NCBI GenBank assembly: GCA_964187785.1
Contig: OZ076412.1
Location: 31,744,001 to 31,808,000 of the forward strand
Source: Amphiscolops sp. MND2022
Lineage: Eukaryota
DNA: 64,000 nucleotides
Direction: 5' to 3'
A model generated the notes under the pieces. That model made no database searches. It was not told the DNA's origin and saw only the letters and a list, made by a program, of their open reading frames with translations. Below, piece by piece: positions 1-64,000 of the stretch (the first letter of the stretch is position 1; each line of letters opens with the position of its first letter). The position numbers and the translations under genes are program-made.

Positions 1-830
1 CATCAGAAAGCAATCTTTATTTATTACAGCAGGTAAAACTAGCCTGTCAAACAAACAACAACTTTTACTGCGAAAGATGCAGGGTTGTTAAGAAAAATCA
101 GGAAACGGCCCAAGTCTCCGTTCCATTTAAGGCTCAAAAACAAGTCTTTAAAAACTGCACAAGGAAAACTATCGTGGAAATTTTTATAAATCTCTCAGTA
201 CCGAAAAATGCCGTCGAAATAAGTCGTACGATGCCGGAAAACCTAAAGGGGGCCCTTTAGGCTCGAAAAACTTCTTTTCCTAGGTGAAAATATTGTTCAG
301 AGAAAATTCAGACAATACTAATCCATTCAGATTAAACAAGCCGGGAACGGCCCAAGTCGGCGTCATATCTAAGGCTCAAAAATATTCAAGGAACAACTAT
401 TGTGAAATTTTTCAATTATCACACAGTGCCGAAAAATAGCCGAAAAGGTTTTCCCCGAAACTCGAAAAGTTTTTTTTCTGAACTGGAAACATCAGAAAAA
501 ACTAACTTGCCTTTGGAAAAAAATTCGAAGGAAGTATTTGGTTTAAAAAAGTCGCATAGTGCCGAAAAACTCAAAGGGTGGACCCTCTGGTCTCCCCTCT
601 ACTTTTGGAAGCATAAGAAAACTTTGTGGTTTAGTGCGAGACTCGAACCCACCTTTTTCCTGCTTGGCGTTGTCAGACCCCAGAAAATTAGCCGGCCAAA
701 AAGTTGAACAAATGAACGAGAAAAGTGGACCGATCGCGTTAAACTGACGAAAAAAAACTAGCCACTGTAAGAGTAGTGCATTTTCTTCGAACACGCCGAC
801 TAAAAAAAGAAAGATTTAATTTTCTTTGGA
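1..830 (-). repeat. tRNA-headed (SINE-like) interspersed repeat with internal sub-repeats
   Basis: B-box-like GGTTCGAGTCT on the minus strand at ~637-647. The body repeats GCCGAAAA motifs and a duplicated GGCCCAAGTC...AAGGCTCAAAAA block (~105-250 and ~345-440). The body motif TTTCGG(C/A)ACTATG(C/A)GACT is shared with 52040-52711. Confidence 0.5.
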
Positions 831-879
831 GACCAAAGTTTAAACAACGCGTCTGCAACTTTTGCATACATTCCATGAA

Positions 880-2450
880 CAAGAAATCGAGAAAGAACAC
901 ACATAATCCACGTGAAAATTTTTAGCAAACAAAGTTTTCAAAAATTTTCATGTTTTCATTGTCGATACAATCGATGATATTGTGACCGAAAAGATAATTG
1001 ACCACTTCTGCAGACCTTATGAAGAAAACTTTTTGATGGGATAAGGTTGAGTGCCTACAATTAAGTCCACTGGTTACTCCGGTTCTAATTTTTTTTCGAA
1101 ACATTTTTCTGAAACTGATACGTTGAACAATCATATTTAAAGCGCCCTTTAATTATGTTAGCCAGCATAACAAATGTCGAGCTGTGACAGATCGGCAAAA
1201 ATTAGATTTTTTAAGTTGGACTTCATAGCTCTGTCGATGGCCAAAAACCCAGCGGAAACTGGATTTCTGGAAACGTTCCAATTTTTTTTCAATCTTGTAT
1301 TATCGGGAAACCAAGCAGAGGAACGCCATAAACAGGGATGGAGAGCACCACTGCTGCCCGATAGATTCAATTTTGTTCGCCAAAGAGGATTGAATGTGAT
1401 TCCGATCTTCAGTGCATAAAAAGCTCTTTCTGCATTGTTGAGTTGAAATTTAACATGACTGACCCATTCAAACATACAAGGTCATTCAAAACATACGAAC
1501 ACAAAATTTTCTGTAACATCACATTCTCCAACGGTGCTTTAGACCCTAAAAACTTTGCCTTTAATTGATAAGCATTTCGCTTTATCGAGATTAATCAGTT
1601 CATTAGCGACAATCCAATTCAAAAGTTTTGATAACTCGTTTCAGAAATTTTGCAAAGTGAAATGTACTTCAAGATCTTCCGCAAATAGCCATAGAAAAGA
1701 GTCAAGGAAAAATGAAGGCAAGTCAATTATGAATAAGCGGAACGAGGAGCCAAGAACTGAATCCCGTGACACACCACTGACATGACAGCATCGGATGCGA
1801 AATTTCCAAGAGCCTCGAAGTAGATCAACAAAATCACAACCCAAACCAAATCTTGACAGCTCTGACAGAAGAATTGAATGAGGAAATTAGTCAAATGCTT
1901 TTTCATAAACCAGGTAAATAGTGAACGTGCAGAAATTTTTTGGCGATGGGTATTTTTAATGAAATCTATCAACTGGAGTACTGAATTTTTTCCGACTGAA
2001 ACCGGAACTGCTGGGATGAAGTTCTGTATGCAGAAATTTGTCCCCGAAAACACTCGTTCAAAGATTAGAGATACTTTTGGTATCACACTAAAAGGACGGT
2101 ACTTACTGATTATATTTTTGGTACCATTTTTGTGTGGGGGACGAACTTTCCAAATGTCAGAAAACACAAGTGAGAGCAGTCTATAGAAGCTACTAAAAGA
2201 TAGAAAAGGTTAACGAAAATTTCCGGACCCTGTTTCACTAATTCCGGGAAAAGCAATCGAGAGTTGTAATCGAAGTCTTTCATCTCCAAAATCAGCTTTT
2301 CTATTGTGAAAGGGTTCAACGAGTTCAGGATATCAGGTAACCTCACATTATTGTCACTAGGCACAGGATGAAATAAATGAGAATTGTAATCGTTTTGAAA
2401 TTGGACCATTTGTCCCAGAACGCTATATCCAAACGTTCAACACGAAGTGC
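880..2450 (-). mobile_element. Decayed non-LTR retrotransposon (LINE, CR1/L2-like) RT region, 5'-truncated
   Basis: Frameshifted fragments: WKVRPPHKNGTKNIISKYRPFSVIPKVSLIFER (RT N-terminal WK...PIHK...NYRPIS...KIFER motif), LVKQGPEIFVNLF, and a degenerate C-terminal FFIRSAEVVNYL. Confidence 0.8.
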
Positions 2451-2629
2451 ATTGCGTTTTACTAAGGAGGAGGCGGATATTCGGGAAAACCGAAAAGGTC
2501 AGCCTTTGGGTTTTTCGGTACGGTTTTTGAGAATTTGTTCGAAAGAGTATTCTTGACGCTTTGAAATACTTTCACGCTTTTCGAGCCTCAAGCGAATCAC
2601 GCTTTCGCCACAATTTTTGTCATACGAGT

Positions 2630-3050
2630 TAGGCGGAAAATATCCCGGTGCTTAACGGGCGTCCTGTCCTCCGCCAACATATAATGGGGGAGAAAAATCA
2701 TGATCTGTGTTGCGTTTTTTTCCAAATTCTGCCAAATCTCCTCCGATGTCCTCATTCGACTTGACTATTTTATATAGCTACTTGACTATTTTAGTTACTA
2801 GTAACTAAAATAGCCAAGTAACTAAAACAGCTTAGAGGGGGAATAATATCTAAAATAAAAATGGGAATAAGATCTAAAATTTCAGGACGGGAATATTATC
2901 TAAAGGGAATAAGATCTGAAATCACTAGATGTGAAATCATTTTAGATCTTATACTTTAAATCCTATTCCTCCTAAAATAGCTATGGCTCAGTTGGTGAAG
3001 GCGAAGAAGACGGAAAATATCACGGTGCTTAGTGGGCGTCTTGTTCAACT
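2630..3050. repeat. MITE-like relic with direct terminal similarity and an internal palindrome
   Basis: CGGAAAATATC(C/A)CGGTGCTTA..GGGCGTC occurs at ~2635 and ~3011. GGGAATA(A/T)(G/T)ATCTAAA sub-repeats lie at 2840-2920. A 42-bp palindrome with one mismatch lies at 2779-2820. Confidence 0.45.
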
Positions 3051-3599
3051 TCGTTAGTGATTTCATTGTCGTGAAGCAAGTATAAAATGTATCTAGGACC
3101 ATTTCATATCTAGGACCACCAGCTGGAAACATCAAAACTGGAAAAGCTGAGTCTTACACTGAGGTTTTTCAGCACTGTGCAGTTTTTTTTACAAATTGGT
3201 ATTTATCGATGATTTCAGTCTGAGAAAAGCGCTTTGTGAGGCCACAGGATGCCCCTTAAAGCCACTCACTTAGCTCATTTTACGACTTTGCGCTTTTTGA
3301 GCGTTAAGAGGGCTCTAGCTTACCTCATGTCAACAAAAATGCTAATATTCCTTTGAAAAAGATTTCAGCCTCAAAAAAAGGTGATTGACACCAAAAAAGT
3401 CTCTGAAAAACATTTCATGCAATTATGCAGATAAATCTTCGTAATGCAATTTCAAACAGTAGCTACATCTAATACATTCGTTCTCGCAGGGTGCAATGTA
3501 ATCCAGGCAATTTAAAAAAATTGGATTTAGGGCATTATAAACGTTTTGGTCCATCGCAAGATTCGAACCTACTCCTGTTTCTTAGGCCCCATCGCCATG

Positions 3600-4203
3600 C
3601 GGTAAAAATCACGATAACTTCTAGGCCAAATGGAAAGTGCTTTCCAGCTTTTCAACAGCTTCTACAAGCTATTGGCAGAAATTGTGGCGTGTTACAAAAT
3701 TTTTCGAAAAGAAAACAAAAAACATGATCGTTTGGAACCGTGTTGAACAATTGCTTGTGAAGATATCGTTGTCTGAAAGTTTATTCAAGTAGTTTAATAA
3801 CATTCCAGCTTACGTAGAGAGATCAGAAATTGAGTCAGTTGCGTAATTATGCTCAATTAATTTATTCATCCGCAAACATTTGTACACTAGAACTGTAAAG
3901 AAGACTCGGTACTTTTGCTCGAAGTGATTCGAGAAAGTATTGAATTGCACACACCGCCAATTCTCATTTTCCTTAGCAGCTTTTCACAGATTATACAGAA
4001 AACCATGCAATGATTCTCATTACTAGACATCTTCAGGTTGATTTGAACCAATATTCTGAACTATTATTTAAAAAGACACTAGCAAAAAGCTTAAAACATA
4101 CCATTTCAAGAGAGGTGCTGGTATCTCGGCTTCTAGATTGCATTTTCTTTTTCTTCCTCAGTCGTGACAAAATGTTTTGAGCCCTCGTCCGCTTCTGAGA
4201 AGT
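3600..4203 (-). CDS. Candidate downstream exons of the nuclear receptor gene (possible divergent ligand-binding domain); frame unresolved
   Basis: A 102-nt exon at 4203-4102 is bounded by TTTTCTAG| and |GTATGT. GT-AG introns of 46 nt (4101-4056) and 41 nt (3813-3773) follow. I could not build a single stop-free model. Confidence 0.35.
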
Positions 4204-4310
4204 CTAGAAAACAGTATTTGATTGAACAATCCAACATATCCGGAAACTATCTAAGATTTCTTAATAAAATTAAAATCGACACCACCGAATGATTACAAGC
4301 AATAAAAAAA

Positions 4311-4681
4311 CTACTGTAAATAACTCTCATGGACGTGATTCGCCCAAAGGAGATGAACAAAAATAACCTCGGGTGATGATTTTATAGATGGGGGGATTTT
4401 AGTTTCTTGATTTGTCTCCACATCTAGTGATAAATCCGGAAGTTCCAGATAAAGTTCTCCCTCTATACCAGGGAGTAATGACACTGAATCATCTACTAGA
4501 CGGGTGGTCATTGGCAAAATACTGTTGCAGGACGTTTCACAACACTCAGTGCTTTTTGGGGAGCTTTGAGATGAAGGAGTTTCACATATTGGTGTCATCT
4601 CACGCGTACGCCCAGCAGTCGTCACAGCCTTCGACTTTCCTATTGTATATTCTTCTGCAATCACTGGTTGAACACAGCTAC
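4311..4681 (-). CDS. Nuclear receptor hinge exon (Ser/Thr/Pro-rich); 3' boundary uncertain
   Basis: The acceptor TTGCTATAG| at 4682 joins the phase-1 donor in frame (KQ-R-SCVQPVIAEEY...) into supplied ORF 4311..4664. The intron is 508 nt (4682-5189). Confidence 0.7.
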
Positions 4682-5189
4682 CTATAGCAAGAGCATTTGT
4701 TTGTTTAATTCTAAGTGCGTTTAATCTGTCCGTTTGTCACTCTTGACTTGGCTATCATTGTGGTAGTTTCAAACACAAATTATTGGGAAACGCTGTTGCG
4801 AAAAACGAAGAATTTTGATATGTATTAACAGAACCCAACGTAGATCATCTACTACTACCGGTCCTATTAAATTTTGCAATAGTGCCGAAAAAGTGGTGCA
4901 CATTCATTCTCTCACTAAAACGCCTCAGCGCAACGTTGGGAAAAATTCAACACGTGGGGCTTGAACGTGGAAAGCTTAAAAGCTGGCCAAGTTTTTCACC
5001 GAGGCCAGAAAAAACTTCCAAAAGTCATTTCACACTGTATATCTCAGATACTTCCAATGACAAACTTGTACGGAGTCCCAACTCCTCGATGATAATAGAG
5101 TAAAAACAGTTTATATTTACGAGTACTGAGAGCTACTACTGAGAGTTTTGTTGAAGTTTAACGATAAATTTTTTTAAACAGCTACTTAC

Positions 5190-5604
5190 GTTGTTTACGA
5201 GGATTACTGTATTTATGTGAGCTTCTTGCATTTCGTCCGTAAACGATTCGATCTTTCGACATCCCAACATCTAAGCACTTTTTATATCGACAAAGTCGGC
5301 AAACTGATCTTGACCTAGACATAAGATCACATCTCACGTCTTTCGCGCATCTCAAAGGTCGTGCATTCTTCCCCTGCGTGAGACGGAGAAAAAACAGCTT
5401 GCATGATTCACATGTATAAGACCCGAAATGCTTTCCTGATGCATCCGCTCCACATACAGTACAAAGTTCTCGGGGATTCGAAGGAGCATACGACCTTCCG
5501 GGGCACACTGGAGTCCGGGGCTCAATTTTACAAACATCCAAAGATTCGATTTTCACAGCCATGTCCAAAATGTCAATCTGTCCCTCATGATTCCACAAGA
5601 TCAT
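5190..5604 (-). CDS. Nuclear receptor, DNA-binding-domain exon (two C4 zinc fingers)
   Basis: CTVCGADASGKHFGSYTCESCKLFFLR...CAKDVRC...RSVCRLCRYKKCLDVGM at 5463-5260 has all the canonical DBD cysteines. The exon ends at a consensus donor AAC|GTAAGT (intron starts 5189, phase 1). The N-terminus has a psi-K-x-E SUMO-type motif (VKIE). Confidence 0.93.
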
Positions 5605-6852
5605 TCAAACCTTAAACCATCATAGCACTTCAAAGCAATTCAAGGTCAAACGGCAAAAATCTCCATCAAGAGACAACCAAAATAAAATGATATGATTAGA
5701 AGTAACAAAGTAACTCACAGTTCTATGCGGATATGCAATTGACTGTTTGCATTCAGAAATACCGATTGCACGGAAAATGTTCAAAATCCACCCGATAGTT
5801 TTCAAATCCGCATAATAAGAGTTTTGAATTTTTTCCTCAATTTCACCACATTCGAAGGAACTACGTATTATCGCTTCGGATGAAGAAGTTTAGCAGCAAA
5901 ACGAATTGAAAACCCCTAATGTAGTTTATTTTCAAAGGAGGTCAACACTTAGTATCTTTCTCAAAGATAGTTCTATTTTTCTACACGGGACGCAAAATGA
6001 TTTTTCTAGTCATCTCAAAATTACACTAGTTAATTAATACAGTTCAGACGTACGCTAGGTCAGTAGATGGCTGATTAACTCCAACTGCTTTCACACGAAG
6101 CTCCGACGTGTCACATAATTCGTAACATCTATTTCGCTCGAATAGATTTACGACGCATTGAAACAAAATAGCAAGAGTGAAAAAAAAAGATAAAATAGAC
6201 GTCCTGTCTCCCGTTGGTCTAGTTTTTTCGAAACTTATATTGGACTTCTTGAATCGACGTCATATAGAAATGTATTTACTTTGGTTTTAAAATCTAAGAA
6301 GCACAAGCTAAGGTATAAAAGTTAAATTCAAACAAAGCCAAAGGAGGCCGGACACTCTCACACAGGAGCAACAAACAAAAAAAACTGGCAAAAAGTATGA
6401 TTGAACTCTACCTTTCATTTGTAGCAGCAACTTCTTGGATTTTTCGTTTTTTTTCAATATTACATTGGTACTTATGGGGGAAATGCTTAGTTTGAAGATG
6501 ATTCAGATATAACGTTCCTCGAGACTCACATGATTGAAGCTCTACTTCAGTCCGTAATTCATGTATGTCAAACATGCATTCATATATCAAATTTTCTTCT
6601 TTTCTCCACAATCAGATACCATGGATCTTCGTCATCAATCAGGTGCCATGTGTGTCATTATGTTTGGGGCAGATATAAATAGATTAGATACATTGTGAGT
6701 CAATAGATTGAGTCAATTGGTACTTAGCGGCGACCGTAACTAAGGTCTAAGGAATGAGATCTGAAGCAATTTCGTAACTAAGATCTAAAGAACTATGATC
6801 TAAAAAGCATGTACCGTAACTAAGGTCTAAATATTAAAATGAAAATAATATC

Positions 6853-8880
6853 ATGATCAACGACTTTATCAGGCAAGAATCACAGAGAAGCAATTTCCTG
6901 ATGATCGGGGATCTCAATCTTCCAAAAATAGATTGGGAATCCAACACCTCTAACACAGTAGTAGGAAGCAAGGAGAACAACTTTCTTGATGCTTTAGCTG
7001 ATTCTTACCTGACACAGCACACCAACAGACCAACACGTATCCGGGGCGACGATAAACCATCACTAGTTGTCTTAGTCATCTCAGACACATCAACACCTGT
7101 GGAAGAGATTGAACACTTACCGCCACTCGGTGATAGTGATCATGCACTACTGCAGGTGAAAGTCTCGTTCGAGGTAGCCTCTTATGTGAAGAAACGTCTC
7201 AACTTCAGAAAAGCAAACGGATAGCATGAATTGGGTCGAATGAAATAGGTCGAAAAGAATTAGGTCGACCCTTTTGGTCGAATAACTTAGGTCGAATTGA
7301 CTGAGGTCGAATTGGGTCGAATGGACTTGGGTCGAAATCAATATGTTGTCTCCCTTGAACTTGGCATTTTTCAAGGTCGACCCAAGTCCATTCGACCCAA
7401 TTCCGAAACGGTGAAGATTCGACCCATGGCACAGGAGGCCGATTCGACTCATTTCTTTCGACCCATTTCCGTTCACCCGCGATGAAATCATTCTTGAGAG
7501 GAACAACCATCCCGGATGAGCTAGATGTCAATGAGAAATGGCTTTTCCCAAAAAGCAAAATCACTGAAGCTGTGAAAAAATTCATCCCGGAATTGAGCAT
7601 TAAGTCGAACAAAAATGGACGATATACCGCTAACAGGGACATCCTGGAGCTAGTGAGAAAGAAAAAACGACTCTGGAAGAATTTTGTTAATAGCAAATCC
7701 CCCGACGATCACAAAAAGTACAAAGCAAGCAGGAATTTGTTGAGGAAAGAAACCAGAAAACTTGCCCAAGAAATGGAACAGGAAATAACAAATAACCTCA
7801 AGTCCAATCCCAAAAAATTTTGGAGTTATGTTAGCCAAAAAACAAAACGAAGAGAGACGATTCCAGCAATCAAACGAGAAGATGGAAGCTTCACACAAAC
7901 GGATTTGGAGAAAGCAGAAGAACTCTCGTTGTTTTTCAAATCCGTTTTTGTAAATGAAGGACCCGGATTCTGGCAAATAAACACCACGCACAAATGTATG
8001 GAAGATAACATAACTTTCACTGAAAAAGAGGTGCTTGAAGAAATTAATGCCCTTAATACAGCACAATCTGCTGGAGTGGACAACATCTCACCAAGGATAC
8101 TGAAAGAAATAGGGTCTGAAGAAAATGACCCTCACAACAAAGAAAGACTCCACTGAGAGACATTACTTCATGAACACAACAAAGATGTTGGAAAATGTAA
8201 GATGTGAAAAAGACTTGGGTGTTCTAACTGATCACAAATTATATTTTGACTTGCATATTGCTGAAAAAATAAAGAAGACGAATTCAATGCTTGCTATTAT
8301 CAAAAAATGTTTCATGAAATTGAACTGCCAGTCACTGAGTGTACTAATAAAGACGCTTGTCAGACCCCACTTGGAATATTGTAACCAAGCATGGCATCCA
8401 CATTTCCAAAAACACAGAACTAACCTCGAAAATGTCCAGAGACGAGCGACAAGACTCATCCCTCCTCTCGCATCTCTCCCTTATGAACAAAGATTAATGA
8501 AACTAGACCTACCCACCCTGGACTTCAGAAGGAAACGGGGTTGGATGCTTGAAGTTCACAAGATACTCAATGGAGTGTATGATAAGAGAGTCACTGGAGG
8601 GATGCTGATGGAAAATGACAGAATCACAAGAGGAAATCAAAGAAAACTTCTGGTGCAGCCATCGAGAACATCAACAAGAGGAAATTTTTTCACTGTAAGA
8701 GCAGCCAATGACTGGAATAGCCTGCCAGATGATGTCACGTCGGCAGGAACCCTTGACGTTTTTAAAGCGAAATTGGACAACACCTGGAGAAATTTGAAAT
8801 ACGAAACGACGATGGAAAGGGAACCCAAACAGCAATGAGCCAATCACCAAAGGCTTCGGCCTTAGACTGTGAAACATCTA
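6853..8880 (+). mobile_element. LINE (CR1/L2-like): APE endonuclease C-terminus, linker and RT C-terminus; RT core deleted; MITE inserted
   Basis: APE motifs IGDLNLPKIDW and LGDSDHALL; linker NPKKFWSYV and GVDNISPRILKE; C-terminal EKDLGV, LVRPHLEYC..W.P, LENVQRRAT, FFTVRAANDWNSLP. No YADD segment is present between ~8110 and ~8130. Confidence 0.9.
7218..7479. mobile_element. Foldback/MITE-like insertion built from GGTCGAA / TTCGACC units
   Basis: CGG...CCG ends with imperfect 37-bp terminal inverted repeats (27/37 matches). An exact 26-bp inverted pair lies at 7310-7335 and 7377-7402. The insertion interrupts the LINE frame at FRKAN|MKSFL. Confidence 0.8.
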
Positions 8881-9109
8881 TTCTACTCTAAATTGAACAA
8901 AAATAACGTCTTATGATTAACGTGGGGTCATGTATGGTGTATGCACGCTCGCCCTCATCGTCGCAATGATCAGCTACCACTACGATCGCTTCGCGATCTC
9001 CATTCCCGCTAGGTCTTTGCTCCTGTTCGACCTCGCTTAGCAAGATGGGAACATAAGCGGCCCCAAGGGCCCGCGGGGCACTAGATGAAATGGGAAATAC
9101 CAGAGGAAC

Positions 9110-10267
9110 TGTCATGCCCGCCAAGCATGAACGAATTAAACGAACTCTAAAATATTAATTCATACCTCAAACTCCCTAAAATACAGATCATCATGAAAGT
9201 ATATTGCAGTAATTCATTCGCCGAACAATACAGTTGAACATATAACAACTGGAACCAACAGTCATCAATACTAAATTCATTCATGTTATTGTGCGTCGTT
9301 TAGAAATCAGGACTGAAATTATCAGTCATCACAAAAGACCTTTACCGAAATATGTAGTTTAATCAAGTGCTCAATCATACATTTTCCACATATAAGACTG
9401 AAACAATCAGTCATCAGTTATAGTGATATTCCATCATTTAACCATTTTTTACAATACATGTAAAGTATTACTAGAATACTCGATCATTCATAATCAGAAC
9501 ACTTCATCCACTTGTATTAGCAATTTGTACGATGCCATTTAGCAATCAACCTCCAGTCAATAATTGATGCAGTCACCATGATGATTAGAATACGCGGTAG
9601 CAAAGCCTTAGCATAAAAGGTAATTGGTATAATTGCGTGCTAAAATGACTGGTGCTTGCGGTCATACTATATCAAACGTGATCAATTAGACACCAATTAC
9701 TACCTGCGACGACAGTAACCACCAGTCGTCAAGTGCGAATTAAAGAACAATTAGTAGAACGAACACCATTGGTTAAAAGGAAAGGTGCTAAAACGCATTT
9801 GTAATAACACCATCGGAAATCCCAAAGCCAACACAAGATTGTTAACTACTGCCGATTCAATTTCCTCCATCTCTTAAACTTAAAATCGCTGTTTCTTATT
9901 TGAATATTAAATTACTCATTTCAACTTAAAACCTCCTGACTTTTCATGGTAATTACTAGATCACAAAGTAATCGAAACAGAGAATTAAATATTGAGACAA
10001 TGGATAGATCCAGTGATAATGAAAGCGAATCGAGCTTCCCTGACATTCTTTCCAGAGATCAAATAGCAGATCTCGATTCTGACGACTTGTTGTATAGGCA
10101 ACAAAGTAATGATAACCTCAGTATCGACCGACGTTTCAACGAAATAAACAGACAAATTGGAGACCTTACCAACATAGTCCTTACATTAACCAATCAGTTT
10201 GCCTCCGTTAATGGAGAAGGGAATAGACTAAACACAGCAACTACAAGTGCTAACAGTCGTTCCGACA
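9110..10267 (+). repeat. 5' LTR (1158 bp)
   Basis: TGTCATGCCCGCC...GTTCCGACA, matching 22316-23478. I count 8 substitutions in the first ~170 nt. Confidence 0.97.
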
Positions 10268-11379
10268 TGGGGACAGGAGTCCCGAACTCACGACCTTCAG
10301 GATCTCGAATAACACCACCCAGCGGTACACCAAGGAGTGATGCAAGTATTCCGCAGATAGCAGATGTGATGACGGAAATCCACCATCTCCGCAGTACAAT
10401 GGGAGAAACCTTGACGCAACCAAAAATCCTGCAGACCCAAGTACCTCTATTCAAGGGAAATCGAGACAAATACAACGAATTCGAGCATTTATTGCTCAAC
10501 CACTTACGACCACATGCCCACAAGCTCACTGAAGAACAAAAACTCAACTACTTCCAGAGTCTTCTCAGGGATGACGCAATTGAGTTTTGGCAAACCTTAC
10601 CAATCACAACAGAAACGACACTGCGAGATATACTGACGGCATTCAAAAAAGAATACGCTAAAGAAGTACTCTCAGAAGTCTCGAGGTTCAAATTCGACCA
10701 GCTACGATACGATCCGACCACCGAGTCAATCAGTACCTTCCTCGCCAATTACAAAAAGATTGCCAAACAAGCCTACGGCGAGAAGGCACAGGAAATTGTC
10801 CAGACCTTCCTGTTTGCCAAATTACCGATCCAGCTCCAAAACGAACTGGCAATTGCAGGAAAACACAATGCCAGCATTGAGGACATCAAAACATTCGTCC
10901 AGAGAAGATGCCAATAAGCCCAGTTACTACCAAATCAACAACTCCTCCTACCGTTCAACCAGGCTATCCAGACACAAGAAGTCCCAAACAAGCCAGTTGT
11001 TCAGAAAAGAAACGAAAATGAACGACCAACAATCAAAAAGAAATTCGATGGCAATTGCAGATACTGCGCAATTTACGGGCACAAATAGTCTGAGTGCCGA
11101 AAACGACTGCGCGACGAAGCAGCGGGCAACAACAACTCACAAGCACAGAAAAAGCCCGAACAGCAAAACAACCACGCAGAAACACAACCAAAATACAATG
11201 CCAAGCTGGTCTGCCAAAGTTGCTGTTATACAGGCCACTCCGCAAAAGACTGCCGTTACAGAATACCCCAAACTTCTGCCTACGGAAGCGTGCCATACAA
11301 TAGGCAAACCACAACTGAAAACAGGGACTTCCGACGTGACTTCTGAAGAGCACACAACAACCCCTACCCAGCAAATGAA
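9946..11379 (+). pseudogene. gag: gag with two CCHC zinc knuckles; premature stops
   Basis: The frame of ORF 9946..10917 continues through TAA 10915, TAG 11086 and TGA 11344. It includes CRYCAIYGHK*SEC and CQSCCYTGHSAKDC and is in frame with pol at 11380. Confidence 0.9.
10268..10280 (+). promoter_or_regulatory. Putative primer-binding site (tRNA-Leu-like, imperfect)
   Basis: TGGGGACAGGAGT directly follows the LTR-terminal CA. It resembles the complement of tRNA-Leu 3' ends (TGGTGTCAGGAGT). Confidence 0.5.
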
Positions 11380-14300
11380 ATGAACGACCTTGCACCAGGG
11401 GACCAACAACAGCAAACCAGTGACGACTACTACCAACAGGAATTCACCGAAGCATCATCCAGCCAGCCAAAAAGCTTTCTAAAGCCACGACATCCGACCA
11501 ACTACTACGAGAACAATGTGCGCAACGTAAACAACTACTACTACACCAAAAACTACAAAAACCGGGCAACTGATCATCGGCAGGATCAGAAACCCACCAC
11601 TACAACTACTCACGACACGACTACTAATGGAGAACGTCCTCCTCACACTCTCTCCGAGACACCCAACCAGGAACTACAAATGACAGATGACAAACTACAC
11701 CCTAACGCGACTACAATTACAGACCGTGTGAAGAAAACAACAACCCGGAAAAAAGACGTGGCGATCCAGGCGTTGTCTGCAACACTCCAATTAAACAAGA
11801 AGGACAAGATGTTATATGTCCCATTGCAATTCCGGCAATATGAAAACCATGGACTCCTCGACACAGGAGCAATCAGAAGCGCAATGTCAGAAGATGAACT
11901 CAGACAAATCCTGTCCGCCCACCCAGCCGCACTTCTAGAAGAGTACCCAGCACAGGATTTCAAAGTCCAGATTGCAAACGGAAGCATCGTCCCAGTCCGG
12001 AAACAGGTACTACTTCGTTTCTTCATCGGAGGCAAGGTTTTTGAAGAAACCTTCATGATTCTCTCCACCATGGGTAACATCTTGATCGGAATGTCCTTCT
12101 TTAAAAAGTATTCAGAGACACTTGACCTTGCCAACAATGTAGTTAAATTCCCGGACATTACATTACAACTGAAACCAGAACGAGGACGGTATAAAATCCA
12201 GATGATCGAACTGCGCACAACACAGAAGACAGTGATACAACCGGACCACCAAATCATTGACCCTGTCCTAGCGGAAAAGGACCTCGGCACAATTCAGGGC
12301 ACCGTGGAAACCTTTCCTGCATTCGAAAGGAAGACACAACTACTGGTGTCCCCCGCCCTGACACAAATCACCGACATGAAAAGCCATGTCCAGATAACCA
12401 ACCTCACCTGCCATACAATTACCCTCAACCCGAACACGACAGTGGCTACCTTCAAGATAATGACTCCCAATCAAGCAAAAAACCTGCAACCGATGTCAAA
12501 CGAGCAATTGACACTAATAACCAAATACCCGGACGAAGCCAACAATGTACTAAACCAACTGTTCCAGGAACCCGGCACTGAAACCAACCGCAGATGGTAC
12601 CCAACCCCGGAGACATGTGATGACCCGTCCAAGCTGAACCGCATTGAAAGGAGGATATATGACGAAATCACTAAACTCCGTGAGGAGGAGAAACTGGACC
12701 CAACGGCAGACGACCAACAGCGCAAGGAGTTCCTTGCCAACTTCAAATGGGAAAACTCAATCCTGAATGAGCACGAACGACAACAGATTGAGAACCTCCT
12801 TGTGAAGTACAACAATGTATTCGTCAGACACCGCCTCGACATAGGCATCAATACTGACTTCAAAATCAAACTCACTCCGAAGTATGATGAACCAGTCTAC
12901 GCGCAGAGCTTACCTACACCCACCAACCTCAAAGATGACCTGCTCGTCGAATTAGCACTGATGCAAGAGTACGGGATCATCACGACGTTGCCGTACAGCA
13001 AGTATTCCTCACCAATATTTGCTCAGCGCAAACCCAATGGAAAACTTCGCATCCTCGTGGACCTGCGCAGAATCAACCACCTCTTGAAAAATGATTACAA
13101 CCAACATGATCACCCGGTCACCACCATCGCCGACGCTGCCCAGCATATGGCAGGAAAGAAGTACTTCTGCAAGCTGGACTGTTCGCAGGCGTACCACTGT
13201 TTGCAGATGGCGGACGAACAATCCATAAAGCTCCTGGCATTCAACTTCGGCCGCCGAACATTCGCTTACCTACGATTGGCACAGGGACTCAATCGATCCC
13301 TGTCGGCATTCAACAGCACAGTACGAGAATATGTTGATGCACTCGTGAAAGCGGATAAATGCGCACAATATGTCGATGACATTGGGATAGCTGCCCACAC
13401 CGTAGATGAACTACTGTCCAACATTGAAGCCGTGTTCCAACAAATCCAAAAGCAGGACTGAAACTGTCGATGTCAAAATGTGCGTTTGGCCACCCACAAA
13501 TTGATTTCCTTGGGAGAAGCATCACATCGAAGGGTGTCGCCCCACATGAAGACAAAATCGATAATTTCCTCAAAAAGATCAAATTACCCACATCAGTCAA
13601 ACCCCTCCAAAGGTACATCGGATTTGTCCAGTTCTACAGGCAGTACATACCACGCCTGGCAAAAAAACTCACCCCTCTGTACAAACTACTCCAGAAAGAC
13701 GTCAAATTCCAGCTGACCCAACAACACAAGGACACCATCTTCGAGATCAATGAAAATCTTGCTAAAGCCGCGAAACTCTCACAACGACTGCCATTACCCG
13801 ATAAACAGCTTGTTATAATGTGCGATGCCAGTGAACATGCGGCAGGATATGTCCTCCTGATAGAAGACTACACCGAAACTAACGACGGACCAATGAAGAC
13901 GTACGTTCCAGTGTCATTCGGATCCCAACTATTCACGGAGGGCCAAATGTCTCTAACAATGTATGCAAAGGAATTCCTGGCGATGAATTTCGCATTCGAC
14001 GAATTCGCACACATACTCTGGGGTGTCAAAAAACCAACAATAGTAATGACGGACAATAAAGCACTGACCCGATTCTTTCAGTCTAAACGGATTCCCCCGA
14101 AGCTATGGAATTACTGCGATCAGACGCTTCAATTTGAATTCGTACTTGCCCATGTTCCGGGAACTGAGAACCCTGCTGCAGACTACCTGTCTCGTCTTGA
14201 CATACGACCAGAGGAAAGAATCCACCTCAAACCCAACGACGAGATACCAGTCTTCCACGTCGAGATCGATCTGGCATCAAGAACACCAAAGCAGAACGAC

Positions 14301-16327
14301 GAAGAAGAAGAATACATACTTGATGATCAACAAACTACCACCACCAAACAAAATGAAACCATCAACGCCATCCTGGACCAGGTCCCCATGTGCAGCAACG
14401 AATCGAGTGGACAGTTTCTTGAGAGGATAGAAACCATCCGTCATCAAACCACACCCATCATCACAGGGCAACATGACGAGATGACGTTCACCCGATTCAG
14501 GCGAAAGCTTCATGACAACATGGTAAACCAGGTATGCTCCAATGGGGAGTTTCAAATCATCCAGGATCAACTCGTAAACCTTGACATCCAACGCATGATT
14601 AGAGTTTTGAACAAAAAGGAAACCCTTCCTAATCATGTGAACTTTGAAAGTCAGTTTTTCCAAAAACTAGTCAAAAACAAGAAAAGACTTGAAGTAGTGA
14701 ACAACGTCTTGTACAGGAACTAGTCAAAAACAAGAAAAGACTTGAAGTAGTGAACAACGTCTTGTACAGCAACTTTTTTGATGGTACAGGTAAACTTAAG
14801 TGTAAACAAATTGTCACTCCCCCTGAAACTATTCGAAAAATCATTCAATACCTGCACGATGACCCTCTGCAAGGTCACCCTGGTTGTAACAAAATGCTCC
14901 ATGAACTACGTAAAAGGTACTACTCACCAAACCTCTCTGAACTGGTACTGCAATACGTCTCGAACTGCCAGGACTGTATCCGCTCAAAACCAATCTGAAA
15001 AGCTGCAATCACACAACCACTTCAACAAATATACGACCCCTGCAACGGACCAGAAGACATACTAGAAATTGACTTTGTCGGTGAACTCCCACCTTCCAAC
15101 GGATTCACACACATACTCACTGCATGCGACTAATTTTTCTAGGTACCTCTTTGCAATACCAATCCGTAAACCGGACACAAAGTCGGTCGTGGAAGCACTC
15201 ATGCAAATCTTTACGCAACATTCGTATGTACCCGAGACAATCTTAACTGATAAGGGAACGACATTCACATCTCAACTGCTCAACTCCCTGATGGCGTCTG
15301 CCGGCATAAAAATCGAACATGCCTCTGTAAAGCACGCACAAACGATTGGGATGGTTGAACGTTCCCATCAAAAACTGAAACAAATCCTCAAAATCAACAT
15401 CTCAGCTGATTCACCACAATGGCACAAATACGTCAACTTGGCCGTAATGGCCCATAACACAACCTACCACCAGGCTATTCGATGCACACCCACTGAAGTT
15501 TTCCACGGACGTGTTCCGTTCAATGCCCTTGACGTCAAATTTGGCAATCCATTATTTGAACAACGTAACACTACTGACGTCACTGGAATACTAGATAACA
15601 TGAACAAAAAATTCCAACAAACACATGACAACATAATCGAAGCCTTTCACAAACACAAGACTTCACCTCTGAAAGTAAATGATTTCACCTTTCTGCTAAA
15701 CAAAAGACTGTCTCAGCAATCTGAAAAATTCCATTCAAGGAATTCAAGTGGGAAGGCCCATACAAAGTGGTCAAAGTCTTGTCAAATTCAAATTACGTCA
15801 TACGTAAGATTGGCACTCTTCGCACTCAATGCGTTCACAGAATGAGGCTTCGCCCATTCACGCCAAACGCACCAATCGAAGACATTTAAGACAATGCATC
15901 ACAATATTTCGAAGATCCCGACGCCCTCAACGAACAGGAGTTATTTGACAATCACCTACCTGATCATGTCCATGAACAACCACAACAAGTAATACCTGAA
16001 CAATCGAACTTCGAAGAGTTACACGCAGACCATGGAATGATCTACTACGAACGGCAAAACATAGAATCTGATCAAAACATCTCCATACCTGAAAGCCAAG
16101 CTGAAACACAAGAACCACAACCGGATAACGCTAGCATGAACAATTCTGACACAAACAACAATGAACACCAAACAAATGACCGCCCTCCAGCGACATCACG
16201 ACACACCATGTCTCGATACGGGCTCAGACACAATCCAAAACCTACTACGTACCCTGATTTTTTAATGCACGAATTACATGGAACGCCTTCACTTCAACAG
16301 TTACTTCTGAAAAACAGAAACCTATAA
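11380..16327 (+). pseudogene. pol: pol (protease, RT, RNase H, integrase) with frameshifts and stops
   Basis: Protease LLDTGA; RT SSPIF..RK..GKLR..VDLR, KLDCSQAY, YVDD; RNase H CDAS, KEFLA, TDNKAL; integrase H-H-C-C (LHDDPLQGHPG...CQDC), EIDFVG, ILTDKG, MVERSH. Lesions: frameshift ~13450, 53-bp duplication 14665-14770, stop 14996, frameshift ~15130. Confidence 0.95.
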
Positions 16328-16929
16328 AACACCCATTCATAATTGCACTTCTCAAACCAACGACTGCTAACAGCAGTCATAAACAGTCTCTCTCATTGAC
16401 CGTAAAGGTAATTGTTTTACAATTACGCCCCAATATACCAGTATTCAACAAACAATATTGAAATTTCCGAACAACCTAGCAAACAATCCAATTAACACGA
16501 TTAAATGACCATCCACTTCCGTCGACACTGTTTGAGCTGTCTAATTACTTAGCATCAACCACTAAGCAAGACAAACAAACGGTAACGCAACGACTGCAAA
16601 CGCCAATCATTCCAACACTCGCGGTCCGGATGCACACGTAGCGCGCAAAAGTTTGAACGATAATTTATTCAATTCGCACCAAATTTACCACACCCACAAT
16701 CGAAACGAAGAAATTCGCTGAGAAAACTGTCGAAACACAACTAACGAAACGTGAACGAAAACAACGTTCCCTACAAACGCAACAAACTAACAGTGACGAT
16801 CTGCTGCCTGGTAAACGTTAGGACAACACAACCAATACCCCACCCATTTCGACCTAAACTCATAGTGCTGACTGTGTGGGAGCGTCGTCAGAAAGCGTGC
16901 TTGTGTGGTCGGTCGTCAACATACAGATG

Positions 16930-18090
16930 AAGGTTGCTCTTTAGCAACTGGATTCAGTGTTAGTTTTGTATAGGTGGTTCCGACGGGAATTCACTTTTTC
17001 CAATGCACTGAACATCAAAAATAAAAAACCAACCAATAGACTATAACACAACGCCGGTAAGAACAAGAACTTACCAAATCCAGAAAACAATGATTGCCCG
17101 GCCCCTTAAACGTAACAAAGTATGCGAAGGCTTCGCCTCGCTTGGGAAAAGATTAAGGAGTACGCGGCCCCAATCTCTGCTTAGTATTAAAATCCACACA
17201 CGCCCATAGTTCTCAGTCCAACAACTTCCTACCACCGCAGTTAACATTCCAAAACAACTAGCGATCTTGGCGACACACATCACGTATGATGACGTCCCAG
17301 GACACACATCAACGATGATGACGTCGAGTACACAGACCGCTACTTGTAATATATTGAAACACACTAAAATACATGCAAAGTAGTCCCTAAAAGTTATAAC
17401 ATGAATCTTACATGCACATCAAAAAAGTCACGTATCAAGCCAAGGATACACTCCTTGGGAATTCAGTCATTGAGATGAGCGAGCTGCTCAGTCACGTACC
17501 TTGCTATGCAGTGCTAAGGACTGGAAAGCCATGGTCTAAATGCCTCGTTACCATTCTCGAGCCTTCACTAACAACGAACATGAAGACCTGGCTCTCGAGT
17601 ACCATGCGCAGCACAGCCTGGCGCGTGAACAAATTTTTATGTTGGTGGTTACCGCGGTGACCACCATAACCAATATGAACTCCCTCACAAAATTCACTAA
17701 AGATGACATAACAATTAGAGCGTAAGATTAAATGAAATCATAGCGAAGTATGGGTAACCCCATACACACACTTAAGAATGACAAAGTGAGTTCAGCATCA
17801 TGCATAAACGTACATACAAAAAACACTAGAAGTAAGCAAAAGTGCCATACAACTTTAGGTTCCATGTACTACGACAAAAAACCGTTCCTAGACTAGATTA
17901 GACCAACGAAGAAAAACGACGAGTACATGCAGTCATCATGAACACTACAACGTAACAAAAAATTTCTTTTTCTTTTGACACATGCAGAACAAGTAAAAAT
18001 CCCCTTGTAACGTCCTAAACGCCCAGTACTGGGGAAAAAACAAAAGAACGTACTACGGTGGTGGAAACCACCAAACTCAATTACCAAATG
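16930..18090 (-). pseudogene. Second antisense spliced cargo gene, unknown product (Cys/His-rich N-terminal part)
   Basis: Exon 17696-17500 (donor GTACGT) and exon 17342-17075 (donor GTAAGT) join in phase 1 across a 157-nt intron, with one internal TAG. An upstream CSAC...RCSVHDDC segment lies in ORF 17893..18087. Confidence 0.5.
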
Positions 18091-18251
18091 AGCTGAATAC
18101 TAATAAACTACAGTATTGATATAAGGCAAAAAGGTAATACACATAATTCCAAGAACTATGTAAATATCAGCGAAATAAATATCAGAGAAATAAATATCAG
18201 CGAACACAAGAAAATCTGGGAAAAAGTCTGCTTTAGTTTGAAAAGTTTCTA

Positions 18252-21242
18252 CTAATACTCCTTCGAGTATGAGGATCCACCTTCGTTGCTACTTTCTTCA
18301 ATAGTAAATGAACGCCTGCTCGTCTGAACTGCACCTTCACTGAAATTTGCCAAAGTTGTTCTTCCCTTCTTATCGGGACGCCCACCGGTTCTTTGGCCTC
18401 GATTGCCTCCTCGCTCTGATGACCTAACACTCGTGGCCTTCCGTTTCGATCCCGATGTGCTCGGGGCTGAAGTCGACAACACAACCTCAGTCTGCAGTCG
18501 TGGCACCTGCGCTCCAGAACGTTTCCCTTTCGTTGGACTTCGTCGGTTGGCAACAGGACTGGCTTCCATCGATCTCAATTGGTCACAAACAGTTGACCTG
18601 TATTCATCAACAACAGGACGAGACGGAAGACCCCCAGTTGACTCAAGAACGGCAATACAACGCCCGAATAGCTCATCAACCCCTCATTTGACTAGCTGGT
18701 CCCACGGGATAGCCCGATCATCGTCGTTTAATCGGGAAGCGTTTGTAGTCTGTGGAACTACAATGACAAACAAAGCCAATCATCGAAAGACGCGAATGTC
18801 CGCCAAATCCAGTCGCCATCCAGCTCCTTACAAGATGCAAACTGGATAACATGATGCGCTTCTCCAATACTGTGCTCCCGACATCGTAAAAATCAGCACG
18901 GTAAACATCGTTTAGCATTCCGACGAAAAGAATCTCGATGACGTCACGCAACTCTTGGCACCGGTCCCATGAGGGGTACGACAGCCACAAAGACACAGCA
19001 TCTTCGATGACCAGCACCGTTGCGACACTCGATTCCCATCGGCGTTTGAAATAACCAGCTGCTTCTCGATACTGCTGAACGATAACAGCTCCATTCTCTC
19101 CACTACACAAGTCTCCGAAACTGAGAACGGACAACGTGCCAACTAGAATGTCTGTTAAGCGATCCATGGAACAAACTGAATGGCACCCGGATCCAAGGGC
19201 AACAAGCTAAGGTGTCTCACCTACCCCTGATCAAAATCGGCAACACACGCCTCATACACAGAGCGAAGGAAGTTCTGCACCTCTTTGTAGAAGAAAGGCT
19301 TCTGGCTGCTGATGTCAAAGCGAAAATACTGTCCGAACAAGGCCTGATAACGTGCCTTGTCAACAGGGACTCTCTCGCCAATCCTCAATTTCAGTACAGC
19401 TGAGACCTCGAACTCTGGTGGTATCGTTTCTGGGTCAACCACCATTGATAGCAGAACACGCAGAAAGGCTGCCAGCTCTCTCTCAAACCAGAGATTACTG
19501 TCCCTACCAACGCTACACAATCGAGGGCACTTCGCAACAACTGAAACACAAAATCGGTAATCAACCAATGCGCCAACAACTCACACACAACCACTTAGTA
19601 CTCAAGATGTCAATATCAAATCGACCACAGGATATACAAGAACCATCATAGATACAACCAAACACAAGCATCAATCAAAAACCGATACTGACCAGTCTCC
19701 GCTAAGAATTTCAGAACTGCAAATCGGGGTCGTGTCATCGCGTCGTTGAACACCTGGGTCTCCATGCTAGCGATGTTAAGCGTCTCAGCCACTGTGTTAG
19801 AACGATGGACCCCAAAGTACGCCCCCAGGTCATCCCAGCGCTCGACCAACTCCGTGATCAGCGAAGACAGCTCCTGAAATCGATTGGCACCACCACGCAC
19901 GAACTGAAACAGTAATACCAAAAAAGTTAAACTAACGAACAGCACAGCAGCAAGCACTACACTCCCTAATACTCAACTCCTGAAACAGTGAAGTAGACCT
20001 ACACCTCCGAAACCCCCCATCCTCTAAGAAAGAAACAGACCAATCAATAAAAACAAGATGAACCAACCTCACGTAATCCAGGCATACTATCAAAGGCCGA
20101 GTCTTCAATCACTGCTGCCAACCGGAAGCGGAAGTACTCAAGGATGCTAAAAGGTTCCAGTCCACTCGACTCTTCAATAAACTTCCGTCGCAACAGATCA
20201 GTCAGCCACTCAGTGTCGAAGCGACGGGTCACAAGCGGCATCGTTGGGTGTGCGACACTGGCCAGAGCACGCCCCAAACGAAAATTATCGCCCACACTCA
20301 CGGCCGCCAGACCACCGTATGACTCCACACAGGACAGCAGAGACAACACGACCTTGAGGAGAGAGCGTTCACACTGGCTCCCGCCCGGGATCACGGCTAG
20401 CACGACAACTTTGACTGACAGGCCATCGAAAATGTGACAATCCACTCTCCTCATGGCCCCATCGACGCGAACGTGTAGCCTAAAGCGCACTCCCGAAGGT
20501 CGCCCAGCTTCTCAACTACAAACGGATACAATCCGTACAGGACGAGACTCTGAAACAATAGACAACACATGATACACATTACCAATCACGACATCTTCCA
20601 ACACCAACACACAAACCAGTAAAACACGACACAACTCCAAGTTCTTAAAGAAACGCACGACAGTTATGAAGAAAACAAACAAAAAATAGGTATTACCTGA
20701 CACTTCGGGTATGACAGTGCTCGTTCCACAAACTCGACCTCGCCCCGCATACTGCCTGACAATGACTCCACAAAGCGGGTAACACTGGCAAAGTCAGGCA
20801 GCTCAACGAAGCCATTGATGAAGCAGCACAGCCAGAGATATGCGGCACTTGTCTCAGTTAGCTTTGGCTTCGCACCAGCGGCCTCCTCTTCGATTTCAAT
20901 GGCCACACGCTCTTCCACCGTCAACTTGAATTCGGACTCCAGAATGATGGGGGGCTCCGACATTCTTTCTGCTCGAATTCTCCGGTCCTCTTCTAATGAC
21001 ACGGGCCTACAGGACTTGTCCAATAGCGGCCTATTAGACATGATGCGGAAACGTTGCTCAAGGCGAGTGTGTTCCCTCCCCTTCCAGTGGTCCCACAAAT
21101 TGTGTAACCCCCGGCCAGCAATACTGAGATCCACACGACACAGACGACATCTAGCATAGCCGTCTATAACACGTTTGTTTCTCGGGAAACCAACAAAGGT
21201 CTCCACGACGCCTGAGACAAAAAACGACGGCTTCAGCGTCAT
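18252..21242 (-). pseudogene. Antisense, intron-containing cargo gene: BED-type zinc finger plus hAT-transposase-like RNase H fold and C-terminal dimerisation-like region
   Basis: Exons 21242-20697, 20549-20068, 19903-19693 and 19540-~18252. Introns of 147, 164 and 152 nt all end in GTTTCAG and join in phase (0, 0, 1). Motifs: C-x2-C-x16-H-x5-H (21149-21069), YT.RVDG, VSVGDN, ELVERWDDLGAYF, LLPLDP, AVSLW...LRDVIEILF. A few frameshifts and stops are present. Confidence 0.7.
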
Positions 21243-21421
21243 GATTGCACGTTTTCGCCCTATGAACACACGAAACACCCAGTGAAATAAACTGCTCTAG
21301 AACCTTAAAAACCTTCAAAAAAAATAAAAACCAAAAACAAAAACTGTGTTTGTCCTTAGTCCTTAGTTATATACAATTCTTCAAAATTACCACTAAAACC
21401 CCCCCACATGATCTTGTGAGA

Positions 21422-21720
21422 TTAATTACCAGGCTTCGAAGTCGACGCAACGCCAGAAGAGGATGGAACGCCAGATGGAACTACACTCCGTTCACCCAAC
21501 TCTGAAGGCGGCACGTCCGAATCCACACCTGTCCGGCGACTCTCCAATCCAGCTACACTGCCAGCAACAGACGGCGGGCGTGGCAGAACATCACCCACAC
21601 AAGGAATGACTGAAGGCTGACCAAGTTCCTGAATAGCGCCCTTCAATTTCCCAAGGAACTCAAGTATAACTGGACATTCACGGAACCATACTCTGGACTT
21701 AATCCGAAGGATATCAAATG
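21422..21720 (-). CDS. Third antisense cargo ORF/exon, unknown (hydrophobic helical N-part, Ser/Pro/Gly-rich tail)
   Basis: The frame of ORF 21422..21646 stays open up to an AG acceptor at 21721-21722 (FDILRIKSRVWFRECPVILEFLGKLKGAIQELG...). Confidence 0.35.
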
Positions 21721-22302
21721 CTAATTACAGTAAGCAGAAAGAACGCAGTCAAGTTTTCCCAGCCAAAAAAACCCACATATTCCCTCCTGAATTTAACAGC
21801 CCGATCAATACCCAAAAAATACAGGACTCACTGGGAAAAAAAACAAAAAATGGACCTATTTTTATCATTGTGGAAGAATGAGCAAAGCCAACGGTTGACA
21901 AACGAAAGTGGATAAGTACAAGTTCAAACAGGATCAAATTCAATTTCAAACGCAATAACTCAAGCAACTGACTCACACTACAACAACGCAACAAATCAAT
22001 CAACTGCCGATGATCGATGAAAAGTTGCTTAAACAAACATTACACCCAAAGCGCACTACACGGATGACGTGGCTGTCAAACCGTTTCTATATATAGACTT
22101 CAACTTCCGACTGCCTACTATTTGCCTGCCTCACCTTGTCCATTCACGCTTCCGAAAGTTTTCAGCCGCTTCATTGCCACCCACACGTTTCTCTCTAACT
22201 TGCACGCCACCTCAGCCACCGTTCAATACCCAACCCAACCACCTGCTACCACTCAACTCAGCCGTTCACCTTTTCCATTACCCCTACAGCTTGCTCTCTC
22301 TC

Positions 22303-22315
22303 AAAAAGGGGGGAA
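22303..22315 (+). promoter_or_regulatory. Polypurine tract
   Basis: AAAAAGGGGGGAA abuts the TG of the 3' LTR. Confidence 0.9.
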
Positions 22316-23478
22316 TGTCATGCCCGCCAAGCATGAAGGAATTAAACGAACTCTAAAATATTAATTCATACTTCAAACTCCCTAACATACAGATCATCAT
22401 GAAAATATATTGCAGTAATTTATTCGCCGAACAAAACAGTTGAACATATAACAACTGGAACCAACAGTAATCATTACTAAATTCATTCATGTTATTGTGC
22501 GTCGTTTAGAAATCAGGACTGAAATTATCAGTCATCACAAAAGACATTTACCGAAATATGTAGTTTAACCAAGTGCTCAATCATACATTTTCCACATATA
22601 AGACTGAAACAATCAGTCATCAGTTATAGTGATATTCCATCATTTAACCATTTTTTACGTTACATGTAAAGTATTACTAGAATACTCGATCATTCATAAT
22701 CATAACACTTCATCCACTTGTATCAGCAATTTGTACGATGCCATTTAGCAATCAACCTCCAGCTCCAGTCAATAATTGATGCAGTCACCATGATGATTAG
22801 AATACGCGGTGGTAAGGCCTTAGCATAAAAGGTAATTGGTATAATTGCGTGCTAAAATGACTGGTGCTTGCGGTCATACTATATCAAACGTGATCAATTA
22901 GACACCAATTACTACCTGCGACGACAGTAACCACCAGTTGTCAAGTGCGAATTAAAGAACAATTAGTAGAACGAACACCTTTGGTTAAAAGGAAAGGTGC
23001 TAAAACGCATTTGTAATAACACCATCGGAAAACCCAAAACAAACACAAGATTGTTAACTACTGCCGATTCAAGTTCCTCCATCTCTTAAACTTAAAATTG
23101 CTGATTCTTATTTGAATATTAAATTACTCATTTCAACTCAAAACCTCCTGACTTTTCATGGTAACTACTAGATCACAAAGTAATCGAAACAGAGAATTAA
23201 ATATTGAGACAATGGATAGATCCAGTGATAATGAAAGCGAATCGAGCTTCCCTGACATTCTTTCCAGAGATCAAATAGCAGATCTCAATTCTGACGACTT
23301 GTTGTATAGGCAACCAAGTAATGATAACCTCAGTATCGACCCACGTTTCAACGAAATAAACAGACAAATTGGAGACCTTACAACATAGTCTTTACATTAA
23401 CCAATCAGTTTGCCTCCGTTAATGGAGAAGGGAATAGACTAAACACAGCAACTACAAGTGCTAACAGTCGTTCCGACA
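22316..23478 (+). repeat. 3' LTR (1163 bp)
   Basis: Copy of the 5' LTR with a 6-nt CTCCAG duplication and a 1-nt deletion in the gag-homologous part (ORF 23158..23388). Confidence 0.97.
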
Positions 23479-23483
23479 GGAAC

Positions 23484-23770
23484 GTTTTATACTTAGTTCG
23501 AAATTCGAACACATTGATTCGAACTTTTTCCTGTTTGTGGAAAATTCGAACTTAGTCCATTCGAAATTAAAATTCGAACTTATGCGTTCGAACTTATTAC
23601 CGTGCCCTGTTCGACCTCTGTCCTTTTGACCAGAAAAATTCGACCTATTTACAGCCACCCCTAAGCAATTAGATCAAAGGCGTACACTCCGAATCGACGT
23701 TGTTCTTCGACTCTAAAGATTCGACGTTAGAAATTCGGAGTGTCAAAATTCGACGCTATTATGGGACGCT
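23484..23770. repeat. TTCGAA/TTCGAC-rich MITE-like relic
   Basis: About ten TTCGAA motifs at 23497-23600, plus the inverted pair ACACTCCGAAT / ATTCGGAGTGT. Confidence 0.45.
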
Positions 23771-23899
23771 GTTATCAAACACACTTGTGGTCAGAAAGAT
23801 GTAGATATGCAAAGATTTTACCATTTGAAGCAAAACAAAAGAAGAAGAATTCAATTTGTACTCCCAAAAGTAACCAGCGAAACATTGCGACTAAACTTT

Positions 23900-26800
23900 T
23901 GGTATCGAGCACACTATAGGGCTAATTTAAGCCACAAAATCACAACAGCTTACAATCTGCTCGTCCAAAACAATTCTTTGGCAATATCCACATTCAGCTC
24001 GTCAGCTGGGGCACCACCACAGGCACTAATTCTAAAATTAGCCGAAAAGACTCATTTTGCGGTTTTTGCTACATCAGATAGCATACAGTGAAATCCAGAA
24101 AAACCGGGTGTTAGCACCAAAAAGACTCTAATTTCAGAGGTTTTTGTTGTCTCTGGGGTCTTTGATGGCGGCTGGCCTTGTGTTTTTTTCAATCTTTGCT
24201 CTTTGTTGTCGAAGTACCTGCCAATTTCGTTGAAACAGCGGAAAGAGCGATCACAAGCTCTGTGCAACGTCAAACATCGAATTAGAATTGTTCAAAATTT
24301 TCTGAACATGTTCAAAACCCAAATTCCAATAACGCCTGATTGTGCTGTCTCAGAGGAGCCCGTTACATCACTTACCGGACGTTAGGCAGGACGTCTCTGT
24401 CATGCGGGGTTGTGGGCATTGAAGACATCTCCACATCAACTTTGCAATCTTCTCGGAGTTGAAACTGGTGGTTTTGTGGCGGTGTTGTGGCACAATCAGC
24501 TTTTGCTGTTGCATTGAATATTTGTTTCTTGCCATCTTTTGAGCCTGCATTATCCATTGGCTGCTTTGACTGGAGCAAGCCCTTGGGCTGGAAAAGGATC
24601 ACTCAAAAATGCACCTTCAAACAAATCAAAATCATAATTTTATAAATCAATCCAATAGCATCATTTGGTTGGCACAAATTTTTTGCACAAATTTCGAATG
24701 GGAATTTGATGGCACTGTGATTTGTTTTGTAGTTTTGGAATGTTATTGGAGCCCTGAGACTCTTTGGCGCAATTTCTCTCAAAAACACGTGTCGGTGTTG
24801 TGGCCCACATTACAGTGCATAGACAAGCTTTTTCTTGCCATTTTGCGGAAACCACGACAAGGATTTGCGGAATCCATGACACGCTTACAGAATTCCAATC
24901 TCTTTGATGTTTGCGGAATCTAAGAAAAGCCCTTCCTTTGATGTTGCGGAAAGTAAGAAAATCTTACTTTCCGCAAATTCAAATCTCGGATTCCACGGAA
25001 AAATTTAATGAGCCAATTAACCGTCTTGGACTCAATTATCTATCTTAGATTCCGCAATTGAAACTGGTCCTCAATTTAATCTCTTGGATTCCGCAAAAAA
25101 TTCTAGTCTCCTCAAATTACACCCTAGCCTATTCTGAGAATCCTAGATCCCTGGATCTCCTTAAAAAACCTAAGATTGGTAGCAAATAGTATTTTCGAGA
25201 GTTTTAATGTGATTATGTTGGTATTGAAGTTCTTTTTTGAAGAACTTTTGAAATGATGGAAACCCTTTATTGGGACCAAATAGTTTTAGTGTGATTATGT
25301 TTGTATTGAAGTTCTTTTTATGAAGAACTTTTGAAATTATGGAAACCCTTGATTGGGACCAAATAGTTTTTTACGGTACATAAATGATTTAAATGTTTTT
25401 TGGAATATTTTTGACTTTATGTAGGTAGTATTTATCTGTAGATATCCACATAAATTTATCATTATTGAATTTGAATTAAATTCATTAGTTACAACACATT
25501 TTGATCAAAGAGTTGAAGAAAGTCCAATTTATCTTTATCGACACTGGATTAGGATCAGGAGCAAGCCCTTGGGCTGGAAAACGATCACTCAAAAATGCAC
25601 CTTCAAACAAATCAAAATCATAATTTTATAATTCAATCAAACAGCATCATTTGGTTGGCACAAGTTTGCTGCACAAATTTCGAATGGGATCTTGAAGGCA
25701 CTGTGATTTGTTTTGTAGTTTAAGAATGATATTGGAGCTCTGAGACTCTGGCGCAATTTCTCTTAAAAACTTCTTTTCCTCGCCAGTAAAACCTCACTTT
25801 GCAGAGCAGTTGAAAGTTGTTTTTGGTAAAACTTCTTTTCAGCGGAAAGACCACTGTTTAAAAGGAACACAAACGGTTTCTGATATTTCTTGTTCAAAGT
25901 TCGTCTAAGTTCGGGCAGCACGCACTAATGTGCAGCTCCAAACCAATACAAAGTTCAGTAGCATCTGTTAAGGAGTGTATCAGAGGCAAATTACGAACTG
26001 CTCGCGAGAAATAGAACTGAGGCAAATATATACAAGATTCTGCATTTGAAAATTTTTGAAACTCATGAGCTCCATTAAACGAATCGTTTCGTAGAAAAGC
26101 CACTGATTCGAACAAAAATTGACATTGAATCTGCATGGAAAGGAACTATAAAGAAGACAAACTAAAAAAGAAACTATGAATTAAAGCACCAACAGAATTA
26201 TCGTGGCAAAGACCACGTTTCTGGCCAATTTGGCACTATTGAGAGTTTTTTGTTTTTATTTTGTTTTTTTTTAGGCTTCCTTGATAACCACGAGCACGTT
26301 AATTTAGTTTATGTCTAGTAAAAAAACAAAAATGTTTTGGTACCAAGTTATGGTTGCAACCATCAGAGTCAAGTGAAAATACTAAGCGGTCAGGAGTTCA
26401 TTACTTTATGTAGCGACAATTTCCATCGGTGGTCAACATGGATCGTGGAGAATTAGAGTATTATCTCTCCATGGGACTCCCCGGACCTTAATCATTGAGC
26501 ACCGCTCTTCAATGATTTCGTTTGGATGTCGACAATTTTGACATTAATTTGTCTCAAATATGGGATATTTGGAGGGCGGCCATGCTGATGACCCATCGGG
26601 CGGTCAGACAATGCTGAATGAAGAGATTTTGTAAATAGGCGTGGCGGACAACCACGTCTGTGACCAACGGGTCGAGTTTTGGCTGTACCACCAGGCAAGC
26701 CTGTTGTGAGGACTTGTGGGTCTGTCTGAAAGACGCTTTGATTCTCTAGATCTTAGTAACGAAAAATGACATTTAGATCAAAGTTCTTTGGATGTTACAG

Positions 26801-29800
26801 AAGTGCGTTTTGATCCTATTCCTTACATCGTAGTTTGTGCCCGTACTTAGCGTCTCTTGATTCTGTTTACGACTTGAATCTTTTCGATTACTCGATAAAA
26901 GTCGCGAGTCATACCAGTTTTTTTCCTTGAGCAGGTCGTCTTTTAGCAGGTCTTGAAAGCCGTCAAAGTGTATAGAATGCATCCTGAAGTTTTTTCTGTA
27001 TCACATACACATAGACGGGAGGTCATCCGCCAAATCGTGTATTGAAAATCATTTAAATTACAATGGTTAGTCAACATTTCTATAGGTAATTTGATTGATG
27101 AACCTTTTGGGAAAACAGAAATACCAGTATTTCTAGATGGATAATCTGGCCAAATGTTAACAAGACTCTTGTTCCGTACATCCTTTCTAAAGACTGAGCA
27201 TACGTAATTGGTGTTACGGAAACATCCCGTCTCTCGTGCCTCTGTCGCTGAAGTTGGAGGAACTCATGGTATGGGTATTTGCCCGGGACAGGCGCCCATG
27301 ACCATGAGCCATTTTGCTTCCAGAGATAAAAACTGTCCCGTCAGAAGGCGGTCTCGCCTCATGAAGAGAACTCGCGTGGCTGATCCAGTCTTTATTTGGT
27401 GTCAGTAACGTGAATTAACCTTTCCTTCGAAACTACCGCTTAGACAGCCATTAAAAACGCTGCAAGAAGAAATATGAATGTAAATTTCGCTATTCACGGT
27501 GACTTGGGTAATTAGATCTGAAATCGTCAAGGTAGCCATAAAATCACAACAGTTTACAATCTGCTCGTCCACAACAAATATTTAGCAATATCCACATTCA
27601 GCTCGTAAGCTTGGGCACGATCACAGGCACTAATTCTAAAATTAGCCAAGAAGACTCTTTTTGCGGTTTTCACTACATAAGGTAGCATTCAGTGAAATCC
27701 AGAAAAACCGGGTGTTAGCACCAAAGAAGACTCTAATTTCAGAGGTTTTTGCTGTCTCTGCGGTCTTTAATGGCGACTGATTTGTGTTTTTTTCAATCTT
27801 TGTTTTTTGTTGTGGAAGTACTTGCCAATTTCGTTGAAACAGCGGAAAAAGCAATCACATGCTCTGTGCAACGTCAAACATCGAATTAGAATTGTTCAAA
27901 AATTTTCTGAACATGTTCAAATCCCAAATTCCAATAACGCCTGATTCCGCTGTCTCAGAGGGTGCCGTTACATCACTTACCGGACCTTAGGCAGGACGTC
28001 TCTGTCATGCGGGGTCGTTGGTATTGAAGACATCTCCACATAAACTTTGCAATCTACTGGGAGCTGAAACTAGTGGTTTTGTGGCGGTGTTGTGGCACAA
28101 TCAGCTTTTGCTGTTGCATTGAATATTTGTTTCTTGCCATCTTTTGAGCCTGCATTATCCATTGGCTGCTTTGACTGGAGCAAGCCCTTGGGCTGGAAAA
28201 GGATCACTCAAAAATGCACCTTCAAACAAATCAAAATCATAATTTCATAAATCAATCCAATAGCATCATTTGGTTGGCACAAATTTTTTGCACAAATTTC
28301 GAATGGGAATTTGATGGCACTGTGATTTGTTTTGTAGTTTTGGAATGTTATTGGAGCCCTGAGACTCTTTGGCGCAATTTCTCTCAAAAACTTCTTTTCC
28401 TCGCCAGTAAAACTTCACTTTGCAGAGCAGTTAAAAGTTGTTTTCGGTAAAACTTCTTTTCAGCGAAAAGACCACTGTTCAAAACGAACACAAACGGTTT
28501 CTGATATTTCTTGTTCAAAGTTTAGCTAGGTTCGAGCAGCACGCACTGATGTGCAGCTCCATACCAATCCAAAGTTCAGTAGCATCTGTTGAGGAGTGTA
28601 TCGGAGGCAAATTACGAACTGCTCGCGAGAAATAGAACTGAGGCAAAGATATACAAGATTCTGCATTCAAAATTTTTGGAGCTCGAATCGTCCCGTAGAA
28701 AAGCCACTGAATCAAACGAAAATTGACATAGAGTCTCCATGGAGTGGAACTATAAAGACGACAAACTAAAAAAGAAACTATGAAGTAAAGCACCAACAGA
28801 ATTATCGTGACAAAGACCTTTTTTCTGGCCAATTTGGCACTATTGAGAATTTTTTTGTTTTTTTATTTTTTTTCAGGCTTCATTGATAGCCACGAGCACG
28901 TTAATTTATTTTATGTCTAGTAAAAACAAAAATGTTTTGGTACCAAGTTCTGGTTGCAACCATCAGAGTCAAGTGAAAATACTATGCGGTCAGGAGTTCA
29001 TTACTTTAGGTAGTGACAATTTCCATGGTGGTCAACATGGATCGTGGAGAATCAGAGTATTATCTCTCCATGGGACTCCCCGGACCTTAATCATTGAGCA
29101 CCGCTCTTCAATGATTTTGTTTGGATATCGACAATTTTCACATTAGTTTGTCTCAAATATGGGATTTTTGGAAGGCAGCCATGCTGATGACCCTTCGGGC
29201 GGTCAGACAATGCTAAATGAAGAGATTTTGTCAATGAGCGTGGCGATCGACCACGTCTGTGATCAACGGGTCGAGTTTTGGCTGTACCACCAGGCAAGCG
29301 TGTTGTGAGGACTTGTGGGTCTGTCTGAAAGACGCGTAGACAATGCCTGGCAGTAAATAATGGCTGATATGTTTGTTCCAATAGAGTTGACAATAACTGA
29401 GAGGTTGATAGTAAGGATTTTGTTCCAGGGGAGCGAGAGGTGTTGGTCAAAATCAATGGACTCGTCATTGGATATTCTTCAAAGAAGTTTGGTGTTGGTG
29501 CTTTCAAGGTCTCAGCTTTCAACACAAAATTTAGTTAGGACACTCGTTTGGGTGTCTGTTGCAAAGCCGTAATTTGGAGTTGCGGTTGCCCCTTCTCCCC
29601 CTTTTGCAGAAGAAGCGGTGGATAATGTCGATGTGACATTGCCAAAATGTGACAGGCTATGCCAAGATGCACCTTTTAGATGTAACCATGGAGTTGAGCG
29701 TTCTAGAACAACAGAGGTAGGTTCTCTGTTGAAGTCGTTTGCAGTGGCCATTTTTCCAGCTCGCTTGAATGCCAACAAGTCATCAAAAAACACATCAGCA

Positions 29801-32800
29801 GTTATAATTTGACATAGGATGGATAATTCCATTGTCATATGCCACTCCACATTAGGAACAGGGGAGAAGTTTGATTTCGCATGTAGTTTTTGCTGTTCAC
29901 ATGACATCTTAGACTCAATTTCTGTGCCCGTGGGCACTTCCGTACTTTGGTGCTTCACGGAATTACTCTCAAGCTTCTTAAAAAATGGGAGCTTGAAAAT
30001 GAAAGCTTGACTTATTGTTCAGAAATCGGACATTTTGGCAAAAATTGTTTTGTATTCACTTTTTCTTTGCAGAACGAGGTTCGTCAAAAGAAGTTCTAGT
30101 GTCAGTAACAGGCATAAGATTACCCACCACTACACACGCTGCTCACTGGGTTGGAAAATTTTATTGCAGGCAATTTACTTGAGTACTCTTGATTCATTTT
30201 AGGCAAAAAAGCATTTTTAAGCAAAAAGTTATTTATTGACCTTTCAACTTCAAGAATTTTGAGTGTTTTGTAGTCACTCCAGAGTGTTTGCTGCACAACT
30301 GACGTAATATTTGGTGCTGTGCAACTTAGCACAACAGAATAACAACAAATTAGAGCAGTAAAGTGTTCAAAAGAGGTTTTACACTTGAAAAGTCTCGCAA
30401 AATTTTGGTCGCAAGGAAGTTGCTCCTCTCAAAATTTCGAAATTTTGGTAATGTATGAGTTGCTAGGGTTTTTTCTAGGTGTTCAAAACCCTGTGAAGGC
30501 TCACAGCGTTGTGTGTAGAGGTATTATGTTTACACAATTCAGTCCCAGTGCCGGCGGGCACAAAAAACTTTCGTTTTGTCCTTTACAAATGTCAAAATTC
30601 AATGCCTAAATGGAGTCATAAATGTATGACCCATGCCGGCATTTTTTGAACGGTGAGATTTCCCTCGTTCGCTCACATGGAGGCTTACTAGGGCCCTACG
30701 GTTGGAAAATGAACGCTTTTTGACCCTGCTTTTGGCACAGCGGGAGTATTGATATTTTACAATGTTGGACTCTTTATGGTTTAACAGGGATTCTTCCTGA
30801 AAAGCGTGTGTGAAAATAGTCAAAAACGGTTCTAGCAATCGTAGCTCGTCAACAGCAACATTTTCATAGCAGCACCTCTCGGCAAACACGCAGGCTAGAA
30901 AATGGACCTCCCTAAGATGTTCTGTGCCTCCAGAGTCGAGATAGAGAGTTTTTCATTGATTTTTTTTGGATTTCAAAATTTTTCGAAAAACATCTAAGTG
31001 GCTCGTACCAATGCGGTAACTGTAGGAATGGACTCCAAAAAATGGTAACACGATCCCGCGTGTAGCCAGGTATACTGCAATAAGCACCAAATGGGGCCCT
31101 GACGTTCCGTGTCACTGTGTCTCAACTGACACAATTTTTCACGTGCGATTAAACACTCTCGTCCACAGTGTTGAGTTCGCAAGCTCACTTTTCCAGCCCT
31201 AATGCACCAACTGATGGTGAAACCAATGGCCCAAGGCAAAGTAGTCCAACTATTTTGATATGGTGCGTCAACAACTACAAGAAATGTTCCAACTCGTTAC
31301 AATACACAGGATATTACAACAGTAAGTAACAAAAAACTATGATCCAACGCAACAGCACACTCGATACTGACCAAATTACACACAAACAGCAATAGGTTCA
31401 CGACAAGCAGTTCACACTAGGGTGTAACACATGTTTCCAACACGTATTCTTGGCTTTTACCCCACCTTCCCAGCTTTCGTCTCGGTGGAACCTCAAACTG
31501 AAACAACGGAGATGGAGATGGTGATGCACGTCCGAGAAGTGTCGAAACTGCTTCCAAGGGTCGTATCGTGCTGAAGAGTATACAGCAATTCAGGTCTGAT
31601 GCACCGTTTTAAAAAATGAGTCCAGAATTGGGGTGTTGGGCTCCAGTGATAGGCTAAAGGGATTATTCCTACTTTTTGGGTTTTTCAAATCCTAGTACGG
31701 CTAGGTTCGGGCAGCACGCACTGATATGCAGCTCCATACCAATACAAAGTTCAGTAGCATCTGTTAAGGGTTGTATCAGAGGCGAAATTACGAACTGCTC
31801 GCGAGAAATAGAACTGAGGCAAAGATAACCAAGATTCTGCATTTGAAATTTTGTGAGCTCGTGAGCTCCATTAAACGATCCGTCCCGTAGAAAAGCCACT
31901 GGAGTGGTCTACAAAAAAATTTAGTCCTCGACTCGTCTCGGTGAGGACATAAGCAAAACGACGCCTTTTAGTGAACCAGCTTTTCAGAAACAAATTTTAA
32001 GGCTCATAGGTCATTCGTACTCGCACAACATTTTCTCAAGAGTCCAATTTCTCAGAAAAACAACCTTGTTTGGGATGTTTTATCTCCAGAAACCAAAAGG
32101 ACACTTTTTCAAGAATTTTGAAATTTTCCGAAAATTCCGTGACAACTTTCAAGTGGCTCGTGTTTGCACCAGATGCTCCTATTGAGCCCAAAACTGACCA
32201 GCAGTTGTTAGATACAGGTTAATTTACAGAAATGAACGCAGTTTTGATCTGCACCCTTTCTACGCAACGTCACCCAGATATAGATGTGATATAGATATAT
32301 CACCACGTACCAAAATACACTGTTTTTCACGCCTATTTCAAAATTGCTATCCACTGAAAAAAAACCAGCGAGCTCAAATTCCCTGAAACAACGTAGTAAC
32401 TAGCGCAGATTACGATGATGGGTAGCAATTTGACCCCACCCGTAGGCTAAGGTTCCTGGGTTACTAAAAAAATCGAAAAAACCGGCCTTTGCACACCTTT
32501 TTGTGTGGTACGTTTTTTGCTATTTTCTCAACAAGTACCGCACAGTTTGACACCAAACTTAGTAGTCTATGCCAGTGAGCAATTACGATGGCACTGAAAG
32601 AGTCAAATTGACGCGCACACGCCTATTTAAGGTTTTAACCTTGTATAGACACTACGCACAAAAAAACCGTTTTTGACTACTTTTTCACAAATTGGCTAAA
32701 AGAGTCACCTCAGAAAATGATATGGCAGGTAAAATAGAACCAACTTGTTGCTCTACTATCCGTAGCATTAGGGTGAAACTCCAATTGGCTGTGCTGGTAT

Positions 32801-35077
32801 ATACTGGTCCTGTAGTTTTAGATTTTTTCAGCTCTTTTTTTGCTTTCTGAAGTCGAAACGTCAGAGAGTTTTTCTCAACTTTGGTGAACGTTACGCCCGC
32901 CAAAGTTTCGGTTCTAGCGTTTCTTTTTGTGAACATTACGAAAATGCAACCAATTTTTGGCTAAGGTTTGGGAATCAATGTCCAGACCATAACTCAGAGA
33001 CAGTCCGCATTAATGAAAACTTGATGTTTTTCAGTGCGTTTTTCATTTTTTCTCAGCACTGAAGGGACTTTTTTGACGTGGGTTTCACTCTCACACGTTA
33101 TTTTTACTATACAAACAGAAAATTAACAACAGGAAAAAATCGTAACTTCCTAGTTAACAAAAAGTCAGAGTGCCCACGTTTTTGATTGTGTACTCAGGCA
33201 CTACTGAATCTGCCCAAAAATCAATTTTTCCTGTTATGAAAACGTAAAAAACCTCATCAAACGTTAATTTCGGTGCCGTGAAAGGTGCCCCAAGTTTTTA
33301 GCAGCACGAGAGAGGCAGTTACAGCACTATTCGGTAATGCCCCATTGATAATTCTAGGTGGCTTTTTTTCCAAAAACACAAAACCCGTGTTTTTCGATAC
33401 AAGAAGCGTCTGAAAAAGTGCTCCAACGGCTTTCCTGGTTATCACGGCATGATGTGTCAAACCTCTTGAGGTTCTGGGCTACTTTTTATTCAGTTTTGCA
33501 ACAGCTGTGGCTACTACTTTGAGCGCTTGCGCTCTCAGCAAGAAAGCAGTCAAAGAAGCCTAAATTGAGGTTTTCCTCCTTTTGAACAAAAAATCTAATT
33601 TTTCCAACGAAAACAGGTTCAAAAGCACACAGTGAGTAGCAATAGGGCAAAACAAACATAACCAAAAACTTTTTCACAAAAAATACGCAATCAAATATTT
33701 TTTATAGCATACTCCAAAAAACTGATCCTTAGGGCATCCGTGATGGTACCTTCGCCGTCTTTTTTCTCATCACCCAGACCAACCAGAGACAAACGGTTTG
33801 GACCCTCAGCAACGTCAGCACTTGCTCTACGCTTCCACCAAAATCATCCCTGTAGGACGTCTCTACAAGAAATGGGAAGGGAAAGTCGGGAGACTCGTTT
33901 CGGCTCATCTATTAGGTGGTTGGAGTATGGCGCATCCTCTCGTTCAAAAGCGCAAATCACTGAAAACAGCTAGAAAAATTGGTTTAACATCAGTAGCGAC
34001 AAGCTACTGTCTTTTGCGTTTTACAAGAAGACCTGCTAATGGGAACCTTGCAATTTTAGACTATACCAGTCAACAATTACTTGTTACAATAACATCATCG
34101 GTATTTGGAAAAGTCACTTGAAAAACGGACAGAAAACCTGCCATAAAAAACCTGTCAATACATCAAACTCTGAAAAATGAAAAAAACTCTGCGTAAAAGT
34201 CTCCAATCAGAGCCAGGTTGTACTTGGCGACAATCACCAGAGGCCCAGCTCTTTATTATCTGTGAAGAAAATTACTCTGAGGCAATCCCTCTGTGGTCGC
34301 CAAAAAATGGATTTCTTAATCTAACGGAAACATCCCGTCACTCGTGTCTCTGTCGGTGAAGGTGGAGGAACTCATGGTATGGGTATTTGCCCGGGACAGG
34401 CGCCCATGACCATGAGCCCATTTTGCCTCAAGGGACAAAAACTGTCCCGTCAGAAGGCGGTCTCGTCTCGTAAAGGGTACTCGTCGGTCTGATCCAGTCT
34501 TTAATTGCTGTAAGTAACGTGAATAACGCTTTTTCTTCAAAACTACCGCTTAGGCAGCCTTTAAAAACGTTGCAAGAGGAATTATGAATGGAAATTTCGC
34601 TATTCAGGGAGACTTGGGGAATAAGATTTAAAATCGCCAAAGTTGCCATAAAATCACAACAGTTTACAATTTGCTCGTCCACAACAATTCTTTGGCAATA
34701 TACACATTCAGCTCGTAAGCTGGGGCACCACTACAGGCACTAATTTGTAAATTAGCCAAGAAGACTCATTTTGCGGTTTTCGCTAGATAAGGTAGCATAC
34801 AGTGAAATTTGGAAAAATCGAGTGATATCACCAAAAAAGTCTATGTTCAGAGGTTTTTGCAGTCTCTGGAGTCTGTGATGGCTGCTGGCCTTGTGTTTTT
34901 TCTCAATCCTTGCTCTTTGTTGTCGAAGTACCCGCCAATTTCGTTGAAACAGCTAAAATAGCAATCACATGCTCTGTGCCACGTCAAACATCGAATTAGA
35001 TTTTTTTCAAAAATTTTTTTGAACATGTTCAAATCCCAGACACCAATATCGACTGGTTCTGCTGTCTCAGAGGGTGC
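23900..35077 (-). mobile_element. Cluster of rearranged, decayed copies of an unidentified large protein-coding element
   Basis: Blocks recur: ~23935-24785 = ~27540-28385 = (part) ~34650-35077; ~25560-26735 = ~28180-29335; ~27215-27960 = ~34325-35077; ~25910 = ~28530 = ~31705. Minus-strand frames give protein-like relics shared between copies. Confidence 0.55.
24790..25380. repeat. GCGGAATC/GATTCCGC MITE-like insert plus an ~82-bp tandem duplication
   Basis: Perfect 15-bp stem with 3-nt loop at 24944-24976; repeated inverted GCGGAATC motifs; a duplicated GTGATTATGTT...GGGACCAAATAGTTTT block starting at 25209 and 25291. Confidence 0.55.
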
Positions 35078-37140
35078 CGTTAGATTGTGTATTGAGCTCC
35101 TTCATCAAGTCCCGTAATGCGGAGGAAAATTCGATGACTCGCGTGAATGATATAATCTATCCTGCTATCCGTGTTCCGCAGAGCTGCGGCGCATGAGTCG
35201 TTTGCCGTGCTGTACTTGTGAACGATCTTTGCCTGTGATAAGATAATCTCGATATTTATTGGGGTGGAACTGTCATCTTAACTAAATTGTGATTGTACGC
35301 TGTGCTGCAAGACGTTGATGTTTTTTTGTACCAAAACTTGTCACCTCTGTACCATATTGAGTTCGCCCAAACATGACTTAGATATGTCCATGCGGGGATT
35401 ACTGACATCTTTACAAGTCTGGAACTAGAAAATGGGGTGACATGTGAATTTTGGATTATTGGTCTCAATCAAGCAAACGCTGCTTTCGCTTCGTTTGTGG
35501 ATTTTTCAAACCGAGTTTTGAATCTTAGTGTGTTGTCGATTGTGATTCCTAGCGCCGTCGATTGTGTGGCATATTTTATTTGATGGCCCTGGATGCTCAT
35601 TGAAGCTCGGCGTTAGTACGTCACTTTGTTTGAAAGTTACTACTTCCGTTTTCGTGCCTGAAATCTTGACGGCTTCAGAGTCTTTTGAGAGCTCTCCAAC
35701 CGCCTATTCGATGGTTTTGCCTTCTGCTACCGATGTAGCATCGTCTGCATATTAGAAAATTTTTCCATTGTATCTATCAAAGATATCTGCAATGTAGAGT
35801 ATGAAAAGGATTGGTGAAAAAATCTTCCTTGTGGTACTTATTGTTACGTAGCGATTTCGTAGGAAATCGTCGATTACGTTGTTCATGGTGCCTCTGATCC
35901 CAGCTATTCGTAACTTGAAAAGCATGCGTCTATCCAGATTGAATCAAAGGCTTTTTCCAGATCAATGAAAAAAGCTGCCGCTGTTTCGTTGTTATCTTTC
36001 ACATTTTGTAGGTAGTCAATCAATTGATAAAAAAATCGTCCTGAACCTCTTTTTTTGCGGAAGCCTTCGTGGCTGTCATCAATTGGTGCGTATTTTTCTG
36101 GATGTTGCCTGAACCCATGTTCTAGTGTCCGTTCAAAGCGTTTGTCAATGTTGGAGGTTGAGGTTATTAGCCTGAAGCTTCCTGCCAAGTGATAATCTTC
36201 TTTGTTTGGCTTCCTCAAAAAGATGACTTTGCCTTTCTTCCAAATGTAGTCTCTTGATGTGAAACAGATGTTGAAAAGCTGTAGGCACGTAAATCTGAAT
36301 CGGCCTCCGGCATGTTTGAGCAGGAGTGAATGTCGATCGTCTGGATCCTCAGACTTTCCTGAAGTTTGGACTGTTTTGAGTGCTGATTCCAGTTCCGTTG
36401 CGGTGTTTTGCTCATTGAAAGAATCGTAACTTTCAGTAATTTAAGAGCAATTTTGTTCGTTTTTGACTGTTTTTCGCCAATGCTCATCAAACTGTGAGCT
36501 ATCCAGATGGTTTCACGAAAAAAACACATCGAGTAGGTGTTCGAATTTACTTGCCTCATCCTTAAGAAGTTTACCATTGGATGCATTGGCATCCTGTCGC
36601 ATTCAACGCAAAAAAAATTTTTGGCTTTCCAGAAGTTTCTTCCCGGGCTTTAAATTAACTTTTCAGCGCTTTGTTGGAAATGGCAAGGTTTGGATTTCAA
36701 AAGTGCATATTGAAGGCAATTTTAGTTTTTCGCAGGCAAGTGAGTTGATGGGGTCCAAGCGTTTCTTTAAGCGTTTCCTGTTCTCACGGAGGTCTGACGA
36801 TAAAGACTTGAGCTCAACCGTCAATTATGGTTTAGAATGCTTGCTGACTTGTTTAGTTGGAATGGTTTCCTTCGACGCCTGTTGAATACATCTTAGTGTT
36901 ACCTTCCAGAGATGTTTCCCGGAAGAGGCCAGTTCTACTTTGTTCCATGCTTCTTCGAGTCTATCTTCCAAGATTTCACGCCAAAGTGTCAGTCTGTTTT
37001 GTCTCGGTTTTTTATTTTTTTCATTCTGTCCTCTAATTTTAAGTCGAACGACACGATGACCGGGAAGTGCCCTCTGATCGATGCGCCGGTTAAAACTTCT
37101 GTGAACTCGTCTTTACATAAACCTTTGCTCTAGCATTGAA
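35078..37140 (-). mobile_element. Decayed LINE ORF2 (APE end plus RT)
   Basis: HFPVIVSF (APE SDH-x-P equivalent, ~37070); RKPNK..Y...FRLITSTS..DKRFER; GFR; AFFIDLEKAFDSIW; YADD at ~35750-35740; LGITIDNTLRF. Confidence 0.85.
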
Positions 37141-40100
37141 GTCATCCAGTAATAGGGGGCGAAGAACCACCCGTTGTCTGAACGAAAGGAAGAAGTTCCA
37201 TACCAACCACTATCCGAAACCCCATCATGGAAGGAATGACCAGAGAAATGGATGAACTTGTTGTATGAAACTTTGGGCTTTGTCGCCCTTTCAATTTTGA
37301 AGAAACTCATTAGTATTATTTTTATACCCCAGTGGACCGCTAGCATCAGAACACCCAACAAACTACTCATACTAGCCACTGTCCAAGTCAATTGGTAAAA
37401 CCAAGATCTAGAAAAGCTGCGATGATATATGTGTTTAAAAAATGACTATGTAATGAATTTCCTCAAACGCATCTCTGTCGCTTACAGTTCCTCAAACACA
37501 GTCCCCATTGCCAATCTGAAAAGCCATTGAAATACGTTGCCTCAAAAATGCGTGAAAAGTTTGGTCGTCGTGCGAACGATAGAGCATTTTACCAAAACGC
37601 GTTTCGATAACTTTACTGCTCTCCAAAGAAGCTTTGTACTTCCATGGCCACTGATTGGAAAAGGAATCCAGTCCATCAATTTGCGATAAGTCACTATTTT
37701 ACGTGCTTCAGCCTCAGGGGCGGGTCACAAGTCACCTGGCTTAAAATTCTGTGGCATAATTTTTTTCGTCGAGTCATTGGCCTAAAACTTTGATGAATTA
37801 GGGCCAAATCCATTCTAACTTAGGCAATGGCTAAAAACATTTTATTCAAGACCAGACCTGAAATGAATTTTTAACGAAATGTTTAGAAAACAACCATGAC
37901 AAGAAGCGAAAATTTTTACGAATTGTTTAGCGAACTTGTTCTACGGCTCAGTTGCTTTGCTCCCTTCGCCAAGGAGCAACATGATGTGTACACTGATTTA
38001 TAGGTCTTCAAAATTGGCTTTTTAGATGAAGTTGTGATGTAGCTTTGGTATGTGCGTTCTAATGAATATTGGTTTTCATTGTGTTTAGATCCGCAGGAAA
38101 TACGAAACTAGGTGTCTGGACCAGGAGACTTTTCTAGGTTATCATGCTCAAGATCATTGCTGTCAGTTTACTACATATCAGTTCAACATATCGCATGAAG
38201 ATCTTCAAATCAATTTGCGTAAGCAAAGACAAGAACAGTTTCACGACTGTCCCGGTTTTAGACTGAACCCAGAGTCCGTGAACAAGGCAAAAGACGTCTA
38301 ACAGCTATCTCATTGTGAAAAACTGGAAAATACAAGAATAAACCGGTGACACGATCTGAATAACAATACTATCACAACCGAAGGCACAACGACAGTGGTT
38401 CTTCATTGACCGATATCTCAATAAAAATTGGGCAGAGAAAAGGCTTTTTAGCATTGAGCGCTAACCCTTGTTGGATTGAAGCGTAAGACGGAAACAGAAT
38501 GCAGTACCTTGGTAATCTAAAGTGTGAGACCTTGTGGGGAAAAAGTTCATTGCGTTGACGTTGCAGTAGTCGAGTCGAGTCCAAAAAAGATTTTGAATTC
38601 ATGGGCAGAGACGTGACCCGAGTCGATCATATTTCCGAAGAGGGTACGATCAGTGGGAACAGAATAAAAACACGTTATGAGGTCCATAAAGTCAGAAGAA
38701 AAAAATTTACCATGATTAATTGTGATAACCTCAAAAAATTTAGCGAAATTTTGTTTTTACACTATTTTCGCATTTTTTACCGCATTTGGTGAGGACGAAG
38801 CCTTGGGCATTTGTTACAAAGTTTTTTGAGTCGCCCAAAAACTTTTTCCCGTGCATGGTATTATAAGATACTATTGCCCCGACAATTTTTATATTCCCGA
38901 AAATAAATTGAAAAAGTTAACACCTGACTTCTTTTCAATTACATAGACTCGAGTAGAGGACGCCATAGACCTGAGTGATGTAAAATTGAAAGTAATCATT
39001 ACAACAACCCCAGTCCCGTAATTAAAGTTGTTACACCTTCCTACGTTACTGTTGAAATAATCCAGAACCTATTAGAACAAAAAAATGAAAAAAAGTGCTG
39101 AAATTTTGTAAATTTGGTACTGTTCTCATACTGTAAAAAGGTGCAACATGAAAAAATGTTGAGAGACTTCACTTGGAACCTGCCAGGTTTCACTTGCTCA
39201 GTTTCTATTAATATAGAGAATATTGTTGCTAAGAAAACCGGTAGTGATTCCAGTGGTTATTTTTGTGGTTCTTTGGGAACCCGGGAAAATTGTTCCTGGG
39301 AGAGTTCAAAGTCTTCCCCGACAGGAGAAGCTCAAAACGAACGGAGGTTGGTGGTGTAATTTTCGTAGCACTAGCAATACTAGTAGTTGAAAAATTTAAG
39401 CCGCAGTTTTGCTTGAAATTCGTGTGGAATTGACGCAATAATCTAATTTTATTTGAGCATGGTGTGATATCTCCGGGATATCCCAGGACCAATACTTCTT
39501 CATTTTCGCTCACATGGTAGCAAATCCCAACGATTTGTGTATTTTGAGAAGCTTGTTACCGCCCAGCATAAGGAAAGTTACTTTGTTGTGAAGTTAGTCC
39601 CGAAAAAGTGACATCAAAGGTACATCATAGTTTTGTCATTTCGGATCACTGCATATCGGCCCGGGCACCCCCTATTTGTTTTACTGTTACTTGAACATAA
39701 TTCACGCTGGATGATAGAAAACCTAGAAAACCGAGTTTGATAGAAAGTGTGGTTTTCATAACTCAATCGATTTTCCTAACAACAGTGTTGAACAACCGTA
39801 TTTCACGTATAGTCAGTTTTAGCGCAGTCGGCAATCAGTTCCCCTAAATTCAGCTAGTATAGTACACGTTGTGGAATTTTCAGGATGCTCGTACAATGAA
39901 AAGTGTTTCTGTCAGGCGTGCGTTTCGACAAAAAATACCCTGTTTCGGCAAAATGTGAACAAAAACTGCAAATTTTTAACTATCAAAAGCCTAAACAAGT
40001 GCGGTAACAACCTCATCGCTACCCCTGAAACCCGTATAACGAATATCTGTACGCCAGTGATTAGACCATCCAAAAATCTTGGTCTACCAAAAAACGGCCT

Positions 40101-40989
40101 ACGAGACGTAGTATTTGAAAATTCAAAAATCTAGTTTTTGCTCTCAACAGTCTTCAAAGTTCCCTAACTGCAAAATTTTAGTCGAGATGACTTATACTCA
40201 GTGACTAGCACGCATTGATTGGCGTTTCTAGAAGTTTAAGTTTTGTACGCGCGTCTCAGAAAAGAACATCAAGTATAGTAGTCCCAAGTGAATCCAAAAA
40301 TTGCGCTTTCTCTGATCGTGCTTCGATCGCGAAAGGCAAAAATTCTCCAAAGTAAGTGTCATGGTGTCTACGCTCCCCCAAGGTCTAACTTCAATCCCCG
40401 CCATTCCCTTGCAACGCCACTTGTGCTCTCTGACTAAAGAACAGTGCAAGTAACCAAAGTACGTTTAGAGCGCCAAACGCCGTGATCACTTTTCTGATCA
40501 ACTGAAACGTTTGCCCCAAAATCTTTTGATTCAGTCAACCGCAAGTTGTGTTCTGCGGTCAATCAAATCTTAGTGTAGGATATAGTATAGTTAACATTTT
40601 CTTAGAGTTGCTCTTTTCAGTTGAGTATTAGATATACGCAAATCAAAACATTAGAAAATTTATTCAATTAGCAGAAGTAAAATTTTGTTTTGAGCAATTT
40701 GCTGGTGTTTTACGATAGCCATAGTATTCCGAGAGTAACGACTCGAAAGTCATTTACTTACCACCACCACCAATAGTAGTAGACTTAATAGAGGTGAGCT
40801 CTAGAAGACAAAACTTCGATTGAGTCTTTGCGTGAGTCAAGAAGAGTTGAGAGCCCTTATCGCCTAGACCCCTCATAACTTTCCTAGTTCCAAAGGGAAG
40901 CAGCGAGTGAGTGCAGGCGTTGACAAAAAAATTTTAGTGCCCTTGGAAAAAGGATCGAATTCGAAGTCGACAACGAATGCGTGAGCCAG

Positions 40990-43900
40990 AGAGTCAATTC
41001 GATCCATGGACCAGTGAACACCAGCGCCCAGCAGATTCACGGCACTGATCCATTGGAATAATGGAAAAAATGTCCAGGCTGAGTGCACGGCTGAGAACGT
41101 CACGGACGGCAAAATAGTCGATATGGTTTCAGGCTGAGCAATACCCGGAGATTACGCATGTAAGCCAGCCCAAATGGTCGCGAGCATCTTCCGACAGTGC
41201 TAATGCAATGAGTGACGCCGCGGGACGCCCAGGGTATACCTGCCCTCCACTGATGCTACAATAGATGTTGTAGAAGACAATCCTAATACTAACAAGAGAC
41301 AAGAAACTGAGGAAGACACATCTGAGTTGTGAGTGGTTTAGGGAAGTAGGCGCAAACGTGACTCCAAGTTGAGTGAATCCAAGATGAGAAGCAAGCGTGG
41401 CCCCACTGGGTTCTGGGGCGCCTGGGCCTAGCGCCAACAGGAATCCATTTACAAACGCAACGTCTAGGACCACTCCGGGAACTCCGCTGAGCACTGCAAC
41501 AGAAAAAGTTAGAAAGAGGGGAGAAACTAACCCCTTGAGTTATACGTTTCGTACCTCGCCATTCCTAACAACCTGCGTATGTATTGACCAGTTGGAGAGA
41601 TCAGCAGGCAAATGAAGCGCGTACTGCGCCAGACTCAACATGTACGAGAAGAATTAAAGATTCACAATTGATCAGAGAAGAATTCGGTCAAAGTCAAGCC
41701 AAATTGCTGCAAGTTCAGACAAGGCGCGCCCAAGAGAATATTGAGCATCTTCAGTGAGCAGAATGGATATTAGTGGGGATGGACGACGAAATGAGAAAGA
41801 GATGACCGTGATGAAAATGGAAGAGCGGATTTGTCAGGGCGAGTTGGAGTCCTCAATTGCATCGAACAATGATTTAATAACGCATCGAGAAGCACTAGCT
41901 GACACTCGAATGACAAAGATGTCTACTATCATGAAGGAAGGAGATCGCCAAACTGTCAAAATTGATTCAACACAGAGACTCGGAAGACAATAAACGCACG
42001 GTGAAACTTGGAGTGAGGACTACAGACACAGTAGTGGCACAGTCGGCTACAGGATCGAGTCACGCTTTATCGATGCCAACAGCAACAACATAGGCAAACG
42101 CTTTTCCACTAGAGCATTTCAGCGCAATAACTGACATATAGAAAAGAAGGTCCTGCTACCAGCAGGCCACAGACACAGTACACTAAGCAAGCAAGGCTCC
42201 AACCACCTTCATTGTATTAAAGCGAACCACAAAAACAAGTTGTCGATACCGGATCAAGCTGAACTGCTGTGCGGTGACACAGGAACAGACCCGATGACAG
42301 ACCTGTCAACATTCGACCCGAGGAGTGTCAACGCCCGGAGATTATTGCTCAGCTGCCAGAGGCATGACAACTCACGGCTCAAATTGCCACACGGCACATT
42401 CAATAGTGCCAAAACCAATCCACCTGTATTGTCCTTCGGAGACAGCTTCTTTACGGTGACAACCTTACGGAGACAACGACGGCCGCTTGCCTCCAGCACG
42501 CAAAGAAAGACAAATACAAAATAAGCTTAGACCTAGAGGCAGTGGCGTAAGAACCTGAGTGCGTAACCCTGAGGACAGTGCAGAGTCACATGCTGGCGAA
42601 AGAAATCACCACCGCTATGTCCGAAAGTTGGAACCGATGCTAGCGGCGAAAGAATTCACAAACAAGCATACCAAGTACCGCGGAACATGCGTTGGTAACG
42701 TCTACGGGTGGATGATGCTAAAGAATCGATATCTGGAGAAGGCACATGCGAAGGCAACAGCATGGAAGATCATCGAATTTCTAGACACAGCCTGGAAGGT
42801 CATCGAATTTCGAGAAAATGAAGCGCGAGACTTTATCCCCAAACAGTCAAAAGCTGAAAGGGATACTGACGAAGAAGTATTTGCGCTTTTTCCACGTAGG
42901 TTGGGAACGGGTTCCAATGAGATCCAAATCCAATAACAGGACCGCACGAGCTATCAGACTAACGATATTGATAATTAGCATTTTATCGATGCCTTCGAGG
43001 GCTTGCGCTGTGACGGTTTTCCAAATCAAAAAGTGGCTGAACGACACTACGGAATCATGCAATAGTTCATAGAAGGAGCACGTAAATTTGAACAGAAGGA
43101 AAACCTTGCTCTCATGTTCGCTCAAGAGCAATATGTGGAGGAGCCTCCAACGGTGGATGCACGAGGATATACTGTACAGCACTACCTACGAATTCGTGGC
43201 TCTGCTCGCACCGAACATTACCCAGCAGCCACGCAACAACAAGCCCCGCCCTTGAATCCACCACACCATACGGCACTGCCGCGTGCGTCTAACGTACAGC
43301 AGCAACCTCAGCAGCCTTCGGCTTCTAGGTAACATCTACAACAGGCATGCTTTAATTGTAGCGATCCTTCACACTTTGAAGCAGATTGCCGAGCGAGGAA
43401 ACCATTACCCTAACAAGTCAATTCGTCCACACCAACCCATCAGGCGAATGAATTTGACCCTCAAACCCAGAAGGTATCAATTGCACGCTACTGGTCCAAG
43501 CTACCGTGGCATTCTGTGTTCTTTGCTGACGAACTGGGCACGTAGTGTCTAAAAGCAGGACATCCGAAGGTATGAGGCAAGACGAACAAATAAGGGCGGC
43601 CTGCCCCGCCGTGACTTTGAGCGAGACCATAGACTCTAATGACCAAGTCGGAGTGATTACGATAGCAGGAGACCCCTCGCGACCCGTAGTGACTACTTGC
43701 GGTGAGAAGCAGATACTGACCACATGGAGGCTACTGCACCTAACTGTAGGGAGATCAAAATTTCAATTGATTTCCTGCTATCAGCAAAACAAAAACCTTG
43801 ACACGACATGACGTTAGCTCAGCTCAAAGAGGAGCTGTGACGTAATATCTATCAAACACAAGTTTGCCTTGAGACCACTACCTCACTTCACTAGGGATGA

Positions 43901-46900
43901 CGAGACGAAGCTAAGCTAGCGCAAGTTGAGAAGGTCAACAAAATAGGTCCCGTTCCAGTAGCCATCAATGTAGACAGCGAAGACATCAGATTCGACACCA
44001 TAGTGGTCCTTGAAGGACATTTTCCTTGAAGGCTGTGATTAGATAGGCAATAGTTGAGATGTTACAAAATATAGGCGTTCAGGTGTTTCCATTATCTCCT
44101 TGAGCGCGTACCAAAAGGTCGCCTGAGCGCACGCCCTTAGCCTATTGCCTTACGACATTCAACTATACGCTGCCAATGGCAAACGTATCAACAAGATTGG
44201 CCTTGCGGAAGACGTTAGCATTAAGCCAGGGGGAGACACTTCCTTAAAGCTAGTTTCATTGTCATGGCTGACCGCTTGGGAGCCGAAATTGTCCAGCTGG
44301 GACCAATTTGTTACGAACGTACAACATTCTTGCGGAGCTCAAAGCAATGCGGGTGACCATAAGAGACCCCAAGACACCTAGTTTTTTCAAGGCAATACAC
44401 GAGTTGAGTGAAAACGAAGCATACGTCGTGGTTACAGCCGGAGAAGTATTCTTCGAACCCTCTGAACGCAGAATAGTAAGAGCAAAAAGTATAACGCAAC
44501 AACTCAACGAGTTTCATTTTTGAAAGGTATTATTGCACCCTTACACCCTATGAACAACACTCCGTTTCTTTTAGAAGACACAGTAACTTCAGTGGCGGAA
44601 GATGGCGTTGCATACCTGGCCCTCCAAAACAAAAGTGCGAATGGGGGTTTTTACTGGAAACAACAAACAGCAGTAAGAGAAGCGGCACTTAAACACTGTG
44701 TTACCTCTCTTTCTATGAAAAACAATTTAGAAATTACTGAGCTATCAGCTCAAAATGTCAAGACAGAATACAAAGAACGAAGTTCGGACCGAGCTCGGAA
44801 TTCAGTTCACTCGCACAAATAATTTTATCAACCAGAGAGGAGTCGGACGTAAGATTATCCGGGAATGAGATCCGCAGAAGAACATATCCTCAATTGCTGA
44901 AATTCCATTCTTCTTTGGGGGTGGTGGAGGCTAAGGGAAACCTAACTGACATTTTGAGTGAACACGAACACTTATTCATGAAAAACAAAGCAGATATTGG
45001 ACGATGCAAAATAGCAACACATCGCATAGAGCTGGAGCCCGATGCCATGTCGTGGGCTAGTAGGATAGTAATGATTAAAAAAAAGACAGGCGAACTTTTG
45101 CTGTGACATCTGACAGCTGAACGATGTGACAATAAAGGATGCATTTTCGCTTCCTAGGATAGATCAGGGTCTCTCTACTATAAGCATTGCAAAATTCCAT
45201 ACTAGCACGGATTTGGTGTGGGTCTTCAGTCGTATACCGCTGAAGAAACGAGACAAGAGAAATACCGCATTCGCGTGTGAGCTAGGCTTCTCCGAAGGGC
45301 GACGCATGCCATTCAAGCTGTCCAGTGCATTTTCCAAAGATCGATTACCAGAGCAGTGCAAAAGACCCAACAGCAAAATGGTTGTGTTCCGATGGCCTAT
45401 ATCGATGCTGTAATCAATGCAACAGAAACCATTGAGGATCACTTAGTAGGGATTAACGAAATGTTTTAATATTTCCGAGAGGCAAGTTTCAAATTGATTG
45501 CTGAGTAATGCAATTTTATGCAAACAGAAACCAAATCCCTATAATGGGTGGTTTCAGCAGAAGGCATAAAGCCGGACCCAGAAACAGCTAGCAAAATCTA
45601 AGACTGAATGCCCTCAAGAAAGAAGGAGGAAGAGCAAAGTCTCCTTGGACTTGCAAACAATTACAGAGACTTCATTCCTTTTCACGTTTCTAAGGTACGA
45701 AATATGCAGCAGCTACTGAGGAAAAACCAAGACTTCTTCTCGATTGAGAAACACCAAGAAGCGTTTGACTCAGTGAAACAGGCAGTTGCTGATGCCACAG
45801 TTTCGGCTGTGCCAAATGAAAAAAGAAGATTTGTGTTAGATACCGACTGCAGTTGCAATAGCCGGGTTCCTACACCAAAAACAAGAACACAATGGAAAGA
45901 CCACCTGACGACCTATCGCTTATGGCAGTAAGTCGCAAACGCGGAGTCAGATCAATTGCGGAGCCCCTAAATTGGAAATGTACGCAGTCTTTTACTTTAC
46001 CGAGAAACTTCACTCAAACCTTGCGCGTCGAGAATTCACGCTTCGCATGGATAACCAAGCTCTCTCATGGCGGAACACATATTCCATGGATCAAGCCATG
46101 ATTGGACGCTGGATAGCACGCTTCGACCAGTACCACTTCACAACAATTCACAGACCGCAGACGCAACACCGAAACGCAGATGGCCTTAGGAAAAGGGCGA
46201 ACGATTACGTGCATTGGGAAAAATCCTTGAGACTTTACCTGAAGTAGCGAGGTTTTCAGCTTCATGTCACAGAACGATTATGACGACCTCCCCACGGTAC
46301 CATACTTTGACATCAAACGGGGACGAATTATACCAGATCATTCTAAGCTTCCAGCGCAACTTCCTGTAAAGTACCTTTTGAAAACGAGACGATCAAATGA
46401 AGAACCAACGCGAGACCAGTTTCTGAACGTCATTGCTTGGTACCCAGAGGTACATTGGGAAACGACATCCATGGCATCCGCGAATGATATACCAAACTGC
46501 ATCCCCAGCCTCACAACCCGAGTGCCACCAGCCGTCTAGATACAACTCAGTGCGACCCAGCGTTGCGCTGATTGCCTACGACGTGTCAAGAACAGGACGA
46601 CGTCCTCAGGCTGGTAGGAACTGATCCACACGAGGATCAGTCAATCATGCGTAACCTGGGGGACCTGCACGAAGCACAAAAGAGGGAGGCACATTCTTTG
46701 GCGTTGAAAAAACGCATGAAAGACTAACCATTGAGCGATGCCCTGTTCATAGAAGACATAAAGGATTTATCGAAGCGATACTATCACCAAAAGAAAGATT
46801 CGCTGTTCATGAGTCCCGATAGTATATTGTGTGTCAATTACGCTCCGCAACAATGTGCAATGCACCTACGACCATGCATGATCATCATGCCACAACTGTC

Positions 46901-48000
46901 AACACGAGATTTTGTACACAGCGCACATTGAGTCTGGGGAACAAGGGGTAGGGAAGGTGCTAGCAAGGATACAGGGGAGACACACATAGTCAGGCGTCAA
47001 ACGTAATATGTCAACCACATTTAACATTGCCTAACGTATCAACAAACAAAACATCCCGTTCGGAACACCTGCAACCCATTGCAGAGCATCAATAGAAGAA
47101 ACTTCAGCGACTTAGTTCATTATAATCACTTTAAACTATGCAAAACGATGTCAGTAAACACAGGAATCTTAGTCATTATAAATCATTTCAAGAAGTTTGC
47201 AGAAGCAATCCCGTGTGCTCACGACGAAAATGACGCCCAACCAACCGCCAAGATATTTCTAACCAAGTTGCTTGCCAGGCATGGAACTCCTGCCACAATG
47301 CAATTGGACAACGCAATAAATTTTACAGCGGAAATAGCACAAGAACTCACGAAAGCCTCACCCGGTAATGAAGTAATTTCCGCTCCCGCTCACCCGTGGG
47401 AGTATTGGTTTGGTGGAAATACAAAACAGGACATTTCTCACCTTGCTGAGAGTCTACAGGTCTCGTAGAACGCTAGACTGGGACGGGCACATGACGGAGT
47501 CTAAAGTGGCTAAAAGTTCCACTAGGCTCACAACGATGGGACTTTCATCATACATGCTCCAGTATGGAGTTGAAACGTTAATCCCGCTCTCATTCAAACA
47601 TTCTGAATTCGCAGCGCGAGGGATTGAGTCTAAAGAAGAATTCGTAAAACACCTCTCAGTCAAACAGCAGGATCTTCATGAACTAGAAGGCAGAAACACA
47701 GATCAAGCACAGTTTAGACAAAAGTGGAAGTTTGACAGACCTTAAAAGCGAACACACGCTGTAATTAGTGCTCTTTGTGTTTTTTGCCACATAATCCCGA
47801 AAGATGAAAACCGCAAACTAATTCAGGCCTGGCGTGGACTTCACAAGATCAACGACTTGTTGCAAGACCGTAGGTTGTATGTACTAGACACAGGCCAGAA
47901 GGTCCCTTTTGAGCCTTTGAAAAAATTTCTGCATGTACAATGGGTTTGGGCAGCCCATGAACCCTTTGGGTTGGGCCAAAATGAAGCAATCATAGCAGAC
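40990..48000 (+). mobile_element. Heavily decayed Ty3/Gypsy gag-pol
   Basis: Gag knuckle CFNCSDPSHFEADC (43348-43389); RT WASRIV..KKK, KDAFSLPRID, YIDA at 45398-45409 (decayed YxDD); RNase H FVLDTD, LEMYAV, MDNQAL, HRNADGL; integrase ILVIINHFKKFAEAIP, QLDNA, VEIQNRT. Many stops and frameshifts. Confidence 0.9.
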
Positions 48001-49128
48001 CCATACGTGGAAGAAAGCAACGAGGAGAAAACATCTGACATATCGCGAGTCTCCTCTTTGCCGGAACAACAAAAGAGGCATCATTTGAAATGCAACCAAC
48101 CACACGGGTCCCACCTCGCACGATTCACACGGGCACTCAAACATGGCTGGAACAAGGAGTTCCTCCAAGGCGATTCAGTCACTTTGGATATCCGTCCGAA
48201 TCAGAATGAGACAACGAAATAATTGAACAACCAATAACAGACCTACAACAACCACTTCCCAGAGCTGGACGATCTCGAAGCTCTATTCACAGATCAAAAA
48301 GGAGTACTGCCGGAGGAGCCCACACGAAGCCTTTTACCCCCATTACCTGGAACACCGGCACCTCTAACTTCAAACCCTGTACTGACAGACACACATAGCA
48401 ATTAATTTCCTGTTCCCAAGCTGGCTACTCAAGACAATCATAGCCAGTATTCGAAGATGAACCCGACAAAGCCTCAGTCACCTGGCGGATCAACAAACTA
48501 CAGAAAGAGGCCACGAGGAAGGAATTACTACTCCAAAATTTAGAACCACCGCAACTTCAAGCAGACCAATCACTAGATCGAAAAGAGGACCCAGAGGCAA
48601 GAATAACACTAGAGCTGAATCGAGAGGCTTGGAACCAGCTATGACTTTGCCATTTATTTTGGAGAACACATCACAAGAACCGCAAGACACAGAACTAATT
48701 ATTTTATCACAAGCACAGCCATACCAATCGAGACTGAATCGGGCACCAAAATGCAATAGCGGAACCTGCTATTCGGAGGAAGGTGTCTGGTGGTGCAGCC
48801 TAAAAGCATACCGAACTATGGTTCTTGTAACTGCAGTTGTGTAAACTTAAACGAGCAAAACTCACCGGACAAAAAAGAGGCCCGGGGAGCAGAGATTCCC
48901 TCCCAAGAGTCTTAGAAACCAAGCACACTATATCAGCCCCAATGCGAGATTTTCAAAATTCAGGCCAAGAAACAAAAGTCTTCTACAGTACACCACATAA
49001 GGATAACATTAAAGAAAACATACTCAAGCATTGAACTCAGGCTGGCTCTGAGAGCAATGAATAACACCTCACTATTGGATTATTCCAACTACCGCTTTAA
49101 GGAATGAACTTAGCACGAAAAGAGTGGA

Positions 49129-50082
49129 ATGGAGTTCACTCTAGCAGCAAGAATCACACCATCGATATTTTTTGGGAAGATAGATCCTGAGGATGGAACA
49201 CAAACGATACGCTCTATCCCTGCACAACTAATGTGGTTTCAAAATGGTATAACGCGTCCACTCCTTGAGATGTATACAATCCGACTGACGGTTGGTGTCT
49301 GCTAGTGGTCCTCCTTAGACGAAACATCACCGGTGTCACCAAGAAAGTTGCTAACTTGCCAAGGAAATCCACGCACACTCCTAGACTTTGACAGCACATT
49401 CAAATCCTTCCATCTTGCGGATATATTTTGCGAGAAACTTCTCGGTCAGCAATGGTTGGAACTAATAGCCAAGGTTTTTCATCGACAAGCATAGATACGC
49501 ATTCTAGACACACACACGTCTTTCTTTGAAACACCCGTAACGGTGCTTGAAGCACTTTCCATGGTCCATGATTAAGCAAGTACGAACATGGAAGATCGCC
49601 CGCTGCGCCGTATGTTATGGCAAGACCGCAAAGCCATACTTGAACACCTTTCACCACCTTGCAACGATCAACGTGTCATGACAGGAAAGTGTCTGGCGGT
49701 ACAGCCTAAAAGCAGACCGAACTATGTATCGTGGGTCAAATATGACAACACCGACATTCTTCAAGCACGTGGTACTGTGACGATATGTTGTCCGGCGGAC
49801 TTGATGTCCTGCTAAGCAAGGGCTCGTTACGTGATCAGAGAATATGGCCAAGAGAACATTTTCAGGCGATGCCCGGCCGTAGGACAGACAGTACACCTTG
49901 CCAACTCTCCGACCACACCGTGGAATAACGATAATTTTCTCATCTTCACTCGTGCATACAGCAAACATTCACTACTGCACGAACTTTTACATCAATGCCT
50001 TGCAGACTTGGTCATTGAACTCACACAAAAACGATTTTCCATAGAAGATCCGGAAAGGTCCATTTTCATCCTACCAATGTGA
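49129..50082 (+). pseudogene. Accessory ORF downstream of pol ending in a macrodomain-like (TARG1/OARD1/Poa1p-type) module
   Basis: ORFs 49588..49815 and 49831..50082 and the ATG at 49129 share one frame broken by isolated stops. The C-terminal ~110 aa (TDILQARGTVTICCPADL...YVIREYG...PAVGQTVHL...LIFTR...LLHQCLADL...ILP) follow the TARG1-type pattern. Confidence 0.55.
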
Positions 50083-51471
50083 TACGCGGTGCAGAGAGAT
50101 CATTGTATTGAGTCTAACATAATCATAGTCCTACACGTTTCAAAAGCGTCTATCAATGCAAAAAAACCAGAGCGAAAACAAAAATTCGCCTGCTTTCAAT
50201 TCCAATTTTAATACTTGTGTAACCTGTAATTAACATGAACGGATTTCGTCTATCGTAGTACAACGTTCTTAACGTTTATTTCCGTTTCGTTCAAGTTTAC
50301 CAACCGAAAAATATTTTATGACCAAAAAGGAGCTTGATTTTTCAGTTGTATCCTGTTTTGATGCACTTGCGCGGAATTCAATCACTATACCAACTATCTC
50401 ATTGTTCATTTCACCGCGCCAACCCAGTATTGGAAACCTCATACTGCGTTAGAATGCCAGCTCCCACACCATCTCAACAAGGGCAACCCGAAAACGTGCC
50501 AAGCAGCCACCAGCAAGTACCTGCGACAGGGACCTCCACTGTTGTAGCCCCTCTAAGGGAACTACTATATGGCAGAATAGACCAGGTTTCTCTAGTGGAA
50601 CACAAATTGAGAACGGTAGCAAGGCCGACTCTAGTACCGGGGAATTCCCATATTGATGTCGCAATTGCACTTACAAGAGCAACGTCCAGATCTAGTATTG
50701 ACTATCTCCAGTGGTTTGACTGAATACAGTGGTTCGTTCCGCCGCACTGCAGAGTTCCATGAAGGAATATGGCGCGGAGAGGACTTAAACCGTCCCTTTG
50801 ATGTCCAAAGATCACTCATGACCTACGTTGAGCCTACTGACCCATGTATCAGAGAGATATGTTAGGATACACTCACAGCTCGCACAACCAACGATGGTTC
50901 AGCAGTTGCAACGAATCAGTCAAGGACTTGTGCCAACTCCAGAACAACAACAGTTTACATGCACGCTGCCTACCATACCCCCTTCCATTATGACACGCGC
51001 AATATTTCAAGCACAAATAGGAGTAAAGTTATTAATCCAGGCTAACTAAAACCCCATGCTCCCTTCTTCATTCCAGGGGAAGGGCTGCGAACAACAAACA
51101 GAACCACAGGGGACGACTCAGCGTGATCAGTTGCTGCATAATGATCAAGGCAACCGAAAACGTTCCAAGACTCCTATGACATGGCGCTGACACCCGTGTC
51201 TTCAAGAGATGATGGACCCAAAAGTGGCACACATTACCTTGTAGGTTACCAAGCGAGAGGGCTAAAGACAACAGCAGCGTGCTGAAAGCCAACAAGACTT
51301 GAGAACCAAGTTAGTTGGAAAACCTAACACAGAAAAAGCCGGCGAGGGATGAAGCCAGTAGAACCACGAACCCCTTACCCACACAACAGCCAGATGCTAG
51401 AAGGGTGAAGTTTTCAAGGGAACTGCTGTCGCAAGCTGAGACGTACCAACTAGACACAACAGTGTGTCTGC

Positions 51472-51910
51472 AGCGAGGGTGTCCCATCTGAAATGCCGAG
51501 CCCTAGCCCAAGCTCACAGAGATATGAAAAAGTAAAAAAAAATCCTGAGATAGTAGGAATCTTGAAAAAGCAACGACTATCTTCGTTCCGTAAAGAAACC
51601 AGTGCTACTAAAGGACCACACAACCCTTGGTTTGAAACGTTGACCAAGCATCAAGGAAGAGACAATTCCACATATAAAAACCCATTGCCGTCCAAAATCA
51701 AACCAGAAGAACAACGAGCTATTAGATATGCTGTACCACTGCTAAACGCCGAAGACTTCATGCCAGCTCCAGGTATCCTATTGGAAACAAAATGCTGCAG
51801 AAAGTTAGAGTTGCCTGGGTAGTTGATTCACTGCCACAAGCTACTAGCAGCAAGAATAATACATTGGTGGACGTTGGAGTGATAAACATGTCATGTTCAT
51901 CATTTGACAC
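51472..51910 (+). repeat. Possible PPT and 3' LTR of the second Gypsy
   Basis: AGCGAGGG is followed by TGTCCC at 51480. No matching 5' copy was found and the right end is a guess. Confidence 0.25.
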
Positions 51911-52039
51911 AGAGGTGAAGCATTGTTGCGAACTTTTGAAGAAAAAAAAATAGGGAATATCATACGGAGAACCAAGGGTAAAATCACATTGACTTTTCGT
52001 CTTTTTTACAGCGTGAAGAAATTTCCGATACGCATAAAT

Positions 52040-52711
52040 CACGAAAACCATTCTTCTCCAACTGTAAACAGCAGAAAACCCAATTTTCTCAACCAAAAAC
52101 TTTTCTCAAAAAAAGCAGAAAATTGAGGAAACAGAAATTGAGGAAACGTTTCGTTTCTGGTAAAAACTGAAAAGGGCTTCGATGAAACCAAAGTGGAAAA
52201 ATAATTCGCACAAAAAACGCCGGTCTTTGAAAACAAACAAAAATCAGATATAACGTGGTGGGCCTGAGAAAACCTAATTTTAAGACAATAATTCTTCATG
52301 TTGAAAAATCCTACAATGCGGAAAACTATAAACGGAGGTTCTGAGATTTTTTAACATCCTTTTTTTGTAAAACTTCAAAAAAGTTTGATGGGGGACACTT
52401 TGGGAACTTCGAAAAATTTTTGAAAAAAAATTTTTAACAATGCCGAAAGTCTGAAAGAAGGGGCACTTTCGGATTTTTTATATTTGTTCTGTTGCAAAAT
52501 ATCAGAAAAATGAAGGCAGGACCCTTTGGGGACATTAAACAATTTTCAAAAAAAGTCTCACAAAGCCGAAAGGGGGGAGTCTCATAGTTCCGAAAAAAAG
52601 GAAAACCTTCTGCTTCGAAACAGTTGTAAGAAAATGAGCGCCTACGCATGGGTTCGAACACGAACACTTCGGGTTGAAAAGCAAGCATCTTACCACTAGA
52701 CCACTAACGGC
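52040..52711 (-). repeat. tRNA-headed SINE-like repeat (same family as 1-830)
   Basis: A tRNA-like head at 52711-52639 is followed by a GCCGAAA/TTCGGAACTATGAGACT-type body. Confidence 0.6.
52639..52711 (-). pseudogene. tRNA-like sequence (degenerate; SINE head)
   Basis: GCCGTTAGTGGTCTAGTGGTAAGATG...GTTCGAACCC has A-box and B-box. The D-arm pairs, but the acceptor and anticodon stems pair poorly; the loop position reads TTC. Confidence 0.65.
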
Positions 52712-53107
52712 TGAATTTTGCGACTTACGAGCTGAAACCAGAGAGTTGTCGAGCGGGAAAAAAACACCCGCATTTTCCCATAACACTTGCTTATCGCAAG
52801 TGTAAAGACTATTTTTAGGTGACCTGCAAAGCCTTTAGTCTAGCAGCCACCGAAACCATCCCTTCTCCACTCGTACTCGTTTCTGAGACGTTTATTGGTC
52901 GCTGAAATACTTCGGCCAGGACACCAGCGACTAACAGAAGTCTTCATGACAGATGAAGTATCCTCTTACGTCAATGTGATGAAGAACGTGCTGCGCCTTG
53001 CTCAAAGGAAAAAACTTACACCAGGAGTGATCTCTGTCTCTGCCCCGGTCTTGTACCCTGCCTAGGTCCTCTATCGCAATTTCACTACCTGGTGACTGAG
53101 ACAGCGT

Positions 53108-56100
53108 TTTGTGATGAGACATTTGCAGATCGATGTGAGGAAAATGACCTAAAATGCCCCCAAATTCAAAAACGTCATTTTTCCCCAATTTTTGAGACTT
53201 TTAAGGACTTTTGATAAAAATGTAGGAACAATTTGTCTCAGTCAAGGCTTCACTTAGCTTCAGACAAAGTATCGAGTGATGAAAGTCATTTTGAAAAAAT
53301 ACTTCAGAATGGCAAAAGAGTACTCAAAAAGCTAATAATTTCTCTTTCTTTGGAACCTCCATACAATTTTGAGCTTTTTGTAACCTACTGACAAATCGTT
53401 CGACGATAAAAAAAGTGGTATCCAGTAAAACTTGCTCAAAATATACCTGCAATAAACTTTAGAAAAATATCTCAACTGACCAAATTAGTGGGAAAGATCA
53501 AACTTTGCAAGATTTTGCGGTCTTTCTGCAAGTGTCTGTAAACATTTCAGATACAGTTGGTGGGTTCAAATGGTGTAAATTTTCAGCAACAATCAGACGT
53601 TGTATCCTGTCTGTGTTTCGGAGAAGTGATTGCACCAGTAAGAGAGGAGCTTGAATCGAAATGGACACAAAAAGGTCAAAAACCTCGAACTGTTTTTTCT
53701 CTGAAGTTTTTCGCAAGACTTGTGAAGTATCCGTGAGAAGACACTGACGAATAGCAAAGTTCATCAGTGGAAGTCATTTGGATGAGACATTTGCAGATCG
53801 ATGTGAGAAAAGTGACATAAAGCGCCCCCAAATTAAAAAAAAATCATTTTTCTTCAAATTTTGAAATTTTTATTGACTTTTGATGCAAACGTAGGAACAT
53901 TCTGTCGCAGCGAAGGTTTCACAAGCTTCAGACAAAGTATCGAATAATTGCCCTTCTTAAAAAGATGATTGCAGTTTTTCAGTTGGAAACAAACTTCAAA
54001 ACGATCAAGAGTACTCACAAAAAAGCCTAACATTTCTTTTTCTCTGAAAACTCCATAAAATTTTGAGCTTCTTTTGACCTAAGGACAAATTGTTTTTACA
54101 ATAACAAGGTGACATTCAGTAGAATTGTCTCAAATTATACCTGCAACAAACATAAGAAAAATATCTCAACTGACCAAATTAGTCGGAAAGTTCAAACTTT
54201 ACAACTTTTGTGTTCTTTCTGCAAGTGTCTGTAAACATTTCAGATACAGTTGGTGGGTTAGAATGGTGTAAACATTCAGCAACAATCACACGTTGTATCC
54301 TGTCTGCGTTTCGGAGAAGTCATTGCACCAGTGTGAGAGGAGTGTGCATCAAAATGACCACAAAAAAGTCAAAACCCTCAAACTGTTTTTTTCTCTCAAG
54401 TTTTTCGCAAGACTTGTGAAGTTTCCCTGAGAAGACACTGAAGAATAGCAAGGTTCATCAGTGGAAGTCTTTTTAGATGAGACATTTGCAAATCGATGTG
54501 AGGAAAATGACCTAAAATGCCCCCAAATTCAAAAACATCATTTTTCCTCAGGTTTTGAAATTTTCATTCACTTTTGATGCAAACGTAGGAACATTCTGTC
54601 GCAGTGAAGGTTTCACAAGCTAAAAACAAAGTATCGAGTGATGAAGTGCATTTTTTTCAAAAGAAGCTTGCAGTTTTTAAGTTGGCAAATTACTTCAGAT
54701 TGACGAAGAGTACTCAATTTGCAACAAATTTCTTTCTCTGGAAACTCCATACAAATTTGAGCTTTTTGTGACCTACGGACAAATCGTTCGACGATAACAA
54801 AGTGGTATCCAGTAAATCTTTCTCAAAATATACCTGCAATAATTTTTAGAAAAATATCTCAACTGACCAAATTAATGGGAAAGTTCAAACTTTGCAAGAT
54901 TTTGCGGTCTTTCTGCAAGTGTCTGTAAACATTTCAGATACAGTTGGTGGGTTAAAATGGTGTAAATTTTCAGCAACAATCAGACGTTGTATCCTGTCTG
55001 CGTTTCGGAGAAGTCATTGCACCAGTAAGAGAGGAGCGTGAATCGAAATGGACACAAAAAGGTCGAAAACCTCGAACTGTTTTTTCTCTGAAGTTTTTCG
55101 CAAGACTTGTGAAGTATCCGTGAGAAGACACTGACGAATAGCAAAGTTCATCAGTGGAAGTCTTTTTGGATGAGACATTTGCAGATCGATGTGAGAAAAG
55201 TGACATAAAGCGCCCCCAAATTAAAAAAAAATCATTTTTCGTCAAGTTTTGAAATTTTTATTGACTTTTGATGCAAACGTAGGAACATTCTGTCGCAGCG
55301 AAGGTTTCACAAGCTTCAGACAAAGTATCGAATGATTGCCCTTCTTAAAAAGATGATTGCAGTTTTTCAGTTGGAAACAAACTTCAAAACGATCAAGAGT
55401 ACTCACAAAATAGCCTAACATTTCTTTTTCTCTGAAAACTCCATAAAATTTTGAGCTTCTTTTTACCTAAGGACAAATTGTTTTTACAATAACAACGTGA
55501 TATTCAGTAGAATTTTCTCAAAATATACCTGCAATAAACATAAGATAAATATCTCAACTAACCAAATTATTCGGAAAGTTCAAACTTTACAACTTTTGTG
55601 TTCTTTCTGCAAGTGTCTGTAAACATTTCAGATACAGTTGGTGGGTTAGAATGGTGTAAACATTCAGCAACAATCACACGTTGTATCCTGTCTGCGTTTC
55701 GGAGAAGTCATTGCACCAGTGTGAGCGGAGCGTGCATCAAAATGACCACAAAAAAGTCAAAACCCTCAAACTGTCTTTTTCTCTCAAGTTTTTCGCAAGA
55801 CTTGTGAAGTTTCCCTGAGAAGACACTGAAGAATAGCAAGGTTCATCAGTGGAAGACTTTTTAGATGAGACATTTGCAAATCGATGTGAGGAAAATGACC
55901 TAAAATGCCCCCAAATTCAAAAACATCATTTTTCCTCAGGTTTTGAAATTTTCATTCACTTTTGATGCAAACGTAGGAACATTCTGTCGCAGTGAAGGTT
56001 TCACAAGCTAAAAACAAAGTATCGAGTGATGAAGTGCATTTTTTCAAAAGAAACTTGCAGTTTTTAAGTTGGAAAATTACTTCAGATTGACGAAGAGTAC

Positions 56101-59100
56101 TCAATTTGCAACAAATTTCTTTCTCTGGAAACTCCATACAAATTTGAGCTTTTTGTGACCTACGGACAAATCGTTCGACGATAACAAAGTGGTATCCAGT
56201 AAAACTTTCTCAAAATATACCTGCAATAATTTTTAGAAAAATATCTCAACTGACCAAATTAATGGGAAAGTTCAAATTTTGCAAGATTTTGCGGTCTTTC
56301 TGCAAATGTCTGTACACATTTCAGATACAGTTGGTGGGTTAGAATGGTGTAAATTTTCAGCAACAGTCAAACGTTGTATCCTGTCTTCGTTTCGGAGAAG
56401 TCATTGCACCAGTATGAGAGGACCGTGAATCGAAATGGACACAAAAAGGTCAAAAACCTCGAACTGTTTTTTCTCTGAAGTTTTTCGCAACTTGTGAAGT
56501 ATCCGTGAGAAGACACTGACGAATAGCAAAGTTCATCAGTGGAAGTCTTTTTGGATGAGACATTTGCAGATCGATGTGAGAAAAGTGACATAAAGCGCCC
56601 CCAAATTGAAAAAAAAAAACATTTTTCTTCAGGTTTTGAAGTTTTTATTGACTTTTGATGCAAACGTAGGAACATTCTGTCGTAGCGAAGGTTTCACAAG
56701 CTTCAGACAAAGTATCGAATAATTGCCCTTCTTAAAAAGATGATTGCAGTTTTTCAGTTGGAAACAAACATCAAAACGATCAAGAGTACTCACAAAAAAG
56801 CCTAACATTTCTTTTTCTCTGAAAACTCCATAAAATTTTGAGCTTCTTTTCACCTAAGGACAAATTGTTTTTACAATAACAACGTGATATTCAGTAGAAT
56901 TTTCTCAAAATATACCTGCAATAAACATAAGATAAATATCTCAACTAACCAAATTATTCGGAAAGTTCAAACTTTACAACTTTTGTGTTCTTTCTGCAAG
57001 TGTCTGTAAACATTTCAGATACAGTTGGTGGGTTAGAATGGTGTAAACATTCAGCAACAATCACACGTTGTATCCTGTCTGCGTTTCGGAGAAGTCATTG
57101 CACCAGTGTGAGCGGAGCGTGCATCAAAATGACCACAAAAAAGTCAAAACCCTCAAACTGTCTTTTTCTCTCAAGTTTTTCGCAAGACTTGTGAAGTTTC
57201 CCTGAGAAGACACTGAAGAATAGCAAGGTTCATCAGTGGAAGACTTTTTAGATGAGACATTTGCAAATCGATGTGAGGAAAATGACCTAAAATGCCCCCA
57301 AATTCAAAAACATCATTTTTCCTCAGGTTTTGAAATTTTCATTCACTTTTGATGCAAACGTAGGAACCTTCTGTCGCAGTGAAGGTTTCACAAGCTAAAA
57401 ACAAAGTATCGAGTGATGAAGTGCATTTTTGCAAAAGAAACTTGCAGTTTTTAAGTTGGAAAATTACTTCAGATTGTCGAAGAGTACTCAATTTGCAACA
57501 AAATTCTTTACCTGGAAACTCCATACAATTTTGAGCTTTTTGTGACCTACGGACAAATCGTTCGACGATAACAAAGTGGTATCCAGTAAAACTTTCTCAA
57601 AATATACCTGCAATAATTTTTAGAAAAATATCTCAACTGACCAAATTAATGGGAAAGTTCAAATTTTGCAAGATTTTGCGGTCTTTCTGCAAATGTCTGT
57701 ACACATTTCAGATACAGTTGGTGGGTTAGAATGGTGTAAATTTTCAGCAACAGTCAAACGTTGTATCCTGTCTTCGTTTCGGAGAAGTCATTGCACCAGT
57801 ATGAGAGGACCGTGAATCGAAATGGACACAAAAAGGTCAAAAACCTCGAACTGTTTTTTCTCTGAAGTTTTTCGCAACTTGTGAAGTATCCGTGAGAAGA
57901 CACTGACGAATAGCAAAGTTCATCAGTGGAAGTCTTTTTGGATGAGACATTTGCAGATCGATGTGAGAAAAGTGACATAAAGCGCCCCCAAATTGAAAAA
58001 AAAAAACATTTTTCTTCAGGTTTTGAAGTTTTTATTGACTTTTGATGCAAACGTAGGAACATTCTGTCGTAGCGAAGGTTTCACAAGCTTCAGACAAAGT
58101 ATCGAATAATTGCCCTTCTTAAAAAGATGATTGCAGTTTTTCAGTTGGAAACAAACTTCAAAACGATCAAGAGTACTCACAAAAAAGCCTAACATTTCTT
58201 TTTCTCTGAAAACTCCATAAAATTTTGAGCTTCTTTTCACCTAAGGACAAATTGTTTTTACAATAAAAACGTGATATTCAGTAGAATTTTCTCAAAATAT
58301 ACCTGCAATAAACATAAGAAAATTATCTCAACTAACCAAATTTTTCGGAAAATTCAAACTTTACAACTTTTGTGTTCTTTCTGCAAGTGTCTGTAAACAT
58401 TTCAGATACAGTTGGTGGGTTAGAATGGTGTGAACATTCAGCAACAATCACACGTTGTATCCTGTCTGCGTTTCGGAGAAGTCATTGCACCAGTGTGAGA
58501 GGAGCGTGCATCAAAATGACCACAAAATAGTCAAAACCCTCAAACTGTTTTTTTCTCTCAAGATTTTCGCAAGACTTGTGAAGTTTCCCTGAGAAGACAC
58601 TGAAGAATTGCAAGGTTCATCAGTGGAAGACTTTTTAGATGAGACATTTGCAAATCGATGTGAGGAAAATGACCTAAAATGCCCCCAAATTCAAAAACAT
58701 CATTTTTCCTCAGGTTTTGAAATTTTCATTCACTTTTGATGCAAACGTAGGAACCTTCTGTCGCAGTGAAGGTTTCACAAGCTAAAAACAAAGTATCGAG
58801 TGATGAAGTGCATTTTTGCAAAAGAAACTTGCAGTTTTTAAGTTGGAAAATTACTTCAGATTGTCGAAGAGTACTCAATTTGCAACAAAATTCTTTACCT
58901 GGAAACTCCATACAATTTTGAGCTTTTTGTGACCTACGGACAAATCGTTCGACGATAACAAAGTGGTATCCAGTAAAACTTTCTCAAAATATACCTGCAA
59001 TAATTTTTAGAAAAATATCTCAACTGACCAAATTAATGGGAAAGTTCAAACTTTGCAAGATTTTGCGGTCTTTCTGCAAGTGTCTGTAAACATTTCAGAT

Positions 59101-59720
59101 ACAGTTGGTGGGTTAGAATGGTGTAAATTTTCAGCAACAGTCAGACGTTGTATCCTGTCTTCGTTTCGGAGATGTCATTGCACCAGTATGAGAGGAGCGT
59201 GAATCGAAATGGACACAAAAAGGTCAAAAACCTCGAACTGTTTTTTCTCTGAAGTTTTTCCCAAGACTTGTGAAGTATCTTCAAATACTTCAAAATACTT
59301 CAAAACGACCAAGTGTACTCAAAAAGCTAAAGTTTTCCTTTTTGAAAACTCCATACAAGTTTGAGCATTTTTCTGACCTATAAAAACAAATCGTTCGACG
59401 ACAAAACGTGTTATCCAGTAGATTTTCCCAAAAACTCACTTGCAATAAACATTAGTAAAATATCACAATAATTTGAACGGAAAACTCAAACTTTACAACT
59501 TTTGTGATCTTTCTGCAATTGTCTGTAAACATATCAGATACAGTTGGTGGGTTTGAATGGTGTAAACATTCAGCAACAATCAGACGTTGTATTCAGTCTA
59601 CGTTTCGGACGAGTCATCTGAACTAGTTAGAGAAAAGAGTACATCAAAATGACCCAAAAAAGTTCAAAACTATCGAACTAATTCTTTCTCAGAAGTTTTG
59701 CCGACGATTTGTGAAGTATT
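53108..59720 (+). repeat. Tandem satellite, ~693-bp monomer in ~1387-bp A/B dimers
   Basis: The anchor GATGAGACATTTGCA occurs at 53113, 53781, 54476, 55169, 55864, 56554, 57251, 57941 and 58638. Identical ORF translations recur at a 1387-bp lag (55598/56985, 56367/57754, 57339/58726). The ends are degenerate. Confidence 0.97.
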
Positions 59721-60153
59721 CGAAGAAATTGGTGGGTTAGGAGGATCCAAAGTTACAGAGACGAAATATGCTAGTTAACCAGTAACAATAGGGCATTTTT
59801 GATGAGATAAAGGCAGTCTTTTTGGAACCGCTACTAAACCAAAACAATAAAATCGCAGGTTTTGGACAAGTTGGTCCCAACTGTTCGTTCAATTCAGAAA
59901 ATTGTTAGTGATCAAAATTTCAATTGACCTGAACGTTGGAACCGTAAGCTAATTAGCCTTGTTCAATACGCACCTGAGGAGTTGTAAGTGGTACACATGA
60001 CAACAAATGTGTTCCAAAAATTCCAAACTTTCAACCATAACCATGCAGTTTTGACTATTGTTGCGTTTCTCCTAGTTTAGAACCTCCAACAGGCTCAGTA
60101 AAGAAAGCCTTAGCCATCAGCACTAGTTTCGAAGACGAATTGAACACATTTAT

Positions 60154-63100
60154 TGTGACATACATGACATGCAACCGAGTTGCATAGTTTACGCCTACCG
60201 ACACGAGACAATGGACTGTTGACCGACAACCTTTATTTTCCTGTCATTTATGTTAATTCGCAGCAGTTGCTGTTTGTACCATTGAAACAGGTGTATATCT
60301 TTGTTTTAACCCTAGAATTTCCGATTACAAAATGGCGCTGTGGGCAAGATTTATTTTTAGCCGCATGATAGTAATTTTATCCAACAAAGAAACAATGACA
60401 GCAATAATCAACAACACACAACTACCCTGCCTCTGAGAAGACATCGGACGTGACTCTGAAAATTTCTACACTGTAAATGAAAGTTCCAAACGACTACGGC
60501 AGTGCATCAAACGCGTCTACAATCATGGCAAAAAAACCGGCTTCATTCGGAGAAACAATTCAAACATGTACCAGATGGACGGAGAAAGACCCCGAAATAA
60601 GACAAGATTTTATTGGGTTAGCCGGCCCATCAGCCATCAAACTATCACGAAAGGCGAGTTCAACTCAGATCCTGACACCATCATACAGAAAAACTGATAC
60701 CACTATTTAAAGATTACTATATGCCCAAACGAGAAACTTTCCACAGTCGTTTGGATTTCTTCGGGCAAAACAAACAAGAAGAAAACGAAGCCCCGGAAGA
60801 ACACTGGCGAAAACTAGTAACTTTGGAACAAAATTGTGAATTCAGTGTCATCAAACAAGACAACCTACCCAAAGTTCATCACCAGCATTATCGAGAAAAA
60901 ATTACGGGCGAAAATATTCCTCGCAAAAACATTAAACCTCAATACCACCATGGACTTAGTACCAACTTAGTACCACGACAGCTACGAAGGACGACATGAA
61001 CAATCAACAATACCAAGGGCTTGTGTAAAAACAGATATATGCGGACAACAAAAATGGACACCACTACACAAGTGCCGTCGAAAACGGTAGAAAGTGAAAA
61101 TTGCCACGAAGTAGGACATTTCGCAAATGTTTGCCGCAGCAAAACAGACTACAAAAAGAAAAAGAATGAATTCTCACGAAAAAACCAACAACGAGAAGGA
61201 AGACATTGAACCCAAAGAATACCAACAATTAACCCAAATCAATTGAGTACTACCAATCAAAAGCGACCTTCACGGAATCAACCTGAAAATAAACGGAAAG
61301 TACCTGAATTTAACCATCGTTACCGGGTCCCTGGTCACAATCATATCCAATGACCCGACATTATACAAATAGGAAGACATCCAACTTTTGAAAGAAGTAC
61401 AAAAACGAAATCAGTTTCCTGGGAAAAACATGGGTAAACATAGAACACAACCACGAATCCACAAAACTGCTACTGCTAATTACACCAAGAAACGACATCA
61501 CACCACAACTGGGTGCGAACTGGCTGAAACAATTTCGATCAACCTAAGAAATATCCTACTGGAAGAAAACGCCCACTAATCAAAAGCCATCCACACAAAG
61601 TTGAATAAACTATTCAAATCTAACCATACAGTCAAAAATACAGAAGTAAGAATCCAAATGCAACCAGGATGCTACTCAACCCAACAGAAAACCAGACGAA
61701 ACAAAACTACCAAAAAAAACGTTAAAAAGAACTGTATCAATTAATGTAATCCGGACACATGGAAAGACTGAAACCATCAGAAATGATTGCTTCGTATCAC
61801 ACGTAGTATTTGCGGTCAAAAAAGGTAACACAATACAAATTGCACTGGATGCCGGGAAATTTATCCCAAGTTGCATAAACAAGGGATCACACATGCCGAA
61901 CATGAAGGAATTTTTAAACCAAATCTCCGCCAAACTATAAACAAATTAAAGACGACCCAATCTGGATGTGCAAATAGATCTCGACAATGCACTCGGACTA
62001 AGGAAACTAGCACTAAGAAAAAGCAAACATTGCAATTCTCCGTGGCAGGCAAAAATATCAAAGGATAAATATCAATGCCCAAAGGGATTGTCCGGACGCG
62101 CCGACATTCCGACAATTTTTGAAGACAAAATAAACAAAACACTTCGACGCCAAACAACCGTATGGCTATACGACGTCAGTGTCATGACCCGAGGAGTCAA
62201 ATGAGAACTTACCTGATTACTATATTCGGTCTTAACTGGACTAGAAAACAAAGGCTACAAAGCAATTAAAAATAAGTCGAAATTATACAAAAATAACAAT
62301 TGCGCTCGGACACACAATTTCACATGACCGAATCAGACCCAACACAGAAAAAACAGACACCATAAATAAACTGGAACACTCGACAAACACCAAAATGCTA
62401 ACATCGTTTCTCGGGGCCCTTCAAAAATTTCGTACCGAACGTTTCCGAAAAACACTGACAACATGAGATGGCCACTAAAACAAGAAACAAAATGGGACTG
62501 GGCAGAATATCGCAACGCAGATTTCAACAAAAAACGAAAACTGTGCCCACTACAACGGCAACAAGGAAAACATTGTAACTACAGAGGCATGCAAGACCGG
62601 CGTCGGAGTAGAACTTTGGACTGAAACCCATTGAATTTGCCGGCTGTTACCTCAATAAAGCAGGAATGAGAATTTCACTCATCGAACTGAAAAAACTGGC
62701 CGTGGTATGGGGGCTCGAACAATTCCGATTCCATCTATACGGTGAACAGGTCGAAATTTTTTCCGACTACCAAGCACTCGAAACGCTTCTAAAAAGAAAC
62801 AAAATCAACAACCGAAACAGTGCAAACTTTACACGATGGCTAGGTAAGCAAAACCGTTTCGATATCAGCCTGAAACAAACGGCTGGAAAAGAGAATAAAT
62901 TCACAGACATCATTAGCTGTAAATATGGCGGCAACCCGGATCAGCAAAAAATAACAAAGAAGCGTTCCTGATAAACGTCATCGCGTGTCATCGGTAAATA
63001 TCCCTATTGGACAGGTTTTCGACGTCGCGAACGCGGACAACAAAACTAATATGCTTGATACGCACGCGCTAATTGATACGCGATGCTACCAACCAGACAA

Positions 63101-64000
63101 AAGCCATAATGATTTTAACTACTCTACACTATAGCTGCATACAGATATACTCATAGCAAACATTTCAACAATGAATAACAACAATGAAGACAATCAAAAC
63201 GTTCGATTCTTCCGAATAAACGGACTTTAACGTTACCACTGGGAAGCAGCTATTGAAATTATGGCCTTTTCCAAAGAAGTGACAAATCGCCGGAAACTAC
63301 GAAACTGGTAAAAAGAAGAAAGGAACTGGCGAGACCAGGAGCAATGAGGACAAGGTGGAACAAAAACCTGAGCAAATCAAAGAAAAAGAGAATTCTTCCT
63401 ACCAAGAAGACCAGAAAAAGAAGAAAAAAGGGTAGTCCACCACCCACAATCCAAAACAAAAGAAGAGACGAGAGAAGCGCATACAGGCAGCGGCTACTTC
63501 AGACACTTCGCAGATGAATAACCAAGGCCCCAAGAACAAGAACAAGCCAAGAGAGACACCGAATTCACGGTGTCGAGAAAATTCGAAACACTGGTAACGA
63601 CGCACGAACCAGGAGCATGACCAGCCATACCAGTACACGACTGACGATACCGGAAAATGCGGAAATAGCTGTCCACTACGTGGTAGAAACAACAGCCGTC
63701 AGAAAAAAAAACAATAAAAGGTCGACGTCAGATCAGCCGAACGATATTTTGTTAGATCAAGACACTTCCATGAACAAAACGGCCGCTGACCCGGACCTCA
63801 TCGAACCAAACTGCTGCCTCGAAGACAACAACATCAGTCAAATATCTAACGAATACAAGACCCTAGCAAAGAAACTTACCCATCGATGGGGGTATCGTAA
63901 TGGTGCACGACCGAATCATAGTGCCAAAAACACTACGATACGCAGCCTTTAACGCCCTACATTTCGGTCATCCAGAGATAGACAAAACAAAAAGTGAATT
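60154..64000 (+). mobile_element. Decayed Ty3/Gypsy-like element (short LTR, PBS, gag, protease, RT, RNase H, start of integrase), truncated by the window end
   Basis: Gag PKRETFHSRLDFF...EEHWRKLVTLEQNC; knuckle (S)ENCHEVGHFANVC; protease relic IVTGSLVTI; RT ADIPTIF...WLYD; RNase H LAVVWGLEQFRFHLYG...SDYQAL; integrase start DRIIVPKTLR...LHFGHP at ~63910-63980. Confidence 0.85.
60333..60349 (+). promoter_or_regulatory. Primer-binding site, tRNA-Ser-like
   Basis: TGGCGCTGTGGGCAAGA lies 3 nt after a putative LTR end (TGTGAC at 60154 ... ATTACA at 60329). It matches the complement of animal tRNA-Ser(CGA) 3' ends (TGGCGCTGTGAGCAGGA) at 15/17. Confidence 0.7.

What the first reader, a model, noticed from the sequence alone, without database searches (positions are those of the whole stretch)
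9110..23478. Giant 14.4-kb LTR element with ~6 kb of multi-gene antisense cargo
The boundaries are unambiguous (TSD GGAAC, PPT, TG...CA). About 6 kb between the end of pol (16327) and the PPT (22303) has no env-like ORF but holds at least two or three minus-strand genes pointing away from the 3' LTR. Oversized Gypsy elements with extra ORFs are known (plant Ogre, planarian Burro). A spliced multi-gene antisense cassette would be an unusual architecture. The LTRs differ by 8 substitutions in the first ~170 nt, so this insertion is not very recent.
Basis: partly seen in the sequence, partly recalled or inferred. Interest (0 to 1): 0.75.

Follow-up and report, generated by a model that had tools for sequence, protein, structure and literature searches.

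The report
Retrotransposon carrying spliced antisense zinc-finger gene
A decayed 14.4-kb Gypsy-type jumping gene in an animal genome holds, on the opposite strand, one large intron-split gene for a BED zinc-finger protein that likely descends from a DNA-transposon enzyme and likely serves as the element's own DNA-binding regulator, which would be a traceable origin for a poorly understood class of "extra" retrotransposon genes.

Summary
The element is real: LTRs 9110-10267 and 22316-23478 (2.7% diverged), TSD GGAAC, PPT, Ty3/Gypsy gag-pol ending at 16327. The BED-finger exon has 96 database relatives, and conservation stops at the splice sites (19 of 23 show the GT donor's valine). The protein has a C2H2 BED finger followed by a body that resembles hAT transposases in a language-model search only; alignment and fold searches did not confirm this. 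No TIR/TSD pair flanks the gene, its damage matches the LTR age, and its silent-site strand bias mirrors gag-pol, so it is probably family cargo rather than a nested insertion. No second locus could be read, so linkage is unproven. A second degraded gene at 18.1-16.9 kb is possible but unsupported. Antisense extra ORFs are known in plant Retand/Grande and fungal Boty elements; a multi-intron, BED/hAT-like one in an animal is a new variant. "Giant" overstates the size.

The parts
9105..9109 (+). left 5-bp target-site duplication GGAAC
9110..10267 (+). 5' LTR (1158 nt, TG...CA); its last 268 nt are the first 89 codons of gag
10268..10280 (+). PBS-like site starting TGG, itself inside gag coding sequence; priming tRNA not identified; no self-priming complement in the LTR (best 8 of 13)
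10000..16327 (+). gag-pol (Retrotrans_gag, zinc knuckle, protease, RT, RNase H, integrase: Ty3/Gypsy order), broken by 5 stops and 4 frame changes
16900..18100 (-). possible second, degraded antisense gene or long 3' UTR: exon-like GC blocks near 17680-17456, 17380-17081 and 17005-16781, donors at 17499 and 17074, acceptor at 18029; unproven
18252..19540 (-). antisense gene, last coding exon (about 430 codons, helical region then low-complexity basic tail); broken by stops at 19223 and 18686 and frameshifts near 19173 and 18739
19541..19692 (-). intron 4 (152 nt, GT-AG, phase 1)
   Evidence: predicted from sequence only
19693..19903 (-). antisense gene, fourth coding exon (70 codons); no homologue was searched for
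19904..20067 (-). intron 3 (164 nt, GT-AG, phase 0); donor position shared with homologues P0108 and P0004
20068..20549 (-). antisense gene, third coding exon (three-strand-plus-helix region resembling the start of an RNase H fold); frameshift near 20495
20550..20696 (-). intron 2 (147 nt, GT-AG, phase 0); donor conserved across the family
20697..21259 (-). antisense gene, second coding exon: basic RKR patch, BED finger C-x2-C-x16-H-x5-H (21149-21069), helical region
21260..21429 (-). intron 1 (170 nt, GT-AG, phase 1)
21430..21720 (-). antisense gene, first identified coding exon (short helix plus S/P/G/V-rich linker); 5' end and start codon unresolved; its KPG 3' end is shared with homologue P0003
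21831..21976 (-). possible 5' intron (146 nt, GTGAGT...CCCAG); alternatively part of a 96-codon open frame 22039-21749
22088..22095 (-). TATA-like box (TATATATA), candidate internal antisense promoter about 210 nt from the PPT
   Evidence: consensus match only
22303..22315 (+). polypurine tract
22316..23478 (+). 3' LTR (1163 nt)
23479..23483 (+). right target-site duplication GGAAC

Best explanation
This is a decayed copy of a Ty3/Gypsy retrotransposon whose pol-to-PPT region holds one five-exon antisense gene for a roughly 940-residue BED zinc-finger protein, likely an integral family cargo, likely derived from a hAT-type transposase that lost its catalytic residues, and predicted to act as a DNA-binding regulator of the element. 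Shown: the element, the single multi-exon coding structure, the BED finger, a large diverged protein family. Inferred: (1) the gene entered at the DNA level, as a hAT-like transposon inserted head-to-head into an ancestral element, then lost its ends; (2) its introns survive retrotransposition because the genomic RNA reads them backwards and cannot splice them (established logic of antisense-intron retrotransposition cassettes, recalled); (3) it is transcribed from its own promoter next to the PPT or from the 3' LTR; (4) the protein binds LTR or internal DNA and promotes expression or counters silencing. My estimates by step: one real multi-exon gene 0.9; integral family cargo 0.75; hAT ancestry beyond the BED finger 0.6; regulator role 0.5.
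For: Four GT-AG introns of 147-170 nt with matching phases, GC 32-41% against 48-56% in exons. 96 relatives of the BED exon at E<=0.001, 28-92% identical. Of 98 relatives examined, 23 ran past the intron-2 donor: identity 0.51 on the exon side, 0.13 on the intron side, valine (GTN) next in 19 of 23; 20 reached the intron-1 acceptor: 0.44 exon side, 0.07 intron side. P0108 reads through intron 2 in frame: 84% / 28% / 66% identity in exon / intron / exon; its cluster has 15 near-identical members on many long contigs. P0304 reads unbroken across 19445-18742. The annotated frame scored best in 7 of 7 exon segments in a leave-one-out codon model. BED: Pfam zf-BED E 0.07-0.08, Atlas hits 0.90-0.94 to BED clusters, full C2H2 pattern in 27 of 97 mostly fragmentary relatives. 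hAT-like body: the relative P0090, which lacks introns 1-2, hits DUF4371 / FAM200-ZBED5 RNase-like / DUF659 / ZBED1 clusters at 0.87-0.93; its model shows finger, helices, three strands, helix. The residue at the hand-aligned first catalytic position is R in this copy and P0108, E in P0090. Cargo lesions (2 stops, 3 frameshifts) fit the 1.6 + 2.4 expected from LTR divergence, as do gag-pol's 5 + 4 against 3.6 + 5.4. Fourfold sites are 58% T+G on the cargo's coding strand (n=488), the mirror of gag-pol's 64% A+C (n=846) and unlike three other TE sets in the window (58-65% A+C). No TIR+TSD pair. The pol family is large and has intact members: P0134, 96% identical, 289 members.
Against: Only one locus could be read; linkage of cargo to pol in other copies is not shown. 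hhalign linked the family to the one hAT transposase at hand (P0092) through the BED finger only. No Pfam hAT domain in cargo proteins. Foldseek gave no match at E<=0.001 (Hermes transposase ranked 9th at E 0.56, below integrases) and VIA-align none at Z>=8, on a model whose post-finger part has pLDDT about 50. Atlas shared-feature counts for family-bearing hits (141-167) are under the 170 typical of same-family hits. zf-BED scores are under the curated cut-off. T+G bias at silent sites is also common in cellular genes (recalled), so it is supportive, not diagnostic. The start codon is unresolved. The function is wholly inferred.
Confidence: 0.5

Rival explanations
1. The gene is true family cargo but works in another way: it tethers the integration complex or helps nuclear import/targeting through its BED finger, or its body is not hAT-derived at all.
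For: The body could not be tied to hAT by profile or fold; basic patches at both ends could be nuclear localisation signals; nuclear-import and targeting roles are proposed for plant antisense ORFs.
Against: Atlas hits for the intronless relative are consistently hAT-type (10 of the 10 best family-bearing hits share a clan); a separately transcribed antisense gene has no evident route into the particle.
Confidence: 0.2
2. The gene is a passenger: an independent hAT-like DNA transposon (or a host BED gene fragment) nested in this copy or a small sub-lineage, with no role for the retrotransposon.
For: No second locus read; contig-length test gave no linkage; cargo relatives range down to about 30% identity and differ in intron content (P0090, P0085, P0123 lack intron 1), so some may lie outside LTR elements.
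Against: 0 of 33 TIR candidates have an 8-bp TSD; lesion load equals gag-pol's; silent-site bias mirrors gag-pol; the hand-aligned catalytic position is not acidic, yet near-identical copies sit on many contigs, which needs another mover.
Confidence: 0.15
3. One reading: a multi-gene antisense cassette, i.e. besides the BED gene a second spliced gene at about 18.1-16.9 kb and perhaps a small ORF at 22039-21749. Not exclusive of the best explanation.
For: 1.9 kb remain after the BED gene's stop; three GC-richer blocks with donor-like sites at 17499 and 17074 and a strong acceptor at 18029; a 115-codon and a 96-codon open frame.
Against: No Pfam hit; phases between the blocks do not join without extra breaks; coding scores are weak and most of the stretch is as T-rich as the introns. 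No homologue search was left to spend on it.
Confidence: 0.3
4. The relevant product is the antisense RNA (double-stranded RNA or small-RNA source that tunes the element), the protein being secondary.
For: Proposed for plant antisense ORFs; multi-exon non-coding antisense transcripts from the 3' LTR are reported in Arabidopsis Copia elements.
Against: Conservation follows the protein-coding exons and drops in introns; the finger's C2H2 ligands are kept.
Confidence: 0.1

Closest known systems
Retand/Grande lineage of plant Ty3/Gypsy elements with antisense TRP28 ORFs (PMC11963269, PMC7264820)
   Same: Long pol-3'LTR region (2.9-6.6 kb there, 6.0 kb here), internal size 7.4-12.9 kb, antisense ORF for a predicted DNA-binding protein, own promoter in Grande.
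   Different: Animal host; BED finger instead of TRP28; four introns (the word 'intron' does not occur in the Retand paper's main text); resemblance to a known DNA-transposon protein class, which those papers say is lacking for plant aORFs.
Boty/BcGypsy1 elements of Botrytis with the antisense gene brtn (cited in PMC8365987 and PMC7264820; original not read)
   Same: Antisense gene between pol and the 3' LTR of a Gypsy element.
   Different: Fungal; earlier scan notes call those genes small zinc-cluster proteins (unchecked), against about 940 residues with a BED finger here.
hAT transposases and their domesticated BED derivatives (ZBED1, ZBED5/FAM200, DUF4371 proteins, CGGBP1-like)
   Same: N-terminal C2H2 BED finger, following helical region, three strands plus helix; Atlas feature similarity 0.87-0.94; similar total length.
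   Different: No DDE triad, hAT dimerisation domain, TIRs or 8-bp TSD detected; resides antisense inside an LTR element instead of a host locus.
Giant Gypsy elements Burro (planarian) and Ogre (plants) (PMC6431247)
   Same: Oversized Gypsy with extra coding capacity.
   Different: Much smaller (14.4 kb against 16-30+ kb); extra domains in Burro lie in the sense polyprotein; LTR 1.16 kb against 1.9-6.5 kb in Ogre.
Bdelloid rotifer LTR elements with non-env ORF3 (PMC5408684)
   Same: Animal LTR elements with non-envelope cargo after pol.
   Different: Those ORF3s are esterases, exonucleases or membrane proteins; the passages read describe no antisense or intron-bearing ORF3.

Membership tests
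Ty3/Gypsy LTR retrotransposon | Two LTRs with TG...CA ends and a short TSD | tested here: met
Ty3/Gypsy LTR retrotransposon | Domain order gag-PR-RT-RH-IN | tested here: met
Ty3/Gypsy LTR retrotransposon | PPT before the 3' LTR | tested here: met
Ty3/Gypsy LTR retrotransposon | PBS matching a tRNA 3' end | tested here: inconclusive
   TGG-starting site abuts the LTR; no host tRNA set available (one search found none in the window); no self-priming match
Named Gypsy clade (Retand/Tat, Ogre, Burro, errantivirus) | RT clusters with reference RTs of the clade | not testable with these tools
   Tree of 110 RT rows, all unnamed database proteins: window lies in a 7-row clade, SH-aLRT 99, quick tree only; no named references were on hand
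env-bearing Gypsy (errantivirus-like) | Sense env ORF after pol | tested here: not met
   Longest plus-strand frame in 16.3-22.3 kb is 173 codons and overlaps the antisense exon, no Pfam hit
aORF-3R elements (antisense ORF between pol and 3' LTR) | Antisense coding region between pol and PPT | tested here: met
aORF-3R elements (antisense ORF between pol and 3' LTR) | Present in most copies of the family | tested here: inconclusive
   No second locus; contig-length test null
Retand lineage | TRP28 (PF04195) domain in the antisense ORF | tested here: not met
BED-finger protein | C-x2-C...H-x3-5-H finger | tested here: met
   Pattern in window and 27 of 97 relatives; Pfam score below cut-off; Atlas
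hAT transposase | RNase H-like core with large insertion | tested here: inconclusive
   Atlas supports; hhalign, HMMER against PDB and fold searches do not
hAT transposase | Catalytic DDE residues | tested here: inconclusive
   By hand alignment the first position is R here and E in P0090; no significant alignment to anchor it
hAT transposase | C-terminal dimerisation domain PF05699 | tested here: inconclusive
   No hit in window fragments or P0130-P0133; sequences are partial and diverged
hAT DNA transposon (nested) | TIRs and 8-bp TSD around the gene | tested here: not met
   0 of 33 candidate 12-nt TIR pairs had an 8-bp TSD with up to 2 mismatches

The most novel reading that the evidence does not exclude
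A lineage of animal Gypsy retrotransposons has domesticated an entire intron-bearing hAT transposase gene, in antisense so that its introns survive reverse transcription, and keeps it across many sub-families as a self-encoded sequence-specific transcription or anti-silencing factor: one transposon class domesticating another, and an antisense extra ORF with a traceable TE origin, which the plant reviews read here say is lacking.
Probability: 0.35. Interest if true: 0.8.

Novelty: new variant of a known kind. Interest (0 to 1): 0.6.

Why it matters
The origin and function of antisense ORFs between pol and the 3' LTR are stated open questions: PMC7264820 and PMC11963269 say the plant ones resemble no other TE or cellular protein, which argues against nested-TE origin, and the former calls for a search for spliced antisense transcripts. 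Here the antisense gene has four introns, a recognisable DNA-binding finger and a probable hAT ancestry, in an animal element family with hundreds of database copies. That makes both questions testable: origin by phylogeny with hAT/ZBED proteins, function by DNA-binding and knock-down assays. It also warns annotators that such exons look like several short unrelated ORFs or like a host ZBED gene.

Tried and rejected
No whole genome is held. No RNA holder was listed, so no reads were laid. Locus searches found nothing: JGI metagenomes, IMG/VR, GTDB genomes. My first gene model put an intron at about 19222-19122; homologues P0132 and P0304 read through it, so it was dropped. The ATG at 21242 was rejected as the start: close relatives have K there and an acceptor lies just upstream. 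Self-priming PBS: not supported. Rfam: no match at E<=1 over 9000-23600. HMMER of cargo profiles against PDB: no match at E<=10. Fold searches of the P0090 model: nothing significant in PDB, the 48,161-chain VIA set or BFVD; the C-terminal model had pLDDT 41 and was not searched. hhalign to hAT protein P0092: BED only, the rest no better than 5 shuffles. Contig-length co-location: null; two near-equal lengths with distant pol proteins (278350/278351, 375673/375667) were not counted as evidence. The careful RT tree did not finish; the quick tree is reported. The gag-pol expectation used a start one base off; one search corrects it. A first BED pattern was too strict (1 of 97) and was replaced. 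Ten literature searches listed no paper describing a BED/hAT-like antisense gene in an LTR element; most subscription papers are not in that library, and no supplements were read. The host is an animal (nuclear-receptor exon); a hunch that it is an acoel came from recall and was not tested.
Full report
OBSERVATION. The element spans 9110-23478 (14,369 nt). The LTRs are 9110-10267 and 22316-23478, both TG...CA, flanked by GGAAC; they differ by 31 substitutions and 2 indels (K2P 0.027), 8 substitutions falling in the first 170 nt. A 13-nt PPT abuts the 3' LTR. The plus strand encodes gag, zinc knuckle, protease, RT, RNase H and integrase in Ty3/Gypsy order, ending at 16327. It is dead: stops at 10915, 11086, 11344, 14996 and 15887, and frame changes near 13452, 14665-14774 (a 53-bp tandem duplication), about 15100-15136 and 15728. 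The gag ATG at 10000 lies inside the LTR, so 89 codons are LTR-encoded and the PBS-like site is coding. The family is large: among long proteins, P0134 is 96% identical with 289 cluster members, and related clusters at 67-81% have 1 to 1,482 members. In a quick RT tree of 110 rows the window falls in a 7-row clade with SH-aLRT 99; no row carries a clade name, so the lineage is not assigned. The host is an animal, from a nuclear-receptor zinc-finger exon at 5182-5604.

THE CARGO IS MOSTLY ONE GENE. Reading the minus strand by hand gives coding exons at about 21720-21430, 21259-20697, 20549-20068, 19903-19693 and 19540-18252, joined by GT-AG introns of 170, 147, 164 and 152 nt in matching phases 1, 0, 0, 1; 936 codons were counted. 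Introns are 32-41% GC, exon segments 48-56%, and the annotated frame scored best in 7 of 7 segments of 150 nt or more in a leave-one-out codon model (such a model favours stop-free frames). Independent support comes from database proteins called by gene finders that ignore introns and so run past splice sites. The BED exon has 96 relatives at E<=0.001. Of 98 examined, 23 extend beyond the intron-2 donor: mean identity is 0.51 in the last 15 exon residues and 0.13 in the following ones, and 19 of 23 have valine (GTN) at once after the exon (one of the 23, P0010, is misaligned and was kept). At the intron-1 acceptor, 20 relatives give 0.44 against 0.07. P0108 happens to read through intron 2 in frame and is 84%, 28% and 66% identical in exon, intron and exon; it ends its similarity at the intron-3 donor. 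Its cluster has 15 near-identical members on long contigs. P0003 shares the KPG end of the first exon. P0304 and P0132 read through 19445-18742 and P0133 onward to 18633, which removed an intron I had first guessed and showed that this copy is broken by a frameshift near 20495, a stop at 19223, frameshifts near 19173 and 18739 and a stop at 18686. The fourth exon, intron 4 and the last 125 or so codons have no homologue support. The start codon is unresolved; a TATA-like box lies at 22095-22088 and a possible 5' intron at 21976-21831.

A SECOND GENE? The remaining 18250-16330 has three GC-richer blocks and some splice-like sites, but no Pfam hit, weak coding scores and no consistent phase path. 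I put a second gene at 0.3.

WHAT THE PROTEIN IS. It has a C-x2-C-x16-H-x5-H finger, scored as zf-BED below cut-off and placed among BED proteins by the Atlas at 0.90-0.94. The distant relative P0090 lacks introns 1 and 2 and aligns across both exons (76 identities over model positions 2-347). Its best Atlas hit (0.95) is an unnamed cluster, and its family-bearing hits are DUF4371, FAM200-ZBED5 RNase-like, DUF659 and ZBED1 clusters at 0.87-0.93, that is hAT-type transposase derivatives. Its AlphaFold model has a confident finger region (pLDDT 84-96), then helices, three consecutive strands and a helix at pLDDT about 50, the order expected at the start of an RNase H fold (established knowledge). 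Against this: Foldseek found nothing at E<=0.001 (integrases and Hermes rank high but at E 0.2-0.6), VIA-align nothing at Z>=8, and hhalign tied the family to a hAT transposase only through the finger. So 'works like a domesticated hAT/BED protein' is likely; membership is not shown. At the hand-aligned first catalytic position this copy and P0108 have arginine and P0090 glutamate, suggesting an inactive enzyme.

CARGO OR NESTED INSERTION. No second locus was obtainable. Indirect tests: none of 33 candidate TIR pairs has an 8-bp TSD. From LTR divergence, 1.6 stops and 2.4 indels are expected in the cargo since insertion and 2 and 3 are seen; gag-pol expects 3.6 and 5.4 and shows 5 and 4, so the gene was probably intact when this copy inserted. 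Fourfold-degenerate sites are 58% T+G on the cargo's coding strand, which is the element's A+C bias seen from the other side, whereas gag-pol and three other TE sets in the window are 58-65% A+C on their coding strands; this fits long antisense residence but is not diagnostic. I put integral cargo at 0.75.

HOW IT LIKELY WORKS. RNA-level capture would give an intronless sense ORF; an intron-bearing antisense gene points to DNA-level capture, most simply a hAT-like transposon inserted in reverse between pol and the PPT. Its introns are invisible to splicing on the genomic RNA and are copied intact (inference from established splicing logic). Loss of ends and catalysis would leave a nuclear DNA-binding protein transcribed from an internal promoter, as shown for Grande gene23 (passages). 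The most likely role is control of the element's own expression or protection from silencing, by analogy to VANC and retroviral antisense regulators; targeting or import, passenger status and an RNA-level role are the rivals.

COMPARISON AND NOVELTY. Antisense ORFs after pol are a defining feature of plant Retand elements, with the same spacer size (PMC11963269: abstract, background, methods and searched passages read) and occur in Grande, RIRE2 and fungal Boty (PMC7264820: parts 1-2 of 3 read; PMC8365987: passages). Both plant papers state that no similarity to other TEs was found. Burro and Ogre are larger and differently built (PMC6431247: passages). Rotifer ORF3s are enzymes or membrane proteins (PMC5408684: passages). 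Passages of PMC12477816, PMC8220671, PMC9911081 and bioRxiv 10.1101/2024.04.02.587720 described no such gene; the last reports multi-exon but non-coding antisense transcripts in Copia. Ten searches listed no BED/hAT-like antisense LTR cargo; supplements were not read. Earlier scan notes report spliced antisense DNA-binding genes in fungal Gypsy elements and an intron-rich antisense gene in another LTR element (unchecked), so the architecture recurs. Verdict: a new variant of a known kind, interest 0.6.

Noticed in passing
window 10000-10267: gag starts inside the LTR: 89 codons are LTR-encoded, repeated in the 3' LTR, and the PBS-like site is itself gag codons. One literature search for this layout listed nothing.
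   Followed up: partly
window 5182-5604, minus strand: Nuclear hormone receptor DNA-binding exon (Pfam zf-C4, E 7e-22); the LTR element may lie in an intron of, or upstream of, this gene.
   Followed up: partly
window 6838-8838: LINE relic (endonuclease and RT C-terminus, with internal rearrangement) directly left of the LTR element.
   Followed up: partly
window 14665-14774: 53-bp tandem duplication inside pol that shifts the frame.
   Followed up: yes
window 53000-59700: Satellite of about 694-nt units alternating as a 1387-nt higher-order repeat (about 10 units).
   Followed up: no
window 23817-35085: Cluster of interspersed repeats of 0.2-1.2 kb at 85-94% identity (for example 25558-26736 with 28177-29335), possibly old LTRs or non-autonomous elements.
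   Followed up: no
window 44466-48844 and 62612-63952: Two further, heavily decayed Gypsy-like pol relics; a LINE relic at 35904-36649 on the minus strand.
   Followed up: partly
proteins P0090, P0085, P0123 versus window 21429-20550: Distant relatives of the antisense protein lack intron 1 (and P0090 also intron 2) but appear to share the intron-3 position, so introns were gained or lost within the family.
   Followed up: partly
window 17900-18030, minus strand: After a strong acceptor at 18029 a short frame has a Cys/His pattern (C-x2-C-x10-C-x2-H-x2-C), a possible small zinc-binding exon.
   Followed up: no
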